Positions 1 through 64,000 of a DNA stretch of 64,000 nucleotides are shown piece after piece (the stretch's first letter is position 1; every line of letters begins with the position of its first letter). The stretch spans positions 9,959-73,958 of the forward strand of contig JACRJV010000019.1 in assembly GCA_016215325.1 (NCBI GenBank). Reading direction: 5' to 3'. The translations under genes and the position numbers were made by a program. The notes beneath the pieces were generated by a model, which saw nothing but the letters and a program-made list of their open reading frames with translations, was not told where the DNA came from and did no database searches. Source of the DNA: Candidatus Uhrbacteria bacterium. GTDB taxonomy: Bacteria; Patescibacteriota; Patescibacteriia; JACRJV01.

Positions 1-235
1 TTCCAGAACGTCGATCCCGTTCGACTTGTGCGATGTCCTTATCCAAATCCGGAAAATCTTTCATGACTTCAAATGTCTCCTGCCATGATTCAAACTCTTC
101 CGCAGACATCATGACCACTGTTGGTTTTCCTTTCTCAGTAAAAGTATAGTGGGTGCCAGGGATCTGCACCCTTTTAGCAATATCAAAAATCTTCGTTCTC
201 GCCTGGGAGATAGGTAATGTAGTTTTCGTATCCAT
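1..235 (-). CDS. Phd/YefM-family type II antitoxin (partial, C-terminus beyond window edge)
   Basis: Reverse-complement translation from ATG at 233-235 reads MDTKTTLPISQARTKIFDIAKRVQIPGTHYTFTEKGKPTVVMMSAEEFESWQETFEVMKDF..., the typical Phd/YefM N-terminal pattern. Not in the ORF track because it is truncated by the window start. Confidence 0.55.
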   Translation of the reverse strand, partial: MDTKTTLPISQARTKIFDIAKRVQIPGTHYTFTEKGKPTVVMMSAEEFESWQETFEVMKDFPDLDKDIAQVERDRRSG

Positions 236-276
236 AAAATCTTGTATAAATGACTATATGTACATTATAATGTACA

Positions 277-1524
277 TCAATGTATTCTGTCAACACCCAA
301 TACTAAATTCGGATTGACATCGAGTTTCTTCCACGGCGTGAATTGTTTTTTGAGTGCATGGAAGTATCCGGCAATCGCGATCATGACGGCGTTGTCGGTG
401 CAGAACGAAGGTATTGGTAATTGGTAATTAGTAATTGGTAATTCGCGAGCAACAGCCGCCGCGAGTTGCTCACGAAGTTGTTTGTTGGCGGCCACGCCAC
501 CGGCGAGAATGACTGTTTTAATCTTGTATTCTTTTGCCGCGCGTATTGTTTTTGCCACCAGTACATCAACGACAGCTTTTTGGAAACTGGCGCAGATATC
601 CGCAACAACAACAGGAGTTAGCTTGTAGCTTTTAGCTTGTAGCGTCGTCACCCTACCAGCTAATTTCCTAATTTCCAATTCTTTTACCTTGTAGAGCACC
701 GCCGTCTTAATCCCGGAAAAACTAAAATCATAATCATTGCTCTTGATCATCGGGGCGCTGAAAGGGAACACGGTCGGGTCGCCACTTTCTGCAAGACGCG
801 AGACCACCGGCCCTCCCGGATACTCTAACCCCAAAATCTTTGCCACTTTATCAAACGCTTCTCCCACCGCATCATCGCGCGTGGCTCCGATGATTTTATA
901 ACCCAACGGTTTTTTCATGAGCACAAGCTCTGTGTGACCGCCCGAGACGACGAGGGCCAGGGCGGGATAGGGTATGGGGGTTAGGGTATGGGGGTTAGGG
1001 TCGGTTTTCACGCCTAAACCCTGGACCCTGAACCCTATACCCTTTCGCTGCAGCCAGGCTGCAGCGATGTGTCCTTCCATGTGGTTGACCGCCACCAACG
1101 GAATCTTCCATGCCCACGCGAGGGTCCGCGCTGTTTCGACGCCGACCATCAACGAGGTGATCAGCCCTGGGCCATAGGTGACTGCAATGGCATCGATCGG
1201 GGGTTTTGTATTTAGTATTTTGTATTTAGTATTTGTTTCGGATTTCGGATTTCGAATTTCGGATTTTCGCCCTGCTGAGACGAGCGCCTTCTCCACTACC
1301 GGAATAATCTTCTCTACATGCTCCCGCGCTGCCACCTCCGGCACCACCCCACCGGTCTTCCGGTGTGTCGCAATCTGCGAATGCACGACATTGGAAAGAA
1401 TTTTCACGTCAATATTCCCCGACCAAAGGCTCCGTCGAGACGGGGCCTGCGTGGAGGGGCTCGAAAATTCGAGTACCGCCGCAGCCGTCTCATCGCAACT
1501 GGTTTCAATCCCAAGAATTCTCAT
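277..1524 (-). CDS. tsaD: tRNA N6-adenosine threonylcarbamoyltransferase TsaD (Kae1/Gcp), with four in-frame repeat insertions
   Basis: MRILGIETSCDETAAAV..., GGVVPEVAAREH, HMEGH, VVSGGH, AFDKVAKILGLEYPGGP and FCTDNAVMIA motifs. The track ORF starts earlier (1593); the conserved start MRIL is at 1524. The protein is about 75 aa longer than typical TsaD because of four low-complexity insertions. Confidence 0.9.
   Translation of the reverse strand: MRILGIETSCDETAAAVLEFSSPSTQAPSRRSLWSGNIDVKILSNVVHSQIATHRKTGGVVPEVAAREHVEKIIPVVEKALVSAGRKSEIRNPKSETNTKYKILNTKPPIDAIAVTYGPGLITSLMVGVETARTLAWAWKIPLVAVNHMEGHIAAAWLQRKGIGFRVQGLGVKTDPNPHTLTPIPYPALALVVSGGHTELVLMKKPLGYKIIGATRDDAVGEAFDKVAKILGLEYPGGPVVSRLAESGDPTVFPFSAPMIKSNDYDFSFSGIKTAVLYKVKELEIRKLAGRVTTLQAKSYKLTPVVVADICASFQKAVVDVLVAKTIRAAKEYKIKTVILAGGVAANKQLREQLAAAVARELPITNYQLPIPSFCTDNAVMIAIAGYFHALKKQFTPWKKLDVNPNLVLGVDRIH
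410..447. repeat. Tandem repeat GGTAATT(A/G)GTAATTGG inside tsaD (encodes ...LPITNYQLPIP...)
   Basis: The string ggtattggtaattggtaattagtaattggtaattcg is visible; it is an in-frame insertion relative to the conserved TsaD C-terminal FCTDN region. Confidence 0.6.
618..690. repeat. Tandem repeat AGCTTGTAGC / TAATTTCC inside tsaD (encodes ...LQAKSYKLTPVV...)
   Basis: gttagcttgtagcttttagcttgtagcg followed by taatttcctaatttccaatt. The coding frame is maintained. Confidence 0.55.
964..1043. repeat. Palindromic repeat (GGGTATGGGGGTTAGGGT x2 ... CTAAACCCTGGACCCTGAACCCTATACCC) inside tsaD
   Basis: Two GT-rich direct copies are followed by their approximate reverse complement. It translates in frame as GIGFRVQGLGVKTDPNPHTLTPIPYP, inserted between the HMEGH and VVSGGH motifs. 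Confidence 0.65.
1203..1268. repeat. Tandem repeat GTATTTAGTATTT / TTCGGATTTCGG inside tsaD
   Basis: gttttgtatttagtattttgtatttagtatttgtttcggatttcggatttcgaatttcggatttt. It translates in frame as ...SEIRNPKSETNTKYKILNTKPP... between conserved TsaD segments. Confidence 0.65.
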
Positions 1525-1528
1525 ACCA

Positions 1529-2347
1529 TTACCGTAAAAGAACATCTTTCTTCCTTTTGTTCGTAAAATCAACAACTGTTTCCCGCTGCTCATCTCCCAT
1601 CATCTCCCACATCACCTCAAAGATTGACTTGAAAATGTCGACCATGGCCGGGACCGCCACGACCACGGCTAACGAACTCAGGTGCGGGCTCACGATGAGA
1701 ATTTGATCCGGATAAATATCAATCGTGCTTTTAAAAGTATACTTGGCGGGGAGGTATCGTACATCGCGCAATAGTTTAGGATCGGCCGGATTGTCCGTAC
1801 GCGAATCAGCGGTGAGGAGCAACCGTGTTTTAATGTTTGTCCGCCCGCGCTCCACGCGAAACCGCTTGAAAAATGCCGGATCAATATCTTCCCAGCCATG
1901 CAACGAACCAATAATGCAGTATTTTTTATTCTTGTACCGCATCAGAAGACTGGTATAGAACGCTTCTAATTCTTCTTTTGTTTCGATGAACCGTAACCCC
2001 AACTGCTGGTCTTGTTTCCTTCCCAACGACTCAAGCGTTGGGATAATATTAGTAAACAACTCTAATTTTTTCTCAAAATACTGCGCCAACCGCTGCGGCT
2101 TTTCGGCGTAGTAATAGCGCTTGTTCTTACGAAAATATACCGAAACAAAACCCTTGTCTGATAAGGTCTTGAGGATAGCGTAAATTGTCGTGCGCTTCAA
2201 ACCAGCCTCTTTGGCAACCGTGCTGGCAAGCGACCCACCGATTTTAAGTAATGCTAAATAAACACTCACTTCCGGCTCTGAAAGGCCGAGGTTTTTGAGG
2301 ATTGCAATGTTTTCCATAGTGTCTAAATTGTACAACACTTTATTCAT
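1529..2347 (-). CDS. TrmB-family HTH transcriptional regulator
   Basis: N-terminal ...LKNLGLSEPEVSVYLALLKIGGSLASTVAKEAGLKRTTIYAILKTLSDKGFV (TrmB-type wHTH). Start probably at the internal MENIAIL (2317). Confidence 0.7.
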   Translation of the reverse strand: MNKVLYNLDTMENIAILKNLGLSEPEVSVYLALLKIGGSLASTVAKEAGLKRTTIYAILKTLSDKGFVSVYFRKNKRYYYAEKPQRLAQYFEKKLELFTNIIPTLESLGRKQDQQLGLRFIETKEELEAFYTSLLMRYKNKKYCIIGSLHGWEDIDPAFFKRFRVERGRTNIKTRLLLTADSRTDNPADPKLLRDVRYLPAKYTFKSTIDIYPDQILIVSPHLSSLAVVVAVPAMVDIFKSIFEVMWEMMGDEQRETVVDFTNKRKKDVLLR

Positions 2348-2351
2348 AATG

Positions 2352-2366
2352 TCAATATTATATTGA
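2352..2366. promoter_or_regulatory. Palindromic candidate operator TCAATATTATATTGA in the divergent trmB-like promoter region
   Basis: Perfect 7+1+7 inverted repeat. A near-identical TCAATATATATTGA lies upstream of the TrmB paralog at 42499. Confidence 0.4.
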
Positions 2367-2499
2367 TTCTGTTTGATATTTCACTATTTATCCGTCATCA
2401 ATTGTAGACTGATATTCTCAACTTTGCTATGCTCCCCTGTTCAGATGAACAACCGATTCAGCTGGACGGACAGGACTTTGACAGGAGGCTTACCCATCC

Positions 2500-3027
2500 A
2501 TGGACAGCATCAACCGATTCATCTTCTTCACCCTGGCAACGTTGATGAATGACTGCGAGGAGAAATGGGGCAAGATATTCGGAGAAAGGTTCGCGTGCGC
2601 AAAAGAATATTTCCGAGACACAACCAATGGCAAAGTGTCCACCCGCCTCTACTTTAACGAGAGCGACGATGCCTTTTACGATGGGAATGTGCTGGAGTTG
2701 CTTCCGTTCTTACAGCATTACTCCCTCCTCATTGCCGAAGACTTGCGGCATTGGGAAAGCATTCACGCTACCGTTTACATCCATCTGGGGTGCGATGGAG
2801 AAGCGTGGGGACGAACTCTCTTGGAGGCAACGCTGCAAGCAATCCTTACCATCCAACTTCTACCAAGACCTGACGCGATCACGGTCTGGAGTTGCCGGTG
2901 CATCCACCAGTTCGTCCGCACTATGTTGCCGCATTCCTATCACAAGATCTGGCCATGTGGGGAAAATGGCTGCGATAAATTTCTGGAGACTGTGGTCAAG
3001 ATCAGCCAGTCTGGTGATACGTTCTAA
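2500..3027 (+). CDS. hypothetical protein
   Basis: 175-aa ORF with plausible composition and no recognisable motif. Immediately upstream of a receiver-domain gene. Confidence 0.4.
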   Translation: MDSINRFIFFTLATLMNDCEEKWGKIFGERFACAKEYFRDTTNGKVSTRLYFNESDDAFYDGNVLELLPFLQHYSLLIAEDLRHWESIHATVYIHLGCDGEAWGRTLLEATLQAILTIQLLPRPDAITVWSCRCIHQFVRTMLPHSYHKIWPCGENGCDKFLETVVKISQSGDTF

Positions 3028-3043
3028 GTAAAAGGGAGTAGCG

Positions 3044-3418
3044 ATGCTTAAGAGTAAAGTTCTTATCGTGGAGGATGATCCGGGTTTTATACGGAAGTAC
3101 CAGCACGAACTGGCTGATGTTGCCGGCCAGGCACAATTCATCTACGCCAGCGATACGCGACAAGCCGAGGCGCTCTTCCGAGCAAATCCCGATATCGTCC
3201 TCATCACCATGGACGCTGCACTGGAAACCGGAAGCCCCCAAGATGGAGTCGAGCTTACGAAAAGATTCCGGTGCGTATTCCCGGGGCCGATCATCGCCGC
3301 GGCGGCAACGCTCAACAACAAACACCTTGTAAAGGCGGGGTGCGACCACTGCTGCGAAAAGTACGAACTCGCACAGAAGGTGCGGGATCTGCTCCAGCGG
3401 CGATCGATGCAGCGCTGA
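3044..3418 (+). CDS. single-domain response regulator (CheY-like receiver)
   Basis: KVLIVEDDPGF..., conserved Asp pocket (VLITMDA) and Lys near the C-terminus. No kinase is adjacent. Confidence 0.75.
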   Translation: MLKSKVLIVEDDPGFIRKYQHELADVAGQAQFIYASDTRQAEALFRANPDIVLITMDAALETGSPQDGVELTKRFRCVFPGPIIAAAATLNNKHLVKAGCDHCCEKYELAQKVRDLLQRRSMQR

Positions 3419-3627
3419 CAGCGCGAAACACTCGGCGGACGCGATTCGGGCCCTCACAAGCCCCGCGCGTTCGCCTCTTTCCTTTTTTCAACACCTCACT
3501 TCCCCCCGTCTTTGTGCTAACGTATTAATACGATAGTACAAAGGATCTTGTTTGACCTACCAAACAATTTCGCGTACGCTGTACATACGAAGAGAATCCC
3601 TTTGAGGATCTCGAAGCATATGCGAAT

Positions 3628-4140
3628 ATGTCGAAAAAAATCGTTCTTGTGCTATTGGTTGTGGGGTTTATTGGTCTTGGATACTACTTAATCTCTCCAG
3701 TATTTCGTGTCGTTGAAACAAACGAAGCATCTCCGCTAGCGCAGACGCCTCCGACAACGACCTCTCAACCGCCCACACCACAACCGCAAGACACAACAAC
3801 GCAAACGCAAGCCATCGTACAACCATCGGTTGTTGCCCGTGGCACCTTCCTGCCCCATGCGCATGCCGTAAACGGCACCGCGATGGTGATCCAAGACAAG
3901 CAAAAAACAACCCTTCGCTTCGAAAATTTTGATACCGTTAATGGTCCAGACCTCCGCATCTACCTGGCAACCGACCTGCGAGCAAAGGATATTGTCGACC
4001 TCGGCCCCATCAAAGCTACCAAAGGGAATGTAAACTATGCGCTCGACCGAAATATCGATATTTTGAAATATCGATATGTGTTAGTGTGGTGCCGTGCATT
4101 TAGTGTCCTGTTTAGTTCGGCTGAACTCCAGACATTATGA
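3628..4140 (+). CDS. DM13-domain protein, membrane-anchored
   Basis: N-terminal TM helix, Pro/Thr/Gln-rich linker, then GTFLPHAHAVNGTAMVIQD...LRFENFDTVNGPDLRIYLA, the characteristic DM13 pattern. Confidence 0.6.
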   Translation: MSKKIVLVLLVVGFIGLGYYLISPVFRVVETNEASPLAQTPPTTTSQPPTPQPQDTTTQTQAIVQPSVVARGTFLPHAHAVNGTAMVIQDKQKTTLRFENFDTVNGPDLRIYLATDLRAKDIVDLGPIKATKGNVNYALDRNIDILKYRYVLVWCRAFSVLFSSAELQTL

Positions 4141-4712
4141 AGCTGTTTATTGTCCGCCATGGCGAAACCGAAGAAAATCGCAACGGCATCCTCCAGGGCC
4201 AAGGGATGGGGACGCTTTCGGCGTTGGGTCTAGAACAAATCCGCAAACTCGCTGGGCGGTTTGCCCAGGAACGGTTCGATGCCATCTACAGTAGTGATAT
4301 TACCCGGGCGCGCAAAACAGCCGAAGAAATCGCAAAACATCATCCGAATACACCGCTCACGATCACACGGCAACTGCGCGAAGTGAACATCGGCGCATTC
4401 AGCGGCAAACACAAAGACAGTGTCGATTGGAATAACTTGCCTCCAGACTTTGAGCATGATCATCAACTCGTGGATCGAGCGTCACAATTTATCCAGTCGC
4501 TCATGCCTCAACACTTTGGGCAGAGTATATTGTGCGTTGCACATGGCCGGATCAATGCAGCGCTGTTATCGGTATTGCTCGAAAAACCGCATTCGTGGAT
4601 CGATGAAATCGAAAACCTTGGGAATACCTCGGTCAATGTACTCGAGCGCGAACATACCGGCGCCTGGAGGATGGATCTCTTTAATGATACTGGACATCTC
4701 AACGACCTGTGA
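4137..4712 (+). CDS. histidine phosphatase family protein (phosphoglycerate-mutase-like)
   Basis: LFIVRHGETEENRNGILQG (RHG catalytic motif) and SSDITRARKTAEEI. Confidence 0.8.
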   Translation: MKLFIVRHGETEENRNGILQGQGMGTLSALGLEQIRKLAGRFAQERFDAIYSSDITRARKTAEEIAKHHPNTPLTITRQLREVNIGAFSGKHKDSVDWNNLPPDFEHDHQLVDRASQFIQSLMPQHFGQSILCVAHGRINAALLSVLLEKPHSWIDEIENLGNTSVNVLEREHTGAWRMDLFNDTGHLNDL

Positions 4713-5470
4713 GCTTCACATCCATCGCGATCACTGTCGTACTACTGTCCTCGATGCCAGTTTTAACGCATGCACAATCTGCCTCGATCGATACGGATGG
4801 CGACGGCCTGAGCGACGAACAAGAAACGACCTTGTACCGTACCGCAACCCACAACCCCGATACGGACGGGGATGGGTACAGCGATGGTCAAGAAATTAAA
4901 AACGGCTACAGCCCGCTGATGCCAGGCCCTCAGTCGAAGCTCTCCACCAGCGATACGGATTGGGATGGACTCTCCGATGGACTGGAATACAAATTTAAAA
5001 CAGATCCCACGAACCCTGACACCGACGGGGATGGATATTCTGATGGAGCAGAAATCCGCAATGGCTACGACCCGACCGACAAAACAGATCGCGATAAAAA
5101 ACTTGCCAAGCAAATCGAAATCAATCTCAAGGGGCAGCGCATGAAAAAAATTCTCGGCGGTGTGGTATTGGCCGAGTATCCCATCTCCACCGGCAAATGG
5201 AAAACGCCAACGCCCAAAGGCACCTTCAAAATTCTCAACAAAACCCCGCGCGCATGGAGCAAAACGTACGGGCTGTATATGCCCTGGTGGATGGCGTTCA
5301 CCCGGCAAGGTCATGGGATTCATGAACTGCCCGAATGGCCCAACGGGTACAAAGAGGGGACAAACCACCTCGGCACTCCGGTATCGCATGGCTGTGTACG
5401 GCTCGGCATTGGACCGGCTAAAGATATGTACGATTGGGCGCCGGTGGGCACACCAGTGGTGGTGCGCTAA
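4709..5470 (+). CDS. L,D-transpeptidase (YkuD domain) with N-terminal thrombospondin-type-3-like DxDxDG calcium-binding repeats
   Basis: Signal peptide, repeated DTDGDG(L/Y)SD motifs, and C-terminal GTPVSHGCVRL (catalytic His/Cys of L,D-transpeptidases). Confidence 0.8.
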   Translation: MSFTSIAITVVLLSSMPVLTHAQSASIDTDGDGLSDEQETTLYRTATHNPDTDGDGYSDGQEIKNGYSPLMPGPQSKLSTSDTDWDGLSDGLEYKFKTDPTNPDTDGDGYSDGAEIRNGYDPTDKTDRDKKLAKQIEINLKGQRMKKILGGVVLAEYPISTGKWKTPTPKGTFKILNKTPRAWSKTYGLYMPWWMAFTRQGHGIHELPEWPNGYKEGTNHLGTPVSHGCVRLGIGPAKDMYDWAPVGTPVVVR

Positions 5471-6090
5471 ACCTGCACGATTTTCGCAGCCTTGCGTTCG
5501 ATCGGCTCTACGCGACGCAGCATCGCGATCATCGAACGCGACAGAATCTTCTGATGCGGTGAGTGGTCAAGCGCGTCAGAAATATCCCAAAGGTCATCCT
5601 CGGAAACGATCCAATCTTGTTGTTGAATGTACCGAAGATCAAACGCTTCTGAAAACGCACGCATTGTTTTCTTGCCACTGGGCAGATGATACTCGTGGAA
5701 ATAACTCATGGCTAGTTCCCGGACACTTGCGTATACCGGATCGCGATATCGTAACACCGCATGTGTTGTCTTACTGATCGCGCCCCAGTATCGGCCGCGG
5801 CGGAATAACGCAACGACATGCTCATCATCGTCAGTGGTTGTTTTAAGATCCAACAGCAACGGCGGCCGACCATGGTACCACAACGCTGCGGCGGCGAACA
5901 ACGCGCCTTCCAAACAATGCGCGACGCGATCGCGAATAACCCGCCGCGGACTCCGGCAGGTTTCGCCCTCCTTCTCATAGTTAAAGGGGGTACGATTAAG
6001 AGCATCCTGGATCCGAGATGGCGAGGCCAGTCGCAGAAATAACCGATGCTCTCCCGCATTGAGAGACTGATACGGAAACATATATCCCAT
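5467..6090 (-). CDS. hypothetical protein (possible Cys/His hydrolase or acetyltransferase-like fold)
   Basis: 207-aa ORF containing TCRSP...AHC...DDDEH. It resembles the Cys-His-Asp arrangement of NAT/transglutaminase-like folds but is not diagnostic. Confidence 0.35.
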   Translation of the reverse strand: MGYMFPYQSLNAGEHRLFLRLASPSRIQDALNRTPFNYEKEGETCRSPRRVIRDRVAHCLEGALFAAAALWYHGRPPLLLDLKTTTDDDEHVVALFRRGRYWGAISKTTHAVLRYRDPVYASVRELAMSYFHEYHLPSGKKTMRAFSEAFDLRYIQQQDWIVSEDDLWDISDALDHSPHQKILSRSMIAMLRRVEPIERKAAKIVQV

Positions 6091-6167
6091 TGTATCGCAT
6101 TGCCCAGAATATCGACAATTGACCCGATGCCAGTATTTCGATAGTATTAGAATGCTTTTTGCATGTT

Positions 6168-6242
6168 GCCGCCATCGTCTAGTGGTTAGGACATCAGGTT
6201 TTCATCCTGGCAACCGGGGTTCGATTCCCCGTGGCGGTACCA
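6168..6242 (+). tRNA. tRNA-Glu (anticodon TTC)
   Basis: Cloverleaf read by hand: acceptor GCCGCCA/TGGCGGT, D-arm GTCTAGTGGTTAGGAC, anticodon stem TCAGG/CCTGG with loop TTTTCAT, T-arm CGGGGTTCGATTCCCCG, encoded CCA. Confidence 0.9.
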
Positions 6243-6274
6243 TCCTTCGCTCAAGCTTCGGATGGCAGGTCACC

Positions 6275-6296
6275 AAACCGGCTCAATGCCGGTTTC
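6275..6296 (+). terminator. rho-independent terminator after tRNA-Glu
   Basis: ccggctcaatgccgg hairpin followed by TTT. Confidence 0.5.
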
Positions 6297-6311
6297 AATA
6301 TATCTTAATAT

Positions 6312-7232
6312 ATGAACGCTGAATTCTCCCTATTCATCCTCTTTGCCGTAACGGTGATTGGATTCTTAATAGCCGATCTTGGTTATTTTAACCGGAGATC
6401 ACACACTATTTCACCCCAATCGGCGCTTACCCAATCGTTATTCTGGATCGCAGTTTCGTTTGCCTTTGGCTTCCTGGTGTTCTTGTTTTTGGGACGCGAT
6501 TCTGCCGCAGAGTTCATGAGCGCGTATGTCACAGAGAAAATGTTGTCCGTTGATAATCTTTTCGTCATCTTGCTGATCTTCAGCTTCTTTAAAATCGAAC
6601 CCCAATATCACCACCGTATACTCTTTTGGGGGATCTTAGGCGCGATCGTTTTTCGAGCCATATTCATTACCGCCGGGGCCTATATCGTGAGTCAATTCCA
6701 CTGGGTGCTCTATATCTTCGGCCTCATCCTCATCTATACAGGGATCAAACTGCTCGTTGAAAAAAAGGAGGAGCACGCCAATTTTCATAACAATCCCCTC
6801 CTGCGATTCGTTCGCCGATATCTGCCGTTCACATCAAGTCCACATGGGGGTAAATTCTTTGCGCGAGAACATGGGAAGTTGTACGCCACAACACTCATGA
6901 TGGTGCTGATCATCATTGAAGCGACAGATATTGTCTTTGCCGTGGACTCCATCCCCGCTGCGTTTTCGATCTCTCGCGATCCGTTTGTGATTTATACCTC
7001 AAACGTTTTTGCTATTTTGGGATTGCGGGCATTATTCTTCCTCATCGAAAGCGTGGTCAATCGCTTCCACCATCTCCAAAAGGGGCTTTCGTTCGTTCTC
7101 ATCTTCATTGGGCTCAAAATGCTGGCGGACCTGGTCGATATCCATATTTCCTCACTTGTTTCGTTTGCAGTGATCATGGCCGCCTTCGGCGCAACGATCC
7201 TCCTATCCATATTGTTCCCTAAAAAAATTTAA
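6312..7232 (+). CDS. TerC-family integral membrane protein
   Basis: Multiple TM helices and the signature ...KMLSVDNLFVILLIF... Confidence 0.8.
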   Translation: MNAEFSLFILFAVTVIGFLIADLGYFNRRSHTISPQSALTQSLFWIAVSFAFGFLVFLFLGRDSAAEFMSAYVTEKMLSVDNLFVILLIFSFFKIEPQYHHRILFWGILGAIVFRAIFITAGAYIVSQFHWVLYIFGLILIYTGIKLLVEKKEEHANFHNNPLLRFVRRYLPFTSSPHGGKFFAREHGKLYATTLMMVLIIIEATDIVFAVDSIPAAFSISRDPFVIYTSNVFAILGLRALFFLIESVVNRFHHLQKGLSFVLIFIGLKMLADLVDIHISSLVSFAVIMAAFGATILLSILFPKKI

Positions 7233-7272
7233 GGTATACTGATCTCACATTTTATATTTTCACTTTCACAAT

Positions 7273-8106
7273 ATGAATGATCTTCCCATCCCCACCAACG
7301 ACCAACCCATGTTTTCCACACCCACACAACCCGCGCGAGGGTTTTTTGATGCGATCCCCGCAAAGACGGCGTACTGGATGGGGATTGGCACAGGGCTGGC
7401 AATCACTTTTACTGTGGGATTCTTCCTCCTATTGGGCATGTACGCTAAAGGAGTAGAATTCCCACGGAAAACGGCGAATGGCGCAGGGGCGAACACGAAC
7501 CAGCCAGCGCCGAGCAATCCAACGGATACCGATCCCTCTGCGCAACAACCAACCGCCATTCAAGTTGCCCCGGTGAGCGATTCCGATCATATTCGTGGTG
7601 ATAAGAACGCCCAAGTCACCATTATCGAATTTTCGGATACAGAATGCCCCTTTTGCAAACGATTTCATGTGACCATGAAACAACTGCAGGAGGCGTACGG
7701 CGGAAAGGTAAGTTGGGTCTATCGCCACTTCCCGCTGGATTCCCTGCACCGCAAGGCTCACGACGAAGCGCATGCAACAGAATGCGCAGCAGCACAAGGG
7801 GGCAATGACGCATTCTGGAAATATATTGATCGTCTCTTCGAAATTACCCCCTCCAATGATGGGCTTGATCCCGCAGAACTTCCAAAAATCGCCCAGCAGA
7901 TTGGGTTGGACGTAAAGAAGTTTAATGAGTGTCAAACGGCCAAGACATACGCTGGGAAAATCCAAGAACAAGAAAACCAGGGTGTTGCAGCGGGCGCACA
8001 GGGCACGCCTTACTCGGTGATCGTTTCGGGCGATCAAAAAATCCCCATCAATGGAGCTCTCCCCTTTGATCAGATCAAACCCGTCCTGGACTCACTCCTA
8101 AAGTAG
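7273..8106 (+). CDS. DsbA-family thiol:disulfide oxidoreductase (thioredoxin fold)
   Basis: N-terminal TM helix; IIEFSDTECPFCKRFH (CPFC active site). Confidence 0.8.
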   Translation: MNDLPIPTNDQPMFSTPTQPARGFFDAIPAKTAYWMGIGTGLAITFTVGFFLLLGMYAKGVEFPRKTANGAGANTNQPAPSNPTDTDPSAQQPTAIQVAPVSDSDHIRGDKNAQVTIIEFSDTECPFCKRFHVTMKQLQEAYGGKVSWVYRHFPLDSLHRKAHDEAHATECAAAQGGNDAFWKYIDRLFEITPSNDGLDPAELPKIAQQIGLDVKKFNECQTAKTYAGKIQEQENQGVAAGAQGTPYSVIVSGDQKIPINGALPFDQIKPVLDSLLK

Positions 8107-8114
8107 GATCTGCG

Positions 8115-8147
8115 CCTCCCCTCCGGTAAACCCCGGAGGGGTTTTGT
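8115..8147 (+). terminator. rho-independent terminator downstream of the dsbA-like gene
   Basis: cccctccggtaaaccccggagggg hairpin followed by ttttgtat. Confidence 0.6.
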
Positions 8148-8172
8148 ATATAAGCAAACAGGCGTTGCAAAT

Positions 8173-8589
8173 GTGCCTCCGCTGCGGTATTGTGATGGGA
8201 CTATGCAGCGCCTGGAAAATGCCATTGTACGCCCAATACTCTCCGGTATTGCGATGGGCCTTATTGTCGGATTCGTGCTCATGATTCGAATACCAGTTCC
8301 GACGCCCCAGACGCTTCCAGCAACATCAGTGGTCAGCCGAGCGCAAGCAGCAGGGCGTCTCCAAGCCGCAGAAGCGATCGTGCCACTTGTCCAACGATTG
8401 CGAACAAAATGGGATGGATCGGACGAAGAGGCGGACAAAATAATCCAGGATGCTCAGCAACTCCTGCAACGGGCGCGAGACGCGTTTACACGTTCCGATT
8501 ACGACACAGTGTTTTCCGATGCAACGGCGAGCATTATCCAAGCAGAACACGCTCGTCTGCGCCTTGAACAATTACAACTCGATGAATAA
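8173..8589 (+). CDS. hypothetical membrane-anchored coiled-coil protein
   Basis: One TM helix (ILSGIAMGLIVGFVLMI), then a charged helical region. Probable start at MQRLEN (about 8203). Confidence 0.4.
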   Translation: MPPLRYCDGTMQRLENAIVRPILSGIAMGLIVGFVLMIRIPVPTPQTLPATSVVSRAQAAGRLQAAEAIVPLVQRLRTKWDGSDEEADKIIQDAQQLLQRARDAFTRSDYDTVFSDATASIIQAEHARLRLEQLQLDE

Positions 8590-8594
8590 GTGTT

Positions 8595-10634
8595 ATGCCG
8601 TTTACTCTCGTTCCACCCTATCCCCCTTCTGGTGATCAACCCCGTGCGATCCAACAGCTCACAACTGGGGTCCGCTCTGGCGCCCATGATCAAGTATTGT
8701 TGGGCGTAACCGGATCCGGCAAAACCTTCACGATCGCCAATGTGATTCAATCCGTTCAAAAGCCGACATTGGTCATCGCTCACAACAAAACGTTGGCCGC
8801 ACAACTCACGCAAGAGTTCCGTACGTTCTTCCCCAACAATGCGGTGGAATACTTTGTCTCGTATTATGACTATTACCAACCAGAGGCCTACCTCCCATCC
8901 ACGGATACCTACATAGAAAAAGAGACGCAAATCAATGAGGAGATTGATCGCCTCCGCCATGCGGCCACCACCGCCATAATGACCCGCACCGACGTGATTG
9001 TCGTGGCCACGGTCTCCTGTATCTACAGTCTCGGCTCCCCAAATGAATACAAAAAAATGCTGATTGGGCTCGTGGTCGGCCAGCCGACTGAACGCCAAGC
9101 ATTGTTAGAACAATTGATTACGCTGCATTACACCCGCAACGATATTCTCAAACGCGGCTGCTTCCGGGCCAAAGGGGAATTATTCGAACTCATGCTGCCA
9201 GACAAAGAACAGATCATCCGCGTTGACTTGAGTGGCGGCGTGGTGCGCTCGATCGAGGTGTTTGATGCCGTGAGCCGCGCACAGCGCGAAAGCGTCCAAC
9301 AGCTGCTCGTGTTCCCGGCCAAGCATTTTGTGGTCGCCGAAGGAGTCAAGGAGGCGGCACTCCAGGCCATCGAACAAGAACTCAACCAACGCCTGGCTAC
9401 TCTCGACAAAGAGGGTAAGTTGTTGGAAGCCGAACGCCTCAAACGCCGCACGCGCTATGATCTGGCTATGATCCGAGAGATCGGTTATTGTAGTGGAATT
9501 GAAAATTACTCGCGCTATTTGTCTGCTCGGCCGCCTGGCAGTCCTCCGTACACACTCGTGGATTATTTCCCCAAAGATTTTTTGATGGTGATCGATGAGT
9601 CCCACGTGACGGTCCCTCAAATCGGCGGCATGTATGCCGGGGATCGCAGCCGCAAACAAACATTGGTCGAGCACGGGTTCCGCCTGCCCTCGGCGCTGGA
9701 CAACCGACCGCTCCAATTTAGCGAATTCGAAGAGCGCATGCCGCAGACAATTTACACCAGTGCCACACCGGGGAAGTATGAGCTTGGCAAGACGAGTCCC
9801 GCCGCAGCAGGATCCCGCACGCTGCGGGATAAGTCAAGCTCCGCCGATTCTTCATCTCTTCATCTCTTCATCTCTTCATCTCCCCTCATCATCGAGCAAA
9901 TCGTCCGCCCCACTGGCCTTGTAGACCCCGAAATTGTTCTCAAGCCCGCAGACAACCAAATCCCGGATCTTGAGAAAGAAATAGGGAAAGAAATAGAGAA
10001 TAAATGCCGGGTACTGGTGACCACGCTCACGAAAAAAATGGCAGAGGACTTGAGTGAGTATCTCCATGATCGCGGATACAAAACAAAGTATCTGCACAGC
10101 GATGTGGATACGATGGACCGAATCCGGGTGTTGGAAGACCTGCGCCGCGGCACCATCGACATCTTGATTGGTGTCAACCTGTTGCGGGAAGGGCTCGATC
10201 TCCCGGAGGTTTCGCTGGTGGCCATCTTGGATGCCGACAAAGAAGGGTTCTTGCGCAGCGACACGTCACTCATCCAAACCATGGGCCGTGCCGCCCGCAA
10301 CATCCGCGGCCGGGTGATCCTCTACGCCAATACGGTGACCGGCTCCATGAAGCGCGCCATTACCGAGACCAGCCGCCGCCGCAAAAAACAAGTCGAGTAT
10401 AACCTCGAGCATGGCATCACTCCCAAGTCCATCGAAAAGGCCATCCAATCCATTGTGGATTACGAACTCAAGCCGGAACTGCCGAGTGAATTTGTGGAGA
10501 TCGAAAAGTTCGAGGATGTCCCGGGGCTGATCAAAATAAAAATGAAAGAAGCCGCGCAGAGATTGGAGTTCGAACGGGCGGCTTTGATCAGAGATGAAGT
10601 AGTCCAATTAAAAAAACTCATCAGCACCCGATGA
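8595..10634 (+). CDS. uvrB: excinuclease ABC subunit B (UvrB) carrying a 33-aa in-frame repeat insertion
   Basis: Walker A GVTGSGKTFT, VIDESHVT, beta-hairpin region, helicase motif VI and the C-terminal UvrB-C domain (EAAQRLEFERAALIRDE). Confidence 0.95.
   Translation: MPFTLVPPYPPSGDQPRAIQQLTTGVRSGAHDQVLLGVTGSGKTFTIANVIQSVQKPTLVIAHNKTLAAQLTQEFRTFFPNNAVEYFVSYYDYYQPEAYLPSTDTYIEKETQINEEIDRLRHAATTAIMTRTDVIVVATVSCIYSLGSPNEYKKMLIGLVVGQPTERQALLEQLITLHYTRNDILKRGCFRAKGELFELMLPDKEQIIRVDLSGGVVRSIEVFDAVSRAQRESVQQLLVFPAKHFVVAEGVKEAALQAIEQELNQRLATLDKEGKLLEAERLKRRTRYDLAMIREIGYCSGIENYSRYLSARPPGSPPYTLVDYFPKDFLMVIDESHVTVPQIGGMYAGDRSRKQTLVEHGFRLPSALDNRPLQFSEFEERMPQTIYTSATPGKYELGKTSPAAAGSRTLRDKSSSADSSSLHLFISSSPLIIEQIVRPTGLVDPEIVLKPADNQIPDLEKEIGKEIENKCRVLVTTLTKKMAEDLSEYLHDRGYKTKYLHSDVDTMDRIRVLEDLRRGTIDILIGVNLLREGLDLPEVSLVAILDADKEGFLRSDTSLIQTMGRAARNIRGRVILYANTVTGSMKRAITETSRRRKKQVEYNLEHGITPKSIEKAIQSIVDYELKPELPSEFVEIEKFEDVPGLIKIKMKEAAQRLEFERAALIRDEVVQLKKLISTR
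9795..9893. repeat. Repeat element inserted in frame in uvrB (GTCCCGCCGCAGCAGGATCCCGCACGCTGCGGGA hairpin plus (TTCATCTC)x4)
   Basis: Translates as SPAAAGSRTLRDKSSSADSSSLHLFISSSPLII between the conserved TSATPGKYELGKT and EQIVRPTGLVDP. The same GTCCCGCCGCAGCGGGATCCCGC word recurs at 18575-18610. Confidence 0.6.
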
Positions 10635-10641
10635 GCTCAAA

Positions 10642-11184
10642 TCATCCTTGCTCCTTCATGAGTCGAGCAAACTCTTTCCGCGCGTGCTCCAATTTGGGCT
10701 CAATCACAAGCTGGCAGTATCCATCGCCCTTATTCTTGTTATAGTAGTCCACGTGGTATTGTTCCGCCGGGTAAAACTGATCCAACATCATTACCTCTGT
10801 GACGATCGGCTGGCCCTTCGATGTGGAATCGTTGAGCCGTTGAATATAGCGCTCGGCCGCCGCACGCTGCGGCTCGGTGGTCACAAAGATGGCGGACCGG
10901 TACTGCGTACCCACATCGTGCCCCTGACGGTTGAGGCTTGTGGGGTCATGGGTAGCAAAAAAGACACTAAAGAGATCGTCCACGGATATCACCGACGGAT
11001 CATACATCACTTGGATCACCTCGGCGTGACCCGTGCAGCCACTAGAGACCTGCTCATAACTCGGTGCGGAAGTGGCGCCTCCCGCGTATCCTGGCAAAAC
11101 CGAGACAACGCCCTTCAGGCGTTGGAAGATGGCTTCGGTGCACCAAAAGCACCCGCCGCCAAACACAATGGTTTCTACTGACAT
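10642..11184 (-). CDS. msrA: peptide-methionine (S)-S-oxide reductase MsrA
   Basis: TIVFGGGCFWCTEAIF and GHAEVIQV...DP motifs. Start chosen at MSVETIV; the track ORF extends to 11214. Confidence 0.85.
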   Translation of the reverse strand: MSVETIVFGGGCFWCTEAIFQRLKGVVSVLPGYAGGATSAPSYEQVSSGCTGHAEVIQVMYDPSVISVDDLFSVFFATHDPTSLNRQGHDVGTQYRSAIFVTTEPQRAAAERYIQRLNDSTSKGQPIVTEVMMLDQFYPAEQYHVDYYNKNKGDGYCQLVIEPKLEHARKEFARLMKEQG

Positions 11185-11408
11185 AGGATAATGCATGGAT
11201 ATTTCCCTCTTCAAAGGGGAAATCCTTCGCCTTCTATTGACAAGTTATAAAATGTATGCTATACTATATTTTGTACTGCAAGAACTGAACTGGAATACTC
11301 TTCTCGCTGTTCGCTAGTCCCGATTGCACCGATCCTAGATAATTACCGATACGGATGCCTCAGAATGAATCGAATGGCGAGAACAGTATTTCACCCTTGC
11401 TATCCCAT

Positions 11409-11438
11409 TATACCCCCGCCATGGCGGGGGTATTTTAT
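11409..11438. terminator. perfect palindromic hairpin TACCCCCGCCATGGCGGGGGTA followed by TTTTATT (terminator-like)
   Basis: Visible in sequence. It lies between msrA and the aro-operon end and could act bidirectionally. Confidence 0.45.
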
Positions 11439-11513
11439 TACTTGTTTTGAAAACATTCATAATTCGATTCGCGCAAGATACGCGCAACAATCGTGCAAGA
11501 AAAGTTCGCTTCG

Positions 11514-12680
11514 TTACTTTGAACCCAAAAATGTTTTGAGCGCCTGAAGGGCCGCTTCCAATTCTTCCTTTTCCGCTCCGAAGGAGAATCTCAGATATCC
11601 TTCTTGCCCAAAGGCTACTCCTGGAACTGTGGCGATGTTGCCCTCTTCCAAAAGTCTCAATGCGAACTTCATGGAGTCGGTCTCTTGGCTCCCCAGGGCC
11701 TTGAGCGAAACAAAACTGTAGAGCCCTGAAGGCGCCGACAGAATGCTTGCGCCAAACAATTTGTTAAAAATTTTGGTAAACACATCGCGGCGTTCACGCA
11801 TGGGGGCTCGCACGGAGTCGATCACGGCCCGTGCATTGTGCACCCCTGCCAATGCGGCCCACTGGCTTATACTGGAAGTGCCCGTGGTGCTTTGGCCCTG
11901 AATGGTGCTCAATCGCGATATCACCGGCTCGGGAGCCAACACAAACCCCACGCGCCAGCCGGTCATGGCAAAATGCTTGGAACAACTTTGGATCACCACA
12001 ACGTTCTCCTGGAATTCGGGGAATGACCCGCACGACACAAATTCATTGTTGTCGTACATGAGCCCGCTATACACTTCATCGGAGACGACCGTGATGTGTT
12101 TCGATGCGGCAAACTCAAGAATGGAGCGCAATTGCTTACGAGTATACAATGTGCCCGTCGGATTGCTCGCGTTGTTTAAGACCAATATTGTTGTTTTAGC
12201 AGTACTGACCCGTTCAATATCTTCACGACTCACGCGCCATCCATTTTCTTCTTTTGTCGAGGTCACCACAGGCACCCCGCCAAACATTTCTGTGATACCG
12301 GAATAGGATACCCAATAGGGTGCAATCATCACCACTTCATCGCCCGGGTCCAGTATGGCCTGGAACAAGGCGTAGAGCCCAAACTTCCCTCCACAGGTCA
12401 CAATACAGTTTTTTGAAGTATAGACGGTCTTGTACGTGGTGTTCATCCAATCACTAAATGCTTGACGTAATTCCGGGATCCCGGCAACCGGAGGGTAATG
12501 CGTTTTGCCCTCCCGCATGGCGCGCTCTGCCCCCTCAATGATACTGGGGTGGCAATCCACCATGGGCTCGCCGGCGCTCAAGTTAAACACGCGGATCCCG
12601 GCGGCTTTCTTTTGGAGGGCGAGTCCGTTCATTTTGATCGTCGCGGAAACAGACAGTTTGAGGGTGGAGGAGAGTTTCAT
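11514..12680 (-). CDS. class I/II PLP-dependent aminotransferase (aspartate/aromatic type), last gene of the aro operon
   Basis: LSAGEP...DCHP, NPTG, SCSKHFAMTGWRVG (PLP Lys region). Confidence 0.85.
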   Translation of the reverse strand: MKLSSTLKLSVSATIKMNGLALQKKAAGIRVFNLSAGEPMVDCHPSIIEGAERAMREGKTHYPPVAGIPELRQAFSDWMNTTYKTVYTSKNCIVTCGGKFGLYALFQAILDPGDEVVMIAPYWVSYSGITEMFGGVPVVTSTKEENGWRVSREDIERVSTAKTTILVLNNASNPTGTLYTRKQLRSILEFAASKHITVVSDEVYSGLMYDNNEFVSCGSFPEFQENVVVIQSCSKHFAMTGWRVGFVLAPEPVISRLSTIQGQSTTGTSSISQWAALAGVHNARAVIDSVRAPMRERRDVFTKIFNKLFGASILSAPSGLYSFVSLKALGSQETDSMKFALRLLEEGNIATVPGVAFGQEGYLRFSFGAEKEELEAALQALKTFLGSK

Positions 12681-12937
12681 AATTTTTGAATTCTTTTAGA
12701 CTCTTTGACAATTAAACGAAACACTTGTTCAACCCATCGTGGATCGAGATGAAGATGTAGAGAAAGCTTGCATCGATCCTCTCGCATCCGCAGTTCCCGT
12801 AAACGATCCGTTACTGCCAACCTCCCTTTCTTTTTTTCTTTGCCAATGGCCTCAGAGAACCGCAGTCGCTGTGCAAGAATTTTAATGATTGATCGATCTG
12901 TTGCGTCAATTTTTTGTCGGAGAGTTGTGATGTTCAT
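12677..12937 (-). CDS. chorismate mutase (AroQ class, monofunctional)
   Basis: 86 aa; LRQKIDATDRSIIKILAQRLRFSEAIGKEKK pattern. Overlaps neighbours by 4 nt. Confidence 0.7.
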   Translation of the reverse strand: MNITTLRQKIDATDRSIIKILAQRLRFSEAIGKEKKKGRLAVTDRLRELRMREDRCKLSLHLHLDPRWVEQVFRLIVKESKRIQKL

Positions 12938-13620
12938 AGAGTACGCTCAATGCGTTGAAGATTCTGTACGAACGTTTGCCGCATACGTTTACTATACGGG
13001 TTATAGTTCTGCAGGTCACGGAATAACTGTTGCGTGTCATGGTGAACCAAATCCGTCATCCGTAACAATGTCTCATAATCGGGGGTTGCAACCAACTGAG
13101 GGCGCAATCGGAGTGGCTCGAGCCCGCGACCGATAAAATGCACCAACGCTTGCGAACGCGCCATCTGTTGGTCATGCCGCTGCGCTGTGGAGAGAATACT
13201 GGTGAGTTGGAGTGTCTGGAGGATCTGCTCAAATCGTTTCTGCTGCGCCGAAGACGCTCGCAGATACGACACGACGATCTTTTTGCCCTTGATCCCGCTC
13301 TGCCGTACCGAGTCTGGACCGAATAATGGGTGGGTCGCAATCAAGGGTTGGGTGCGATGAAAAACGGTACGCATGACACGCGCCGGATACATCTTCACTG
13401 AACAGGCATCCACTACAATCGTGGATAGAGAAAGTAGTGGTGCTACCTTCTTGCAGCACTGCTCAAACGAAGAGATTGGAACGAGCAAAAAGAGGAGATC
13501 TGTATCGATGCGTTCTTTCCGGATTCTGGGGTCATACATTTTTACTACGTACCCCTTCCCTTTGAGGCTCTTGGCCCAGAGTCTCCCAAATCGACCGTGA
13601 CCGATGATGCCGATGTTCAT
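12934..13620 (-). CDS. tyrA: prephenate/arogenate dehydrogenase
   Basis: MNIGIIGHGRFGRLWAKSL (Rossmann GxGxxG) and a TyrA-like C-terminal region. Confidence 0.75.
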   Translation of the reverse strand: MNIGIIGHGRFGRLWAKSLKGKGYVVKMYDPRIRKERIDTDLLFLLVPISSFEQCCKKVAPLLSLSTIVVDACSVKMYPARVMRTVFHRTQPLIATHPLFGPDSVRQSGIKGKKIVVSYLRASSAQQKRFEQILQTLQLTSILSTAQRHDQQMARSQALVHFIGRGLEPLRLRPQLVATPDYETLLRMTDLVHHDTQQLFRDLQNYNPYSKRMRQTFVQNLQRIERTL

Positions 13621-13744
13621 AAAACTCGAAATCCGAATATCGAAATCCGAAAAAAATCTAAAATGTTTAAAATTTTTGATATTTGAATTTTACTATTGTC
13701 TCGAATTTCAAATTTCGTGCTTCGGATTTTTAATGCAGTCGACA
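13617..13744. repeat. Intercistronic palindromic repeat (CGAAATCCGAA ... TTCGGATTT family)
   Basis: cgaaatccgaatatcgaaatccgaa ... cgaatttcaaatttcgtgcttcggattttt. It is the reverse complement of the TTCGGATTTCGG word found inside tsaD. Confidence 0.6.
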
Positions 13745-14320
13745 TCATAATTTCTTCACCACGATAAACGTTGTTAGGTTGGGATGCTGATCCTGAATCC
13801 CTTTTTCCAAAACCTCGAGACCATAGAGTTGGGCAGATCGTGCCGGCGCAATAACAGCAGTTTGCGCATCCAATATCCCTGCCCCAAGATCGCGAGCCGC
13901 TTTGGCCGTATCGTCCCAATCTTTGAGCGGCACCCCTTCAAACGCTTGCTTGAGGTATCGTTCGCATTGCGAAAATGCCTGGGGGTGACTGGCAATCCGT
14001 TTAATCTGATCCCGTGTTGTGCCGGGTTTTACCAACAGACACTGTTGCACTTCAATCCAAATTTCATCCACCAGGGTAAACAAATGGTGTCCCATGGCTT
14101 CAAACGCAGTTTGCACCAATCCGCCACGCGAATTCACCACCGGAAAAATCCCAAGCTGAGCCTCGCCCTGTTCCACCGCGGTCAACACACCCTCCATATC
14201 AATCGCGTAGATCATGGAAGGCGCAAATCCTTCGCGCCCAGCATAGACAAGTCCTGCTTCTTCCGAGAAAGAACCGGCATCACCGGAAACAGCAAGTGTA
14301 ATCGTTTTGGTATTATTCAT
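13745..14320 (-). CDS. pheA: prephenate dehydratase (PDT domain only)
   Basis: ITLAVSGDAGSFSEEAG..., TRD..., ESRP-like region; no ACT domain. Confidence 0.8.
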   Translation of the reverse strand: MNNTKTITLAVSGDAGSFSEEAGLVYAGREGFAPSMIYAIDMEGVLTAVEQGEAQLGIFPVVNSRGGLVQTAFEAMGHHLFTLVDEIWIEVQQCLLVKPGTTRDQIKRIASHPQAFSQCERYLKQAFEGVPLKDWDDTAKAARDLGAGILDAQTAVIAPARSAQLYGLEVLEKGIQDQHPNLTTFIVVKKL

Positions 14321-14400
14321 AAGTCAATAATGATTCGCGGTATTCGGATAGTAATTCGCGGTATTCGCATTATGTTATTGGTTTTGTGCCTTATGTCGTA
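14321..14400. repeat. Intercistronic repeat (ATTCGCGGTATTCG x2 family)
   Basis: gattcgcggtattcggatagtaattcgcggtattcgcatta; related words occur at 34520-34550 and 58483-58500. Confidence 0.5.
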
Positions 14401-15460
14401 AATAATGATCCATCATCACGAGTGCTGCCATCGCATCGACAATGGGGACGGCACGTGGCAATACACATGGATCATGCCGCCCTGCTGCCTCCAACGTAAC
14501 CGATTCTCCACTGGTTGTCACGGTATTTTGTTTCTGACCAATCGTTGCGACGGGCTTAAACGCAACGCGAAAGTAAATCATCTCACCACTGGAAATCCCC
14601 CCGAGTGTCCCGCCCGCATTATTTGTTTTAGTACGGATGCTTCCTTTTTCAGCAGGAACGAACTCATCATTGTGTTGACTACCCTTAAGCCCCACACTCT
14701 CAAACCCCAACCCAATATCAAAGCCTTTGACGGCATTGATCGAGAGCATGGCCTTACCCAAATCCGCTGGGAGTTTATCAAATACCGGCTCCCCCAAGCC
14801 TGCCGGGACGTGGCGGATCACCCCACGGATAATCCCACCGATTGAGTCTTTTGCAGCGCGCACTTCTTCAATTTTATCAATCATCTGTTGCGCCACTTTC
14901 GAATCAGGACAACGGACCATACTGGAATCAATTCCAGAACGAGAAACAGTGTTCAAATCGACCGTTGTTTTAATGTCCCCCACCTGCTGCACAAAACTCA
15001 CAAATTCCATCCCGAGCTTCTCTCGCAAATATTTTTGAGCGATCGCTCCGACCGCTACCCGCGCCAATGTTTCTCGCGCCGATGCCCGCCCCGACCCTCT
15101 CCACTCCCGCAATCCATACTTTGTCACATAGGTGTAGTCCGCATGCGAAGGCCGCAGCACGTCCTTCATGGCCAGATAATCTTCGCTCTTCGCGTCCTCG
15201 TTATACGCCACCAACAATATGGGTGTGCCGGTGGTCAGCCCATCTGTAACACCCGAGAGAATATGGATCGTGTCTTTCTCGCTTCGGGGTGTGGTAATGG
15301 CGCTCTGCCCTGGCTTGCGACGATCTAATTCTTTTTGAATATCTTCTTGGGCAATCGCAAGGCCTGGAGGACAGCCATCGATAATCACGCCAATAGCGCC
15401 CCCGTGCGATTCGCCGGCCGTCGTAATCCGAAATAATTGTCCAAAGGAGTTACCGGGCAT
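14375..15460 (-). CDS. aroC: chorismate synthase
   Basis: MPGNSFGQLFRITTAGESHGGAIGVIIDGCPPGL... The track ORF has a spurious N-terminal extension read through the upstream repeat. Confidence 0.9.
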   Translation of the reverse strand: MPGNSFGQLFRITTAGESHGGAIGVIIDGCPPGLAIAQEDIQKELDRRKPGQSAITTPRSEKDTIHILSGVTDGLTTGTPILLVAYNEDAKSEDYLAMKDVLRPSHADYTYVTKYGLREWRGSGRASARETLARVAVGAIAQKYLREKLGMEFVSFVQQVGDIKTTVDLNTVSRSGIDSSMVRCPDSKVAQQMIDKIEEVRAAKDSIGGIIRGVIRHVPAGLGEPVFDKLPADLGKAMLSINAVKGFDIGLGFESVGLKGSQHNDEFVPAEKGSIRTKTNNAGGTLGGISSGEMIYFRVAFKPVATIGQKQNTVTTSGESVTLEAAGRHDPCVLPRAVPIVDAMAALVMMDHYLRHKAQNQ

Positions 15461-15477
15461 ACCACCGAGTAAATTAA

Positions 15478-15535
15478 GCAAGATAAGCGAGATAAGTAAA
15501 TTAAGCGAGACACGCAAGATAAGCTATTTTTACAA
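15478..15535. repeat. Intercistronic repeat (GTAAATTAAGC / AAGATAAGCGAGATAAG family)
   Basis: taaattaagcaagataagcgagataagtaaattaagcgagacacgcaagataagc; the same words flank the 4HB gene at 62400-62882. Confidence 0.55.
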
Positions 15536-16607
15536 TTGCATCATTCAACGGATGCGCGTACTGCCCATTGTTCACATATACTTTTCCAATTTTTTCTAAA
15601 AGGACATAGCGTGTCTGACCCGCGCGTACCTTCTTGTCATTCTTGGTGGCATTGATAATTTGCGTTGAAGAATATCGGCGCAGGACGGCAAATGGCAAGT
15701 TCCATGGCGCGAGTACCTCTTGAATTTTATCAAACTCTTTCTCTGGCAGCACGCCCAGTGTCTGCGCAATCTTCGCTTCGACAAGAACCCCAACCCCGAC
15801 AGCCAAACCGTGGTGGATGCGGTACCCGCTTACCTGCTCCAGAGCATGGCCAATGGTATGCCCGAAATTGAGCACAGCCCGCTGCCCTTGTTCGGTTTCA
15901 TCCCGCGCGATCACCCCAGCTTTGATCGTGACCGCGCGACGAATAAAATCAATCGCGTCCTGAAGTCGATGGGTTTTACGAAATCGTCCGACAATCTCCA
16001 AGGATGCCGGATCAGAAGTGATAAACATCTTAACCGCCTCCATCATTCCGGAGGTTATCTGCGGCTGCGACAGCGTCTGCAGATATTGCACATCAATAAT
16101 CACACGACTCGGCTGCCAAAATGCGCCGATTAAATTCTTTCCTTCTGGCGTATCAATCCCCGTTTTGCCGCCAATCGAACTGTCCACCATCGCCAGCAGC
16201 GTTGTGGGGACTTGAATATAGGGGATGCCCCGCAGGTAGGTGGCCGCCACAAATCCAGCGACATCACCGACCACTCCGCCGCCCAACGCCACAATCACCG
16301 TATCCCGTCCGCAGCGCTGGCCAAGCATCGCGCGCTCCAGCGCGGTTTTCGTTGTTTGATTTTTTGCGCCTTCGCCATGCGGCATGGAAAGTATGATGGT
16401 TTTGGAAACAAAACGCCGGATGCGTCGTGCCAATGAGCTGGCATACGTCCGTCGCAGATGCGTATCGGTAATAATCACGCACGCCACGGGATTGATAGCG
16501 CGGATCGCTCGATCCATCTCGGATACCAGAGATCGCCCGACGACAATATCGTACGAACGTGGTTGGAGTACCGGCAGATCCACATGAATTGTAGAGAGGA
16601 GAGGCAT
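15501..16607 (-). CDS. aroB: 3-dehydroquinate synthase
   Basis: ALGGGVVGDVAGFVAATYLRGIPYIQVPTTLLAMVDSSIGGKTGID and NFGHTIGHALE. Confidence 0.9.
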   Translation of the reverse strand: MPLLSTIHVDLPVLQPRSYDIVVGRSLVSEMDRAIRAINPVACVIITDTHLRRTYASSLARRIRRFVSKTIILSMPHGEGAKNQTTKTALERAMLGQRCGRDTVIVALGGGVVGDVAGFVAATYLRGIPYIQVPTTLLAMVDSSIGGKTGIDTPEGKNLIGAFWQPSRVIIDVQYLQTLSQPQITSGMMEAVKMFITSDPASLEIVGRFRKTHRLQDAIDFIRRAVTIKAGVIARDETEQGQRAVLNFGHTIGHALEQVSGYRIHHGLAVGVGVLVEAKIAQTLGVLPEKEFDKIQEVLAPWNLPFAVLRRYSSTQIINATKNDKKVRAGQTRYVLLEKIGKVYVNNGQYAHPLNDAIVKIAYLACLA

Positions 16608-16613
16608 AGGGTG

Positions 16614-17648
16614 CTAGGATCGCCCAAGTTCTATCAACGTCTCTTCTGTTTGCTCCCACGAAAGGCAGGGGTCGGTGATGGATAGCCCATTACGATTGAT
16701 GGTTTCCGATGTGCACCGCGCCACACTCTGTGAGCCGCCGGTCAAGAAACTCTCGATCATAAATCCTTTAACGTATTTTTTGAACTCCTTCTCGCGGTTC
16801 ATCAATTCCATTGTTTCACACACGACCGTCATTTGCCGGGCGTATTCTTTCTTCCCATTGATCTTGCAATTGTCGTGGCTGGCGTCGATGAGGATCGCTG
16901 GGTTTTTCACGTTCGCTTTCTCCAAGATTCCAACCGCCTTCGCGATATTTTCCTGGTCATAATTTGGTGCAGAGTTTCCGCCGCGTAATACCAAGTGGGC
17001 AAAGTCGTTCCCGCGCGTTTCTACCTGATACCCGTTAAACACAGTCGTGTGGCCATGTTGAGCAGCAATAATCCCATTCACCCCTATCTCAAGGTTCCCG
17101 CTGGTGGGATTCTTCATTCCTACCGCGCACTCTACTGCCGACGCAAAGATGCGGTGCTCTTGATCCTCGGTCGAACGAGCGCCAATGGCCACCCAACTTA
17201 ATAGCTCAATAAATCCCCGAGCATTATGCGTGAACACCGCCTCGTCGGCAATCGGCAACCCCATCTCAACCGCCCGCACCATGAGACTGCGGGAATACGC
17301 AATCCCCTTTTCAATGTCCGGAGGCAAAAAAGGATCCGGCTGATTCACTGGGCCTGTCCATCCCTTGGTTGTCCGCGGTTTTTGGATATACAACCGCAGC
17401 ACTACTTTCACACGATCTTGGATTTGATCCGAGACAGATTTGAGTCGCTTAGCATACTCAATCACGCTTTCGTAAGGCCATGCGGAACAAGGGCCGACCA
17501 CCACGAGCATGCGATGATCTGAACCCGAAAGGATCGCTTTTACTTCCTCGCGGTCACGGGCAATGCGAGCATGCCCCTCCAATGATAATGGGAAGGCGTT
17601 GATAATTTCTTCTGCGCTCGGTAATTTTTTTATCGTTGTAAGATTCAT
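16614..17648 (-). CDS. aroG: 3-deoxy-7-phosphoheptulonate (DAHP) synthase, class I-alpha
   Basis: MLVVVGPCSAW..., KPRTTKGWTGPVNQPDP, ...CKINGKKEY... Confidence 0.9.
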   Translation of the reverse strand: MNLTTIKKLPSAEEIINAFPLSLEGHARIARDREEVKAILSGSDHRMLVVVGPCSAWPYESVIEYAKRLKSVSDQIQDRVKVVLRLYIQKPRTTKGWTGPVNQPDPFLPPDIEKGIAYSRSLMVRAVEMGLPIADEAVFTHNARGFIELLSWVAIGARSTEDQEHRIFASAVECAVGMKNPTSGNLEIGVNGIIAAQHGHTTVFNGYQVETRGNDFAHLVLRGGNSAPNYDQENIAKAVGILEKANVKNPAILIDASHDNCKINGKKEYARQMTVVCETMELMNREKEFKKYVKGFMIESFLTGGSQSVARCTSETINRNGLSITDPCLSWEQTEETLIELGRS

Positions 17649-17700
17649 ACAAATAATGCGAATAACCATTCGTCATTCTGGCTTGGCCAGAATCCGATCT
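17649..17700. repeat. Intercistronic hairpin repeat (CGTCATTCTG...CAGAATCCG family)
   Basis: aatgcgaataaccattcgtcattctggcttggccagaatccgatc; related words at 18551-18565 and 61141-61170. Confidence 0.45.
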
Positions 17701-18539
17701 GATCCTGCCTGCCCCGCCTTGGCGGTGGGTCTCGGCCAAGATGACAACACCTCGCGCCACTCTTGTGGATCAACGCCGATACCAGACCACAATCGGATCT
17801 GTTCAACCCCTTGCGCGATAAACATTTCAATTCCGGATATTGTTTGCGCGCCTGCTAACCGCGCTTGCTTGAGCAATGCCGTCTCTAACGGGTTATACAC
17901 GCAGTCCATAACCTTCTGATACTGCTCAAAATGATATCCGGGCAGCGGGGAGGCGCTGCTATCAGGATGCATGCCAATGGGCGTGGTGTTTACAATAATG
18001 TCCAAGGGCTGTTTGTAAACATCTTCGATAGTTTTAAGTACAGTACCGCCAAATTGTTGTGCGAGGATTTGTGCCTTTTGCGGTGTGCGGTTCCAATAGT
18101 ACTGCGCGGCTTTCTTTTTGGAAAGAGTTACGGCAACCGCTCGTGCTGCCCCTCCGGCACCGAGGATCAGTGTATTCTTCCCTGCGATGTCGATCCCCCG
18201 CAGGGCATGCTCAACGCCAATGACGTCGGTATTATATCCCCGCAACATCGAATTCTCCGAAATCACCGTATTGACCGCACCGACCTCGCGCGCTGAATCA
18301 TCCAGTCCATCAAGGTATGGAATAATCGATTCCTTATGTGGGATGGTTACGGCCGTAAGGCCGATGCCAAGCGTGCGAATTGCCTGGACCAGCGCCGAAA
18401 CATCAGGGTGTGGGAATGCCAGCATGATTGCGTCGATTCCAGCCGAAGCGTAGCTTGTGGTATGCAGCAATGGACTCATGCTATGGGCAAGGGGGTAGCC
18501 AATAACCGCATTGAGTTTTGTTTTGGTAGTAATATTCAT
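17673..18539 (-). CDS. aroE: shikimate dehydrogenase
   Basis: VIGYPLAHSMSPLLH, GYNTDVIG, GAGGAARAV motifs. Confidence 0.85.
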   Translation of the reverse strand: MNITTKTKLNAVIGYPLAHSMSPLLHTTSYASAGIDAIMLAFPHPDVSALVQAIRTLGIGLTAVTIPHKESIIPYLDGLDDSAREVGAVNTVISENSMLRGYNTDVIGVEHALRGIDIAGKNTLILGAGGAARAVAVTLSKKKAAQYYWNRTPQKAQILAQQFGGTVLKTIEDVYKQPLDIIVNTTPIGMHPDSSASPLPGYHFEQYQKVMDCVYNPLETALLKQARLAGAQTISGIEMFIAQGVEQIRLWSGIGVDPQEWREVLSSWPRPTAKAGQAGSDRILAKPE

Positions 18540-18660
18540 AATTTGAGCATCGTCATTCTGAGGCTAAAACCGAAGTCCCGCCGCAGCGGGATCCCGCCCG
18601 AGGCGGGAAATCCTCAACTACAAGGTCCTGCGCAAAACTCAGGATGACACAACGGACTCG
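18540..18660. repeat. Intercistronic composite palindromic repeat (CGTCATTCTGAGG...CTCAGGATGACA with inner GTCCCGCCGCAGCGGGATCCCGCCCGAGGCGGGAA hairpins)
   Basis: Read directly from sequence; it shares the GTCCCGCCGCAGCGGGATCCCGC word with the uvrB insertion. Confidence 0.6.
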
Positions 18661-19100
18661 TTCACTCTCTTCAAATGTTCAGCAAGGATTTTTACCGCCT
18701 CTTGATACCCTTGTTCTTTCTTCCCGCTGACTTGTGCGATACATGCCGGTGCAATCACAGAATGCGCCCGCCACGATTCTCGGGCATGAATATCCGAAAG
18801 GTGCACTTCCAGGCAAGGGAGCTTCGTGTCCAGCAGCGCGTCATACAAAGCATAACTGTAATGCCCAAGTGCCCCGGGGTTCATGATGATTCCCGCTGCC
18901 GTTGAGGCATTTTCCTGGAGCCAATCGATCAAAGCACCTTCATGATTCGATTGAAAGGCGCGGATGATATACCCTAGAGCCTGCGCCGTGGCGCGCGTCT
19001 GTTGCTGGAGGGCATCCAGCGTCAACGTCCCATACAATTGTGGATCGCGTGTACCAAGGCGATTCAGGTTAGGCCCATGGATAAGGAGGATGGTGTTCAT
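18639..19100 (-). CDS. aroQ: 3-dehydroquinate dehydratase, type II
   Basis: MNTILLIHGPNLNRLGTRDPQLYG...QSNHEGALIDW... Confidence 0.9.
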   Translation of the reverse strand: MNTILLIHGPNLNRLGTRDPQLYGTLTLDALQQQTRATAQALGYIIRAFQSNHEGALIDWLQENASTAAGIIMNPGALGHYSYALYDALLDTKLPCLEVHLSDIHARESWRAHSVIAPACIAQVSGKKEQGYQEAVKILAEHLKRVNESVVSS

Positions 19101-19633
19101 ATCATGCCGGCGCGTAAACATAATGCTAATTTTTCGGTAACTTCACCGATAGAACTATTGTTGGCAATGGTGAACGTCGCTAATCGCTCATAGATTGTCC
19201 GGCGCTGCTCCCACATCCGCTCAAAGGCATCATAGGGGTTTTCGTCCGGGGCAAAAAATGCTGGACGCCCATTGACCATGATGCGTTCGAACACCTGTGA
19301 TTTGGGGGCGGTCACATGGATCACGATGTGGCGGCCGATCATCGGCTGATGCTCGCTCTGGAGGATGGTGCCTCCGCCTAATGAGATCACGATTTGCTCT
19401 TTGGCGGCGAGAACGTTGCGTAATACATCCCCTTCCAACTGACGAAAAAACTGTTCTCCGTGTTCATTCATGATCTGGCGAGCCGTAAGCGTCTGATGAT
19501 GCGTCTGCTCATAGAATTGCTCCAGCTCCCGATCGAGATCACGATACGGCAACTCCATGGTCCGTGCAAGCTCTCGGCCAATGGTTGATTTCCCAACATT
19601 CTTAAATCCAATAAGGAGAATGTGTCTGGTCAT
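19097..19633 (-). CDS. aroK: shikimate kinase
   Basis: ILLIGFKNVGKSTIGRELA (P-loop) and a LID region. Confidence 0.9.
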   Translation of the reverse strand: MTRHILLIGFKNVGKSTIGRELARTMELPYRDLDRELEQFYEQTHHQTLTARQIMNEHGEQFFRQLEGDVLRNVLAAKEQIVISLGGGTILQSEHQPMIGRHIVIHVTAPKSQVFERIMVNGRPAFFAPDENPYDAFERMWEQRRTIYERLATFTIANNSSIGEVTEKLALCLRAGMI

Positions 19634-20934
19634 ACTAAGTTAATTCGTGCGCCCAAAGATTGCATCATCGATACAAAGTTTGGGAACGTTTTGTTAATGC
19701 CTTCGGCCGTGGTAATGATTGTACCCCCTTGGGCGCACAGTCCCGCGATACTCAATGCCATAATGGTTCGATGATCATGATAGCCGTGGAGTTGGGCCCC
19801 AGACAATGACGATTGCCGGATTGTGAGGCTATCAGGTTCTTCTGTAATGTCTGCCCCCATCTTGGCTAATTCTGTGCGCATCGAACGCAGTCGATCGGTT
19901 TCTTTTAGCCGCGCCTGTGCGACGTTCACTAAGTGCGTTGTGTCTTCTGCTTGTGTGGCAATCACCGCAAGGGTTGGGACTAAGTCGGGGATGTCGTTAC
20001 AGTCGATGGTCATGCTATTCAAACTCCGTCCACCCCGAACAATAATACCTTCTTGATTGACCGATATATCTGCGCCCATTTCTTGGAGGATGGAAATAAA
20101 GCGTTTGTCCCCCTGCGCATCATTCATATCGAGCCCATTGAGCACGACCTCTCCTCCGCGCAAAACCCCGGCGGCAATCAAATACGATGCAGAGGAAAAA
20201 TCCCCAGGAATACTTTTTTCAAATGAACGGTAGCGTTGTCCGCCGGAAATGTGGAAGACATCGCGACCACCTTGCGATTGCCACTGATAACGGATGGCTT
20301 GTTCATCCAGCCATCGCGTGGTCATTGCCACATACGGGCGCTCATGGAGGTTCTCCACCGTAATGACAGAATCCTCCGGAGCACAGGGCAAGCTCAACAG
20401 CAGCGCCGAACAAAATTGCGAAGTAATGCCATCGACCCTCGCCGATCCGCCCTTCAGTGGTCCCTCACAGAAAAACGGCCAACCATGATGATCCGGCGCG
20501 GCTGTGACGCGCATCCCAAGGGTGCCAAGAGCATCCACGAGTGGCGTGATTGGACGCTGCCGCATTTGAGGCCCGCAATCGAACTGAATCGGATCCAGCC
20601 CGGTACGCAACCCCAGCATTGGCAGAACAAACCGGGTGGTAATACCAGAGTCACCGGTGAATACCGTTTTGGAAGCCGGACGCAGTGGTAATCCATTGCT
20701 TTCAACCTCTATATCGATGCGATGATTGGACTGCGCGTAAACCTTCACCGTTGCGCCAAGATCGCGGCAGACCCCGACGGCCTGATCGGTATCATCCGAG
20801 GCGAGCGCGTTCAAAAGAGCGCTGGTCCCGCTGGCCATGGTTGCCAACAGCAAAGCGCGCACCGTATGCGATTTTGAACTCGGCGACGTCACAGTGCCAG
20901 AGATAGTCTCGGTTTTTCGAACTTGTATTTCCAT
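19630..20934 (-). CDS. aroA: 3-phosphoshikimate 1-carboxyvinyltransferase (EPSP synthase)
   Basis: GTVTSPSSKSHTVRALLLA, LGAT..., DHRTIMALSIAGL motifs. Start at MEIQ; the track ORF starts earlier. Confidence 0.9.
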   Translation of the reverse strand: MEIQVRKTETISGTVTSPSSKSHTVRALLLATMASGTSALLNALASDDTDQAVGVCRDLGATVKVYAQSNHRIDIEVESNGLPLRPASKTVFTGDSGITTRFVLPMLGLRTGLDPIQFDCGPQMRQRPITPLVDALGTLGMRVTAAPDHHGWPFFCEGPLKGGSARVDGITSQFCSALLLSLPCAPEDSVITVENLHERPYVAMTTRWLDEQAIRYQWQSQGGRDVFHISGGQRYRSFEKSIPGDFSSASYLIAAGVLRGGEVVLNGLDMNDAQGDKRFISILQEMGADISVNQEGIIVRGGRSLNSMTIDCNDIPDLVPTLAVIATQAEDTTHLVNVAQARLKETDRLRSMRTELAKMGADITEEPDSLTIRQSSLSGAQLHGYHDHRTIMALSIAGLCAQGGTIITTAEGINKTFPNFVSMMQSLGARINLV

Positions 20935-21184
20935 ACAATGAGTTCTTCGTATCTCGTTGTAAAAAAGAAAAAACCTCTGGCCGAGGTTCTTGTTGCATTT
21001 CATCCTTTTATCGATTTTGGGTTTACACAATGCCAACAATGTCCTCGGAGGTTGAGGGGGTAAAAATGAACCAAAAAGAATACTGTTTGCATTGCATTAT
21101 CATATGGGTAAACAATAGCGCATTGACGATAGTATGTCAATATGCGCTGGCGTTTTTGGGTGATGTATAGTAGAATTACCCCTT

Positions 21185-24085
21185 ATGGAAAAAATCATCG
21201 TGCGTGGTGCCAAAGAACATAACCTCAAAAATGTGAACCTCGAAATCCCTCGGGATAAGCTTATCGTATTTACCGGGATCTCGGGATCGGGTAAATCCAC
21301 CCTCGCGTTTGATACCATCTTTGCCGAAGGCCAGCGCCGCTATTTAGAATCTCTTTCTTCGTATGCCCGCCAATTTTTAGGGCAGATGAAAAAACCGGAC
21401 GTCGAATCCATCGATGGACTCTCGCCCGCAATTTCGATCGACCAAAAAACCGCATCGCATAATCCGCGATCCACTGTCGGCACCGTCACCGAAATCTACG
21501 ACTATCTGCGATTGCTGTATTCCAAGATCGGCCTCCCGCATTGCCTGGATTGCGGTCGCGCGATCCAGCAACTCACCATTGATCAGATCGTGGAGTCAAT
21601 AATCGATGAGTTCAACGGGCAAGAGGTGATGATCTTTTCCCCGGTCGTGCGCGGGCGCAAAGGCGAATATCATACTCTGCTCAACGACTTCTATCTCAAA
21701 GGGTATGCCAAAGCGCGGGTTAATGGCGCCCTGGTGGCTCTGGGGGAGCGTATTGTGTTGGATCGCTATAAAACCCACACCATCGACATATTGATGGATG
21801 CGGTCATCGCGACCGTTGAGAACATGGGTCGATTGTTTGAGGCCGTCGAATTTGCCACCGGCAATGCCGAGGGAAATGTACTTGTCGCGAGTAAATCAAG
21901 CGGGTCAAGTAAATTAAGCTTGTCGCGAACGAAGAAAAAAAACTCTCTAGAACCTAGCGCCTATAACCTAGAACCTCAAACCGAACGCCTCTATAACCTC
22001 AAACTCGCGTGCCCCTATTGCAATTTGAGTTTTCCCGAAATTGCTCCACGCCTTTTCTCTTTCAACAGCCCCTACGGCGCTTGCCCGACGTGCACGGGGT
22101 TAGGAATAAAAAAAGAAATTGATCCAGAACTGATCATCCCTGACAAAACGAAAACGATCGAAGAAGGCGGAATCCTCCCAGATTCCTACAGCCAATTTAA
22201 TTATTATGGATCGATCTTGCGCTCACTGGCGGATCACTACCACCTCCCCAGCAACCGCCGCATCAAGGACCTCCCCAAAGAAACACTCAATGCCATCCTT
22301 TATGGCGCAGAAGATCCCATTCCTCTGCGTGTCAAATACTACATGAATGGACGGCCGCGCGTCTTCAAGACTCGCTTCCCAGGACTCATCCCATTGTTAG
22401 AGGAACGCTATCAAAAAACAGAATCTGACACGGTGCGATCGGATATCGAGGCGTATATGTCCAGCTCCGATTGTCCCACGTGCCACGGAGCGCGGCTCAA
22501 ACCCGAAGCATTAGCTGTAAAAGTCAGTACCCAGTCGATTGTTGATATCGCGCAACAATCCATCGCCAGCGCATATCAGTTTTTCCAAACGCTCCCCGCG
22601 ATACTCAATGCACGGCAAACACTCATCGCCGATCGCATCCTCAAAGAAATCACCAATCGGCTCAAATTCTTAGTGAATGTCGGCTTAGAATATCTCACCC
22701 TGAGTCGCACCGCCAATACCTTGGCCGGCGGCGAAGCACAACGCATTCGCCTCGCCAGCCAAGTGGGCAGCGCCCTCACCGGCGTGCTCTATGTACTGGA
22801 TGAGCCGTCGATTGGCCTCCATAGCCGAGATAACGCCAAACTGTTAGAGACCTTAAAACACCTGCGCGATATCGGCAACACTCTGATCGTGATCGAACAT
22901 GACGAAGAAACTATGCGAGAAGCCGACTGGCTCGTGGATATCGGGCCCCGCGCGGGCAAGCACGGCGGCACGATCATCGCCAGCGGCCCTCCCGAGCAGG
23001 TGATCAAGCACCCAACATCGTTGACCGCTCAATATTTGCGCGGAGAGCGCTCAATACCAGTGCCAGAGCAACGTCGAAGGCCACGCAAAAACTCTTTAAT
23101 CATTCGCGGGGCTCGCGAACATAACCTTAAAAACATTGCGGTCGAAATCCCGCTGGGGGTGCTTGTCTGTATTACCGGTGTATCAGGCTCGGGAAAATCC
23201 ACGCTCATAGAGGATATCCTCTATCCGGCGCTGGCGAAGAAACTCCATCATGCCAACACCCGGGCGGGACTCCATACAACCATCGAAGGAATCGAACACA
23301 TTGATAAGGTCATTGTCATCGATCAATCGCCCATCGGCCGCACACCGCGCTCGAACCCCGCCACCTATACGGGGATGTTTACGCCCATCCGAGAACTATT
23401 TGCCGCCACCAAGGGGGGGCGCATCCGAGGCTATGGCCCGGGGCGGTTCAGTTTTAATGTCCGCGGCGGACGGTGCGAAGCCTGCCAAGGGGACGGCGTC
23501 CAGAAAATCGAGATGCAATTTTTGCCTGATGTGTATATCCCCTGCGATGTCTGCGCCGGCAAACGCTATACCTCTGAAACACTGGCGATTACGTACAATG
23601 ATAAAAACATTGCAGACGTCTTAGCGATGACTGTTGAAGAAGGATATCTATTTTTTAAAGATATTCCCCAAATTGCCGACAAGCTAAACATCCTTAATGA
23701 TGTCGGCTTAGGGTATATTGAGTTGGGCCAGTCCGCCACCACGCTCTCCGGCGGCGAAGCGCAACGGATTAAGCTCGCCACCGAGCTGGCGCGCCGCGCC
23801 ACCGGCAGAACATTCTACATCCTCGATGAGCCGACCACGGGCTTGCACTTTGAAGATATCCATAAGCTCCTGTCGGTGCTCGAGCGCCTGGTGGATGCCG
23901 GCAATACCGTCTTAGTGATCGAGCATCAACTCGACGTGGTCAAAACCGCGGATTGGATTATTGATCTTGGCCCCGAAGGAGGAGACAAGGGTGGCAGTAT
24001 TGTAGCCCAAGGCACGCCCGAGCAGGTCGCCAAGATGAAACAAAGTTACACGGGACAGTTTTTAAAACCTCTTCTCAAGCAATAA
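21185..24085 (+). CDS. uvrA: excinuclease ABC subunit A (UvrA) carrying an in-frame repeat insertion
   Basis: Two ABC modules ([15 protein letters not shown]; [13 protein letters not shown]), LSGGEAQRI signature twice, and zinc-finger CxxC pairs. Confidence 0.95.
21890..21985. repeat. Repeat element inserted in frame in uvrA (GTAAATCAAGCGGGTCAAGTAAATTAAGC plus TAGAACCTAG/TATAACCT words)
   Basis: Translates [31 protein letters not shown] between the conserved ...NAEGNVLVA and [13 protein letters not shown]. It shares the GTAAATTAAGC word with 15478-15535 and the 4HB flanks. Confidence 0.55.
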
Positions 24086-24871
24086 TCATTGACGCTGTCC
24101 GCTGCCGGGCTGTTCGAGGGTATTGAGGAGCCGTTGAAACTCGGCCGATGATTTAAATTCAATCGGCCGCGGATGCGGATACCCGATCGGAGTGTCCAAT
24201 ACGATCCGCGATCCCGCCTGCTGTGAACGGTCTTTGGAGAGCTTGATGACCCGCGTTCCCAAATAAATTGCTTCGGGCAAATCGTGTGTGACAAACACGA
24301 TGGTCATTTTTTCGCGTTGATACACATCGAGCAAAAATTGTTGCATCTGTTGTCGGCGCGCAGAGTCCAACGCGCTGAATGGCTCATCCAATAGTAAGAC
24401 CTTGGGGTGTGTAATCACCGCTTGTGCAATCGCGACCCTCTGCTCCATGCCACCCGAAAGTTGGTATGGGTATTTTACTGCCGCATCTTCTAACCCCATA
24501 TCACGAAGGTACTGCCAAACATGGGCCGACTCTTCGTTGTGGTTCGTAAGCGTACGCAGTCGTTGGGCGCACAATCCAAACACAATATTTTCAAATACGG
24601 TGAGATGCGGGAACAATGAATATTGCTGATACACAATGGTGCAACGCCGATCCGGCATGGTTTTCAACTCCCCCGCAACCATAATACTCCCCTCCCATGG
24701 TTGCTCGGCACCGACCAGGAGTCCTAAGAGTGTTGATTTGCCGCAGCCCGATGGGCCGACAACGGTCACAAACTCTCCCTCATGGACAGAAAGGTTCACC
24801 CCGTGGAGTACGGGTGTCTGTTCGTACCCGTGACGGACACCAGTGATTTCAACGACAGGATTATGAGACAT
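24086..24871 (-). CDS. ABC transporter ATP-binding protein (nitrate/sulfonate/bicarbonate NitT/TauT family)
   Basis: GPSGCGKSTLLGLL, LSGGMEQRVAIAQA, LLLDEPFSALD. Confidence 0.85.
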   Translation of the reverse strand: MSHNPVVEITGVRHGYEQTPVLHGVNLSVHEGEFVTVVGPSGCGKSTLLGLLVGAEQPWEGSIMVAGELKTMPDRRCTIVYQQYSLFPHLTVFENIVFGLCAQRLRTLTNHNEESAHVWQYLRDMGLEDAAVKYPYQLSGGMEQRVAIAQAVITHPKVLLLDEPFSALDSARRQQMQQFLLDVYQREKMTIVFVTHDLPEAIYLGTRVIKLSKDRSQQAGSRIVLDTPIGYPHPRPIEFKSSAEFQRLLNTLEQPGSGQRQ

Positions 24872-24875
24872 ACGG

Positions 24876-25700
24876 TTATCGGGTATACCACGGATATCGA
24901 TGAGCGATCCACCATGCAATCAACGCATCAAATGTAAACGACAATGCCGCGATCCACAAGACATACGGGATGATCACGTCCATCGCCAGGTATCGACGAA
25001 CCAAAAAAATTCGATACCCCAGGCCGTTACTGGAGGCAATGGCTTCCGCAGCGATGAGAAATATCCAGGCGTTTAATAACTGCAATCGCAATGATGTGAG
25101 CGCTGGGGGCATGATCTGCGGCAGAACCACCCGTCGAATTATCGTGGGTGTTCGAGCTCCGAGTGCGAGAGCGCTGATGAATTGTTCTTTGGGCATGCGC
25201 TTCACGCTAAAGTACACGTCCAAAATAATCGTGGGAGTAATACCGATGATAATCAATGCGATCTTCGTGGTTTCTCCAAGACCCGAAATAATAAACACAA
25301 TCGGCAGGATCGCAAGAGGCGGCACCTTGCCAAAATACAAAATGAAACGAAACAGGATTGCTTCCACGATGGGAAAGAGCGCCAGACTCATCCCAATAAT
25401 CACACTCATGCCAAAACTCGCGACTACTCCAACACCAAGGCGCTGAAGACTCGCGACGGAATCTTCAATGAGCAACATTCGTTCATTCTCGCCGGGTGAC
25501 AATACATAGCGGACTCCGCTTACGAGCTGCGCGATATTCGGAACGATTTTATCATCGGGATTCCGTACATGGCGGATGCGCGACACAATCCCGTATCCGA
25601 CCAACACCACCATGAACGCGAGGATGCTCAATGCCAAGCGGCGTCGGTATGCAATCGTGGTATACACCGAAAGACCGAAGAATGATCGGAGACCGTTCAT
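24876..25700 (-). CDS. ABC transporter permease (NitT/TauT family, BPD_transp_1 fold)
   Basis: Six predicted TM segments and an EAA-like loop (ALGARTPTIIRRVVLPQ). Confidence 0.8.
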   Translation of the reverse strand: MNGLRSFFGLSVYTTIAYRRRLALSILAFMVVLVGYGIVSRIRHVRNPDDKIVPNIAQLVSGVRYVLSPGENERMLLIEDSVASLQRLGVGVVASFGMSVIIGMSLALFPIVEAILFRFILYFGKVPPLAILPIVFIISGLGETTKIALIIIGITPTIILDVYFSVKRMPKEQFISALALGARTPTIIRRVVLPQIMPPALTSLRLQLLNAWIFLIAAEAIASSNGLGYRIFLVRRYLAMDVIIPYVLWIAALSFTFDALIAWWIAHRYPWYTR

Positions 25701-25707
25701 ATCCCGA

Positions 25708-26835
25708 TTATTGTTTATCGGTAGCGGCTTCCTGCATGAACTGATCGGTATATCGAATCTTCACATTATTGTTGTCACCAAAGATGCTCCCGTCGGGGAA
25801 TGATACGCCAACGGCCTCGGCCGATTTTGCATTGGGCCCATACAGGCCGTGCTTAAAACTAAATTCAGCCACTTGGGGGGTTATATCCTTGATGGTTTGA
25901 CTGCGCGTGATTTCGGCAGCCTCCTTGGGTGTGTACCACAGGTTCGTCGTTTTGAGTTGTTGTTTGTAGAGATCAACACTCGTGCCACTGCGATCCGCCA
26001 TTTGCTTGAGTGCCCGCTCCGCTTCGGGAGACGACGCTTTCATTATTGCAAGCGTTTCGTACCAAGCACCGGTTAAGGCGCGGGCAAGCTCGGGGTGTGC
26101 CGTTACCACATCGGTCCGAACAAACATGATGTCTAAAATTTCGTAGGGGATTTGAGATGAGTCAAATACTTTCTTTGCTTCGGGCACCTGTGAAAGAATG
26201 GTGAGCAACATCGGGTTCCAGGTCACGACCGCGGGTTGAGTGGCGTTGGAAACAAACACCGGGCCGATATCGCTGTCGCTGGCGTTCACAATATGCAAAT
26301 CTTTTTCCGCTGATTGCCCCGTACACTCTGTTTCGAGAGCGCGAGCGAGCAAATAATGCGAAACAGAATACTGTACCAGATTGATATTTTTATTCTTGAG
26401 GTCGCAGAGCCCCAATCCATCACGGGTAATCACGGCATCATTCCCGTTGGAATAATCGCCCATAATAATCGCCGTTGAATCAATGCCACCCGTACCCGCA
26501 AAATTCATCGCATCCATATTGGTCATGAGTACCGCGTCCGCTTTGCCTGCCACATATGCCTCAATGCTAGGGACATAATCAGCTTGTTGGAGATTGATTT
26601 TGATTCCGTATTTGCACCCCCACGTGTCCAGGATTCCCGATTCTTGAGCATACGGCCACGGCATCCATCCCGCGTAAATTGACCAGAGCACCGTGAATGT
26701 TTGCGTCGTCTTACATTTGCCGATTGAAGATTGGGCGTTCGGAAGCGGCGCACGGCGCTCTATCCCATAGATTGCAATACCCGCCATCGCAACAATAACG
26801 AGTGCTCCACCAAATTTTTTGAATGTATTGGTCAT
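25708..26835 (-). CDS. ABC transporter substrate-binding protein (NMT1/THI5-like)
   Basis: Signal anchor, then a periplasmic binding-protein pattern. It sits in an operon with the permease and ATPase. Confidence 0.75.
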   Translation of the reverse strand: MTNTFKKFGGALVIVAMAGIAIYGIERRAPLPNAQSSIGKCKTTQTFTVLWSIYAGWMPWPYAQESGILDTWGCKYGIKINLQQADYVPSIEAYVAGKADAVLMTNMDAMNFAGTGGIDSTAIIMGDYSNGNDAVITRDGLGLCDLKNKNINLVQYSVSHYLLARALETECTGQSAEKDLHIVNASDSDIGPVFVSNATQPAVVTWNPMLLTILSQVPEAKKVFDSSQIPYEILDIMFVRTDVVTAHPELARALTGAWYETLAIMKASSPEAERALKQMADRSGTSVDLYKQQLKTTNLWYTPKEAAEITRSQTIKDITPQVAEFSFKHGLYGPNAKSAEAVGVSFPDGSIFGDNNNVKIRYTDQFMQEAATDKQ

Positions 26836-26973
26836 AGGGCATTTCAGGCCTCGTGGCATTAATAATAGAACGGTGTATCATACTGATAAGTACGATAATC
26901 GTCAATGAATTTATTGTATTTCATTAAAAATTTTACTAGTATTATTGACATTCTGTGAATAATATGATAAAAT

Positions 26974-26992
26974 TCGTCAATAAAGTTGACGA
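26974..26992. promoter_or_regulatory. Palindromic candidate operator TCGTCAAtaaagTTGACGA (plus ATTATT...AATAAT at 26941-26965) in the divergent ABC-importer/trmB-like promoter region
   Basis: Perfect 7-bp inverted arms, 22-40 bp upstream of the trmB-like start at 27014. Confidence 0.4.
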
Positions 26993-27013
26993 TTATATAC
27001 CCCCATTCTCCCT

Positions 27014-27769
27014 ATGGACAACTCACTCCTTCAGCAACTCGGGCTTCACGAAAAATCGGCGCGTGTGTTCCAAGCAGCTCTGGAATTGGGTGAGGCCACG
27101 ATGACAGAAATCGCCAAAAAAGCGGGACTCAAACGCCCGACCACCTATCTTGTCGTCGATGACCTCGAGTCGATGGGTCTCATCTCGCGAATACTCAAAG
27201 GCAAACGGTTCTACTACTCCCCGGTGCATCCCCGTCGCCTTCAGGATATTGCACGGTTGCGCGAACGGCGAATTGCGGAATCTCTCCCCGAGCTCGTGGC
27301 CCTCTATAACGCATCGACGAATAAACCAAAAATTCAAGCGTTTGAGGGGCTGGAGGGCATGCGCCTCCTCTATAACGAACTCTACCAATCCCTGAACAAC
27401 AAAGAAGAGGCGCTCTTTTTTACCCGCATTGGAGCGTTACGCGAAGTGCTTCCTCAAGCTCTCACCGAATATAAACAGATGCTTGGACAATTAAAGAACC
27501 CCAAGATCCGTGAATTAAACTATGGTGACGATGCGGGGAAACAGTGGTATCACGAAATGCGTAGATTTTATAATAAAAACTTTCAAATGCGCCTCCTCCC
27601 AACAACGCACGAATTTGGTAATTGTGACAACCTTATCTTTGGGAATAAATTAGTTATTTTCTCACTCAAGAACGATGTCTTTGTGATTGTGATTGAAAGC
27701 CCTGAGATCGCCAAAACATTCCGAGCGCTCTTTGACTGGGCGTGGAAAATGGGAAAGGAAGCATCGTAG
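27014..27769 (+). CDS. TrmB-family HTH transcriptional regulator
   Basis: LLQQLGLHEKSARVFQAALELGEATMTEIAKKAGLKRPTTYLVVDDLESMGLI. Confidence 0.7.
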   Translation: MDNSLLQQLGLHEKSARVFQAALELGEATMTEIAKKAGLKRPTTYLVVDDLESMGLISRILKGKRFYYSPVHPRRLQDIARLRERRIAESLPELVALYNASTNKPKIQAFEGLEGMRLLYNELYQSLNNKEEALFFTRIGALREVLPQALTEYKQMLGQLKNPKIRELNYGDDAGKQWYHEMRRFYNKNFQMRLLPTTHEFGNCDNLIFGNKLVIFSLKNDVFVIVIESPEIAKTFRALFDWAWKMGKEAS

Positions 27770-27772
27770 AAT

Positions 27773-28558
27773 ATGTACAGCGCCCGGCAGGTCATGAAGA
27801 CACACGGGACAATTCCTCAAGACTGTGTTACAGTAACACCATCTTATGGTAGGTCTATATTCTCTATGATGCGACGCAATATTCGAGCTTCTGCGCTGCC
27901 AATCGGTATCATGATGATTGCCCTTTTTTCTTGGAATACTCCCAGTGCTCATGCGTTGAGCCTTTGGCAATCACTCCGATCTCTCTTCACGCAAAATCAA
28001 ACAACAGAGGCCCGTGTCGTGACGCCCGCAAGACCCCCGCAACTCCCGGTTACTCCGACTGGCTATCGCAAACCCGCTCCGGCGCCGACTCGTCGCAATC
28101 CCCGCCCTGCAACGCCCGCCTATCGGCCAAAACCAGCAGCCTATCGAGCACCGGTGCAACGACCGACCCCTAAACCCGTTCCAGCATATCGGCCACTGCC
28201 TCCGGCGTATCGACCTCGTCCTATCGAATATCGGACCCCGGCCTCGAGACCCGTTCCGACACCCGCCTATCGACCCGTCACGCCTGCCTATCGCCTTCCC
28301 ACACCTGAATATCGACGCCCACCGGAATACCGGACCCCTGCCCGCCCAGCGCCTCCGCCACCGATAGAGCCCCCAGTAATTCGAGTTCAACCGGCATACC
28401 GTTTTGTGCCACCTCCAGCACCTCTTCCACCGGCATCGGTCATAGATCCCGCTCCGGTTGTCATTCCCCCTCCAGAATACCGTACAAACCCGTCTGGATA
28501 TCGCAGTCTTCGCAACCGTCCAATCAGCACTCTCACGCCATGGTGGTATCAACAATAA
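27773..28558 (+). CDS. secreted proline/tyrosine-rich repeat protein ((P)AYRP(x) repeats)
   Basis: Signal peptide (IGIMMIALFSWNTPSAHA), then about 20 copies of xYRxP / PAYRP. Probable start at the internal MMRRN. Confidence 0.5.
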   Translation: MYSARQVMKTHGTIPQDCVTVTPSYGRSIFSMMRRNIRASALPIGIMMIALFSWNTPSAHALSLWQSLRSLFTQNQTTEARVVTPARPPQLPVTPTGYRKPAPAPTRRNPRPATPAYRPKPAAYRAPVQRPTPKPVPAYRPLPPAYRPRPIEYRTPASRPVPTPAYRPVTPAYRLPTPEYRRPPEYRTPARPAPPPPIEPPVIRVQPAYRFVPPPAPLPPASVIDPAPVVIPPPEYRTNPSGYRSLRNRPISTLTPWWYQQ

Positions 28559-30492
28559 AAAAAATATTCCACATTAAAGAACACTGGATTCTCTCCAGTG
28601 TTCTTTGTTGGTGTACATTCACAATCCTCGCAAGTGTATTCTACATAACCATCGGCATTTCTCTCATATCGTCCGTTGCTGCCCTTGCTCTTGCGATCTA
28701 TTCTACTCAGTCTCTGGTGAAAAAAACAATGCAATGCTCACAGCGACTTCCCATAGAACGGTTGCCAACCACGAGACAAAGGATCGCCATTCTCTCAGCA
28801 ATACTCGTTGATGTATTCCTCCTTTCAATCGTGTGGTCACTCCGGACTGATTGGGCGCTCCAAACCCCATGGGTCGCTGTCACGATTCCATTTTTCCTGG
28901 CCCTTGGGATATCAACGGCCTTATTGTTATTCGCAGCACAGCAGAAGTCATCATACCTAACTCTTGTGGGTATGACTGCCCACTGGGCGCTCTTGTATGG
29001 AGTTGCACTCATCGCGTTTCGCTACGGCTACGGCTATGATCCGATCATTCACCAAGCGGCAGAGCGCACCGTAGCAGAGCATGGGTCGATTCAGCCCTTC
29101 CAACCTTTCTATATCGGCCAATACTCAATTGTCGGTGCACTCCATGCCCTCACCCGTATTCCAACCGATTTCATCGATCGCATGCTCGTCCCCGTGTTTG
29201 CAATCACAACTCTGCCGACCATCATTTGGTATGGACTCGTACGCGGATACAAAATTCCTTCACACGCAGCAGCCCTCGCTGTACTCGCTCTGCCGATCAT
29301 TCCATTATCAGACCTTACCTACACTGTCCCATATACCCTGACAGTCCTCTATGCAATTTGGTTCGTTTTTCTGTTGCCTGTAAGCATTGACAGCCCTCTG
29401 GCCCGTTGGACCATCGCCATGATTGCCATCGCTGCAGTGGTCACGCATCCTCTGTTGGGTGTCCCCCTTCTACTGCTCAGTCTATGTGTACTGATCAGCG
29501 CTCGAATAAAACAGCAAAAACTTTTGTCGTTATTATTATTTTTCGCCATTCCGACGACTCTCATCGGAATGTTCGGCATATTCCGGCTACTCCATGAACA
29601 ATCTTTTTTTGCACCATGGAGTATTTCGGACTTCTGGACGAATGCCATTGTGGTCTTCTCTATGCCCTACCCATTCAGTGAGGTGGCATGGTACTGGAAA
29701 TTCCTGTATCAATATGAACACTATGGTCTGCTCATCGGCCTGATTATTATGGGCGTGATCGCCCTGATGAAAACAAAAAATGGTCACGATCAACGCCCGC
29801 TACTGGCACTGGTTGCGGGAATGCTCGTCACTGTTGTGCTCCTGCCCACACTGATTGCCATCCCTGGCGTGGTTGAGTATGAACAATATGAGTTCGTTCT
29901 CCGGTTGCGAGATTCGATCGTCCTTTTTCTTCTTCCAATACTGCTTGTAAACATCGGGATGCTACTGCAAAAAACACGATCGATGCTGGTACGATGGGCG
30001 ATAATCGGCGCTATGGGGATACTGACATCGATCGGCTTTTACCTCACCTATCCACAGATTAATCCTGTTGTCCAAGCATCCGGGTGGAATATGGGTCGGC
30101 ACGATATCGATGCGGTCCAAGCGATTGAAGATGATGCTCGAGGGAATCGATTCGTGGTGATCGCCGATCAACTGTTATCCGCTGTAGCATTGAGGGAGCG
30201 CGGATTTGATCAAACACTGCCTACACCTCAACAAGGGGGCATTTACCCTTATGCGATCTCCCCGTCAGAGTTCCTATTCCCCTATCGAGAAGAAATTTTG
30301 TATAGTCAGTTGCGACCAGACGTCGTCACGGGATTATTCGAATATCTTGATCTTGAGTATGTGTATGTCGCGGTTCACGAATATTGGTATCGAGTGGACG
30401 CCATTGAACAAGAAATTATTGACGCGAGCGGTGAGATCATGGTTGGACCCGCAGGAGTAAGGCTCTACCGTTTCCAGAGAGCTCCGAGATAG
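28540..30492 (+). CDS. large polytopic membrane protein (possibly a glycosyl/arabinosyl-transferase-like envelope enzyme)
   Basis: 650 aa with at least 12 hydrophobic segments and a C-terminal soluble domain; no diagnostic motif recognised. Confidence 0.45.
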   Translation: MVVSTIKKIFHIKEHWILSSVLCWCTFTILASVFYITIGISLISSVAALALAIYSTQSLVKKTMQCSQRLPIERLPTTRQRIAILSAILVDVFLLSIVWSLRTDWALQTPWVAVTIPFFLALGISTALLLFAAQQKSSYLTLVGMTAHWALLYGVALIAFRYGYGYDPIIHQAAERTVAEHGSIQPFQPFYIGQYSIVGALHALTRIPTDFIDRMLVPVFAITTLPTIIWYGLVRGYKIPSHAAALAVLALPIIPLSDLTYTVPYTLTVLYAIWFVFLLPVSIDSPLARWTIAMIAIAAVVTHPLLGVPLLLLSLCVLISARIKQQKLLSLLLFFAIPTTLIGMFGIFRLLHEQSFFAPWSISDFWTNAIVVFSMPYPFSEVAWYWKFLYQYEHYGLLIGLIIMGVIALMKTKNGHDQRPLLALVAGMLVTVVLLPTLIAIPGVVEYEQYEFVLRLRDSIVLFLLPILLVNIGMLLQKTRSMLVRWAIIGAMGILTSIGFYLTYPQINPVVQASGWNMGRHDIDAVQAIEDDARGNRFVVIADQLLSAVALRERGFDQTLPTPQQGGIYPYAISPSEFLFPYREEILYSQLRPDVVTGLFEYLDLEYVYVAVHEYWYRVDAIEQEIIDASGEIMVGPAGVRLYRFQRAPR

Positions 30493-30579
30493 CAACATAA
30501 AAAGAGCGCGCCCGGCAGGTCCCGATGAGGGAACGCTGCCGGGCGTTTTTTACGACGACGCAAACGAAGTGGCGTTCAC

Positions 30580-31234
30580 TCAGGGAATCAGATAAACTCT
30601 GTCCCATTCTTTCGCGCCGATCATCTCGGGTTTGATGACCGAAAGAACAACCTTCAACTCCGGGTACCGCTCCTGGAGAACCTGCCGAGCCTTGTACTGG
30701 ACCTCGATATGCTTTCGCAACTCGGCATCCGGTCCCGTGCCCTTGAGTTCGGGGTATTTGGCTGCCATTGCCGCGCAGCCGGCCTCGCAGCCTTTTGTGT
30801 GGCCTTGAAGAATGACGACCCTGTTGTGGTGCGCATTCTTCAAAATTTCCACTTGACGGAATACGAACTCCGGGTCGTCCTGATGCAACGGATCCACGAT
30901 TGCAAGCCCCCCCGCCCGGAACCGAAATATCATCGTACGATGTGGTCTTGAGCGCCTCACGAACCGATCGGCGAGTGTTGTCACCATATCGCCCATCCGA
31001 ACACCGGAGCAGAATGGCCTCGAACCCGTGCGCCTTAAAGGGCGCTTGATGGATCGCCGCGAAGATCGGGGTCGACTTCAACACCTTTTCCGCAACAGCG
31101 TTGATGCGCCCGGGCAGCGAATTAGGCATTGTCTCGTGGGGGACGAAGATGCCCAGAATGGGGAAGATTCCCAGAATCAAGGCAACTGCAACTCCAAGTA
31201 CTATTGTGTTGTGAACGTTGTTACTAATCTTCAT
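30580..31234 (-). pseudogene. membrane-anchored beta-carbonic-anhydrase-like protein interrupted by a +1 frameshift in a G7 homopolymer (30907-30913)
   Basis: Frame 1 reads ...AILLRCSDGRYGD...ISVPGGG and frame 2 reads LAIVDPL...NRVVILQGHTKGCEAGCAAM. Removing one G from GGGGGGG joins them. The CxDxR ... G-G ... GH..C pattern resembles beta-CA. Confidence 0.5.
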
Positions 31235-31424
31235 TGGAAACCCTCCGTTTCCTTGGCGTCTCGTGCCGAACAATGGTGATTCGTCGTGAAGCCCATTTTC
31301 GGCATTCTATAGTATACGAGGATGCGAAGGGTCCTCAAGGGTAGTACCCTTGACAATTTGCCAAATTTGTGCATCAAAAAACCGCTCTTGCGGCGGTTTT
31401 CACATTCCATCATCTCGCACATCT

Positions 31425-32504
31425 TTAGTGTTTATCCTTCTCGTGTCGCTCCAGCACATCCACTGCTCGAGTGTTATGATCAATGGTCACCACCAACCGT
31501 CTCAAATACGGGATAAGCTCTGGGACGCGCTGGCCAATCACATCCAACGCAAAGTTATCTAAGAAGAGCGCTTTCTCTTGCGCCAACAAACGTTCTGGTC
31601 CGGCAGGATCTCGATAGGGCGCCGAGGAAAGCAACACCACGCCGGTATCCTTCGAAATCCGGCCTTCGTCAAGATTGCCTTTAATCAACGTTGCGGCCGT
31701 GGCAATGGCATCGGCAAGATACGGATCAAAAGGGCCCACGATCAAAGCCATGTTAATTTCGTGGAGCCAATCAAACCCCCGACCAACCCCTAATACCCAC
31801 TCGCGATGCTCTGCTTCGACATCAGGCCGATTGGAAGATCGGATTTTTGCAATATGCTGGATGTTGCCTTGCAATAACGGGATGACATCCGGCACAATTG
31901 CCTGAGGCATATTGGGATATAATCGCGATAGTAACGAAACAAGAGCATCAGTCGAAGTGTCAATCACATCGGCCATATCCACCATTTCGCCATTGCTGCC
32001 GTGGAGGATCAAACTTTCGTAATCCGTCTCAATGCCGCATTGGAGGGTGTAAACAACATTCGTTCCAAACACGCGATCAAACTGTTGTTTGAGGTTATGC
32101 GTATACCGCTGCGCTTCATCGGCATCATAATTAAACCCTCGGCACCCCCGATGGGTATTGCCACGCGCATAGTGATAGGTGACCAAGATGAGGCAATGAC
32201 GGCCGCGATGGACAGCGTACTTGACCCACGACTCAATGGATTGTTGAAACGCGATCCATCCAAGGTTAAATCGACCTCCGAGGTTTCTCCAAGGCTGAAG
32301 GATTCCTAAAGCGGTGTTCGTCATCACCGCTGCGTGCAGGCGTCCATCCATACACTTGAGCACGCCAATTTCGGTCGGATGCTGAGCCCGATACAACCGC
32401 CGCTCGAGCGCGGTGCCGGGATTGCAATATGTTTCGGAATTTTCTTTATTGAGCTCTAAGAGATACTCGATCCCGGTCATTCCTTTTGGGATACGGCTGG
32501 ACAT
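31425..32504 (-). CDS. hypothetical protein with a CxDGR motif (VLKCMDGRLH ... THRGCRG), possibly distantly related to the adjacent beta-CA-like gene
   Basis: 359-aa ORF whose motif arrangement is similar to the neighbour; no confident family call. Confidence 0.4.
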   Translation of the reverse strand: MSSRIPKGMTGIEYLLELNKENSETYCNPGTALERRLYRAQHPTEIGVLKCMDGRLHAAVMTNTALGILQPWRNLGGRFNLGWIAFQQSIESWVKYAVHRGRHCLILVTYHYARGNTHRGCRGFNYDADEAQRYTHNLKQQFDRVFGTNVVYTLQCGIETDYESLILHGSNGEMVDMADVIDTSTDALVSLLSRLYPNMPQAIVPDVIPLLQGNIQHIAKIRSSNRPDVEAEHREWVLGVGRGFDWLHEINMALIVGPFDPYLADAIATAATLIKGNLDEGRISKDTGVVLLSSAPYRDPAGPERLLAQEKALFLDNFALDVIGQRVPELIPYLRRLVVTIDHNTRAVDVLERHEKDKH

Positions 32505-32509
32505 AAATA

Positions 32510-32962
32510 TTATTGTGAAACATTAGACGATGATGTACCGTGCCGTGACCGATGCTTGCGCGCTACCCGCAGCCGCGCCAGAGAACGCTCCAATGCCGCG
32601 GCGGCTTCGGCGCCCTTGACATCATCTTTAAATCCTTCTTCGCGCATGATCTTTTGTGCGCGTTCCATAGCTTCTTTCGCCCGTTCTTCCCGAATCGCTT
32701 CCGCGGGTTCAGCCGCGTGGGCCAAGATCAAAACCTCATCGCCTTCTTTCACTTCCACAACCCCGCCGGTCACCAAGAAAGAGTTGAGCAATGTTCCACC
32801 CATGCCGGATTTAAGCTCTACTTCACCGGGGACGAGTTCAGCGATGAGTGCGCGATGCCCGGGGAGAATGCCAAGCTGGCCCATAGTGGTGGGCAACAGC
32901 ACCTCACCAGCCTCGGCCTTGAGGAGGATTTTTTCTTGTGAAATTAGTTGGATGTGCAGCAT
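32510..32962 (-). CDS. atpC: F-type ATP synthase epsilon subunit
   Basis: MLHIQLISQEKILLKAEAGEVLLPTTMGQLGILPGHRALIAEL. Start at MLHIQ; the track ORF reads through the upstream repeat. Confidence 0.85.
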   Translation of the reverse strand: MLHIQLISQEKILLKAEAGEVLLPTTMGQLGILPGHRALIAELVPGEVELKSGMGGTLLNSFLVTGGVVEVKEGDEVLILAHAAEPAEAIREERAKEAMERAQKIMREEGFKDDVKGAEAAAALERSLARLRVARKHRSRHGTSSSNVSQ

Positions 32963-33083
32963 AGGAAATTGGTTACTGGAAATTGGAGAATAGTAATGGA
33001 ACATGGAAATTAGTGTTTGAATACGTTTCCAATCTCCATACACCAATATCTATTACCATTTTCTATTTTCTAGCAACCAGTTT
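32963..33083. repeat. Intercistronic palindromic repeat (GGAAATTGG / TAATGG words and complement)
   Basis: ggaaattggttactggaaattggagaatagtaatggaacatggaaattag ... tttccaatctccatacaccaatatctattaccattttc. Confidence 0.5.
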
Positions 33084-35454
<2,371 letters not shown>

Positions 35455-35459
35455 AATCC

Positions 35460-36974
35460 TTATTGCTGATTAAATTCTGTGAGCACTTCTTTCAGCTTGT
35501 CGATTGTCTTTTCTTCCAACTTCCCCGTTTCAGTAATGGCTTTCACGACTTGGGGCGCATTGGCAGCAACATACGCATGCATTTGTTGTTCGCGCTCACG
35601 GACATCGGCCAGAGGAGTCGCATCAAAGTACCCATTGGTGCCGGCAAAGATGCTCAGCACTTGGTTCGTGACACTCATGGGTTTGAATTGGTCTTGTTTG
35701 AGAAGCTCAGTGAGACGTTGTCCGCGTTCAATCCGCTTGCGGGTTTCCTCATCCAAGTCTGTCGCGAATTGCGCAAAGGCCTCAAGTTCTCTAAACTGTG
35801 CGAGTTCCAAACGAAGCTTACCGGCTACAGACTTCATGGCTTTGGTCTGGGCGCTACTGCCCACACGAGAGACGGAGAGACCCACGTTCAACGCCGGACG
35901 CACGCCTTTGTAAAACAAATCGGTTTCCAAATAAATTTGTCCATCGGTAATCGAAATGACATTTGTGGGAATATAGGCTGATACATCCCCTGCCTGTGTT
36001 TCAATAATCGGCAACGCCGTCAACGATCCGCCGCCGTTTTCTTTATTGAGTCGCGCGGCACGCTCCAATAACCGAGAGTGTAGGTAGAAGACATCACCAG
36101 GGTACGCTTCACGACCAGGTGGGCGGCGCAACAGGAGAGACACTTGACGATACGCCCACGCGTGCTTGGAAAGATCGTCGTATACGACGAGCGCGTCTCC
36201 CCCCGACTCCATCATAAATTCGCCGATGGTAGCGCCACTAAATGGCGCCATAAACCACAACGGTGCGGGGTCTGATGCTCCAGCCACCACCACCACCGTG
36301 TGTTCCATCGCACCATGCTCTTCGAGTTGTGCCACGATCCGAGCCACCTTGGATTCTTTCTGGCCAATCGCAACATAAATACAGGTGACACCCGTCCCCT
36401 TTTGGTTAATAATCGTATCTAAAGCGACTTGAGTCTTCCCAGTTTGGCGGTCCCCAATAATAAGTTCACGCTGCCCACGGCCAATCGGAATCATGCCATC
36501 GATGGCCTTAATGCCGGTTTGAATCGGTGTGTTTACCGCCTGCCGCGTAATAACACCGGGAGCAATTTTTTCGACCGGATCAAACCGATCCGAGACAATA
36601 GGACCTTTGCCGTCGAGCGGTTCGCCCAAAGGATTGATGACACGTCCGACAATCGACCTCGAAACCGGAATGGATAATACACGATTCATTGCCCGTACGG
36701 TGTCGCCCTCACGAATCAGTTTATCGTCTCCCAGCACTACGACCCCAACCGTATCTTCTTCCAAATTTAAGGCAAATCCTTGGCCCAAGGGCTTCGCTTC
36801 GCCTTCGCGAAAAAACTCTACCATCTCCATGCTGCGGACGCTTGGTAACCCAGTAAGGCGGGCCACCCCATCCCCGACCTCCACCACGCGACCCACTTCT
36901 TCTTTGGTGGCCTTGGGAGTGAGGCTGGCGATTTTCTGTTCAATGATGTGGATCAATTGTTTCGCGTCTTGCAT
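35460..36974 (-). CDS. atpA: F-type ATP synthase alpha subunit
   Basis: [19 protein letters not shown] and the ELIIGDRQ P-loop. Confidence 0.95.
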
Positions 36975-37053
36975 AACGATAGAATTTAGAGTCCAGAATT
37001 TAGAATCTAGATTTTTGAACGGTCCCGTTCCTAACTTCTAGATTCGAGATTCT
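36975..37053. repeat. Intercistronic palindromic repeat (AGAATTTAGAATCTAGA ... TTCTAGATTCGAGATTCT)
   Basis: Visible inverted repeat between atpA and atpH. Confidence 0.5.
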
Positions 37054-37449
37054 TTATGAGACAAGTTGCCCGAGTGCGTCCGCGACTGAGGCGCGAATCA
37101 AATGTGTATCGGTTTGCGCGCGTACTCCACCGACGACGTTCGGCTGTTCTTTATACTGTGGCACAACTTCTTTTCCCAACAATTGTGCTAAGAGGGGGGC
37201 GAGAATTTTTTTTGATGCCTCGCCAAGGCTTCGTGCGCTGCTGACTTCCACGCGCACCTTTCCATTCTTTTCCAATATCAATTTCTCAACCTCTGCGTGA
37301 ATCATCGGCAGATGCCGGCCAAGGCCATTGCGATACAACCATTCCCCAATCGTCTCCAGCGTCTGTTTCAATTCACTTCCACTCCACTTCTCACTCACAT
37401 CAACAATGAGGCGAGCAATGGAGTGAATGGTTGCGCGACGATTTTTCAT
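37054..37449 (-). CDS. atpH: F-type ATP synthase delta (OSCP) subunit, N-terminally short (131 aa)
   Basis: The C-terminal OSCP pattern ...VVGGVRAQTDTHLIRASVADALGQL is present. The usual ~45-aa N-terminal domain is absent and stops occur upstream. Confidence 0.7.
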   Translation of the reverse strand: MKNRRATIHSIARLIVDVSEKWSGSELKQTLETIGEWLYRNGLGRHLPMIHAEVEKLILEKNGKVRVEVSSARSLGEASKKILAPLLAQLLGKEVVPQYKEQPNVVGGVRAQTDTHLIRASVADALGQLVS

Positions 37450-37576
37450 ACCAGTGTAGTAGAACTTCGATTATTTTCTTAACTAAGGCTAGAAAGTGGA
37501 CTTTCCTCAGTGATCACCTTAAAGTAGTAACTTCTTTATTTTCAGTTTTACTATCGAAGTTTCACTACCGGGCATA

Positions 37577-38092
37577 TCAAGAGTGGAGCGATTTGGCCAT
37601 CTGTTCAATCATTGTTTCGTCGTCTTTGGCGTTCATTTTTTTTGTCAAGAATTTACTAGCAACATCGACGACCAATTTAGTCATGCTTTTCTCCAACTCT
37701 ACCATAGCTGCCCTCTGTTCTTGTTTAACAACCTTCTGCGCCTCGGCCATCATGGTATCGATTTTCTGCTGGGCCTGTGTCTTGGCTTGTGTTATCATTT
37801 CCGCCGATTGCGCCTGAGCAACAGCTACTACCTCTTGCGCTTGCTTGCGGGCAGAGACAAGCATTTCCTGATGCTCGCGATTCCAAGTTGTACGTTGTTC
37901 ATCCATTTGTTTGGCATCATCCACGCCTTTTTGAATTTTCTGTGCGCGCTCCGTCATGAGGGTGGTCAGCGGCTTGTAGGCCACTTTCCACAGCACGAAG
38001 AGCAGGATCGCAAAATTCACGATCTGTGCCAACAGCAACTTACCTTCAATGCCAAGAGTTTGTATGAGTTCCACAATAAAAACGGTTAACAT
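37577..38092 (-). CDS. atpF: F-type ATP synthase subunit b
   Basis: N-terminal TM helix then a long charged helix. Confidence 0.8.
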   Translation of the reverse strand: MLTVFIVELIQTLGIEGKLLLAQIVNFAILLFVLWKVAYKPLTTLMTERAQKIQKGVDDAKQMDEQRTTWNREHQEMLVSARKQAQEVVAVAQAQSAEMITQAKTQAQQKIDTMMAEAQKVVKQEQRAAMVELEKSMTKLVVDVASKFLTKKMNAKDDETMIEQMAKSLHS

Positions 38093-38144
38093 TTAGGGTA
38101 TAGCGTTTAGTTCTAAACGCTGACCGCTAAACCCTAGACCCTTT
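38093..38144. repeat. Intercistronic palindromic repeat (TTAGGGTATAGCGTTTAG ... CTAAACCCTAGACCC)
   Basis: Shares GGGTAT/CTAAACCC words with the tsaD 964-1043 insertion. Confidence 0.5.
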
Positions 38145-38396
38145 CTAGACAAACTTCACGATGAGCGAAATCACCAACGAATAGATGGCGATGGCTTCAG
38201 CAAACGCGATCGCTAAAATCATAGCTGTCTGGATTTTGTTTGCCGCCTCTGGGTTACGGCCGATGGCATCCAAGGCGTGTGCGCCGATCTTCCCAATCGC
38301 AATGGATGGGAACACCGCACCTAAGACAATGGTGGCGGCCGCGGCAATATTTTTTACCGCAGCAAGGGACTCGTTGAGATTGGCAGGTTCTGCCAT
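38145..38396 (-). CDS. atpE: F-type ATP synthase subunit c
   Basis: Two TM helices, GAVFPSIAIGKIGAHALDAIGRNPEA...AIAFAEAIAIYSLVISLI. Confidence 0.9.
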   Translation of the reverse strand: MAEPANLNESLAAVKNIAAAATIVLGAVFPSIAIGKIGAHALDAIGRNPEAANKIQTAMILAIAFAEAIAIYSLVISLIVKFV

Positions 38397-38411
38397 AGAA
38401 GTAATAATGTA

Positions 38412-39143
38412 TTAATGATGGCTACTTGTCGCCATGGAAAAAAATACTAAGGTGAGCATCGTAAACACAACCGCTTGGATCAGCCCCACAAACAATTCCA
38501 ACCCGTAAAACGGCAACGGTGCTAAGAATGGGGCAATAAATCCGACAATCATCAGCAGCACCTCACCGGCAAAAATGTTCCCAAACAACCGGAACGCAAA
38601 CGAGATGATCTTGGCGAATTCACTCACAATCTCTAAAAGGCCCACAAAGAATAACACGGGATTGCTAAAATTAAAATAGCGCTTGAGGTACCCCGCGCCA
38701 TTGGCCATAAAGCCGAATACCTGCGTCATGACAACCGAAATGACCGCGATGGCAACGGTCATATTGAGATCGGCATACACAGAACGTAAGAGCGGCAGGA
38801 ACTCTCGTTCGCCCTCGTGGATCTTGTAGAACCCAATCGTCCCAAATCCTGGGAATATCCCAAACCAATTGCTCAACACAATAAATAGGAAGAATGTCAC
38901 AAGCAACGGGAAGGCCTTCTTAGCCATTTCCTTGCCGAGCAGGGGTTCAACTAATTCTTGTCCGGCTTCAAAGACAGTCTCCATCACATTCTGAATCCCG
39001 GTTGGCACCAAAGAGAGCGATCGGCGCAACAACAATGCTCCAATAATAAACACCCCCATGACAATCCAAGCGGTGACGAGGGTGTTGGTGATCGGGAATC
39101 CCCAAATATGTCCGAGCACTTCTGCCGCTAAACTGATATGCAC
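38412..39143 (-). CDS. atpB: F-type ATP synthase subunit a
   Basis: Five TM helices and the conserved Arg region (...SFAFRLFGNIFAGE...). Confidence 0.9.
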   Translation of the reverse strand: MHISLAAEVLGHIWGFPITNTLVTAWIVMGVFIIGALLLRRSLSLVPTGIQNVMETVFEAGQELVEPLLGKEMAKKAFPLLVTFFLFIVLSNWFGIFPGFGTIGFYKIHEGEREFLPLLRSVYADLNMTVAIAVISVVMTQVFGFMANGAGYLKRYFNFSNPVLFFVGLLEIVSEFAKIISFAFRLFGNIFAGEVLLMIVGFIAPFLAPLPFYGLELFVGLIQAVVFTMLTLVFFSMATSSHH

Positions 39144-39245
39144 ATTAACGGGAATTACGAATCATGAATAATGAATCATGGATTTTTTGTATCGTGCCCT
39201 GATTCCTTATTCCCAATTCCTGATTCCTGCGACATTTCCTTCGTA
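39144..39245. repeat. Repeat (GAATCATGAATAATGAATCATGG ... TGATTCCTTATTCCCAATTCCTGATTCC) overlapping the atpZ 3' end
   Basis: Tandem/inverted low-complexity words are visible; the atpZ-like C-terminus reads through part of it. Confidence 0.45.
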
Positions 39246-39448
39246 ATTTCCTTCATCTTCATCGCCAACCATATACTGGTAATGACGAAGGCAGCAGCCA
39301 CCCCAACAAGCAACATAAGAGGTGAGCTCCCCCATTGCTTATCCAGCCATCGCCCGAGCAGTGCTAAGGCAACCAGGGGGATCGCGATCACATACCCTAA
39401 GTCCCAGGCCAACCCCAACGCCGTCCAAAGGGAATCGTATCTGCGCAT
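39176..39448 (-). CDS. AtpZ/AtpI-like small membrane protein preceding the atp operon
   Basis: Two TM helices (LGLAWDLGYVIAIPLVALALLGRWLD...LMLLVGVAAAFVITSIW). Confidence 0.5.
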   Translation of the reverse strand: MRRYDSLWTALGLAWDLGYVIAIPLVALALLGRWLDKQWGSSPLMLLVGVAAAFVITSIWLAMKMKEITKEMSQESGIGNKESGHDTKNP

Positions 39449-39557
39449 AGTGCCTTAATGGTAAGTAAAAATGCGAAACTGTCAAGGGTTTGGAACCTCA
39501 TTACAAACTTCATTCCCCGTGCATTGATTAGGATAGAAATTCACGGAAAACACAAGC

Positions 39558-40322
39558 TCACTGACAAACGTACTGATAAAAATCGGCCTTTCCATTTTCT
39601 CCTTCTTTATAATCGCTGAATTGCTGAATGGATACAAACCCGGACTCGCGTAAGCGCTGACGTAATTCTCCGCGTTTAAATGGGTACATTGTCAGCGTTC
39701 CGCGCTCCCCTGTTTCTTGATGCCGGTATTCAAATATAACGGAATCGTCGTGAATTTCGATCGGGCGAGCGTGGACCCGTTCGCCGCAATAGACATACTT
39801 CCCGCTATACTCAAATTTCCCCGCGGCAATCTCATTGCGATGATCCAAAATATATTGATAATTCCGCTCGTCGATTATCAGTACACCATCGAGTTTGAGA
39901 ATTTTCTTAAACTGTCGGAGAGCAGCAAGTTGATCTTGTTTGGTAAAAAGGTAAGTAATGGAATTGCCCAACAGGATCACGGCATCAAAATGGTTATTGG
40001 AAAATTGAGCATCAAGCGCCCGCCAATCCAGTGTCGTAATTTTCAAATCAACATTTTCTTTCCGGGCATTTTCGATCGCCGTTTCCCGAAAGACAGAGTC
40101 CAGCTCATTACTGGTGACATCAAATCCTTGTTTGATCAGATAAATAGAATCGCAGCCATCCCCCAACGACGCCTCCAGAACCGTCTTCGCTCCATATTCC
40201 TGCAATGCCCGCACCAAAAACCCGTTTTCGCCCTTTCTGCGTTTTTCCCAATCAATAAATTCTCCCCAGATATTGGCGAGGTGTAAATTTTGGTAGTTTC
40301 CCGGAACAATACCATTGCTCAT
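39558..40322 (-). CDS. class I SAM-dependent methyltransferase (glycine/sarcosine N-methyltransferase-like)
   Basis: VLEASLGDGCDSIYL (motif I) and DAVILLGNSITYL (post I/II). Start at MSNGIVP. Confidence 0.75.
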   Translation of the reverse strand: MSNGIVPGNYQNLHLANIWGEFIDWEKRRKGENGFLVRALQEYGAKTVLEASLGDGCDSIYLIKQGFDVTSNELDSVFRETAIENARKENVDLKITTLDWRALDAQFSNNHFDAVILLGNSITYLFTKQDQLAALRQFKKILKLDGVLIIDERNYQYILDHRNEIAAGKFEYSGKYVYCGERVHARPIEIHDDSVIFEYRHQETGERGTLTMYPFKRGELRQRLRESGFVSIQQFSDYKEGENGKADFYQYVCQ

Positions 40323-40434
40323 ACGAATCTCTTTCTGGATCATAGCAGACAAGGAGCGAAAGAAAAGGACCTCCCAAGCTTGGCCCAGGAGGTTCCTATA
40401 TTTCGTCACGAAGAGACGAAATCGGAGTAGTGTC

Positions 40435-41880
40435 TTACACAGGGTCTAGCAAGAAGCCGCCGACGCGGTGCGGCGGGAGGTACTGCTCGGCCGTCTTAAT
40501 CATGCCCTGCAGAGCATAGTGTATGCCCATCGGTGTCATGCCGGTGAGATGCTCGACCCCGAGGCGCTGAAGAACATGGTAATCAGGGTTGTCGTCGCTC
40601 GCGAGATCGCAACCCACGGCCCTCCCGTATCCCTCCACGATGCCCGGCGTACGCAAGAACTCCTCGAACATCGGTGTCCCCCGCAGTGCCATCACGATCG
40701 AGAGGTAGATCCGCTCCACATGGCCGGTCGCCAGCAATACTTCGAGCGATCGGAGATTTTGTTGGCAGCTTCGGGGCGACTCGCCAGGCAGCCCCAAGAG
40801 ATACGCCATAGTCGTGCGGATTCCGTTACTGCCCAATGCGGTGATCACGCGCTTGCAGTCTCCAATGCTTACTGCCGCTTTGTTCACCCGCGTGATCTGC
40901 TCCAGTCCGAAGCTCTCTACCCCGAAGAAAAGGCTGAATACGCCAATGACGTGTAATGCGGCTATCATGCGATCGAATTCCACCGGAGTAAGCGCAATGA
41001 AGTCCGGCATATAGGCGTAGGCGCGAATCATCGGCGTAGGAACGCTCATTGGCTCGGCCGTCGCGAGTTGCTCCATGCGAGTCAGACTCACGGGGAAAAT
41101 GTCATCCGCCATATAGAAGAGCGTCGCCCCATAGTTTTGCCGCAGGAATTCGATCTGCCTCCAGAACGCATCGGGATGCAATACCCGGCCGACAGTTTCG
41201 GCCGATGTGCAGTACGTGCACACACCTTCTTTGATCGCCTTCATGCACCCGCGGAAACTGAACATGGTCAGTGGCGGCACCAGCCACGGATCGAAGCCCG
41301 TCTCGCCTATGCTAGCGATTGCGTGAAGATAGGGAGCGAGTCGACGATCGCGATGCTCAAAACTCTCGAAGTCCCACAATGGGAGTGCGTCCATTGGCGT
41401 GAACGTAGGGTGCGTAAACCGCACGTAGTTACCATCCCGATACCAGCAGTTCGGGAGAATCCGCACTGGTGCTCCGCTTACAATCCTCTCGAGCGCTTGT
41501 TCACCATCGCGCACGACGACAGTGTCGATGAACGAATACTTCTGGAGCATCAAGCGTGCGACCCCACCGGTGTTCGGGCCGCCAACCACGACGTGTGCGT
41601 CGGGATTCTTTTCTTTCGTCATTTTCGCGATCCCGACCACCCGTTCGTGATTGGAGAACCAATCCGTGAATCCGATCACATCGTATTCGGCCGCTCGCTC
41701 TGCGATCTTTTCGTCATCACGATCAGGATCAAGGCAAATGACTTCCGAATGACCATGTGCGCGTAGGTACGAACTGAGTACGGCCAAACCCGTTTCCGGC
41801 GGACGAACCGTTGACTCGTAGGCTTGCCGAGCGCCGTAGCGCTCATCAGCGTTGGGTTGGACGAGCGCAATTCTCACCAT
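40435..41880 (-). CDS. B12-binding-domain radical SAM protein with non-canonical Cx8Cx2C cluster motif
   Basis: N-terminal cobalamin-binding fold (RIALVQP...GLAVLSSYLRAHGHSEVICLD...DVIGFT), then FRGCMKAIKEGVCTYCT and a TIM-barrel-like remainder. Confidence 0.75.
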   Translation of the reverse strand: MVRIALVQPNADERYGARQAYESTVRPPETGLAVLSSYLRAHGHSEVICLDPDRDDEKIAERAAEYDVIGFTDWFSNHERVVGIAKMTKEKNPDAHVVVGGPNTGGVARLMLQKYSFIDTVVVRDGEQALERIVSGAPVRILPNCWYRDGNYVRFTHPTFTPMDALPLWDFESFEHRDRRLAPYLHAIASIGETGFDPWLVPPLTMFSFRGCMKAIKEGVCTYCTSAETVGRVLHPDAFWRQIEFLRQNYGATLFYMADDIFPVSLTRMEQLATAEPMSVPTPMIRAYAYMPDFIALTPVEFDRMIAALHVIGVFSLFFGVESFGLEQITRVNKAAVSIGDCKRVITALGSNGIRTTMAYLLGLPGESPRSCQQNLRSLEVLLATGHVERIYLSIVMALRGTPMFEEFLRTPGIVEGYGRAVGCDLASDDNPDYHVLQRLGVEHLTGMTPMGIHYALQGMIKTAEQYLPPHRVGGFLLDPV

Positions 41881-41897
41881 GTTGATTCACCTCCTCG

Positions 41898-42212
41898 TCA
41901 GTGGGGCCGTTGAATCGCGTCTCCATTCTTGTAGGACGGATCCAACTTCTTCACAAAAAGACGCTTCCACAAGGGCGCCACAGGGTCTGCGAGCACTCCA
42001 TATTGACCGCTGCGACAGATGAGGGTATATCGCTTCCGCTGGGGAATGCGGTCCACGTCGATGAACTGCCGAGTGTCGTCCAGGGCACGCAGAATTTCCT
42101 CCCAACCAGCAAAGCGACCACATACATACCCCAACCACCCTCCCAGTAACAGAGAGAGCGCTACTGTCCATAGAAATCGTTTCGCGAGATCACTTCTTTC
42201 AATCCGCATCAT
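41898..42212 (-). CDS. small membrane-anchored hypothetical protein
   Basis: N-terminal TM helix (LWTVALSLLLGGWLGYVCG); start of the GC-elevated three-gene unit. Confidence 0.35.
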   Translation of the reverse strand: MMRIERSDLAKRFLWTVALSLLLGGWLGYVCGRFAGWEEILRALDDTRQFIDVDRIPQRKRYTLICRSGQYGVLADPVAPLWKRLFVKKLDPSYKNGDAIQRPH

Positions 42213-42390
42213 GATCGCCCCTTCCAGATCGTATCCGATCTAATTTTCACCAACACCGTGTTATAAACGTGCGTTCCGGTCGACAGCCTATGCTATTGCA
42301 ATCAACGTTGTATCGTATTCAACTTTCACACTATAGTCAATGATTGTCCTAAAACATAACATTCTATCGAGAAGAATTTAATATCAATGA

Positions 42391-42404
42391 TCAATATATA
42401 TTGA
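42391..42404. promoter_or_regulatory. Palindromic candidate operator TCAATATATATTGA upstream of the trmB-like gene
   Basis: Perfect inverted repeat about 95 bp upstream of the 42499 start; near-identical to the 2352-2366 site. Confidence 0.4.
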
Positions 42405-42498
42405 CAATTTACTCACATTTTTCTATATTGATTTCATGTTGTCATAAATATCGACAAATTAAAATTGCCTGTGCTTGTCGAAGGCCTAATGAAACCCT

Positions 42499-43245
42499 AT
42501 GAAAATCGAAGATGTCCTCAAACAATATGGCCTGGATGCCGATGAAACTGCAGTTTATTTGGCAGCCCTTCAACTCGGCGGGAGCCCGGTGCAAGAAATT
42601 TCCAACCAATCGGGTGTCAAACGCACCAGCGTCTATTTAGTGGCAAAGTCTTTAATGAACAAGGGTATTTTGGGCGAATACAAAACCCGCCGGGGCTTGC
42701 ATTTGGTCGCACAACCGCCGGAATTACTGGTTTCTCAACTCGAGGAAAAGGCCAAAGCCATGGCCAGCATCATCCCCCGCCTTAAAGCCATTGCTAAAAA
42801 AGAGCCGCATAAGCCGCAAGTACAATATTTTGAAGGAAAGCAAGGTTATTTTTCGGTGTGCGAAGATACTTTGCAAAAACATGCTAGCGAACTCCTGTGG
42901 CTGGGCGACCCAGCTGAAATTTATGCTGTTATCGGCGAGAAATACGACAACGACTATTACATCCCTACCCGCGTTAAACGGAAAATCTGCCTCCGCGGAC
43001 TGTTAATAAAAAATGCTTGGTCAGAAAAACTAGTGGCCAACAATCGACCAGACCTTTTGCGCGATATCAAATTCCTCCCCGACGATTTCCCGTTTTGTTC
43101 CACTCAATTCATCTATCATAATAAAGTCGCTTTTATTAGTTCGACGAATGAATTGATCAGCGTTCTGGTCCACAGCCAAGATTTGGCTGCCATGGAACGA
43201 GCTAAGTTCGAACTTCTTTGGAGTAAATATGCTCTGTTGAGATAA
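42499..43245 (+). CDS. TrmB-family HTH transcriptional regulator
   Basis: IEDVLKQYGLDADETAVYLAALQLGGSPVQEISNQSGVKRTSVYLVAKSLMNKGIL. Confidence 0.7.
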   Translation: MKIEDVLKQYGLDADETAVYLAALQLGGSPVQEISNQSGVKRTSVYLVAKSLMNKGILGEYKTRRGLHLVAQPPELLVSQLEEKAKAMASIIPRLKAIAKKEPHKPQVQYFEGKQGYFSVCEDTLQKHASELLWLGDPAEIYAVIGEKYDNDYYIPTRVKRKICLRGLLIKNAWSEKLVANNRPDLLRDIKFLPDDFPFCSTQFIYHNKVAFISSTNELISVLVHSQDLAAMERAKFELLWSKYALLR

Positions 43246-43311
43246 TATTTTTGCTTATTGGATCTTGACCATACTAAGCGTTCTTGCTTCAATATGTCCG
43301 CAACTGGGCTA

Positions 43312-43339
43312 TTGACATCGCTCTAAATATCCGTATAAT
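43312..43339 (+). promoter_or_regulatory. sigma70-like promoter of the 23S-5S rRNA unit (TTGACA - 16 nt - TATAAT)
   Basis: ttgacatcgctctaaatatccgtataat lies about 310 nt upstream of the 23S 5' end. Confidence 0.55.
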
Positions 43340-43648
43340 AGAAAGGCACTCTAAAAAAGCTGTAAATCTTCCTTACTTACTCTTGACCCCAACGATGTGA
43401 AATCTCTCTTCTCTCTTTCCCGAATTCTCCCAAGCGGCTAAGTTTTGCTCGAAACCCGAACGCTGCTTGATGGACCAAGTAGCGTTTTTTAGTTCTTCAT
43501 TGGCGATGGCGATGTTGCGACACGATGATAGCGAAGGCCCCCCTTCCCTGTGACCGGTTCACAACCAGAACGCAAATTGACAATTCGGTAGTAGTAAACC
43601 ATGCAACAAATTTAGTGGTCCATTAAGAGGGTTACATGCTCTTTTAAT

Positions 43649-46758
<3,110 letters not shown>

Positions 46759-46793
46759 ATTAAAAGGCATGGAATACATCTATTCTCTTCAGT

Positions 46794-46920
46794 GTGGTCT
46801 TGGTGATCTCAAGCGGCATGGAACCACCTCTTCCCATCCCGAACAGAGTCGTGAAACGTGCCAGCACCGATGATACTTGGGTTAAACCAAGCCCTGGGAA
46901 CGTAGGCCATTGCCAAGACC
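46794..46920 (+). rRNA. rrf: 5S ribosomal RNA
   Basis: CCCATCCCGAACAGAGTCGTGAAACGTGCCAGCACCGATGATACTTGGG... with complementary ends tggtcttggtga / ccattgccaagacc. Confidence 0.8.
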
Positions 46921-46936
46921 ATATTGAAGAGAATGA

Positions 46937-46968
46937 AAACACCCCCAATCAAAGGGGTGTTTCTTATT
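46937..46968 (+). terminator. rho-independent terminator of the rRNA unit
   Basis: aaacacccccaatcaaaggggtgttt hairpin followed by cttattgttt. Confidence 0.6.
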
Positions 46969-47041
46969 GTTTCATTGTAAGATACTCTTAATCTCAACGT
47001 ATTGTATACTATAGGAGGCTACCACTGGTAGCATTTTCATC

Positions 47042-48235
47042 ATGATTACTCCTTCCTCAATTATGAGCTCCATTAGCAAAACTTCACTTTTATCTCTGAT
47101 TGCCTCCATCCTATTAGGAGGTGCCGTTGTCGACACTATATGGCAAATGCCAACGACACAATCAGCAGGCAATCCTGCCACGATCGTTGTCCCCGAAGAA
47201 CAAGCAATTATTACCGCAGTAAAAAAAGCACGCCCAGCTGTTGTGAGCATTGTGGCCAACAAGAAGGTGACGGTGCAGCCGCCTATTATTTTCCAATTCC
47301 CCAACGATTTCTTTAATGATCCATTCTTCCAACTCCCACGCCAACAACCGCAAACACAGCCCCGAGAGGAAGAACGCGAGGTCGGCAGCGGCACTGGATT
47401 TATCGTGGACCCCAATGGCATGATTGTCACCAACAACCACGTTGCCGGGGATCCGAGCGCAACATATAAGGTCATTCTCAATGATGGTCGTTCGCTTCCA
47501 GGAACTATTATTGCTACCGATCCGGTCAACGATATCGCGGTACTCAAGATTGCTGCCACTGGGCTTCCAACAATCCCGTTGGGTAATTCTGATACGATTG
47601 AAATTGGCCAAACGGTGGTGGCGATCGGAAATTCCCTGGGCCGCTATCAAAACACGGTCACGCGCGGGGTCATCAGCGGGACCGGACGCAATGTGGTGGC
47701 CGGTGACAACCGGGGGCGTGCCGAAGAACTCACGAACATTTTACAGACCGATGCAGCAATTAACCCCGGCAACTCCGGTGGGCCACTGGTCAACAGCAAG
47801 GGTGAAGCAGTCGGGATGAACACGGCAACGGATTTGCAGGGCCAAAGCATCGGTTTCGCAATCCCCATTAATGTGGTCAAAGAAGTGGTGACATCCGTTC
47901 GAACAACCGGCAAGATCATTCGCCCCTGGCTCGGTGTCCGCTTTGTCATGATCACTCCGGAGATTAAATCCCAACGACAAATCAACGTATCGGACGGCGC
48001 ATTACTCGTTTCTGGTGGCAGTGGTGAACCGGCGGTCATCGAATCCTCGCCCGCATTCCGGGCAGGGATGCGAGAAGGCGACATCATTCAAACGATTGAT
48101 GGGGAAAAGCTCCAAAGCACCAAGACATTGCAAAGTATTATTGCGCGTCATAAGGTCGGCGATAATCTCAAGCTCAAGGTACTACGCGATGGGAAAACAA
48201 TAAACGTCAACGTGCGGCTCGAGCAAGCCCCGTGA
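47042..48235 (+). CDS. htrA: HtrA/DegP-family serine protease (trypsin-like domain plus PDZ)
   Basis: GSGTGFIVDPNGMIVTNNHV, ...INPGNSGGPLVN (catalytic Ser), C-terminal PDZ (GDIIQTIDGEKL). Confidence 0.85.
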   Translation: MITPSSIMSSISKTSLLSLIASILLGGAVVDTIWQMPTTQSAGNPATIVVPEEQAIITAVKKARPAVVSIVANKKVTVQPPIIFQFPNDFFNDPFFQLPRQQPQTQPREEEREVGSGTGFIVDPNGMIVTNNHVAGDPSATYKVILNDGRSLPGTIIATDPVNDIAVLKIAATGLPTIPLGNSDTIEIGQTVVAIGNSLGRYQNTVTRGVISGTGRNVVAGDNRGRAEELTNILQTDAAINPGNSGGPLVNSKGEAVGMNTATDLQGQSIGFAIPINVVKEVVTSVRTTGKIIRPWLGVRFVMITPEIKSQRQINVSDGALLVSGGSGEPAVIESSPAFRAGMREGDIIQTIDGEKLQSTKTLQSIIARHKVGDNLKLKVLRDGKTINVNVRLEQAP

Positions 48236-48261
48236 ACAGTACAAATCGATCCGAATACAAA

Positions 48262-48290
48262 AACGCTCTGTGCTATCAGAGCATTTTTGT
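48262..48290. terminator. rho-independent terminator between convergent htrA and trxB
   Basis: gctctgtgctatcagagc hairpin followed by atttttg. Confidence 0.55.
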
Positions 48291-48312
48291 CATATTCGGT
48301 TTTATTCGGGCG

Positions 48313-49254
48313 TCATTCGGATCGATTCGTACTCATCAGACCACCCACGTACTGATACGCGCTCGTTGCCGCCATCGATCCTTGTGCGGCGGCCACAATA
48401 TCTTGTTTAAATCCTCCAGTCTCATTACAGAGATCACCGGCTACCATGACGCCGGGAATATTGGCTTGCATAAAGGGGTCGACTTCCACAAATCCCCGGG
48501 CATCCAACTCGACACCCAGTGATTTGGCAAGATCGTTATTCGGCAATGCCCCCACCTCCACAAACAGTCCCCCAAGGGCTAGTTCGACGGAACCGTTCAA
48601 GGGTTTACTTAAAATAATTTTTTCCAATCGATCAGCTCCAATAATCTCTTTGACTTCTGTCTCATACACCATCTCAACATTTTTCTTTTGCGTGAGCCGG
48701 GCGTAGTTCACCGGCTCTGCATTGACCGCTTTCCCTCGCGCGATCAGATAGACCTTTTCGGCATAGAGCGCCGCAAGGTTTGCTCCCTTTACCGATGAAT
48801 CCCCTCCACCGATTATTGCAATGGTCTTCCCCTTGTACAGTGGCGCATCGCACGTTGTGCAGTAGGATACCCCTTTGCCCGTGAGCGCTTCTTCGTTGGG
48901 CAAATTCAACCGGCGGCGGCGCGATCCCGTGGCAAGAATCACGCTTTTAGCCTCCAGAGTTTCTCCGCTACCCAGTGTTGCGACAAAGTGGCCTTCGGCT
49001 TTCTTGGTAATCGCCGTCACCCATCCGGCCATGATTTTCGCACCCACATGCTCTGCTTGTTCCTTCATCTTCACCATCAAATCATACCCGTCAATCTCAA
49101 TGTAGCCCGGGTAATTTTCAATCAGTGCCGCCACGGCCGTCTCGCCGCCAAAATCTTTCCCTTGGACAATCACGGTATTCAAAAGATATCGACCGGCATA
49201 AATGCCAGCAGAGAGCCCCGCTGCGCCAGAACCCACAACAAGAAGATCGTACAT
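48313..49254 (-). CDS. trxB: thioredoxin-disulfide reductase
   Basis: DLLVVGSGAAGLSAGIYAGR (FAD), SYCTTCD (redox CxxC), IIGGGDSSV (NADPH). Confidence 0.85.
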   Translation of the reverse strand: MYDLLVVGSGAAGLSAGIYAGRYLLNTVIVQGKDFGGETAVAALIENYPGYIEIDGYDLMVKMKEQAEHVGAKIMAGWVTAITKKAEGHFVATLGSGETLEAKSVILATGSRRRRLNLPNEEALTGKGVSYCTTCDAPLYKGKTIAIIGGGDSSVKGANLAALYAEKVYLIARGKAVNAEPVNYARLTQKKNVEMVYETEVKEIIGADRLEKIILSKPLNGSVELALGGLFVEVGALPNNDLAKSLGVELDARGFVEVDPFMQANIPGVMVAGDLCNETGGFKQDIVAAAQGSMAATSAYQYVGGLMSTNRSE

Positions 49255-49343
49255 AAAACTAGTATATGGTATGAGGTATAGGGTATAAAGTATACGCCGA
49301 AATCATTAGGAAACGTCGCGCGGTATACCTTATACTTAATACC
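49255..49343. repeat. Intercistronic palindromic repeat (GTATAGGGTATAAAGTATAC ... GTATACCTTATACTTAATACCTTATACC)
   Basis: Inverted repeat of GGTAT/ATACC-rich words between trxB and the glutaredoxin-like gene. Confidence 0.5.
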
Positions 49344-49610
49344 TTATACCCCGATACCAAGTGCGCTTGCCAACGCCGACTGATCAAACCCGATAATTAA
49401 TTGCTCATTGCCGCCATCTTCGTCCGAGATGGCAATCACCGGTACCCCCATTTGACCAGACTTATTAATCATTTCATCGGCCGCCGATTGATCGATCGCC
49501 ACATCTTTTTCAATGTAGGCGATGTTATTATCCTTAAAATAGGCCTTTGCCATCTTGCAATAGCCGCAGGTCGGGGTGGTGTAAATTATAACCTTCTTCA
49601 TATTTGCCAA
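49344..49610 (-). CDS. glutaredoxin-like (NrdH/YruB-type) small redox protein
   Basis: VIIYTTPTCGYCKMAKAYF (CxxC), ...GVPVIAI... Confidence 0.65.
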   Translation of the reverse strand: MANMKKVIIYTTPTCGYCKMAKAYFKDNNIAYIEKDVAIDQSAADEMINKSGQMGVPVIAISDEDGGNEQLIIGFDQSALASALGIGV

Positions 49611-49656
49611 ATTAATAAATTGAGTAGATGGAGTATATCAACACATTGGTCTCGCG

Positions 49657-50997
49657 TCAATAATTGGCGAGCAGCCGCCTCGTTACCGTTTTGTACTCTT
49701 CCACATTGGGTTGGTCGAACGCGTTCACGCCCAACAGCTTCCCAAGGAACATCATCTCGATCATCTTCCACTGCATAAATGCACCGAAGTTGAATTCATT
49801 GAGCTCTGAGAATGTTGCCTGCATAAAAGGATGCTTCTTGCGGGCATACGCCGCTTGAGTTCCTTTGAGAATTGCTTGGAGCACTTCATCGGTCGATCGT
49901 CCGTCAATCACGCCGCCGACCAATGAACCAAGGGCTGTTTTTTTTGGTAATCTCATATTGTCATCCTGGCCCCATACAGCAATAAACGTCGTTACCTTAT
50001 CCTGCGGCCCGCCGAGGTACAGCTGCCCCATCGAATGCAGATCAGTCGAACCAATTGATACCGTTGGCATCATCCCATTCCCTTCTTTACCAATGCTCTC
50101 ACCCATCAGTTGGCGATACCATTTTCCGAGTGATTCCAAGTCTGTCCGGAAGAAAAAATTGTCATTGATTGCGCGCCCATGCGTGGCATGGTGATACAGC
50201 ACGCTCGCGCTCTTTACTGCGGGGCTAGAGTGTAAAGATCCGAGACATTGCCGAACCGCCCACCGGGCTCCGGAGAGCATGGCGGCGACATCAAGATGAG
50301 CGATTGCTAATGGGAACAATCCGACCGCTGTAAAGACCGAGTATCGACCGCCGACAATCTTTGGGATTGCCAACACATGGTATTCTGATTTTTTCGCCAA
50401 CTCCCACAACGGCGAATGTTCATCCGTGGTGACGACGACATCTTCGGGTTGGAACGGCCCGGCCTTTTTTACAAGAAGTTCCGCATTCATGATCGTCTCT
50501 GTCGTGCTGCCGGATTTGCTGATGATATTGAGGATCACGCGCCGTTTTTGCCGACGCGCAATAGCGATTTCATTCTCAATATGCGAGAATTTAAAACGAT
50601 CAACCGTATCAGCGAACAACAATTCGCCGACATTGCTCGCACCCATCACCACTGCGGATGGCCCCCGCAACGCTTCGTACACGGCTTGTGCCCCAAGATT
50701 GGATCCGCCAATACCCACGACGACCAGCAACGGCGCCGGTGCACGAAGGCGATCGACTAGCCGATCAACATCACGGATGATCCGTCGGTCGCCGGGCAGC
50801 GCAATCGACGTCTCGTGTACGGTATAGTCCTTTTGGCGGGCGGCCTTCTTGAGTCGATCAACATAGCCAGCGACCCGGCTGCGATATCGCTTGTACTCAT
50901 CGACACTCAGTCCACTATTGCGGAATGACCAGGTAATCATAGGATGCAATTTTTCCTGAATGACCAAACGCCCAATAACGAAGTTCGGGTCCGTCAT
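49657..50997 (-). CDS. pgi: glucose-6-phosphate isomerase
   Basis: LLVVVGIGGSNLGAQAVYEAL, SKSGSTTET, the catalytic region ...GGRYSVFTAVGL... Start at MTDPNF assumed. Confidence 0.85.
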   Translation of the reverse strand: MTDPNFVIGRLVIQEKLHPMITWSFRNSGLSVDEYKRYRSRVAGYVDRLKKAARQKDYTVHETSIALPGDRRIIRDVDRLVDRLRAPAPLLVVVGIGGSNLGAQAVYEALRGPSAVVMGASNVGELLFADTVDRFKFSHIENEIAIARRQKRRVILNIISKSGSTTETIMNAELLVKKAGPFQPEDVVVTTDEHSPLWELAKKSEYHVLAIPKIVGGRYSVFTAVGLFPLAIAHLDVAAMLSGARWAVRQCLGSLHSSPAVKSASVLYHHATHGRAINDNFFFRTDLESLGKWYRQLMGESIGKEGNGMMPTVSIGSTDLHSMGQLYLGGPQDKVTTFIAVWGQDDNMRLPKKTALGSLVGGVIDGRSTDEVLQAILKGTQAAYARKKHPFMQATFSELNEFNFGAFMQWKMIEMMFLGKLLGVNAFDQPNVEEYKTVTRRLLANY

Positions 50998-51082
50998 TAC
51001 CCTCGATACAAACACTATTGTAGGCATTATAAAACAAAATACCCGCACGGCATAGCCGCACGGGTATCATCCGAGCAAAGAT

Positions 51083-51418
51083 TTATTTCATCTCCCGGTG
51101 AAGCGTATACCCCAACATAAACCGTGCCAGCACCAGGACAATCAACGTGATCAGAGTGTTCGGGGTTGAAGCAGTGGCAGCCGTAATCACCTGTGCTGCA
51201 ATCAAAAATTCAATTCCAACGAGCAGGCGTTTGCCAAAATTTTTGCGGATTTCTTCCCAGCGCTTGAGGGGCTTGAACATGTTGTAGAGTGCCACTAATG
51301 CGTAGGAATACATCATGCTGATGCCAATGATTGTAAGGAAAAATCCAAACAAATCATTGAGGTACACCAGTACATCGTTGGAAAAAAATGTTCCCATAAC
51401 AAATTGTAAAAATGACAA
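51083..51418 (-). CDS. hypothetical small membrane protein (3 TM helices)
   Basis: 111-aa hydrophobic ORF. Confidence 0.45.
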   Translation of the reverse strand: MSFLQFVMGTFFSNDVLVYLNDLFGFFLTIIGISMMYSYALVALYNMFKPLKRWEEIRKNFGKRLLVGIEFLIAAQVITAATASTPNTLITLIVLVLARFMLGYTLHREMK

Positions 51419-51484
51419 GCAGTCATACTATACCATATGTTACAAAAATTAGGAAAAAAGTATCCACACCCATTGCTCAATGTT

Positions 51485-51531
51485 AAAACCGCCACCCCTA
51501 TCCCTCCTTTCAGGTTGGTGTGGCGGTTTTG
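51485..51531. terminator. rho-independent terminator (AAAACCGCCACC...GGTGTGGCGGTTTT) at the 3' end of the GC-rich gene
   Basis: Long hairpin with flanking A/T tracts on both sides. Confidence 0.55.
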
Positions 51532-51533
51532 AT

Positions 51534-52310
51534 TCAGTCGGTGATTGTTTCAAACTGCCCCGCAACGACGACCGGGGCAGTCAGCCGGGCAAGCGCTGCT
51601 TCGAGCACGGCGTTACCAATGCCGTCGTGGCCGTGCTCGTAGCGGAACATCGCCCTGGCAAGGGCGAACAGCCGCGGCTGGTTCACCTGGCCGGCCTGGA
51701 TGAGGCCGAGGTCCTGGTGGTCGCGGACGCCGGTAAACCGGCGAATCGTAGCCACGTAGCCGGATCGATCGTCCTCCACCGTGGTATAACGCGCCACGGT
51801 TTTGGATGGGGTCCGGAACCCGCCCTGGCGGTAGCGCACCAGGACGCAGTCCATCCAAGCGGCGACACCGTCTTCCAACGTCGCAAAGACGATGTGCCCC
51901 CGGCGGTCGCGGCCAACCTCGCCGGGCCATGGACCCTTGCGGCGAGGTTTAAGATTCCCGGGATTGTTGTTGCGCCAGGGAATCGTGGGCTCGTCGACCA
52001 GCCCGCTGCTGTGACGCGACCGCGATGGTGCGATGGTCGGGCTCTGGTCTTTTCGCACGGTCCTCGGGGTTGCGGACGCAGACTCCGCTTCCTGCCAAGG
52101 ATTGCACGCGCGAGAGTCGGGCGCCGTGCTGGCCGCCTGGGCAGCCGCCTTGGTCGTTGCACCCACCGTCGGGTCCTCCTCGTCCCACGGGCTGCACGAT
52201 CGCCCGTCGGCTTGGCTCTGGGGGTAGACGGGCTCGGCGCCCAAGACGAGTGCCGCAGTGACCACGGCGATCGAGATCAAAAGTCTCATCGCAAAACCTC
52301 CAAACATCAC
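51534..52310 (-). CDS. secreted hypothetical protein encoded on strongly GC-rich (likely foreign) DNA
   Basis: Signal peptide MRLLISIAVVTAALVLGAEP. The composition shift is visible (long runs like gccgggcaagcgctgcttcgagcacggcg). The antisense 307-aa ORF is Arg-rich junk typical of high-GC DNA. Confidence 0.5.
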   Translation of the reverse strand: MMFGGFAMRLLISIAVVTAALVLGAEPVYPQSQADGRSCSPWDEEDPTVGATTKAAAQAASTAPDSRACNPWQEAESASATPRTVRKDQSPTIAPSRSRHSSGLVDEPTIPWRNNNPGNLKPRRKGPWPGEVGRDRRGHIVFATLEDGVAAWMDCVLVRYRQGGFRTPSKTVARYTTVEDDRSGYVATIRRFTGVRDHQDLGLIQAGQVNQPRLFALARAMFRYEHGHDGIGNAVLEAALARLTAPVVVAGQFETITD

Positions 52311-52444
52311 CGGTTTTTGGTACTCAATTTTGTAGGTACTCTCAAGAAAAACGAACCGAGCAATATACCATTTTATTTCGAATTCGTCAACCTTTCGGAC
52401 TAATTTCGGACTAATTCAATACCTTTGCATCACCGAGAGCGACA

Positions 52445-52472
52445 TAAAAAACCGACCCTCTATCGGGTCGGC
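52445..52472 (-). terminator. rho-independent terminator after the 52496-53530 gene (ccgacccgatagagggtcgg plus TTTTTTA on minus strand)
   Basis: Read from the reverse complement of accgaccctctatcgggtcgg preceded by aaaaaa. Confidence 0.55.
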
Positions 52473-52495
52473 CTCAGCATCAATGCCAGGATATC

Positions 52496-53530
52496 TTACA
52501 ACTTGTACTGTTTTTTGAGCTTTTCCCGCAGTGGCCGCAGGGCATCCTGGTCCAATCTCCGTGCTCCTGAACGCGGCGCATGTTCCGTCATCCGCAGTAA
52601 TTCTTCTGCCTCTGGCTTGGTAAGATACACCACCTCGCCCAAGAGGTTCACGAGGCGATCAGCGGCAATGGCAAACCCATTGTACGTCGCACCGTGGGGA
52701 TTGCCGGGTCTTACCATGCGCCGGAGCTCACGCAATGCATCCTGTTTCTCATACTGCAGCGTGACGTCCTGGACTCGACCGTCATCGATGGCATTTTTAA
52801 TGCGCGGGTGAAGGTTGCGGTACCGCGTCTGGAAGCTTAGGAGCTTATCATCGGTTGGGAACGTCTGTAAATACTGTTGATAGGCACCCATCCACAACCG
52901 TGCCGCAGCGGCGCGCTCCGAACCAGACACGACCTGCATGGCGGGGTTGTTATATGTTTCCAACAAGGCAAACTGCCCCTCCAATGTGGCCTGCGCTCTT
53001 GCCCGTTCCTGCCGCAACCGATCCTCGCGTGTGGGGAACTCTGCCTGATCGAGCTCTTGGACTTTCTCTACAAGCCCGGGGATGTTCGGCAACATCACGA
53101 TCGACTTCTTTTCTTCACGGATCTGATTGATCAATCGCTTGATCGACTGTACAGAGACCATCGTCCGGGTCTCCGGGTCCCAAAGCGTACCCTTGCCAGA
53201 ACCCAATGCGGCAAATAATTCGACAAAATTATTGGCACGCTGGAATTCGGGAGAAAATGGAGGATTTTCTATCATTAAATCAGGGTCGGTCAACGCAATA
53301 ACCTTCTGCAGGGTACCATCGCCAGCATCTGATCGCTGAACAATCGCCTTACCAGAGTGTTCGTCGTAACCGACAATCGTCCACCCCTCCTCCACCGGCC
53401 GCTGCGGGTCGCCTTCTTTTCCCCGACGTACTTTCACAATGGGTCCTAACATGATCTCCGACGGTTTGCGGGCAGCGTCCGGGCGCTGGGGATTGGCAGC
53501 GACGATCTTCGATGTTTCAGCCGGGTGCAT
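52496..53530 (-). CDS. hypothetical protein (344 aa), function unknown
   Basis: A long ORF with coherent composition. It contains DPDLMIENPPF, but no SAM-binding motif is placed appropriately. Confidence 0.45.
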   Translation of the reverse strand: MHPAETSKIVAANPQRPDAARKPSEIMLGPIVKVRRGKEGDPQRPVEEGWTIVGYDEHSGKAIVQRSDAGDGTLQKVIALTDPDLMIENPPFSPEFQRANNFVELFAALGSGKGTLWDPETRTMVSVQSIKRLINQIREEKKSIVMLPNIPGLVEKVQELDQAEFPTREDRLRQERARAQATLEGQFALLETYNNPAMQVVSGSERAAAARLWMGAYQQYLQTFPTDDKLLSFQTRYRNLHPRIKNAIDDGRVQDVTLQYEKQDALRELRRMVRPGNPHGATYNGFAIAADRLVNLLGEVVYLTKPEAEELLRMTEHAPRSGARRLDQDALRPLREKLKKQYKL

Positions 53531-53846
53531 AGAGAGAAGGTCAACGGTCGAATCAGTATCTGTACGACTCCGCTCGAACCTTTTTCAATCAGGGCTCCCG
53601 ACGAAGTCGGGACGAGCGCGGAGGGCAGATTTAGGTTGCATCCATTGTATCAAATATTACTCGAATTAGCTAGAACAGTGCCCCGTATGATTCTTCCGAA
53701 CATGTTTCTTCGGGAATTTCTTTCGGAATTTTAGGGGCAAAGCGGACACATAATATTTACCAAAATCCAATTTCTCAAAAAATAACAGACGCTATGCAAC
53801 ACTTGAATACGAACGATGCTGTAAACTGGAATGGCCCCAGTGAACC

Positions 53847-55436
53847 TCAACTACTAACGAAATTTACTGACAACTTTTTATAATACCGTTGCCGTTGCTT
53901 AAACTGCCTCTCGAGAAATGGAATTTGCGCATCACGGTAATCGATAATCGTCTTTTGGCTGCCAATATCTCTGAGTCGCCCGATATACTGAACGAGCTTA
54001 CCCTCGAATGCAAAAGGAAACGCCAATATCAAACAAGAAATTCCACGAATATCGATGCCCTCGCCAAAGAATTGTCCAGTGGACAAGATGACTCGATAAT
54101 GTCCCGACTCAATTTGTTTCAGCTTTGATGTTCTTGACCGAGCAGAGTCGTCCCCGGAAATAACGATCGTCTCGCACTTCCCCTTAAGATACAGGGCTAA
54201 AATTTCCAAATGTTCCTTTCGTTCGCTTAACACCAACAGTCTTTTGCCGTCGCTCACATTGCTCAAGATGTCTTCAATAATCATCTGATTCCTCGCTGTA
54301 TCGAAACAGACAACTTTTGCCAAGAGTTGAAAATTATCAGTGGTAAATTTAAATGGTAGAGCTAAAGTTGTTGTGTGGATGAGTACTTCCGGTGGCTGAC
54401 GTGAAAGTTCAGAGACTGGGGCGATATCAGAAGCTTCCATACGAGCGACGATGTCGCCGATATACACATAGATCAATTTTTCATCGTTGTGCTTTCGCTT
54501 TGGAGTCGCCGTCAGACCGTAGAGATATTTTGGATTTAACTCTGCAATGACTTCACGGAACGTTGCAGCCGGAATGTGGTGACATTCATCCACAATAATC
54601 GTTCCGAATGTATCCCGTAGCTCTGTGAGGTTGCCTTTGCGAGCCAAGCTCTGCAACAGACCGACGGTTATTTGCTTGCCCAATTTTTTCTTCGTTCCAG
54701 AATATTGGCCAATATGCGCTTTCGCAATCCCTAAAAATGTCTGGATTCTTTCAACCCACTGATCGAGCAATTGTTTGCGGTGGACAAGAATAAGCGCCGG
54801 TAGCTGCCTTCGGGCTATCAGTTCAAGGCCGATAACCGTTTTGCCGCTCCCGGATGGAGCAACAATGAGATTACCAAAACCGGCTCCGGTCAACGTGTCT
54901 TGATTGGGGAACAAGCGATCAAAACTGACTTCCTTTTCAAACTCAGAGACATGAAATGCTCTGCGGATCAGCTCAAGCGCGATTTGTCGGCTCTTGTAGC
55001 ATGGATAGGCTTCAGAAAAGAACATCCAGACATGACCGCCGTTGCCAGAGCGTGAACGCTCCAGATATGCAGAAAGTCCGACTTCCGCGCAAGCTACGCT
55101 AAAGGCTTTACTATCAGCGAGCCAATTCTCGCCATCAAAATCTGCCACAATAAAATACGATGTGTTGTCTGAGAGTATCGGATACATTCCGATAACGTGG
55201 CCTCCGAGGGGATGTTTTTTAACAACATCATTCGTTAGCGCTATCAGCTTCTTATATTCGAAATCTTTCATGGAGCCTCCGCGCCGCTTATGCGCCATGA
55301 ATTCATCCCAAATAAAATCATAGGCCGGACTGTATCCAGACCGGCCTTCTTTTTCCCATCGGCGAGCATAGACATCCGTACGCCCATGAAATAGCGACAT
55401 GTATAACTCAAGTTGTTGCTCGCTGATAACAACCAT
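53847..55436 (-). CDS. fusion protein: N-terminal archaeo-eukaryotic primase-polymerase (AEP/PrimPol)-like domain plus C-terminal superfamily-2 DEAD/DEAH-box helicase
   Basis: N-terminus: YFIVADFDGENW (DxD), RSRSGNGGHVWMFF (sG-G-H), SFDRLFPNQDTLTG (motif III-like). C-terminus: APSGSGKT (Walker A), IIVDECHH (DExH), LTATP (III), QYIGRLRD (VI). Confidence 0.65.
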   Translation of the reverse strand: MVVISEQQLELYMSLFHGRTDVYARRWEKEGRSGYSPAYDFIWDEFMAHKRRGGSMKDFEYKKLIALTNDVVKKHPLGGHVIGMYPILSDNTSYFIVADFDGENWLADSKAFSVACAEVGLSAYLERSRSGNGGHVWMFFSEAYPCYKSRQIALELIRRAFHVSEFEKEVSFDRLFPNQDTLTGAGFGNLIVAPSGSGKTVIGLELIARRQLPALILVHRKQLLDQWVERIQTFLGIAKAHIGQYSGTKKKLGKQITVGLLQSLARKGNLTELRDTFGTIIVDECHHIPAATFREVIAELNPKYLYGLTATPKRKHNDEKLIYVYIGDIVARMEASDIAPVSELSRQPPEVLIHTTTLALPFKFTTDNFQLLAKVVCFDTARNQMIIEDILSNVSDGKRLLVLSERKEHLEILALYLKGKCETIVISGDDSARSRTSKLKQIESGHYRVILSTGQFFGEGIDIRGISCLILAFPFAFEGKLVQYIGRLRDIGSQKTIIDYRDAQIPFLERQFKQRQRYYKKLSVNFVSS

Positions 55437-55455
55437 AGATTACAGAAAACGCCAG

Positions 55456-56427
55456 TCATCGCACATCTGTGCGGTCCAAAATTTTGAATCCGTCCATAAC
55501 AGCTTCACAGAGAAAATCTTCTAATTGGCTCTGGTCTTCTTTCGTTTGGGCCTTGTAAAGATAGGTGTAATAAAGTTGTTTTTGTTCCTGACGGATAATC
55601 GCGGGGGCAAAATTTGCATTAAGCAATATTGCATTCATGAGCAAACGGCCAACACGGCCATTCCCATCAGAAAAAGGATGAATTTGCTCAAATGTGCTGT
55701 GTACACCGGCAGACAACGCGATGATATCTTTTGTTTTTTTATTAATGCGAACCATAACTTCCGGTATTAATTTCGGGACACTGACATAATTCGCAGTCGG
55801 CAAATTTACGCCGGTGATTCTGACGGCGTGATTGCGATAGACTCCAGCATCCGGGCGGACTCCATTCATGAGAATGCTATGGAGCTTTAATACTAAATCC
55901 TCATCAATTTTTTCTTCTTTGGCGATATAGTCAAACAAGTAGTTAAGAGCTGTTTGATGATTTTTTGCTTCCAGTTGCTCGGTCAGACTTTTGTGAGGTA
56001 AGGCTACATTGTCAAAAAGAATCGCCGCAGTATCCGGTTCGGTCAATGTGCTCCCTTCGATGCTATTGCTATGGTATGTGAGTTTTAAGATAAATTGATC
56101 ACGAATATCAGGGTTGGCTATAATGTTATTTACAACATTTTTGTGCTCTCTCATTTTTTTTCGTAAGACGTTTTTTTTGGCGGTGAGCTGATCATCGGGG
56201 ATTATTTTCTGCCCCGTCACTTCCAAAAAGAGTTCATCAATGGATGCTTGCATCTTTGGCCTCGGGATGGACTTGCCAGTCCACCAGCTGTTAAAGGCAA
56301 CAAAAGATACGCCAAACTTTTCAGCTAACTTGGTTTGGGTTAAGCCGAGCATTTTTTGAATTATTTCTAATTTTTGTCGTATAGTCATAGGATTGTGTTT
56401 ATTCGTTAATCGACCATTTATTGACAT
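55456..56427 (-). CDS. Fic-family protein with N-terminal XRE-type HTH
   Basis: HTH (TIRQKLEIIQKMLGLTQTKLAEKFGVS) and Fic motif HPFSDGNGRVGRLL. The track ORF starts at a TTG (56454); ATG starts are at 56427 and 56388. Confidence 0.8.
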   Translation of the reverse strand: MSINGRLTNKHNPMTIRQKLEIIQKMLGLTQTKLAEKFGVSFVAFNSWWTGKSIPRPKMQASIDELFLEVTGQKIIPDDQLTAKKNVLRKKMREHKNVVNNIIANPDIRDQFILKLTYHSNSIEGSTLTEPDTAAILFDNVALPHKSLTEQLEAKNHQTALNYLFDYIAKEEKIDEDLVLKLHSILMNGVRPDAGVYRNHAVRITGVNLPTANYVSVPKLIPEVMVRINKKTKDIIALSAGVHSTFEQIHPFSDGNGRVGRLLMNAILLNANFAPAIIRQEQKQLYYTYLYKAQTKEDQSQLEDFLCEAVMDGFKILDRTDVR

Positions 56428-56434
56428 ATTATCA

Positions 56435-56448
56435 AACTTTATAAAGTT
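56435..56448. promoter_or_regulatory. Perfect palindrome AACTTTATAAAGTT at the 5' end of the fic gene (candidate autoregulatory operator)
   Basis: Visible; a second half-site, TATAAAGTTTGA, lies 20 bp upstream. Confidence 0.35.
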
Positions 56449-56695
56449 AGTCAATATATCAAGATTCTATAAAGTTTGAAATCTTGTCAAGTATACTTTA
56501 CAAGTAGTATAAAATGTAGGAAAACAAGAGCAATATCAGCTTGAAATGCATGATTCTCTTGTTACCAATCTATACTTGAAGATGTGAACGTATTGAAAAA
56601 CAGGGGGGAAACGCAATGGACGGCCCTAGTGGCCGCCCATGAAATCGCATCGCGATCTTCCCAAAATTCTGTTCAAATCGACGTTTGTTTGATTC

Positions 56696-56770
56696 TGGAG
56701 CGGGTAGCGGGAATCGAACCCGCCTGTGGAGTTTGGAAAACTCCCATAATAACCACTATATGATACCCGC
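56696..56770 (-). tRNA. tRNA-Gly (anticodon TCC)
   Basis: Reverse complement folds as acceptor GCGGGTA/TACCCGC, D-arm, anticodon stem GGAGT/ACTCC with loop TTTCCAA, T-arm GCGGGTTCGATTCCCGC, encoded CCA. Confidence 0.9.
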
Positions 56771-56861
56771 CAACGCATACGTGCTTTGGCGAGGCTCGCC
56801 CAAGGGGCGGCCCGCCTTAGCACAGATCACAGATTGCGCAAAATATTCTACCATCCCAATT

Positions 56862-57278
56862 TCATTGCCGCAAGGCAAAAATCACGCACGCGGCTGCAAT
56901 CTTAAATGCCCCGGCAAACAGTTGGAGCATCGTATAGCGGGTGCCAACACGAAAATATAATCGATCCGATACGGCAGTAGGGACAACAAACACCGCCCAA
57001 AGCAATCCCGCAACCGCCAGAGCGGTCTTCCACGAGAGTCCTGCCAAACCGCTCCATTCCCCAAATATGCTAAACATGATCCCAGAAAAAATGGTGATGA
57101 TGACCGAGGTCATCATGGTGCGGCGTTGCGCGCCGCTGGTGCTCTCCCCCGGCCGGGGAGGCGTCCAGATAGCGCTGTCCATCCGAGCGTACACCGCGCG
57201 TTGCACCCATGATGATCCGTACAACACCCAGTCCAAAAGGCTCCACGCAACGACAATCGCGATCATGGTAAAAATCAT
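56862..57278 (-). CDS. hypothetical membrane protein (4 TM helices)
   Basis: Start assumed at MIFTMIAIVVAW so it does not overlap the upstream PLD-like gene. Confidence 0.4.
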   Translation of the reverse strand: MIFTMIAIVVAWSLLDWVLYGSSWVQRAVYARMDSAIWTPPRPGESTSGAQRRTMMTSVIITIFSGIMFSIFGEWSGLAGLSWKTALAVAGLLWAVFVVPTAVSDRLYFRVGTRYTMLQLFAGAFKIAAACVIFALRQ

Positions 57279-57285
57279 AAGAGGT

Positions 57286-58380
57286 CTATAGGTAGGGTTG
57301 GAGGATATTGACGAAGCGCTCCAGCACCCGGTGGACAATGCCGCGGTGAACAGTGCGGACGTTGATCCCGGTGGTCGCATCAGACCATTGGCGAATGATG
57401 CGCGAAAGCTCCCGCACCATATCCCGGCGCCGGAACACGATATTGGCTTCAAAATTGTTATCAATACTGTTGGCATCGATATTCGTCGAACCAATCATCG
57501 CTTCACTCTCATCAATGAGCATCGCCTTGGAATGATTCATGCTGCTGCTTTTTGAAAACCGAACATCAATCCCCCGTCGCTGGGCCTGGCACGCAGAGAG
57601 GCGATTAATGAGGCTAAAAAATTTCTCGCGGGGGTCCTTGGGCAACAGAACGCGCACGCGCACGCCCCGCGCCCGCGCCCGCGCGAGTCCTTCCAAAAAC
57701 CATCCATGCGGGATAAAATACGGCGTTACGATGGTGATGGAATCTTTGGCTCGATCAAAGCTGCGTTGGTAGAGTCGCTGGAGGTGCGAGGATCCTGCCC
57801 CAGGGACATGGGCAAGATAATAGGATTTTGCCCGGTGAAGCCAACCGCCACGCATCCGCTTATGCCGGAGAGTAAGTACCGCTGGCTCGGTTCCGCCGCA
57901 AATCTCGTAGGATCGGGCGAACGAACGCAGCAAATGCTGCACAATCGCCCCTTCCAGTCGGACATGGAGGTCAAACCAACGCGCATAGGCATGCCCCACA
58001 TTCACTCCGCCCAAAAACCCTACGCGCTCATCCACCACCAACACTTTGCGGTGGTTGCGGGTAAACCACCAATTGCGCATGCGTACCGGATTCCACCATG
58101 GGACCAAGCGATTAAAATAGAGCACTTCCACCCCGGAACGCTCTAATGATTCCTTCAGATGTCGATTCTGCCATCCCCAGAACATTCCAATGCTGTCAAC
58201 GACCACTTTGACGGCCACACCAGAGCGCGCCTTGCGTTGAAGAAGTTGATAGAAATCATGCCGCCGCGTGTCATCCATCAAAATATAACACTCCCAGTAA
58301 ATGGATTTCTGGGCGCTGGCGATCTCCCGATACATGGCGTCCCATGCGGCTCGCGTTTTTGTGTAAAATCGATATTTCAT
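57286..58380 (-). CDS. phospholipase-D-family protein with two HKD motifs (ClsB-like cardiolipin synthase)
   Basis: HRKVLVVDERVGFLGGVNVG and NHSKAMLIDESEAMIGSTNID. Confidence 0.75.
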   Translation of the reverse strand: MKYRFYTKTRAAWDAMYREIASAQKSIYWECYILMDDTRRHDFYQLLQRKARSGVAVKVVVDSIGMFWGWQNRHLKESLERSGVEVLYFNRLVPWWNPVRMRNWWFTRNHRKVLVVDERVGFLGGVNVGHAYARWFDLHVRLEGAIVQHLLRSFARSYEICGGTEPAVLTLRHKRMRGGWLHRAKSYYLAHVPGAGSSHLQRLYQRSFDRAKDSITIVTPYFIPHGWFLEGLARARARGVRVRVLLPKDPREKFFSLINRLSACQAQRRGIDVRFSKSSSMNHSKAMLIDESEAMIGSTNIDANSIDNNFEANIVFRRRDMVRELSRIIRQWSDATTGINVRTVHRGIVHRVLERFVNILQPYL

Positions 58381-58482
58381 AGTTGCTGCAATATCCGCAG
58401 ACTGGTGGCGGTCGCCCCTCTTTCCTATCCTACGTTCAATTTTGCCGAGTGTCAAAATACGCTCCAATTTGCTCGGAGCGTA

Positions 58483-58545
58483 TTTTTATTCGTAGTATTC
58501 GCATACCCGACCGGCGGTTGCCGATGTCGGGTATTCGTGTTATAA
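58483..58545. repeat. Intergenic repeat (TTATTCGTAGTATTCGCATA ... GGGTATTCGTG; ATTCGCGGTATTCGCATTA family) with inner hairpin CCCGACCGGCGGTTGCCGATGTCGGG
   Basis: Visible between the PLD-like gene and hup. Confidence 0.4.
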
Positions 58546-58818
58546 GATCGCTTCTTTCGCGGCTTTTGCAACACGGAACTTGAGTACGGTCTTTGCCGGG
58601 ATTTGGATTGATTCCCCGGTTGCCGGGTTGCGGCCCTGTCGCGCTTCGCGATGTTTCTTGACCATCTTGCCAAGGCCCGGGAGGCTAAACTCTCCATGAG
58701 ACTTGGTTTCTCGGTACGCCACTTCGACTAAGGCGTCCATGAGCTCTGCCACTTCTTTGCGGCTTTTCCCGCACTTCTCGGCAAGCTCTGCGTACAGCGC
58801 TGACTTTGTCATTTTCAT
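58540..58818 (-). CDS. hup: HU-family DNA-binding protein
   Basis: MTKSALYAELAEKCGKSRKEVAELMDALVEV...GRNPATGESIQIPAKTVLKFRVAKAAKEAI. Confidence 0.85.
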   Translation of the reverse strand: MKMTKSALYAELAEKCGKSRKEVAELMDALVEVAYRETKSHGEFSLPGLGKMVKKHREARQGRNPATGESIQIPAKTVLKFRVAKAAKEAIL

Positions 58819-58939
58819 AGACAAACAATCAGTTAATGCGAATAAACCATTATGCAAAACAAAACGATTTCTCCCCCTAGTATATGGTTTTGCTTGTAAA
58901 AACGCAAGGTCAGACACCATCGGGGCAGTCAAGGGGAGC

Positions 58940-60160
58940 TTATGCATCAATACTCCCGTCCTCCGGCGTGGCAACAGGTAAGCGGCTGCTAGAAAGGGTA
59001 ACCCCCTCTAATTGCTCGGTTTCCTTGATTTTTCCGCCTAAATTGCGGGTCCGCTCGATCTGGGGGAACACCCGCGTTTGCCATGAATTCACCGCTTTTT
59101 CCCACCCTTCGGCGGCTTTGCGTATCCCGCCGCCCACTCCCTGCAGGTGCCCGACAAAAGCGGCAAGGCGCCTGCCCAATTCCTCCACGGCTGAACCCAA
59201 AACGCGGGCGTTTTCTGCCAGCTTCTGCTGTTGCCAGCTATGGCGGATGAGTTGGATGAGCGGGATCACGGTCATGGGGCTGGCCAAGATCACTTTTTTG
59301 GTAACTGCTTCTTGGAATATCGCGGGGTCCGTTGCAAACGCAGCGCGGATCGCCGCCTCACTTGGGATAAACATCACGACAAACGGGACATCCGCATCCA
59401 AGCGCTCTTGATATTCCTTGCGCGAAAGCAGCTGTACGTTGGAGCGGATATTGGCGACCAATTTCTGATAATGCTCGCGCTGGGCATTCGGATCTTCGGT
59501 CTCCTGTGCAAGCACATACTCACCGGCCACTTCCTTAGAGTCGATGATCAACTTTTTCCCGCCCGCCAACCGGACGACAAAATCTGGGCGCACGTCATCC
59601 ATGCCGTTTTCTCCGCCCACGGCCACCTGCGTGTCATAATGAATACCGCGCACCAGATCATTTTGTTCCAAAATTTCCTGGAGCACGTGCTCCCCCCACT
59701 TCCCTCGGACTCCGGAGGAAGACGTGAGAACCTTCTTCAGACTGCTCGTCTCTGCCCACAGCTGTCGCTCGGCATTCAGCACCTGGTTCATCGATTCTCC
59801 AAGCCTGCCATAGATCGTAGTGCGTTCTTTCTCAAACTGGACCACCAATTTTTGATATTCCTCTAACTTGGTTTTCATCTCTGCCACGGTATGCGCAATC
59901 TCCTGTTTCTGCCGCCCCACAGAATCATCTGTTTCGGTCTTCACTTGCCGCAGGTCCTTCATGGCGGTTGTCAAAAACTGCTCCGCGCTCTTTTGCAGCG
60001 TTTCGGTAGCGGCAGCCTTGAACTCCGTGCGAATCCGTTCCCCGGTGTCGCGCTGGGCATCGAGTTGGGCCTTAAGCCCGGCGCTTTTGGACGCACTCAT
60101 AGCCCAAGCGACGACCGCGCCCAAGATAAAACCAATAACGAGATAAAACAAAGTATACAC
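58940..60160 (-). CDS. rmuC: DNA recombination protein RmuC
   Basis: N-terminal TM, long coiled coil, then a C-terminal RmuC nuclease-like region (...DFVVRLAGGKKLIIDSK...VMFIPSEAA...). Confidence 0.8.
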   Translation of the reverse strand: MYTLFYLVIGFILGAVVAWAMSASKSAGLKAQLDAQRDTGERIRTEFKAAATETLQKSAEQFLTTAMKDLRQVKTETDDSVGRQKQEIAHTVAEMKTKLEEYQKLVVQFEKERTTIYGRLGESMNQVLNAERQLWAETSSLKKVLTSSSGVRGKWGEHVLQEILEQNDLVRGIHYDTQVAVGGENGMDDVRPDFVVRLAGGKKLIIDSKEVAGEYVLAQETEDPNAQREHYQKLVANIRSNVQLLSRKEYQERLDADVPFVVMFIPSEAAIRAAFATDPAIFQEAVTKKVILASPMTVIPLIQLIRHSWQQQKLAENARVLGSAVEELGRRLAAFVGHLQGVGGGIRKAAEGWEKAVNSWQTRVFPQIERTRNLGGKIKETEQLEGVTLSSSRLPVATPEDGSIDA

Positions 60161-60178
60161 AGTCAGCGCGTAAGTCTG

Positions 60179-60853
60179 TTATGAATCAAAGATATCTTTT
60201 TCTAATTTTTTTGCCTGCGCAACAAAAAAATTCCTCCATTCTTCATGATCAATTGTTGTGATCATTCGCGGAAGATCCTCAACTTCGATCGCTTGCAGTA
60301 ACCGTGCTCCCAATTGTGCGGCATCAATATGCCAATCAAACTTGATTTTTGCTGCCTTGAGAAGATCGGCAAAGCTATATGAGAACGTTTGGAGAATAAA
60401 ATAAATGTCTATATAGTCACGTGATCGTGGCTTCATGACAATCGTATGCACCTTATTTACGGCAATATCGTAGCAACTATCAACAGTAACGCCGTGATGC
60501 CGTAACCCCTTCTCGATGCGTGGAAACGGATAATAGTTAAAATCGACTTTCAAAGAGTCTCCATTCGGGAATGAATAGAGGAATGTGTGAAGCCCAAAGT
60601 AGTTTTGATAATCAACACGTTGCGCGCCGATCTTCTGCTGAACCTTTTTTACAAACGGCCGCACCAAGGTAACATCGAACTCTTCCTCGCAAAACAAATC
60701 GATGTCTTCAGAGTATCGATGTTGAAGATAAAATTCTGCCAACGCTGTCCCTCCGGTGAGATAAAAACGCTGAGAAAATTTTTTTTCATCCCCAAATAGT
60801 TCTAAAAATTGCGTTTGCTCTTTGGTGAGAATGCTTTTGGGAGTCTTCCCCAT
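60179..60853 (-). CDS. AbiEii/AbiGii-family nucleotidyltransferase (type IV toxin-antitoxin toxin)
   Basis: FYLTGGTALAEFYLQHRYSEDIDLF matches the GGTAL...RxSxDIDL signature of the AbiEii (DUF1814) family. Confidence 0.65.
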   Translation of the reverse strand: MGKTPKSILTKEQTQFLELFGDEKKFSQRFYLTGGTALAEFYLQHRYSEDIDLFCEEEFDVTLVRPFVKKVQQKIGAQRVDYQNYFGLHTFLYSFPNGDSLKVDFNYYPFPRIEKGLRHHGVTVDSCYDIAVNKVHTIVMKPRSRDYIDIYFILQTFSYSFADLLKAAKIKFDWHIDAAQLGARLLQAIEVEDLPRMITTIDHEEWRNFFVAQAKKLEKDIFDS

Positions 60854-61122
60854 AATAGAAATTCAAAGTACTGAGCTTTCAGTGGGTCAAGTGATAACTT
60901 ACTCCAATACCGCTTCAAATCACTTCTACTAATCTTACTCCCTCGCAGTCCGTAATTAATCTGTTGTTCTAACTTCCACTGCTCGAATTTACCGGCCTTT
61001 TTCAGAGCGGTTTCATCAGTCGACCAGTTATAATAAGATGGGGACGATTGTTTCATACCACTGTAGTATAGCATAGAATGCCCAATGAATCCAGTGTTCG
61101 GACCGACGCATTTCACCATCAT
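60802..61122 (-). CDS. small ORF upstream of, and overlapping, the AbiEii-like gene (possible truncated antitoxin partner)
   Basis: 84-106 aa with no recognisable HTH; the 52-nt overlap with the toxin start suggests translational coupling. Confidence 0.25.
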   Translation of the reverse strand: MMVKCVGPNTGFIGHSMLYYSGMKQSSPSYYNWSTDETALKKAGKFEQWKLEQQINYGLRGSKISRSDLKRYWSKLSLDPLKAQYFEFLLWGRLPKAFSPKSKRNF

Positions 61123-61265
61123 TGCGAGCCGCAGAGAAGCGATCCAGATCGGATTCTGGATAAGACCAGAATGACGAGAAAAAGAAAAGGCTCCGGGCGA
61201 TGCATGCGTGGATACAGAGCGCCCGGAGACCTTGAAGTTGGTTTGAATCGTTGGCCGTGCGAGGC

Positions 61266-61814
61266 CTACTTTTGGGAAGCGTGCTCTTCCCTAAGTGCGG
61301 CGATGGCCACCTCGCCCACGACAGCCTGTGCGCGGACACACACTTCTTCCGCGATCGTCTGACTCTTGAGAACGGCCTTGATGATCTCGTCGGCGATCTG
61401 GGGCTCGCCGACGCCACACAATCGTGCGATGACTCGCTTCGTGGCCGGGCGCGAGTCGCCGAATCCGAATTTGAACAGCTCCAGCCGATACCCGCGCGAC
61501 TGCGGTGAGCTGAGCCAGTACCCAAAATGGACCGCCGCCGATGCCACAACAATGACGGCCGCCGCAAATGAGCGGTACTGATAGGCCATCACTCCGAAGA
61601 TGCCAAAGAACGGCACGACACCATACTGTACCATCCACTTGTGCAGCCGCTCGTTCCGGTCGAACGACGCAAACGTGACCATCAGTGAGGCGCCGAAAGC
61701 GGTCACCGAGACGGCGGTCACCGCCGCGAATATCCGCTCGGTGCTGTCCAACGGTGAGATGACCTGCAGTACCATACCCAACAGAACCATTACGATGTAC
61801 CAGAACATTTTCAA
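61266..61814 (-). CDS. hypothetical membrane protein on GC-rich DNA
   Basis: Four TM helices plus a C-terminal soluble region. Antisense ORFs are Arg-rich junk. Confidence 0.4.
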   Translation of the reverse strand: MKMFWYIVMVLLGMVLQVISPLDSTERIFAAVTAVSVTAFGASLMVTFASFDRNERLHKWMVQYGVVPFFGIFGVMAYQYRSFAAAVIVVASAAVHFGYWLSSPQSRGYRLELFKFGFGDSRPATKRVIARLCGVGEPQIADEIIKAVLKSQTIAEEVCVRAQAVVGEVAIAALREEHASQK

Positions 61815-61905
61815 TCAGTCCTCCTTTAAGGACTTGTGAGCACGCCAGACGAGGCGCGCTCATTAATGTTGATTCGACGCGACGTCATACACGACGGCCC
61901 AACCG

Positions 61906-62298
61906 CTAGCGTTTCAGCAGTCGGTATGGGTGTCTCACCGCGGGGGTGAGACCTTCGGCCTTAACGGCCGAGATGATGTCCTTCTCCAGCCACCCCACTG
62001 CGGCCCACCCATCAGGATAAATCACAGCACCGGTGCCAGTGGGGTTGATCTGTTCCCCGAACGGGCTTGACTCCCATCGCACGAGCCATTCCCCATCCCT
62101 GCCCTTAATCTGGAAACGCCCCGTGCAAAAGGTGATTGGTATCATCACCTTTTCACTCGTCCAAACGCTTACGCCCTCCTCCTCGCCGATGGCCAAGGTA
62201 TGCTGATAGTCGAGGTTGGCCAATGTTGGGTAGCAGACCCCCTGGCCTCCGACTCTGTCAAACCTCAAAACCGATCCCTCGGATGGCTTCACAAACAT
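61906..62298 (-). CDS. hypothetical protein on GC-rich DNA
   Basis: 130-aa ORF with coherent composition and no motif recognised. Confidence 0.35.
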   Translation of the reverse strand: MFVKPSEGSVLRFDRVGGQGVCYPTLANLDYQHTLAIGEEEGVSVWTSEKVMIPITFCTGRFQIKGRDGEWLVRWESSPFGEQINPTGTGAVIYPDGWAAVGWLEKDIISAVKAEGLTPAVRHPYRLLKR

Positions 62299-62399
62299 GA
62301 TTGAATCCTCCAATTGTCAGCGTTCGTGCCTTGACCAGAACGCGGTAGCATAGTATACTCTAAATGAGTGGTCAATATCGCCACGTGGTGATTAGTAGC

Positions 62400-62459
62400 A
62401 CCTTATTACGAGCAAGATAAGCGAGATAAGCAAGACAAGTAAATTAAGCACGACATGCT
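62400..62459. repeat. Left inverted repeat flanking the 4HB gene (AAGATAAGCGAGATAAGCAAGACAAGTAAATTAAGC)
   Basis: Its reverse complement is found at 62836-62882. Confidence 0.6.
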
Positions 62460-62834
62460 ATGGGAAACATTCATTCATTCCGCGACCTTTTAGTCTGGCA
62501 AAAAGCACACCAGTTGGTGCTGGAAATATATCGTCTTACCAAGAAATTCCCTTCGAACGAAATGTTTGGCTTAGTCTCTCAGATCCGTAGGGCCACAGTC
62601 TCCGTTGCTTCCAACATCGTAGAAGGCTTTAACCGCTCCAGTGTTCAAGACAGTCTGCATTTCTACACCATGGCCCATGCGTCACTCGAGGAAGTAAAAT
62701 ATCAGCTGCTCGTCGCCCGTGACTTGCAGTACATTACTCAACAAGAATACAATCATACACTTTGTTTAGGAGAAGAAGTGAGTAAATTATTGCGATCCTG
62801 GATCAATAGCCAGAAAGAGAATACGAAGGCGTAA
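62460..62834 (+). CDS. four-helix-bundle protein (23S rRNA intervening-sequence protein / Avd family)
   Basis: FRDLLVWQKAHQLVLEIYRLTKKFP...EMFGLVSQIRRATVSVASNIVEGF...HFYTMAHASLEEVKYQLLVARDL is the classic family pattern. Confidence 0.85.
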   Translation: MGNIHSFRDLLVWQKAHQLVLEIYRLTKKFPSNEMFGLVSQIRRATVSVASNIVEGFNRSSVQDSLHFYTMAHASLEEVKYQLLVARDLQYITQQEYNHTLCLGEEVSKLLRSWINSQKENTKA

Positions 62835-62835
62835 C

Positions 62836-62882
62836 GGCTTAATTTACTTATCTTGCTTATCTCGCTTAATTTACTTCGTATG
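62836..62882. repeat. Right inverted repeat flanking the 4HB gene (GCTTAATTTACTTATCTTGCTTATCTCGCTTAATTTAC)
   Basis: Near-perfect reverse complement of 62405-62452. Confidence 0.6.
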
Positions 62883-63689
62883 GATTCCCAACTCTTCGAA
62901 CAACTCGGCCTGTCCCCCAACGAGGCCAAGATCTACGAGTCGCTCCTGCAAAACCGGCGGGTGGCTGTCTCGACGATTACGCTCAAGTCCGGAGTACACC
63001 GACGGAATGTGTATGATGCCCTCCAACGCCTGATCGAAAAGGGGTTGGTGTATCGCATTATCGGCGAAGGGGAAAATCGCTTCGAAGCCGTGCACCCGCA
63101 CAAGCTCATGGAAGTAATAAAAGAAAAAGAGCATCGCCTTGACACGGCCATGCCCGAACTTGTGAAGCTCTTTGAAAAAGATGCCTCTAAAGAATCCGTA
63201 GCGATCTATAAAGGCGTTGAAGGATTTAAAAACTATATGCGCGATTTGGTGCGCGTGGCCCAAGACACCTATTTCCTCGGGGCCAAGGCGCTGTGGTACA
63301 GCCCGGGCGTGGACCGCACCTACCTGGATGATTTCGTGCGGGTGTCGAAACAGAAAAAACTCAAGTACAAAACGCTCTACGACCCACGGGTGCCAGAAAA
63401 ATTCCCCCAGGCCCTGAAGAACGTGGGCGGGCAATACAAGATCCTTCCCAGGGGGTACGAAACCACCGGGGTTTTAGATATCTTCGGCGACTATGTGGTG
63501 ACGTTCACCAGCGTGGACGTTGCCAACTTCGGCGAGGATGGCACAATCGTCGTCATGGTCAATAGAGAACTGGCGGAGAGCTACCGCACCTGGTTTAATC
63601 TCATCTGGGATTTATGTCCATCGTTCAATAACTCCATGAGGTCTCGAAGCGCGGGCAACGCCCCTACCCCTTCTTCTCTCGCGTTTTGA
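62853..63689 (+). CDS. TrmB-family HTH transcriptional regulator
   Basis: LFEQLGLSPNEAKIYESLLQNRRVAVSTITLKSGVHRRNVYDALQRLIEKGLV. Confidence 0.7.
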   Translation: MLISLNLLRMDSQLFEQLGLSPNEAKIYESLLQNRRVAVSTITLKSGVHRRNVYDALQRLIEKGLVYRIIGEGENRFEAVHPHKLMEVIKEKEHRLDTAMPELVKLFEKDASKESVAIYKGVEGFKNYMRDLVRVAQDTYFLGAKALWYSPGVDRTYLDDFVRVSKQKKLKYKTLYDPRVPEKFPQALKNVGGQYKILPRGYETTGVLDIFGDYVVTFTSVDVANFGEDGTIVVMVNRELAESYRTWFNLIWDLCPSFNNSMRSRSAGNAPTPSSLAF

Positions 63690-64000
63690 GCAGCACCGCT
63701 GCCAAGGCGGTGCTAATCGGCACAGCCATAATCAGTGTGGCGCTGCCCACCAATGTCCGCACAATCTCCTCTGCCAAAAATTCGCTATTTAAGGTCACCC
63801 ACAGGGGACGGTCTCCTCCCAGCACCAACAGCAAAAACAGCGGGAACGATGCCCCAGCGTAGGCGAGGATCAAGGTATTCACCAGCGACGCAATGTGCTC
63901 GCGTCCCACCGAAAGCCCCCGGCGGTATAATTCCCATGGTTTAAGCCGCGGGTTGGCTTTGGCGATTTCGTCCACCACCGCAGTTTGGCCCGTGGTGATA
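63664..64000 (-). CDS. integral membrane protein, C-terminal part (possibly YibE/F-like); N-terminus beyond window end
   Basis: TM-rich C-terminus ...LILAYAGASFPLFLLLVLG...TLIMAVPISTALAAVLL. Confidence 0.35.
   Translation of the reverse strand, partial: ITTGQTAVVDEIAKANPRLKPWELYRRGLSVGREHIASLVNTLILAYAGASFPLFLLLVLGGDRPLWVTLNSEFLAEEIVRTLVGSATLIMAVPISTALAAVLLKTREKKG

Follow-up and report, generated by a model that had tools for sequence, protein, structure and literature searches.

The window, by which we mean the whole stretch of 64,000 nt analysed here, comes from Candidatus Uhrbacteria (CPR) and carries an aro and an atp operon on its minus strand, with gene identities checked with Pfam (Table 1). 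Eleven of the 18 cistron junctions are occupied by repeats, five of ten in the aro operon and six of eight in the atp operon. A first-pass annotation of this DNA had named ten of these junctions, all of which indeed contain non-coding inserts with repeats, and its statement that nearly every junction is occupied holds between 13617 and 18660 (5/6) but not across the two whole operons. As it had also claimed, 4-nt ATGA overlaps join aroA/aroK, aroK/aroQ (ATG at 19100) and tyrA/CM; the CM/aminotransferase junction has the same type of overlap. The atpF/atpH element is absent from the list in that annotation.

Table 1. Operons, junction elements and further repeat sites in the window. Fold: free energy in kcal/mol and z-score of each element against 200 dinucleotide shuffles. 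L numbers denote relatives.
Feature	Position	Strand	Description	Fold	Same junction in relatives
aro operon	21039-11514	-	aroA-aroK-aroQ-aroE-aroG-aroB-aroC-pheA-tyrA-CM-aminotransferase		
aroQ/aroE, 99-nt spacer	18540-18650	-	GC-rich compound hairpin, GTCATCCTGAG...CTCAGAATGACG; two inner TCCCGC..GCGGGA hairpins; aroQ stop within 5' foot	-43.8; z -2.0	ATGA overlap in 3/3
aroE/aroG, ~88 nt	17671-17760	-	CGTC-tagged REP-like pair; + strand 17671-17700: CGTC ATTCTGGC TTG GCCAGAAT CCG	z -1.6	AroE end EWR(D/A)V.., junctions 0-4 nt
aroB/aroC, 40-75-nt spacer	15461-15535	-	Tandem 9-nt array (GCTTATCTT/GCTTAATTT...); encodes last 9 aroB codons and stop	No hairpin; z +0.85	2 nt (L091); unrelated GC-rich hairpins (L087, L089)
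aroC/pheA, 54-nt spacer	14321-14374	-	Two direct 21-nt copies (GCGAATACCGCGAAT...), family D7	No stable hairpin; z -1.7	ATGA overlap (L087)
pheA/tyrA, 124-nt spacer	13621-13744	-	AT-rich hairpin, arms of TTCGGAT/CGAAATC-type heptamers; TRF period 7; 3' foot adjoins tyrA ATG; TTATGA at each end	-27.9; z -2.3	ATGA-type overlap
atp operon	39448-32510	-	atpZ-B-E-F-H-A-G-D-C		
atpZ/atpB, ~92 nt	39144-39235	-	Hairpin, arms of GGAATNA/TGATTCN heptamers; TRF period 7, twice; overlaps atpZ 3' end, atpZ ORF running through 5' arm and loop	-24.6; z -1.85	ACGAATT-heptamer hairpin (L081)
atpE/atpF, 52-nt spacer	38093-38144	-	Hairpin (TAGGGTTTAGCG...CGCTATACCCTAAA)	-20.6; z -3.3	12 nt (L081); unrelated TAGGTTC array hairpin (L086)
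atpF/atpH, 127-nt spacer	37450-37576	-	Hairpin, 16-bp outer stem GTAGTGAAACTTCGAT/ATCGAAGTTCTACTAC, pair I19; stop and start codons at helix base	-35.3; z -4.0	2 nt (L086); unrelated CGTC-type element (L081)
atpH/atpA, 79-nt spacer	36975-37053	-	Hairpin, arms of TAGAATC-type heptamers; TRF period 7/14	z -2.2	
atpG/atpD, 100-nt spacer	34461-34560	-	Hairpin, arms of GCGAATA(C)T octamers	z -3.3	5 nt (L081, AtpA 95% identical); unrelated heptamer hairpins (L083, L086)
atpD/atpC, 121-nt spacer	32963-33083	-	Whole-spacer hairpin; basal helix holds both stop UAG and start AUG	-38.3; z -4.8; 0/200 shuffles as stable	Unrelated CGTC-type dimers (L081, L083); IVP gene (L086)
tsaD with in-frame arrays	277-1593	-	Arrays at 413-443, 619-680, 961-1045 (complete hairpin) and 1201-1268; TRF		
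uvrB in-frame insertion, ~31 aa	9786-9898	+	aroQ/aroE GC-rich core plus 8-nt array; families D2, D8		
Glutaredoxin/thioredoxin-reductase junction element	49255-49343	-	Like element outside both operons; GGTATAA/TATACCT heptamer arms; TRF, Pfam	z -3.9	
IVP cassette	62400-62880	+	23S_rRNA_IVP/bAvd gene 62460-62834 (Pfam 2.1e-37) in loop; stem of ~45 bp from inverted 9-mer arrays; arms 97% complementary over 32 nt	Arms alone -51	

Structure, families and dispersal of the elements

In silico folding, proposed beforehand as a check of hairpin stability, revealed that nine elements fold as spacer-spanning hairpins with z-scores from -1.6 to -4.8, and the mean z of the nine spacers of the two operons was -2.47, compared with -0.28 in 120 random coding segments (Mann–Whitney p = 6e-4). 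The elements had all been described as palindromic repeats, which fits these nine but not aroB/aroC and aroC/pheA, where direct repeats form no stable hairpin. Reading through the repeats spuriously extends several predicted ORFs, as had been pointed out: the C-termini of aroE (~25 aa), atpZ (~18 aa) and aroB, whose final 9 aa are encoded by the repeat array, and the N-termini of the longest ORFs of aroC, atpD and atpC.

Instead of the single repeat set that had been supposed, we found several sequence families. The first comprises AT-rich hairpins whose arms are inverted tandem arrays of 7-9-nt units, the unit differing at each junction, and the second GC-rich CGTC-tagged REP-like units, to which the aroE/aroG and aroQ/aroE elements belong or are related. 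The third is the nonamer array at aroB/aroC, matching the inverted arms around a 23S-rRNA-IVS-protein gene. Matches of 24-43 nt at 87-100% identity connect unrelated loci and different genomes. The pheA/tyrA element is 92% identical over 24 nt to an array inside tsaD (1243-1266), the aroC/pheA unit recurs in the palindrome arms of atpG/atpD (34485-34545), the aroQ/aroE core recurs in uvrB (9795-9829) with 89-96% identity, and the atpH/atpA element is 87.5% identical over 40 nt to an element at a different junction, atpG/atpD, of a different genome (L086). The CGTC unit of aroE/aroG has copies with 96-100% identity at unrelated loci of L087, L089, L090 and L086, and a further CGTC-type unit lies at 61145-61175. 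With 95% identity over 39 nt to an arm of the IVP cassette (62837-62875), the aroB/aroC array is, judged by its sequence, a solo arm of the cassette repeat. IVP genes lie within inverted heptamer or nonamer arrays at three sites, namely the window cassette, atpD/atpC of L086 and atpA/atpG of L100.

The repeats had been placed exactly in intercistronic spacers, which is correct for the junction elements; however, the same units also occur in frame and stop-free within tsaD and uvrB, and apparently within the uvrA and atpG ORFs, which stay open. Alignment of Uhrbacteria TsaD proteins (333-485 aa) showed that the tsaD array positions are variable insertion sites. The tsaD hairpin is common to L173, with pairing kept at three of four changed pairs, as might be expected if the hairpin itself were being maintained. 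In uvrB, query residues 398-428 interrupt the alignment with solved UvrB structures, whose chain is continuous from 401 to 404. In the 23S rRNA, a 58-nt insertion forms a 26-bp hairpin.

Such repeats might stem from faulty metagenome assembly, through chimeric joins or mis-assembled sequence, and the end of one contig does fall at a palindrome, in that L088 starts with 101 nt that are the reverse complement of L087 4111-4211. Nevertheless, an assembly or binning artefact is extremely improbable, as like elements are found in order between intact genes in independent ENA, JGI, NCBI and Logan assemblies, these assemblies are 100% identical in their overlaps, and the ORFs remain open across the in-frame copies.

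Alternatively, the elements could have originated in place without mobility, with slippage building the arrays, template switching (snap-back) making the inverted arm, and similarity from locus to locus reflecting a shared mutational bias. Such an origin would agree with the unit peculiar to each junction, with the solo direct arrays at aroB/aroC and aroC/pheA, with the array at tsaD 413-443, which replaces native TsaD sequence at unchanged length, and with the atpG and atpD stop codons forming part of the palindrome; heptamers are reported to be the commonest bacterial repeat unit and are ascribed to slippage (PMC4679880). We consider it unlikely, because the matches described above join unrelated loci and different genomes, because IVP genes are carried within such arms at three sites, and because near-identical assemblies from different samples have zero copy-number variation, where slipping arrays would be expected to vary.

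Turnover of the elements among relatives

A comparison of spacer lengths in orthologous operons, which the first-pass annotation had suggested, revealed that both occupancy and element sequence differ among close relatives. The flanking coding sequence can be aligned up to the stop and start codons, and the spacers are either 0-15 nt long (often ATGA) or filled with 50-150 nt. From atpB/atpE through E/F, F/H, H/A, A/G and G/D to D/C, the atp spacers measure 15, 52, 127, 79, 5, 100 and 121 nt in the window, and 105, 12, 103, 67, 32, 5 and 136 nt in L081 (AtpA 95% identical); in L086 (78%), those from B/E to G/D measure 148, 67, 2, 11, 6 and 91 nt, followed by the IVP gene. In relatives whose AtpA is 91-95% identical, different junctions are filled, and by unrelated sequences, and where a junction is filled in more than one genome the sequences are unrelated to each other. 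Elements in the aro operon are confined to aroA/aroK and aroB/aroC in L087, and to aroB/aroC and tyrA/CM in L089 and L090. L091, whose AroG is 74% identical, shares this aro operon, with all junctions at -4 to +4 nt, which is the structural half of what had been set beforehand as counting against a regulatory reading. At the level of sequence comparison, the elements are insertions into ancestrally tight, often ATGA-overlapped junctions, turn over fast between close relatives, and are represented by related copies elsewhere, both at unrelated loci and in further genomes. The atpD/atpC junction is filled in all four genomes examined, and atpE has at least one adjacent element in every one of them; since occupancy there is constant in the four genomes, selection at atpD/atpC and next to atpE is conceivable.

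Transcription and possible roles of the elements

Single strong promoter-like sites precede aroA and atpZ, and the T-tracts seen at canonical terminators in other parts of the window are missing from the junction hairpins. Lying downstream of single promoter-like sites and being free of terminator T-tracts, the junction elements are probably co-transcribed with their operons. A Shine-Dalgarno motif precedes 6 of 62 genes compared with a chance rate of 10.7%, which by motif count marks the host as one without Shine-Dalgarno sites.

The hairpins might be intercistronic regulators under selection, comparable to E. coli REP/BIME and acting as 3' stem-loops or RNase III/E sites that set cistron-specific half-lives and translation rates. 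The strong whole-spacer hairpins exactly between stop and start codons, the start codon in or adjoining the 3' foot of four of the nine hairpins, and the constant occupancy at atpD/atpC and beside atpE speak for such regulators, and without Shine-Dalgarno sites RNA structure near starts should matter. However, occupancy and sequence are unconserved even at 91-95% AtpA identity, L091 has the same aro operon without elements, the same units lie inside coding regions, and across 26 elements neither stability nor G-U pairing favoured the sense strand (mean difference -0.5 kcal/mol, 16/26 negative, p = 0.32). We regard selected regulators as improbable. A conserved role in differential expression is argued against by the element-free operon of L091 and by the differences in occupancy and sequence among close relatives, and we find no support for a conserved regulatory role of the REP/BIME type.

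Our preferred explanation, to which we assign a probability of roughly 0.65, is that the elements are dispersed REP/IVS-like hairpin insertions tolerated at junctions, any effect on expression being a by-product and not a conserved design. This Candidatus Uhrbacteria lineage would have been colonised by several families of dispersed repeats, small, non-coding and hairpin-forming, of three kinds: AT-rich inverted arrays, CGTC-tagged REP-like units and arms of an S23p/IVP-gene cassette. They would insert, or be generated, widely and persist at low-harm sites, namely permissive protein loops (in frame), rRNA and cistron junctions, which are part of the little non-coding space that a compact genome has. 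Among the genes of the window, none encodes a transposase, RAYT or RNase III. Target-site duplications are inconsistent across the elements, pheA/tyrA being the sole case, and the unit sequence peculiar to each AT-rich hairpin would fit local generation by slippage and template switching equally well. The transcripts may fold into long imperfect double-stranded RNA stems, which, judging from rRNA intervening sequences and from the Correia elements of Neisseria, would probably be cut by RNase III. Such cuts would divide the polycistronic mRNA between cistrons and alter access to the downstream start codon in a host lacking Shine-Dalgarno sites. Putative incidental effects of the elements on mRNA are likely.

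The proposed likeness to E. coli REP/BIME, which we extended to Pseudomonas REPINs, holds in that these are also extragenic palindromes, often intercistronic, and co-transcribed hairpins able to stabilise upstream mRNA; the elements here are intercistronic and mostly long hairpins, two of them CGTC REP-like. It fails in that they share no 20-40-nt consensus or GTAG tag, accompany no RAYT in the window, and are mostly AT-rich hairpins 50-125 nt long, whose tandem 7-9-mer unit differs from element to element. Neisseria Correia, Yersinia ERIC and mycobacterial MIRU are likewise small repeats inside transcription units, but have a defined consensus and terminal inverted repeats. MIRUs, reportedly described by Supply and colleagues in 1997, are said to lie in operon junctions and to carry small ORFs overlapping the adjacent stop and start codons; no such ORFs were seen in the elements here. 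Correia stems within mRNAs are cleavage targets of RNase III, and ERIC changes mRNA decay (PMC10969869). Rickettsia RPE are comparable in placement, as in-frame palindromes at permissive sites of unrelated housekeeping genes and also between genes, but form about ten families with conserved peptides (PMC10969869), whereas the units here are far more diverse. Cyanobacterial STRR and the TAACTGA heptamers of Beggiatoaceae (PMC4679880) are also short tandem arrays just 5' of start codons, with sites within ribosomal-protein operons and suspected horizontal spread; they are direct arrays with one dominant heptamer, in contrast to the inverted pairs here, which form hairpins from many units.

CGTC-tagged REPs, which include Rickettsia RPE-4/-6 and Neisseria dRS3 and are also reported from within genes, frequently ones for repair (Di Nocera et al. 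2013, PMC3733652), resemble the units at aroE/aroG and 61145-61175 in the CGTC tag, a 7-8-bp stem starting from AT, a short loop and a CC(G) tail, as well as in being paired and dispersed over loci and genomes; here, however, the host is a CPR lineage and only a minority of junction elements are of this type. The 23S intervening sequences with an S23p/IVP ORF in Coxiella and Leptospira (PMC4990558) sit in 23S helices 9, 25 or 45, unlike the elements here in mRNA-operon junctions and coding regions, most of which carry no ORF and would be excised by RNase III only by analogy. RNase III excises the Coxiella intervening sequence, which holds an S23p ORF and whose 5' region bears tandem heptamers (PMC4990558). 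These sequences are sporadic, are regarded as selfish, and have a long stem of inverted flanks with heptamers in the stem region and a loop that may hold a PF05635 gene, an architecture matched by the window cassette and by those of L086 and L100.

Inserts at the junctions of the aro and atp operons

Direct reading of the junction sequences (X|Y denotes the junction between cistrons X and Y) revealed repeat-bearing, non-coding inserts at 11 of the 18 junctions of the aro and atp operons, 5/10 in the former and 6/8 in the latter. The first-pass annotation had reported palindromic repeats at nearly every junction, an observation that holds with corrections: every junction that it named has an insert, as does atpF|atpH, which was absent from its list, and "nearly every" amounts to 5/6 junctions in the part of the aro operon that it covered, but to 5/10 in that operon as a whole and 6/8 in atp. 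The false N- and C-terminal ORF extensions that it attributed to the repeats are real. The unfilled junctions are compact, with 4-nt ATGA overlaps at aroA|K, aroK|Q, tyrA|CM (chorismate mutase) and CM|aminotransferase, or gaps of 6 nt at aroG|B, 5 nt at atpA|G and 15 nt at atpB|E. ATGA overlaps are used by many gene pairs across the window. The atpF start is probably the in-frame GTG at 38074 (VEL(L/I)QT, as in the relatives' contigs L081 and L086) and not the ATG at 38092, which would add 18 nt to the atpE|F spacer.

The junction elements are of several kinds and not one repeat. No common consensus unites the eleven, and partial matches of 15-43 nt join some of them. AT-rich hairpins with inverted arms of short tandem units, mostly heptamers, make up most of the atp elements and also occur at pheA|tyrA and at the glutaredoxin|thioredoxin-reductase junction; TRF found a different unit at each junction (TAGAATC, GGAATNA, GCGAATA, TTCGGAT, GGGTTAG/GGGTATG, GGTATAA). 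Period-7 arrays accounted for 14 of 55 TRF rows, with many different units arranged mostly as inverted pairs. The aroE|aroG and aroQ|aroE elements are GC-rich with ends GTCAT...ATGAC; the former contains the unit CGTC ATTCTGGC TTG GCCAGAAT CCG, and a second CGTC unit elsewhere in the window reads CGTC ATTCTGG TCTTAT CCAGAAT CCG. Rfam at gathering thresholds returned only rRNA and tRNA matches, placing the elements under no known RNA family. TIGR arrays and CRISPR were dropped as candidates, as regularly spaced units and associated genes were both absent.

Hairpin stability, which the first-pass annotation had put forward as an in silico check, was borne out. Folded as sense-strand RNA, 9 of the 11 elements each give a single long, imperfect hairpin filling the spacer, with z-scores against 200 dinucleotide shuffles per element from -1.6 to -4.8 (atpD|C -4.8, atpF|H -4.0, atpG|D -3.3, atpE|F -3.3, atpH|A -2.2, atpZ|B -1.85; pheA|tyrA -2.3, aroQ|E -2.0, aroE|G -1.6). 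No hairpin forms in the remaining two, which consist of direct repeats: a 9-nt tandem array at aroB|aroC (z +0.85) and two 21-nt copies at aroC|pheA (z -1.7). In a separate set of shuffles, the nine spacers of at least 40 nt in the two operons had a mean z of -2.47, compared with -0.28 for a coding control of 120 random 100-nt coding segments (Mann-Whitney p = 6e-4). When every co-directional spacer of at least 40 nt was included (n = 24), the mean z was -2.2 (p = 1e-5), some of these being ordinary T-tract terminators.

Copies also lie within genes and rRNA. Palindromic repeats are inserted in frame in unrelated, essential protein genes, as judged by alignment for tsaD and uvrB, and apparently also in uvrA and atpG, where arrays lie in open ORFs. 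Alignment with 15 homologues showed that the tsaD arrays occupy variable insertion sites, the same sites carrying different inserts depending on the relative. For the tsaD hairpin common to the window and L173, a contig from another genome, 3 of 4 changed pairs are still paired, a small sample that provides some evidence for hairpin maintenance.

Coordinates of operons, repeat elements and neighbouring genes (window positions unless a contig is given)
Feature	Position	Strand	Remark
aro operon, aroA-aroK-aroQ-aroE-aroG-aroB-aroC-pheA-tyrA-chorismate mutase-aminotransferase	21039-11514	-	Pfam
atp operon, atpZ-B-E-F-H-A-G-D-C	39448-32510	-	Pfam
Ends of pheA|tyrA insert	13612-13626, 13739-13750		TTATGA at both
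CGTC unit in aroE|aroG	17671-17700	+	
Second CGTC unit	61175-61145	-	
glutaredoxin|thioredoxin-reductase element	49255-49343		
tsaD	277-1593		in-frame arrays at 413-443, 619-680, 961-1045 (complete hairpin), 1201-1268
uvrB	9786-9898		31-aa insertion at repeat, measured against solved structures
uvrA	21898-21976		array in open ORF (TRF)
atpG	34823-34865		array in open ORF (TRF)
23S rRNA insertion 1	43959-44141		183 nt, ~E. coli position 292, no ORF
23S rRNA insertion 2	46220-46277		58 nt, ~E. coli position 2405, perfect 26-bp hairpin, z -6.8, no ORF
IVP/bAvd gene	62460-62834		Pfam PF05635, E = 2.1e-37; cassette 62400-62880, arms 62400-62459 and 62835-62880
IVP gene, L086	12432-12806		exactly at atpD|atpC; arms are 14-mer arrays
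IVP gene, L100	4509-4883		exactly at atpA|atpG; arms are TGAGTTA/AGATGTA heptamers
Diversity-generating retroelement, L086	19693-20936		bAvd and RVT_1 reverse transcriptase
TOTE-type AEP primase-helicase	53847-55436		
Fic protein	55456-56454		
RmuC	58940-60160		
AbiEii toxin	60179-60853		
TrmB-family regulators	27014-27769, 42499-43245, 62881-63689		

Filled and empty junctions in relatives

Relatives' operons were reached through their proteins, for atp (AtpA identity 95% in L081, 91% in L083 and 78% in L086) and for aro (AroG identity 77% in L087/L088, 76% in L089/L090 and 74% in L091). The alignment of coding sequence extended as far as the stop and start codons themselves; the spacers were either minimal or 50-150 nt of unrelated sequence. 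This comparison of spacer lengths in orthologous operons went against conserved placement or sequence: which junctions are filled differs between relatives, and where several genomes share a filled junction (F|H, H|A, G|D, D|C and aroB|C), its elements are unrelated.

Spacer lengths (nt) in the atp operons of the window and two relatives
Junction	Window	L081	L086
B|E	15	105	148
E|F	52	12	67
F|H	127	103	2
H|A	79	67	11
A|G	5	32	6
G|D	100	5	91
D|C	121	136	IVP gene between atpD and atpC

Across the aro operon of L091 the spacers are -4 to +4 nt throughout; elements occur at aroA|K and aroB|C alone in L087, and at aroB|C and tyrA|CM alone in L089/L090. At aroQ|E the three aro relatives all have an ATGA overlap; at aroE|G and pheA|tyrA their genes overlap or lie no more than 4 nt apart. 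The aroC|pheA junction is an ATGA overlap in L087, measures 30 nt in L090 and holds a DUF2000 gene in L091. At these junctions the window elements are therefore insertions specific to the lineage, in places that were tightly coupled. In a crude background drawn from an AtpA metagenome scan, with approximate start-codon picks, atp spacers of at least 50 nt are common in other bacteria, so spacer length alone is not the anomaly.

Wider scans gave more distant relatives. An AroB scan of genome contigs returned relatives of at most 52% identity, none of them close, and the AtpA metagenome scan, saturated on conserved peptides, returned only relatives of 58-71%. The aro operon order is common to Peregrinibacteria- and Gammaproteobacteria-labelled MAGs, in which the spacers are short. 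The same 10-11-gene aromatic super-operon order as in the window was seen in L015, L017, L020, L023, L027 and L045, from MAGs labelled Peregrinibacteria, Peribacteria, Gracilibacteria and Gammaproteobacteria/Legionellales, with AroC about 70% identical to the gamma-labelled ones; this distribution suggests either that the operon was transferred horizontally as a unit or that bins were mislabelled.

Similar elements recur at unrelated loci. Stretches of 22-27 nt that are 96-100% identical to the CGTC unit lie elsewhere in L087 (twice), L089, L090 and L086, in unrelated surroundings, and the atpH|A element is 87.5% identical over 40 nt to the atpG|D element of L086. Within the window, the atpG|D element matches 58482-58504 and 14354-14376 (and also L090), uvrB has a match to the aroQ|E core at 9795-9818, and pheA|tyrA matches an array within tsaD. 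Near-identical assemblies of different samples showed no array copy-number variation and were 100% identical through the elements, so hypervariability of the arrays over short periods is not indicated. MITEs are defined by terminal inverted repeats plus a target-site duplication. Inverted termini are present in the elements, and the TTATGA that flanks the pheA|tyrA insert on either side is expected from a duplicated ancestral ...AAATTATGAAC... overlap. A consistent target-site duplication was not found across the filled-versus-empty junction pairs, pheA|tyrA being the sole clear candidate. Contig L088 ends (1-101) inside a 101-nt palindrome that L087 reads through at 4111-4211; such palindromes break short-read assemblies.

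The elements are insertions with rapid turnover, dispersed families and hairpin potential, and we read them as tolerated, fast-turnover hairpin insertions with a probability of about 0.65. As CPR genomes are small and compact, a repeat share of about 3% of the window (rough tally), with most junctions of two core operons filled, was unexpected. If our reading is right, the elements cause false terminal extensions and inflated protein lengths in CPR annotation, as in the TsaD of Uhrbacteria, which ranges from 333 to 485 aa.

Transcription and translation across the inserts

Each operon has a single best promoter-like site, at 21140-21112 upstream of aroA and at 39485-39458 upstream of atpZ. We rejected a terminator reading of the junction hairpins, which lack T-tracts except for one small inner hairpin at aroQ|E; true terminators in the window have them. 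With single upstream promoter-like sites and no T-tracts, the elements should be transcribed within the operons. RNase III cuts stems in rRNA intervening sequences (PMC4990558) and also Correia-containing mRNAs (PMC10969869). By analogy, the stems of the elements, with 16-45 imperfect bp, would be the kind of substrate that this enzyme cuts; no RNase III gene lies in the 64-kb window.

No Shine-Dalgarno signal was detected: GGAG/GAGG/AGGA precedes 6 of 62 starts, in line with the 10.7% expected by chance. Ancestrally, the organism relied on ATGA coupling. In several elements a stop or start codon lies in or beside the helix base, and in atpD|C and atpF|H both do; stop/start-to-helix-foot distances were read off the folds, as an automatic measure paired flanking coding sequence spuriously and was unreliable. 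The hairpin would thereby keep stop and start close in space, and we speculate that this closeness may explain why insertions of this form are tolerated. If the elements are indeed tolerated insertions, filled and empty junctions in close relatives are a natural experiment on the disruption of ATGA coupling without Shine-Dalgarno sites.

Known repeat classes and IVP cassettes

The first-pass annotation had proposed regulation of the REP/BIME type. In its favor, the elements share the extragenic, often intercistronic position of REP/BIME (11/18 junctions), with copies inside genes too. However, the conserved 20-40-nt palindrome in many near-identical copies that characterizes E. coli-type REP/BIME (GTAG REPs, REPINs) was not seen among the eleven elements, and only the atpF|H stem opens with the GTAG end tag. 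Among the ~60 ORFs of the 64-kb window, a part of the genome, there was no Pfam match to a RAYT (IS200/IS605-like) gene. Sense and antisense stability did not differ across 26 elements (mean -0.5 kcal/mol, p = 0.32), and this absence of bias, together with the absence of conservation, counts against a selected RNA role. The proposed regulation is thus only in part supported: the position fits it, but conservation, strand bias, the GTAG tag and the consensus do not.

The CGTC-tagged REP plan comprises a CGTC tag, an 8-9-bp stem opening with AT, a 4-5-nt loop and a CCA-like tail (PMC3733652). This architecture was found in the two CGTC units and in these only, and their copies are dispersed within and between related genomes, as in that class. 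Rickettsia palindromic elements (RPE) have in common with the elements here the in-frame insertion into unrelated protein-coding genes and, in sequence, just the CGTC tag (PMC3733652). Spacers are single hairpins or arrays of 7-21-nt units, not the tandem 46-100-bp units of MIRU with small ORFs overlapping the flanking stop and start, nor the direct tandem arrays of one dominant heptamer seen in cyanobacterial STRR and TAACTGA repeats. Only the CGTC units belong to one of these families; E. coli-type REP/BIME, MIRU and STRR fail on defining features. In behavior, the elements resemble REP/BIME and Correia/ERIC as hairpins that are probably co-transcribed within operons, RPE in their in-frame insertion into housekeeping genes, and S23p-type intervening sequences in architecture. 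The literature searched contained no earlier description of such repeats in Uhrbacteria or Patescibacteria.

The last likeness involves genes for the 23S-rRNA-intervening-sequence protein (IVP, S23p or bAvd; PF05635). The three IVP genes, in the window and in two other CPR-like genomes (contigs L086 and L100), share one design, with the ORF in the loop of a stem made of inverted short arrays; the arms of the window cassette are inverted 9-mer arrays forming a stem of ~45 bp (-51 kcal/mol). Inverted flanks giving a long stem around a PF05635 ORF, and tandem short repeats in the stem, are S23p-type features. Unlike S23p-type sequences, which occupy 23S helix 9, 25 or 45, the elements are found in coding regions and mRNA junctions. 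In Coxiella, the 23S intervening sequence has an ORF of the same family; its 5' region contains three tandem GACAGAT heptamers, and RNase III excises it from the first repeat onward (PMC4990558). The S23p-type stem architecture recurs in the gene-less heptamer hairpins of the junctions. At aroB|aroC the nonamer array matches 39 nt of the window cassette's right arm at 95% identity and is thus a near-identical solo arm. Together, these likenesses suggest that IVP cassettes and gene-less hairpins may be parent and derivative. The fuller proposal, which we consider rather unlikely, is that the heptamer hairpins are gene-less S23p/IVP derivatives of the same kind as 23S intervening sequences, which in this CPR lineage would have spread from rRNA into mRNA junctions and coding regions, with the Avd-like IVP protein acting in spread or maintenance and RNase III excision making the insertions nearly silent. 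Were it true, intervening sequences would gain a life cycle in MITE-and-parent style, and the very large, unexplained PF05635 family would gain a role. If our main reading of tolerated insertions is right, the S23p link suggests a wider class of hairpin elements living in any transcribed region, and element mobility and PF05635 protein function become testable.

The L086 genome, with its IVP gene inside the atp operon, also carries a diversity-generating retroelement ~7 kb from that operon. The window contains a defense/conflict cluster (primase-helicase, Fic, RmuC and AbiEii). In E. coli, RmuC has been linked to keeping inversions between short inverted repeats in check, and it may be relevant to a palindrome-rich genome. 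TrmB-family regulator genes are unusually many; the window IVP cassette lies directly upstream of one of them (start near 62881), and such a gene adjoins the atp operon in each relative (L081, L083, L086 and L173).

Follow-up and report, generated by a model that had tools for sequence, protein, structure and literature searches.

Rickettsia is the textbook case of small repeats placed in frame within essential genes, and the Rickettsia palindromic elements (RPEs) were reportedly described by Ogata et al. in 2000. We know of no established function for tandem arrays of the STRR type, nor of any transposase activity of the PF05635 protein. A PF05635 (S23p) ORF is carried by the IVS in the 23S rRNA of Coxiella burnetii, which is 428–444 nt in length and has a 28-bp stem (PMC4990558). 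In UvrA the UvrB-binding and insertion domains are placed on a stem with zinc modules 1 and 2, and there is a C-terminal zinc finger (PMC3167621, PMC7835731). Here we analyse a segment of uvrA in a 64-kb stretch of DNA (the window) from Candidatus Uhrbacteria, an uncultured member of the CPR (Patescibacteria) from groundwater, represented by a metagenome-assembled genome. A search for literature on in-frame, tandem or palindromic repeats in CPR/Patescibacteria, or on the repeat words themselves, returned nothing relevant. Most likely the segment is selfish DNA that is tolerated, comparable to the RPEs though with its source in the arms of IVS-type cassettes.

The insert in UvrA

The gene that carries the insert encodes an intact protein. 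The translation of the ORF is identical to the NCBI 'Candidatus Uhrbacteria' UvrA (P0001, excinuclease ABC subunit UvrA), for which the Pfam domains UvrA_inter and UvrA_DNA-bind are on record, and phmmer aligns aa 1–965, except aa 235–265, with the UvrA structures 2r6f, 9gxk, 3zqj and 3pih (E = 0). The Walker and signature residues are invariant across 120 CPR orthologues, which identifies a class I UvrA of two ABC modules. The cysteine pairs (120/123 with 276/279; 300/303 with 430/433; 764/767 with 787/790), the Pfam domains and the AF2 model (mean pLDDT 82.6, and confident outside the insert) together reveal the UvrB-binding domain, insertion domain and zinc modules of the family.

The first-pass annotation had placed an in-frame insertion between ...NAEGNVLVA and a zinc-finger segment, and this insertion is real. 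It occupies aa 236–266 and abuts the segment of zinc module 1 that bears CPYC. It is recognized as an insertion because 46 of the 120 CPR orthologues have a hairpin of just 13–14 residues here, and the Geobacillus UvrA (2r6f) has five residues opposite the 31 of the window protein, which HMMER leaves unaligned. The G230–N271 spacing is 40 in the window UvrA versus 13–14 in those 46 orthologues, and the net gain relative to a UvrA lacking the insert is ~26–27 aa. The structural mapping that had been proposed as a check gives the same answer: in the AF2 model the insert replaces the turn between strands 231–236 and 267–271, with pLDDT <50 over aa 239–264, and it is predicted to be a disordered loop. 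As modelled, its site is the turn of the final β-hairpin in the UvrB-binding domain, and the CPYC pair of zinc module 1 comes shortly after it. All 120 orthologues have C120 and C276, and CPYC lies opposite CPYC of 2r6f. The motif TVTEIYDY in the UvrB-binding domain is universally conserved, and among the metagenome matches listed the relatives have ≤50% identity. The intact reading frame suggests that the insert is translated.

The coordinates of the insert and of the related features are collected in Table 1. On comparison of the words, the left third belongs to the cassette-arm family AGY-RRR-NNN, read as Ser-X-X. The repeats that had been noted after this shared core are the 7-nt array of the right third. 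These heptamers resemble the adjoining native codons CGCCTCTATAACCTCAAAC (21986–22004), and local alignment of the array with the 35 nt of native sequence downstream scores 13, against 8.2 ± 1.6 for shuffles (18 of 2000 as high). Apart from chance 11-mers, no second copy of the heptamers was found in the window or in ~120 fetched loci. The proposal that the insert was built from the words flanking the four-helix-bundle gene therefore stands for the left third, but not for the right-hand heptamers, which look locally generated.

No terminal inverted repeats are present in the window insert, and no hairpin beyond those of shuffled sequences (z = +0.53). A hairpin nature was rejected on this score, and the insert is therefore a solo arm at most. 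The orthologous insert of a related genome (L001, z = –2.0) and an insert in tsaD (z = –4.0) both form predicted hairpins. The two copies of CTTGTCGCGA that bracket the 9-mer array are 38 nt apart, which is not a multiple of three, and the repeat is not seen in the orthologue L003. The pair looks like a fresh target-site duplication, and fits poorly with an ancient insertion; with its 38-nt spacing and its absence from L003, it suits a simple recent insertion no better than a simple old one.

Table 1. Positions in the 64-kb window of the uvrA insert, its parts and the features compared with it.
Feature	Position	Strand	Basis or content
uvrA CDS, 966 aa, intact class I UvrA	21185..24085	+	ORF; phmmer; AF2
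In-frame insert, 31 codons, aa 236-266	21890..21982	+	HMMER, ortholog spacing, pLDDT
9-nt word array, read Ser-X-X	21890..21919	+	AGTAAATCA AGCGGGTCA AGTAAATTA AGC; word search, alignment
A-rich spacer, encodes LSRTKKKNS	21920..21946	+	TTGTCGCGAACGAAGAAAAAAAACTCT; counterpart TCGCGGTCGAAAAAA in L003 orthologue
7-nt array	21947..21981	+	CTAGAAC CTAGCGC CTATAAC CTAGAAC CTCAAAC; TRF period 7, 4.3 copies
10-nt direct repeat, copies 1 and 2, bracketing 9-mer array	21881..21890; 21919..21928	+	CTTGTCGCGA
Codons C276-P-Y-C279, second Cys pair of zinc module 1 (first pair C120/C123)	22010..22021	+	Alignment
9-mer array at aroB/aroC junction	15468..15524	+	Both genes on - strand; word search, TRF
Cassette left arm	62411..62449	+	AGCAAGATA AGCGAGATA AGCAAGACA AGTAAATTA AGC; inverted repeat
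Four-helix-bundle gene, 124 aa, PF05635 23S_rRNA_IVP / bAvd-like	62460..62834	+	Pfam E=2.1e-37
Cassette right arm, reverse complement of 9-mer array	62837..62875	-	Inverted repeat
uvrB in-frame insert (aa 398-428 and adjoining)	9786..9890	+	CCCGC double hairpin, GATAAGTCAAGC, TCTTCATC x4
tsaD region, four in-frame 7-8-nt array inserts	413..1266	-	413-443, 619-680, 964-1043 (hairpin), 1204-1266
Intergenic palindromic element	18553..18650		GTCATTCTGAG...CTCAGGATGAC; shares CCCGC double hairpin of uvrB insert

The repeat words in the window and in related genomes

Allowing one mismatch at most, GTAAATTAAGC occurs at seven sites in the 64-kb window (15469, 15496, 21891, 21909 and 62439, with 62837 and 62864 on the minus strand), where 0.8 are expected, and none of 100 shuffles reaches seven. 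The degenerate pattern AGYRNRNYNAGYRNRNYNAGY has 11 matches against 0 expected, every one of them within uvrA, aroB/aroC or the two cassette arms. Local alignment of the insert with each of the other three loci scores 15–17, compared with 8 ± 1.5 for shuffles (0–3 of 1000 as high), and the four loci are the four best-matching 60-nt windows across the 64 kb. The core that the first-pass annotation had described as common to uvrA, the aroB/aroC spacer and the inverted repeats at 62 kb is thus confirmed; the loci are as it had them, while their positions were slightly off and are corrected in Table 1. At the aroB/aroC junction (Pfam DHQ_synthase and Chorismate_synt) the last seven codons and the stop of aroB lie within the array, which also takes up the spacer ahead of the aroC start (ATG at 15460). 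Like the RPEs the family is dispersed, with four loci in 64 kb where none is expected, and it is found in five other genomes. No Rfam family covers the arrays, the window matching only 23S rRNA, 5S rRNA and two tRNAs.

The PF05635 cassette is the one relative that carries a gene. The protein of the window cassette (P0121) is named 'four helix bundle protein', and its ORF lies between inverted repeats that could pair as a long stem, and these are the elements of an IVS-type cassette. The arms are 39 nt in length, 90% complementary and 387 nt apart, giving a cassette of ~465 nt, with the right arm stopping 5 nt short of position 62881, where TrmB probably begins. The 23S rRNA of the window (43650–46759) contains no PF05635 ORF, array or IVS-like stem; the cassette sits between protein-coding genes. 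No transposase, RAYT or RT domain was found in any substantial ORF of the 64-kb window. Inverted arrays flank the PF05635 genes at all five loci compared, with inverted-repeat scores of 12–29 against a control 95th percentile of 9, and the cassettes L201–L204 have inverted arms too. Cassette homologues of 70–74% identity occupy different loci, many of the four-helix-bundle homologues lie on contigs of 0.6–3 kb, and the four-helix-bundle gene of the window is a paralogue, at 46% identity, of the one in L001. The word AGCRAGATAAGCRAGAYAAG was dropped as a constant marker of such cassettes, since among the genome-collection matches listed, which do not include the source genome, six of 163 are within 150 nt of a PF05635 gene; some of its matches are merely low-complexity sequence coding for QDK.

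The similarity between the insert and the flanks of the four-helix-bundle gene is statistically solid within the window, and it extends to the cassette arms of other genomes. In at least four other genomes, homologous cassettes have arms built of the 9-mer family. When the uvrA arrays of the window and L003 are aligned with the PF05635 cassette arms of the window and of L201–L204, all keep the 9-nt register and every unit starts with an invariant AG, and the window uvrA array is identical to the right arm of L201 at 24 of 25 positions. The last three nucleotides of the 9-mer are genome-specific (TCA in L201, CC in L202 and the L003 uvrA, GAC in L204 and TA in the window arms). The words of the window uvrA end in TCA, TCA and TTA, and are closer to the L201 arms than to the arms of their own genome. 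The L003 orthologue, with 78% amino acid identity, has the array AGTAAATCC AGTGAAGCC AGCAAGTCC AGTAAATCC AGC followed by a homologous A-rich spacer, and because it shares this 9-mer array the insert is ancestral in the Uhrbacteria clade.

How general are inserts at this position of UvrA? Among the 120 CPR orthologues, 74 have 15–65 residues at the site, as against the 13–14 of the remaining 46, so that in the alignment the hairpin turn appears as a recurrent acceptor of low-complexity inserts in ~60% of the sample. In each of the genomes compared (L001, L003, L198 and L200) the insert is made of repeats that are dispersed in the same genome. The word TAAGTCGTAAGA of the L001 insert occurs elsewhere only at both flanks of L001's own four-helix-bundle gene. 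Nested in the L003 insert is a palindromic element of 60 nt, bounded by the terminal inverted repeats GTCATTCC...GGATGAC; the genome has other copies of this element, one of them a near copy immediately behind the stop of uvrA. The inserts of L198 and L200 share words with the repeats of their own genomes (54 versus 8 and 58 versus 20 10-mer hits, respectively). Within the clade the insert is kept in all four members, at 30–31 aa in three, with the Lys-rich centres RTKKK, RSKK, KKKGGKRTK and RKKQSGKRTK; a K-rich centre and a length of ~30 aa in three of the four could reflect function. Amino acid identity between clade members is 21–42% in the insert versus 81–85% in its flanks. For the pair L001/L005 the third-codon-position identity is 80% in the insert versus 54% in the rest of uvrA, and the longest exact match between the two genes, of 37 nt, lies inside the insert. 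Such conservation at third positions is not predicted by pure neutrality. An RT and bAvd are encoded directly downstream of uvrA in L001, and no TR/VR relation of this RT locus to the uvrA insert was seen. DGR targeting of uvrA was rejected, because the window has no RT and the word differences are not adenine-specific.

The insert in uvrA is not the only one in the window, and those reported earlier in tsaD and uvrB are borne out by comparison with 6n9a_D and 9gy7_E. In uvrB, aa 398–428 lie opposite only two residues of 9gy7_E, and the left flank of the L201 cassette aligns with the inserts over its full length, CCCGC double hairpin included. In tsaD several segments without counterpart in 6n9a_D coincide with 7–8-nt arrays, and 1224–1267 is an inverted copy of the intergenic sequence 13621–13664. 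Units of 7 or 8 nt within coding sequence cannot be the product of selection for peptide repeats, and indicate an origin at the level of DNA.

Origin of the insert

These comparisons show the insertion, its position and predicted disorder, its homology to the cassette arms, its ancestry and the recurrence of inserts at the site. Beyond this, we think it probable that 21890–21982 is translated repeat DNA in a permissive surface loop of UvrA, remodelled since it arose, and that it is tolerated selfish or neutral DNA rather than a functional module. The left third would be a solo copy of the 9-nt array that forms the terminal inverted repeats of the ~465-nt Uhrbacteria cassettes of IVS type (PF05635, S23p/Avd-like). 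The right third most likely expanded from the native codons beside it through slipped-strand duplication. The common ancestor of the Uhrbacteria clade already had the insert. Turnover of the arrays and the nesting of further small palindromic elements within it would since have remodelled it, possibly together with conversion from other copies. We infer that the insert is neutral. A length divisible by three, the lack of an in-frame stop and a disordered K/S-rich loop that spares the fold account for its persistence.

Could the loop instead be a functional, lineage-specific addition to UvrA, for example a flexible basic tether to DNA or UvrB that protein-level selection maintains and that resembles repeats only through its origin? 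Its retention throughout the clade at near-constant length with a Lys-rich centre, the K-rich inserts of many other CPR at the same site, and the location within the UvrB-binding domain would all be explained. Yet the poor amino acid identity of the insert relative to its flanks, its predicted disorder, and its absence from 46 of 120 CPR orthologues and from Geobacillus 2r6f make this quite unlikely; moreover the lysines follow from A-rich repeat DNA, and the L001/L005 conservation at synonymous sites is at the level of nucleotides, not protein. The possibility that this is a conserved lineage-specific loop, which the first-pass annotation had kept in mind, is true of the site, where an insert is conserved in the clade and common in CPR, but not of the protein sequence. 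Replication slippage of local uvrA sequence could be held to have made the whole insert, the likeness to other arrays then being a coincidence of low complexity. While this suits the right-hand heptamers, with their resemblance to native codons and lack of a second copy in the window and fetched loci, and while there are many unrelated 7–9-nt arrays in the genome, the left array matches other loci far above chance and foreign cassette arms almost perfectly and in register. The same relation is seen in L001 with a different word, and in uvrB with a complex composite, so slippage as the sole source is very improbable. That the segment is an artefact of assembly or annotation, or that uvrA is a pseudogene, is scarcely credible, despite the metagenomic source, the tendency of repeats to misassemble and the short contigs on which many four-helix-bundle homologues are found: the frame of 966 codons is intact, the Walker, signature and zinc motifs are all conserved, and assemblies made independently (JGI, ENA and Logan) contain homologous inserts at this codon.

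A further possibility is that the arrays are kept alike by active templating linked to the four-helix-bundle cassettes, for instance by gene conversion or by RNA/cDNA copying aided by the Avd-like protein; the uvrA insert would then be a live target, periodically rewritten with a master copy as template. In each of two genomes, a genome-specific word is common to the uvrA insert and the four-helix-bundle arms of that genome, the ends of the 9-mers are uniform within genomes and differ between them, and the L001 and L005 inserts have an excess of synonymous-site identity; PF05635 has a relative in bAvd, an accessory protein of DGRs, and L001 has its RT and bAvd next to uvrA. Against this, there is no RT near uvrA in the window, the variation of the words is not adenine-specific as DGR copying would require, and the window uvrA words fit the L201 arms better than their own. 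The paralogy of the window and L001 four-helix-bundle genes means that co-variation in two genomes could be a sampling effect, and ordinary slippage with compensation between arms can homogenise arrays, so we find such a templated process distinctly doubtful. A broader proposal, to which we give a low but slightly greater probability, is that the IVS-type four-helix-bundle cassettes are an active and uncharacterised family of CPR mobile elements, whose tandem-word arms spread by copying to new loci, essential genes among them, and stay alike within each genome through a templated process involving the four-helix-bundle protein, the uvrA and uvrB inserts being footprints or live targets. Tolerated repeat DNA, in part from a cassette arm, is the preferred explanation of the uvrA insert.

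Comparison with known systems

The origin of the uvrA insert from the stem repeats of a selfish cassette means that such repeats can settle in essential genes without breaking them. It provides a concrete, checkable case of CPR proteins gaining disordered low-complexity loops, and connects such loops with the stem repeats that enclose the S23p/four-helix-bundle gene in IVS-type cassettes. Cassettes outside rRNA, at differing loci of related genomes and accompanied by scattered arm fragments, make mobility directly testable. Inserts of this kind lengthen proteins and break assemblies, and CPR marker-gene phylogenies that depend on alignment can be misled by them.

The RPEs (reviewed in PMC3184786 and PMC10969869) and the repeats of the window are alike in being small and dispersed, both between genes and in frame within housekeeping genes. 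In each case the insertion is at the surface, the host protein is intact and the repeat is read as selfish DNA tolerated by selection; the uvrA insert is an in-frame loop insertion that leaves a conserved gene undisrupted. However, the RPEs are palindromes of 100–150 bp in families of defined consensus from an alphaproteobacterium, whereas here we find degenerate tandem words of 7–9 nt in CPR, and the uvrA copy, unlike an RPE, is a non-palindromic solo arm of ~30 nt from a family tied to PF05635 cassettes. Homology to the RPE-1 to RPE-8 consensus is not expected across phyla. As regards phase-variable repeats, P0001 is known from one contig, the arrays are degenerate (65–75% matches) and uvrA is a housekeeping gene.

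The cassette of the window resembles the Coxiella IVS in its length of ~465 nt, its PF05635 ORF and its terminal inverted repeats (39 nt, 90%), and both the cassettes described here and the 23S IVSs have a scattered distribution that is consistent with mobility. Yet the IVSs lie in helices of 23S rRNA, while these cassettes have protein-coding genes as neighbours (they lie upstream of TrmB, in the atpD–atpC interval or beside KhpA), and they differ from IVSs in having arms of tandem 9-mers, fragments of which occur in frame inside genes. The arrays also recall the cyanobacterial STRR heptamers and 5–11-nt repeats (PMC4692102), with tandem units of 7 nt (here also 8–9 nt) at many loci, often as inverted pairs; the STRRs, however, are intergenic and belong to heterocystous cyanobacteria, whereas the CPR arrays are degenerate and often translated within essential genes. 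In-frame MITEs such as the QMITEs of Coxiella (PMC5896051) are comparable to the nested 60-nt element of L003, which has terminal inverted repeats and other genomic copies. The window insert differs from these MITEs: it lacks terminal inverted repeats, and a cognate transposase was not found in the 64 kb.

The insert in the UvrB-binding domain of UvrA

This stretch of DNA, the window, belongs to the genome of a Candidatus Uhrbacteria member (CPR/Patescibacteria), and the product of ORF 21185-24085 (966 aa) is identical to an NCBI excinuclease ABC subunit UvrA of Candidatus Uhrbacteria, encoded on a contig of 77,160 bp. The peptide that the first-pass annotation had read as an in-frame insertion lies at residues 236-266 (nt 21890-21982), and structural alignment, ortholog spacing and AlphaFold2 mapping all bear out that reading. 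Residues 1-234 and 266-965 align with Geobacillus UvrA (2r6f) in HMMER, with five residues of 2r6f standing unaligned opposite residues 235-265. In the 120 best homologues, all of CPR type, G230 is invariant and N271 nearly so; their spacing is 13-14 residues in 46 of the 120 and 15-65 in the rest, and 40 in the window protein. The AlphaFold2 model (mean pLDDT 82.6) has one strand at residues 231-236 and another at 267-271; residues 239-264 score below 50 in pLDDT. On this model the insert takes the place of the turn in the final beta-hairpin of the UvrB-binding domain (domain layout from PMC3167621 and PMC7835731). Zinc module 1 is closed by the CPYC pair at residues 276-279, just after the insert.

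Repeat arrays and associated features of the window
Feature	Position	Strand	Description
uvrA insert, left array	from 21890	+	9-nt period, AGTAAATCA AGCGGGTCA AGTAAATTA AGC
uvrA insert, middle	between 9-nt and 7-nt arrays	+	TTGTCGCGAACGAAGAAAAAAAACTCT
uvrA insert, right array		+	7-nt period, CTAGAAC CTAGCGC CTATAAC CTAGAAC CTCAAAC
Cassette arms	62411-62449 and 62837-62875	inverted	39 nt, 90% complementary
Four-helix-bundle (4HB) gene	between arms 62411-62449 and 62837-62875		124 aa, PF05635 (23S_rRNA_IVP, bAvd-like)
tsaD segment SPSTQAPSRRSLWSGNID	1463-1516	-	18 residues (26-43)
8-nt word TCTTCATC/TCTTCACC in uvrB	9849-9882		in-frame array
8-nt word TCTTCATC/TCTTCACC in atpG	34823-34861		in-frame array
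atpG	34561-35454	-	
ATTCGCxGTATTCGCAT-type words	14327-14370, 34521-34543, 58482-58504		
Hairpin between atpD and atpC	32950-33090	-	~120 nt, no ORF
atpD	33084-34517		
TrmB-family regulators	1529-2347, 27014-27769, 42499-43245, 62853-63689		four paralogues in 64 kb
Conflict-type gene cluster	53847-61122		AEP-TOTE primase-helicase, Fic, PLD-like nuclease, HU, RmuC, AbiEii

We compared the DNA of the three closest orthologues. That of L003 (78% amino acid identity) carries AGTAAATCC AGTGAAGCC AGCAAGTCC AGTAAATCC AGC at the same codon, followed by TCGCGGTCGAAAAAA. The inserts of L003 and the window are clearly homologous, and the insertion is therefore older than the split of the two lineages. 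The right part of the L003 insert is a nested 60-nt palindromic element (GTCATTCCGG..CCGGAATC..GATCCTG..CAGGATGAC), of which a near copy lies directly 3′ of the uvrA stop. The other two orthologues (L001 and L005, 83%) have a hairpin-folding version made of 7-nt words (z = -2.0). The L001 insert word TAAGTCGTAAGA recurs in 22.9 kb only on both flanks of the PF05635 gene of L001 itself, located between atpD and atpC. Directly downstream of uvrA in L001 there is a diversity-generating-retroelement-like pair (RVT_1 + bAvd, 12909-14343); the window has an ABC transporter there (24086-25700).

Among CPR genomes further removed, this position of uvrA is again filled with each genome's own repeats. 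In one of these (L198) insert and surrounding locus have 54 10-mers in common, against 8 expected. In a member of the Moraniibacteriota (L200) the uvrA heptamers AATTTCC/TTCAAAA are the same as those of a tandem array inside uvrC. That array (AATTTCC x4, TTCAAAA) lies in frame within L200 13881-15152, and a second UvrA paralogue of 935 aa is found 3 kb downstream (16293-19100). The permissive UvrA turn has been hit repeatedly across CPR.

Repeat words shared with four-helix-bundle cassettes

That the words of the insert recur in the aroC/aroB spacer and in the inverted repeats around the 4HB gene, as first proposed, is upheld by counts and alignment scores beyond chance. With at most one mismatch GTAAATTAAGC occurs seven times in the window (0.8 expected), while the degenerate pattern AGYRNRNYNAGYRNRNYNAGY has 11 matches (0 expected), confined to loci at 15468, 21890, 62411 and 62837(-). 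The insert aligns locally with each of the other three at scores of 15-17 (shuffles 8 +/- 1.5), and the array loci are the top four among all 60-nt windows of the 64 kb in similarity to it. On either side of the uvrA 9-mer array stands one copy of a 10-nt direct repeat without mismatches, CTTGTCGCGA (21881 and 21919). The array at 15468-15524 also fills the spacer before aroC. On the minus strand its 15501-15524 portion encodes the last seven codons and stop of aroB (…AYLACLA*); the end of this gene has thus been remodelled by the repeat.

Inverted word arrays flank PF05635 genes in five of five scorable loci (inverted-repeat scores 12-29; control mean 7.6, 95th percentile 9), and on these sequence comparisons the tie between such arrays and 4HB cassettes is general. 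The closest homologues of the window 4HB protein (70-74% identity) are at different loci, adjoining KhpA, in a UDP-glucose dehydrogenase/PfkB gap and in an atpD/atpC gap. Each of them lies between 9-mer arrays that belong to the window's family. With these cassette arms the window and L003 arrays from uvrA align in 9-nt register, 24 of 25 positions being identical between the window's uvrA array and the arm of another genome's cassette (L201). Over its whole length, the left flank of the L201 cassette (9-mers, CCGCnGCnGCGG, TCCCGCnCGnnGCGGG, ATAAATCAAG) is matched by the inserts in window and L005 uvrB.

Most close homologues of the 4HB protein (P0121-P0240) are on contigs of only 0.6-3 kb, which suggests that cassettes or their arms break metagenome assemblies. 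The window's atpD/atpC hairpin (z = -4.05, 0/200 shuffles) consists of words in tandem, such as GGAAATTGG and TAGAAAA, and occupies the exact intergenic site of the arm-4HB-arm cassette in L001 and L204; atpC probably starts at the ATG at ~32961, rather than as a long TTG-start ORF. Only 5 nt separate the end of the window cassette from the ATG at 62881, where one of the TrmB genes probably starts, and TrmB genes are also near uvrA or 4HB loci of L001 and L003.

Arrays in other genes and genomes

UvrA is accompanied by UvrB and TsaD: structure alignments and arrays confirm the earlier count of three housekeeping genes that carry repeat inserts in frame. UvrB residues 398-428 stand opposite two residues of 9gy7_E. 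Several TsaD segments with no counterpart in 6n9a_D map to heptamer arrays, among them a strong hairpin (z = -4.0) and an inverted copy of the intergenic element 13621-13664. The SPSTQAPSRRSLWSGNID segment of TsaD, which is missing from the T. maritima protein and shows no obvious tandem repeat, may be an older, decayed insert.

The 20-mer AGCRAGATAAGCRAGAYAAG is found in >112 stretches of GTDB genomes, against a rough estimate of ~9 expected. Among the matches listed it is concentrated in Buchananbacteria, other CPR and Acidobacteriaceae, and at most sites it makes up hairpins of 9-mer arrays between genes, close to where a gene ends. In Portnoybacteria and Undibacterium, for instance, AGTAAATTA words accompany it, and in L028, L077 and L111, among others, it lies in frame within a gene.

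Origin of the insert and comparison with known elements

Word statistics, relatives and cassette-arm alignments support the original view of the uvrA insert as repeat-built. Membership of the cassette-arm family is limited to its left third. For the heptamers on the right, the data searched contain no second copy; they resemble the adjoining native codons CGCCTCTATAACCTCAAAC (score 13, shuffles 8.2 +/- 1.6, with 18 of 2000 shuffles scoring as high), as slipped-strand duplication would produce. Repeat units 7 and 8 nt long within the reading frames of uvrA, tsaD and uvrB argue that the arrays arise at the DNA level, not through selection for peptide repeats.

The most economical reading is of tolerated selfish or neutral DNA. 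Fragments derived from cassette arms, together with products of local slippage, would survive in the UvrA loop, where extra disordered residues would be harmless. The window yielded no mobilising enzyme, and the mechanism of insertion is therefore inferred. That the insert serves as a functional basic tether has a low probability; between the window and its relatives its protein identity is 21-42%, against 81-85% in the flanks. The pattern is reversed in the close pair L001/L005, where third-codon identity is 80% in the insert and 54% gene-wide, and no exact match elsewhere in the gene is as long as the one of 37 nt in the array. Change thus looks episodic, through replacement, and not gradual. 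The insert may be under some constraint or homogenisation at the nucleotide level. A more novel rival, active templated homogenisation tied to the Avd-like protein, also has a low probability.

The cassettes resemble the Coxiella 23S rRNA intervening sequence (428-444 nt, closed by a terminal stem of 28 bp that RNase III cleaves; PMC4990558) in size (~465 nt) and in their stem-enclosed S23p-type ORF, but here they lie between protein-coding genes. The window's own 23S rRNA match (43650-46759) is 3110 nt long against a 2925-position Rfam model, ~185 nt extra, and a search of it gave neither a long stem nor a word array nor an ORF of PF05635. In behaviour the closest analogue of the insert is the Rickettsia palindromic element; the window uvrA copy is not palindromic and so falls outside that class. 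In-frame selfish repeats are a known kind of element; here, in CPR bacteria, they would be built from the tandem words of IVS-type cassette stems.

Follow-up and report, generated by a model that had tools for sequence, protein, structure and literature searches.

The locus raises the question of what a gene joining an archaeo-eukaryotic primase (AEP, PrimPol-type) domain to a helicase is doing beside a Fic gene in a Candidatus Uhrbacteria genome. The window referred to below is the whole stretch of DNA that was analysed, 64 kb in length. An earlier note had described the fusion as uncommon and not tied to a known type, and had suggested either a cryptic mobile-element replication module or a phage-defence or toxin module. 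The reading preferred here, which is considered likely, is that the gene is a degenerate member of the IEE (IS-excision enhancer) family which would have arrived with an autoregulated-looking Fic gene as a two-gene cassette, was probably crippled by an internal deletion, and may belong to a pair with a joint role in conflict.

Protein and domain organisation

The ORF was found exactly at the position given for it in the earlier note, and every motif quoted there was recovered. The gene and its parts are as follows.

53847..55436, minus strand: AEP-helicase ORF, 529 aa, IEE / AEP-TOTE family, with a 188-codon internal in-frame deletion

54867..55436, minus strand: truncated AEP (PrimPol) domain, residues 1-190, from the Pfam profile, the motifs and the alignment to IEE via the relative P0002

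54864..54871, no strand assigned: deletion junction between codon 190 (L) and codon 191 (I), from the alignment with full-length relatives

53847..54866, minus strand: SF2 ATPase core, residues 191-529, from Pfam, the alignment, the motifs and the XPB match

Judged from its sequence, the 529-aa protein is a PrimPol-type AEP joined to an XPB-like SF2 ATPase and a member of the IEE / AEP-TOTE family. The proposed fusion of an AEP/PrimPol domain to an SF2 helicase-type ATPase is supported by Pfam, by sequence matches in the PDB and by Foldseek.

In the AEP half, the motifs DFD (residues 99-101), SGNGGH (130-135) and SFDRLFPNQD (171-180) were read. The Pfam family PF22548 (AEP-TOTE) matches the protein with E 1.5e-62 and 211.7 bits (cutoff 27 bits); the match spans positions 2-188 of the 230 in the profile, the remaining fifth at the C-terminus having been lost to the deletion. 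The catalytic residues D99 and D101 (motif A), H135 (motif B) and D173 (motif C) are kept together with Y85, and correspond to D142, D144, H178, D216 and Y128 of IEE in the alignment via P0002. The three aspartates and the histidine are invariant across the family in a 44-sequence alignment. Among PDB sequences, CRISPR-associated Prim-Pol (CAPP) was matched with a profile E of 2.9e-16, and the window sequence itself matches 7NQD with E 2.5e-5. A model of an 87%-identical full-length relative gave Foldseek TM values of 0.79-0.83 to CAPP 7NQD and 7P9J, the fold match covering about 250 columns. The check by profile and structure comparison therefore upholds the AEP assignment. What stands of the 190-aa N-terminal AEP domain claimed earlier is its motifs and family; its boundary does not stand, since about 55 last residues of the fold are absent.

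In the ATPase half, the motifs GSGKT (Walker A, residues 196-200), DECH (283-286), TAT (309-311) and QYIGRLR (483-489) were read, and motifs I, II, III and VI are present. Pfam ResIII and Helicase_C both match, ResIII over only positions 25-164 of its 164-position model. The top solved-structure match, by sequence and by fold, is the archaeal and eukaryotic helicase-translocase XPB (Rad25/Ssl2; PDB 6P4F, 5TNU, 2FWR), corresponding to residues ~250-717 of full-length relatives; the model of a full-length relative gave a TM of 0.67 to 6p4f_C across 482 columns. Full-length relatives have an N-terminal beta/alpha domain where XPB has its damage-recognition domain, and the family carries R-K-x-x-D after TAT where XPB has RED; this RK..D motif is kept in the window copy. 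Unlike XPB, the window gene is fused to an AEP polymerase, is without a Bax1-type nuclease partner, and no longer encodes a damage-recognition domain or a Q-motif helix; the NCBIfam XPB model scored 85.9 bits against a cutoff of 610 bits. The description of this part as a complete SF2 helicase is right as to SF2 (ResIII, Helicase_C, XPB as best match) and wrong as to complete, because the Q-motif helix is absent. The final ~8 codons of the ORF depart from the family consensus.

Internal deletion of the window copy

The earlier note missed a large internal deletion. Relative to its 717-aa relatives, the window copy has a clean in-frame gap of 188 residues (564 nt) between GFGNL and IVAPSGSGKT, and the missing 564 nt are present in all full-length relatives. 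It is this gap that left an N-terminal domain of 190 aa, which is a product of truncation. Gone are the final stretch of the AEP fold (~55 residues), the whole XPB-type damage-recognition domain and, at the front of the ATPase, the Q-motif helix with part of strand beta1. A 6-nt microhomology, TTATTG, lies at both breakpoints in the relatives, and TCATTG stands at the joint in the window. Thirty-seven columns that are at least 97% conserved were removed, including the invariant Q-motif glutamine. With equivalent alignments, AF2 gave the window copy a pLDDT of 72.3 and a pTM of 0.41, versus 84.8 and 0.64 for a full-length relative, and junction residues 188-198 of the window model had a pLDDT below 50.

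Most probably the 529-aa protein either has no activity or is badly hampered in bridging ends and in coupling ATP to the handling of DNA. It does retain the three AEP catalytic motifs and every core ATPase motif, and the isolated AEP domain of IEE (residues 1-288) still polymerises (Calvo et al.; PMC9943667), so the window copy may keep some activity. None of the 193 retained highly conserved columns shows a deviation, and there is therefore no sign of relaxed selection; it follows that the deletion is very recent, that the short form is still selected, or that the gap is an assembly or population artefact. No match to the junction 26-mer or to the flank 24-mer was found in JGI metagenome contigs. 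Elsewhere in the family about 11 of ~57 evaluable copies are disrupted, and internal deletions or truncations comparable to that of the window copy occur at loci L061, L050, L068 and L069. That roughly one copy in five is broken suggests that the AEP-helicase gene is costly or dispensable.

Family, distribution and relationship to IEE

The architecture is not uncommon: the AEP-helicase fusion comprises at least 8000 protein clusters and occurs in 876 of 5426 complete E. coli genomes. Nor is it without a known type, as is evident from PF22548, from the RefSeq name of the E. coli homologue ('TOTE conflict system archaeo-eukaryotic primase domain-containing protein'), from the CAPP survey (PMC8211822) and from the characterised IEE (PMC9943667). 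Full-length homologues were found in 98 plasmid records, in none of 50,697 phage records, and in about 5 of 2.9 million viral contigs; in the plasmid contexts examined, plasmids with an AEP-helicase gene encode their own RepA.

The relatives compared, from Patescibacteria and Ignavibacteria, share 81-89% amino-acid identity. The 717-aa relative P0002, 87% identical to the window protein, aligns end-to-end with the 786-aa protein of E. coli O157:H7 (34% identity, E 2e-131), which has the IEE residues Y128, D142, D144, S171, Q175, G176, H178 and D216; IEE matches PF22548 with E 1.7e-98. In E. coli the gene is preceded by yfjI (DUF3987) and an inovirus Gp2-type gene, both oriented as it is, and sits in the CP4-57-type island slot where K-12 has the anti-phage pair AbpAB. 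E. coli YfjK/AbpB was considered as a family member and rejected (BLASTP E 0.11, no AEP domain); it merely occupies the equivalent island slot.

The AEP domain of IEE from E. coli O157 is a Mn2+-dependent, error-prone DNA polymerase, and its SF2 part, a DNA-dependent ATPase, holds on to duplex DNA without unwinding it (PMC9943667). IEE bridges two 3' overhangs at microhomologies of at least 4 bp and extends them, which is microhomology-mediated end joining, and in cells it promotes transposase-dependent IS excision and adjacent deletions (PMC9943667). IS3/IS1/IS30-type transposases are present in 94.75% of IEE-positive E. coli assemblies (PMC9943667).

IEE and the full-length relatives are alike in the order of AEP domain, middle domain and SF2 ATPase, and share DxD, H, D, the tyrosine at the ribose-sensing position, the Walker A lysine, DExH and motif VI; IEE and the window family are also alike as horizontally spread genomic-island cargo. 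The window copy differs in lacking the 188 residues that run from the last part of the AEP into the first part of the ATPase, and so departs from the full-length architecture. The Patescibacteria clade is without the ~45-residue N-terminal extension and the Cys-rich insert (CANEW...CGKPRIKCGDC) of IEE. The window gene is paired with Fic, whereas E. coli IEE is not next to a Fic gene, and unlike IEE it has no IS or transposase in its 64-kb window.

CAPP provides the closest solved AEP structures to the window family (PDB 7NQD, 7NQF, 7P9J), and among CAPP proteins it is above all the 'CAPP-Helicase' type that the window family resembles. The PADLOC model for cas-associated PrimPol matches the window protein with E 1.5e-54, and the NCBIfam CAPP model scored 61.8 bits against a 200-bit cutoff. 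Helicase fusion is the most prevalent architecture of non-CRISPR CAPP homologues in mobile elements (Zabrady et al. 2021, PMC8211822). Unlike CAPP loci, the window locus has neither a CRISPR array nor cas1/cas2: no CRISPR repeat array was found in the window, and no cas gene among the neighbours.

The window AEP also belongs to the Pfam family named after TOTE conflict systems, a name given as TPR, OB, TBP, Effector (Aravind, Iyer and Burroughs 2022, as cited in PMC12458937). No TPR, CSD/OB or TBP gene was detected by Pfam in any ORF within ~6 kb on each side, and these partners (TPR, OB/cold-shock, TBP) are likewise absent from all related loci with readable neighbours. The TOTE label for the window gene is domain-based only.

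Fic gene and control region

The neighbouring gene, its control region and the surrounding features are as follows.

55456..56388, minus strand: HTH(Xre)-Fic gene, 310 aa from the ATG at 56388, from Pfam, PADLOC and motifs

56426..56482, minus strand: promoter/operator region of the cassette with -35, -10 and two palindromic boxes

56449-56454, minus strand: predicted -35 element of the cassette promoter, TTGACT

56426-56431, minus strand: predicted -10 element of the cassette promoter, TAATAT

56435-56448 (perfect) and 56464-56477 (degenerate), minus strand: palindromic box AACTTTATAAAGTT, putative operator

53863..56482, minus strand: Fic and AEP-helicase cassette, horizontally shared extent of 2.6 kb, from homology limits and GC

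56696..56770, minus strand: tRNA-Gly(UCC), 3' end toward the cassette, ~210 nt from the cassette edge

A longer, TTG-started version of the Fic ORF extends to 56454. The Fic motif is intact (HPFSDGNGRVGR, residues 237-248 of the 310-aa protein, with the core HPFSDGNGR) and agrees with HxFx(D/E)GNGRxxR. The protein matches Pfam Fic (E 4.8e-19) and, in PADLOC, PDC-S04 (E 4e-44) and SoFic (E 3e-29). The earlier impression of an autoregulated-looking HTH-Fic neighbour is supported by the intact motif and the operator-like palindromes, and the Fic stop codon lies 19 nt ahead of the AEP-helicase ATG. Both palindromic boxes are kept in all nine of the loci with a 310-aa Fic.

SoFic is a toxin that acts in abortive infection through AMPylation (PMC12249575). 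The window Fic resembles SoFic and PDC-S04 in its HPFxDGNGR motif and in an internal inhibitory S-x-x-x-E-G, present here as SNSIEG, and is probably an AMP-transferase of this defence-candidate type. It is unlike SoFic in its N-terminal Xre-type HTH and shares only ~24-30% identity with SoFic-like partners at other loci. EcSofic is paired with the 47-aa antitoxin AS1, whereas the window Fic is followed by a polymerase-ATPase of 529 aa (717 aa when full-length).

Fic pairing across related loci

A Fic-motif ORF was found near the AEP-helicase gene at 21 of 63 related loci, and none in 892 kb of control DNA. Fic lies immediately upstream on the same strand at 13 loci, and upstream with one gene between at 5 more. 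Clustered at 45% identity, the partners form at least 8 groups, and AbiEii toxins fill the same upstream slot at 5 loci. The proximity of Fic at a third of the loci, its nearly constant position upstream on the same strand and the diversity of its subfamilies point to a real functional link. About two thirds of the loci compared are without Fic, and Fic is intact at three loci where the AEP-helicase gene has decayed (L068, L069, L076), so the two genes may be independent cargo that is merely co-localised. No conserved third gene was found at the related loci, the second-tier neighbours being heterogeneous. A role of the AEP-helicase as an antitoxin was rejected, as an intact Fic persists beside a partner cut to ~100 codons. 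The recurrent pairing with Fic may be new; the architecture itself is ordinary.

Insertion site and surroundings

The cassette has a GC content of 0.43 versus 0.51 in the window, and its DNA is 73-79% identical to cassettes of Saccharibacteria, Vogelbacteria, Parcubacteria and other Patescibacteria. The 3' ends of tRNA or tmRNA genes adjoin cassettes at many loci, and the tRNA-Gly gene is the presumed insertion hot spot here. The low GC, the position on the 3' side of a tRNA gene and the match of the Fic to PDC-S04 and SoFic agree with the earlier view of horizontally acquired conflict or mobile-element cargo. No convincing att-type direct repeats or terminal inverted repeats were found round the cassette.

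The ORFs within ~6 kb on either side encode, by Pfam, thioredoxin reductase, glutaredoxin, PGI, DUF1622, DUF1761, PLD, HU and RmuC, and the genes flanking the cassette are housekeeping genes. Neither a tblastn search with eight recombinase queries nor a PHROGs scan of 48 ORFs detected a transposase or integrase in the 64-kb window. The known cellular role of IEE needs IS transposases, and their absence from the window counts against the proposal made here.

A conserved element of ~130 nt lies downstream of full-length copies and is absent from the window. The sole structure found in it is an 11-bp hairpin overlapping the stop codon; with no Rfam match and essentially no covariation, a structured RNA was rejected.

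Interpretation

In the preferred reading, the HTH-Fic and AEP-helicase genes would have arrived in the Candidatus Uhrbacteria genome as a promoter-to-stop two-gene cassette on the 3' side of tRNA-Gly. The window copy has lost 564 nt in frame between short direct repeats, and with them the C-terminal portion of the AEP fold, the entire damage-recognition domain and the Q-motif helix of the ATPase. With the AEP-helicase impaired, Fic, which is intact, would alone remain fully functional in the cassette. Where the cassette is full-length, Fic and its polymerase-ATPase neighbour might act together in conflict or abortive infection. What is new is that the window copy is without exactly 188 codons of the canonical ~717 aa and is probably crippled.

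The deletion itself could be other than biological, the true gene being a normal 717-aa member and the gap a product of metagenome assembly or a minor population variant in the MAG. The DNA comes from a MAG, the 529-aa sequence is alone in its cluster and was seen on one contig, the exact protein was not found in the assembly/contig index, and unchanged residues at 193 conserved columns are expected of an intact, selected gene. Assemblers, however, do not normally collapse unique sequence between 6-nt repeats, and the gap keeps the frame exactly and has microhomology at its edges, like real slippage or MMEJ deletions. The window copy also carries a second rearrangement, in which its final ~8 codons are divergent and the conserved 3' element has been lost, and comparable lesions exist at the four other loci named above; an artefact is regarded as unlikely. 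Far less probable still is that the gene product serves as the replicative primase-helicase for some cryptic plasmid, phage or integrative element. AEP-helicase fusions from other families do take part in replicating mobile elements, the E. coli gene stands behind yfjI and the inovirus Gp2-type gene, and plasmid records hold full-length homologues. The earlier suggestion of a replication module nevertheless finds little support, as the helicase is XPB-like SF2 and not SF3/SF4, IEE does not unwind DNA, full-length homologues are absent from the phage records and almost absent from the viral contigs, carrier plasmids have their own RepA, and no rep, integrase or other gene of such an element accompanies the window cassette.

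An active two-gene anti-phage or toxin module, the 529-aa form included, would have the polymerase-ATPase sense or process invading DNA and Fic act as the AMPylating effector. It would account for the recurrent, ordered and tightly spaced pairs with many Fic subfamilies, for AbiEii in the same slot, for the SoFic and PDC-S04 matches, for the E. coli gene in the slot of the AbpAB pair, for the 'conflict system' filing in Pfam and RefSeq, and for the perfect conservation of what the short form retains. This reading is nevertheless judged improbable: the only biochemistry of the family points to end-joining and IS excision and leaves a defence role putative; PADLOC has no system model for the helicase protein itself; the window copy is without invariant residues and a whole domain; and Fic persists alone after its partner decays. 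There is a small chance that Fic and the IEE-type polymerase-ATPase form an undescribed two-gene module. This might be a conflict system coupled to a toxin, with Fic triggering or monitoring DNA events that the end-joining polymerase would sense or repair. It might also be a cassette that lacks an integrase and uses its own microhomology-joining enzyme to insert beside tRNA genes. The short form would then perhaps be a selected, functional derivative.

For the degenerate IEE-family member favoured here, the headline claim of an unusual orphan PrimPol::SF2 fusion fails: this is a large family that has names in Pfam and RefSeq and a biochemically characterised member in IEE. Here a deletion flanked by microhomology has struck the very gene that codes for a microhomology-joining enzyme. 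Conserved relatives of IEE move among ultra-small Patescibacteria genomes with no IS in sight, and IS excision as the primary role of the family is thereby put in question. A testable lead to the cellular function of the family lies in its ordered pairing with nucleotidyl-transferase toxins, diverse Fic proteins and also AbiEii.

Domain architecture and family assignment

The AEP-helicase gene was called as a 529-aa ORF on the minus strand (53847..55436). In profile searches residues 8-194 matched Pfam PF22548 'AEP-TOTE' (E 1.5e-62), residues 188-314 ResIII and residues 387-487 Helicase_C; the PADLOC cas-associated PrimPol model also matched (E 1.5e-54). The closest solved structures are the Prim-Pol domain of the CRISPR-associated Prim-Pol CAPP for the N-terminus (PDB 7NQD/7NQF; E 2.9e-16 by profile, 2.5e-5 by single sequence) and archaeal XPB for the C-terminus (E about 1e-24). 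The AEP-to-SF2 fusion proposed in the earlier note is correct, the Pfam, PADLOC and PDB matches lying far beyond chance, and all motifs quoted there occur in the order stated. Contrary to the earlier claim, the helicase is not complete, its ResIII match starting at model position 25 of 164; the AEP match likewise stops at position 188 of 230. The observation was real, yet misdescribed.

The architecture had also been called uncommon. It is not rare: the homology search returned at least 8000 clusters, with a canonical length of ~717 aa and 81-89% identity to the window protein, and full-length homologues are present in 876 of 5426 complete E. coli genomes and in 98 plasmid records. A distant proteobacterial member used as query again gave at least 8000 clusters, of proteins of ~808 aa, and the AEP domain alone gave 3915 representatives of 50%-identity clusters at E <=0.001 (265 at E <=1e-30).

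A 786-aa protein of E. coli O157:H7 aligns end to end (34% identity, E 2e-131) with P0002, a 717-aa full-length relative 87% identical to the window protein, and has all the residues named for the IS-excision enhancer IEE by Calvo et al. 2023 (PMC9943667), namely Y128, D142, D144, S171, Q175, G176, H178 and D216. The window gene, whose architecture the earlier note called not tied to a known operon type, therefore belongs to the IEE family. The AEP domain of IEE is an error-prone DNA polymerase that depends on Mn2+; IEE is also a DNA-dependent ATPase (K451) with no unwinding activity, joins 3' overhangs at microhomologies of at least 4 bp, for which both domains are required, and in cells gives transposase-dependent excision of IS3, IS1 and IS30 elements and adjacent deletions (PMC9943667). 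Among the non-CRISPR homologues of CAPP that mobile elements carry, fusion to a helicase is the commonest arrangement (Zabrady et al. 2021, PMC8211822). The RefSeq product name in E. coli is 'TOTE conflict system archaeo-eukaryotic primase domain-containing protein'; TOTE is given as TPR, OB, TBP, Effector in PMC12458937. Unlike TOTE systems, the window gene has no TPR, OB or TBP neighbours, and none were found near relatives with readable neighbourhoods; the TOTE label on it is a domain name only. The IEE family is known and in part characterised; the window gene is a new, degenerate member of it.

Internal deletion

The 529-aa form was a singleton in the homology search, from the Candidatus Uhrbacteria MAG. 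Aligned with its relatives it lacks 188 residues in a single clean gap, flanked by '...GFGNL' and 'IVAPSGSGKT...' and equivalent to P0002 residues 191-378 and to exactly 564 nt of missing DNA. The hexamer TTATTG stands at both breakpoints in full-length relatives, which is the signature of slippage or microhomology-mediated joining. The AlphaFold model of P0002 (pLDDT 84.8) is organized as follows.

Domains of P0002 in the AlphaFold model
up to about residue 246: AEP domain, followed by a short linker
258-345: beta/alpha domain
364-372 and 376-380: opening helix and strand beta1 of the first RecA-like domain

In Foldseek comparisons this model aligned with CAPP Prim-Pol over about 250 columns (TM 0.79-0.83) and with the whole XPB chain 6P4F_C over 482 columns (TM 0.67), the latter alignment placing the middle domain in the position of the XPB damage-recognition domain. 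Judged from the model, the deletion removes some 55 residues at the end of the AEP fold, all of the damage-recognition-type domain, the Q-motif helix and part of beta1. Lost with it are 37 columns whose conservation in 119 close homologues is at least 97%, including the family-invariant I191, P194, Q196, Q219, W220, R323, G324 and Q364. The window protein, modeled from an equivalent alignment, reached only pLDDT 72.3 and pTM 0.41, much worse than P0002, and scored below 50 at the joint (residues 188-198).

None of the 193 retained conserved columns is substituted, which counts against simple decay; the deletion would thus be of recent date, or one that selection still tolerates, or artefactual. 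An artefact is improbable: the last ~8 codons of the window copy also diverge, and a 3' non-coding element kept by many relatives is absent from it, a second rearrangement that makes assembly error less likely. Stops, frameshifts or deletions disrupt about 11 of ~57 evaluable family copies; sequencing errors in long-read MAGs may account for part of the frameshifts. A member in an Opitutales MAG (L061:5968-7478) has a comparable internal deletion, with a frame change: roughly residues 167-427 of the ~808-aa form are gone, a stretch that again extends from the tail of the AEP domain to where the ATPase begins.

The 3' element, ~130 nt long, lies directly 3' of the stop codon in many full-length copies. 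It opens with an 11-bp hairpin, the last four codons (AAATTTGCTTAA) forming the 5' arm. It shows almost no covariation and gave no match in Rfam.

Positions of the 3' element (L numbers, here and below, are loci with related genes)
L014:3830-3955; L017:8167-8292; L018:8167-8292; L019:8189-8314; L043:8157-8282
L068:6327-6433, after the truncated copy there

The Fic and AEP-helicase cassette

The Fic gene lies 19 nt from the AEP-helicase gene, in an islet with a G+C content of 0.43 against 0.51 for the window. DNA homology shared with loci of Saccharibacteria, Vogelbacteria, Parcubacteria and other Patescibacteria ends at 53863 and 56482, thus running from ~90 nt 5' of the Fic ATG to just short of the helicase stop codon. 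The 90 nt upstream of Fic contain a predicted sigma-70-like promoter and two AACTTTATAAAGTT palindromes, kept in all nine loci with the 310-aa HTH-Fic; the earlier description of Fic as autoregulated-looking gains support from this conservation, which would suit control by the Xre-type HTH. The window Fic is intact: both the inhibitory motif SNSIEG and the catalytic motif HPFSDGNGRVGR are present. Among defence candidates it matches PDC-S04 (E 4e-44) and SoFic (E 3e-29).

The cassette lies on the 3' side of tRNA-Gly(UCC), between housekeeping genes. Related cassettes adjoin the 3' ends of tRNA-His, tRNA-Gln, tRNA-Ser, tRNA-Tyr or tmRNA genes, recurrently within a few hundred nt. The 64-kb window yielded no integrase, transposase or CRISPR array; the window cassette, at least, has no integrase.

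tRNA and tmRNA genes near cassettes
window 56696-56770; L014:419-492; L017:4758-4831; L018:4824-4895; L033:8372-8443
L035:4212-4297; L053:8249-8337; L066:2561-2634; L044:9282-9689

Fic-motif ORFs occur in the flanks of 21 of 63 loci from species-representative genomes, against none in 892 kb of control DNA. Fic is directly upstream on the same strand in 13 (gap 1-27 nt in most of these). In five more it is also upstream, but separated by a single gene, either a 128-aa ORF or a PIF1-like helicase. Such additional genes suggest three-gene variants of the module. The Fic-upstream arrangement also occurs in one of five full-length viral-contig homologues.

Additional genes directly upstream of the AEP-helicase gene
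L035:1602-1985; L075:5600-5983: 128-aa ORF directly upstream, between it and Fic
L063:4272-5984; L066:4260-5975: ~571-aa PIF1/RecD-like helicase with HTH_40, between it and Fic
L045:4295-6004: the same type of helicase directly upstream, with no Fic found nearby

The Fic partners form at least eight clusters at 45% identity, whereas the AEP-helicases of the same loci are far more alike, which indicates that the pairing has formed or re-formed repeatedly. In five loci the slot of Fic is occupied by AbiEii nucleotidyl-transferase toxins, and the neighbour survey found no conserved third gene among related loci. The two genes are separable: Fic is absent from about two thirds of the loci, and E. 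coli IEE also has none, whereas the window AEP-helicase adjoins one. In L068, L069 and L076 Fic is intact beside a partner shrunk to ~100 codons, which rules out the AEP-helicase as an essential antitoxin of Fic.

Other features of the window

43650-46759: 23S rRNA
46799-46918: 5S rRNA
52496-53530, minus: 344-aa ORF directly downstream of the cassette
60179-60853 and 61291-61863, both minus: AbiEii-family nucleotidyl-transferase toxin gene with upstream ORF
62460-62834, plus: four-helix-bundle protein, 124 aa

The 23S rRNA match spans 3110 nt against a 2925-nt model, so that one or more insertions are probable; the window has no 16S rRNA gene. The AbiEii-family gene (Pfam E 2.3e-19) is ~4.7 kb from the Fic cassette, and the 190-aa ORF upstream of it, without a Pfam match, is possibly an AbiEi-type antitoxin. 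The 124-aa protein matched two models, '23S rRNA intervening sequence protein' at E 2.1e-37 and bAvd-like at E 9.6e-12, with no reverse transcriptase seen beside its gene. A sharp high-GC patch (51534-52403; 0.60-0.68 versus 0.51) has long overlapping ORFs on both strands, including a 258-aa minus-strand ORF with a weak endolysin-like PHROG match (phrog_873, E 1e-15) and none in Pfam. The 344-aa ORF has host-like GC, lies outside the shared cassette and gave no match in Pfam, NCBIfam, PADLOC or PHROGs.

Functional considerations

Full-length proteins would act like IEE: the SF2 module would hold duplex DNA, the damage-recognition domain would bind distorted or broken DNA, and the AEP domain would pair and extend 3' ends at microhomologies. 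A replicative role, which the earlier note had suggested, is unlikely. Full-length homologues are absent from 50,697 phage records and number only ~5 in 2.9 million viral contigs, the helicase is of the non-unwinding XPB type, and plasmids carrying the gene encode RepA separately.

In islands of the int-alpA-yfjI-yfjJ type, O157:H7 IEE (L079:9001-11361) directly follows a yfjJ-like gene; the same slot in K-12 CP4-57 (L080:8352-12154) holds anti-phage abpB/abpA (yfjK/yfjL) on the opposite strand. YfjK is no IEE homologue. This island slot, the Fic and AbiEii partners, the islets beside tRNA genes and the 'conflict system' label of Pfam and RefSeq make it plausible that the full-length Fic/AEP-helicase pair acts in conflict with invading DNA. 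Of all this, only the recurrent coupling to Fic may be new.

In the window copy the catalytic carboxylates and the P-loop are retained, but the protein is probably inactive, having lost structural core elements of each enzymatic module as well as the intervening domain. The function left to the window cassette would be that of an autoregulated Fic AMP-transferase.
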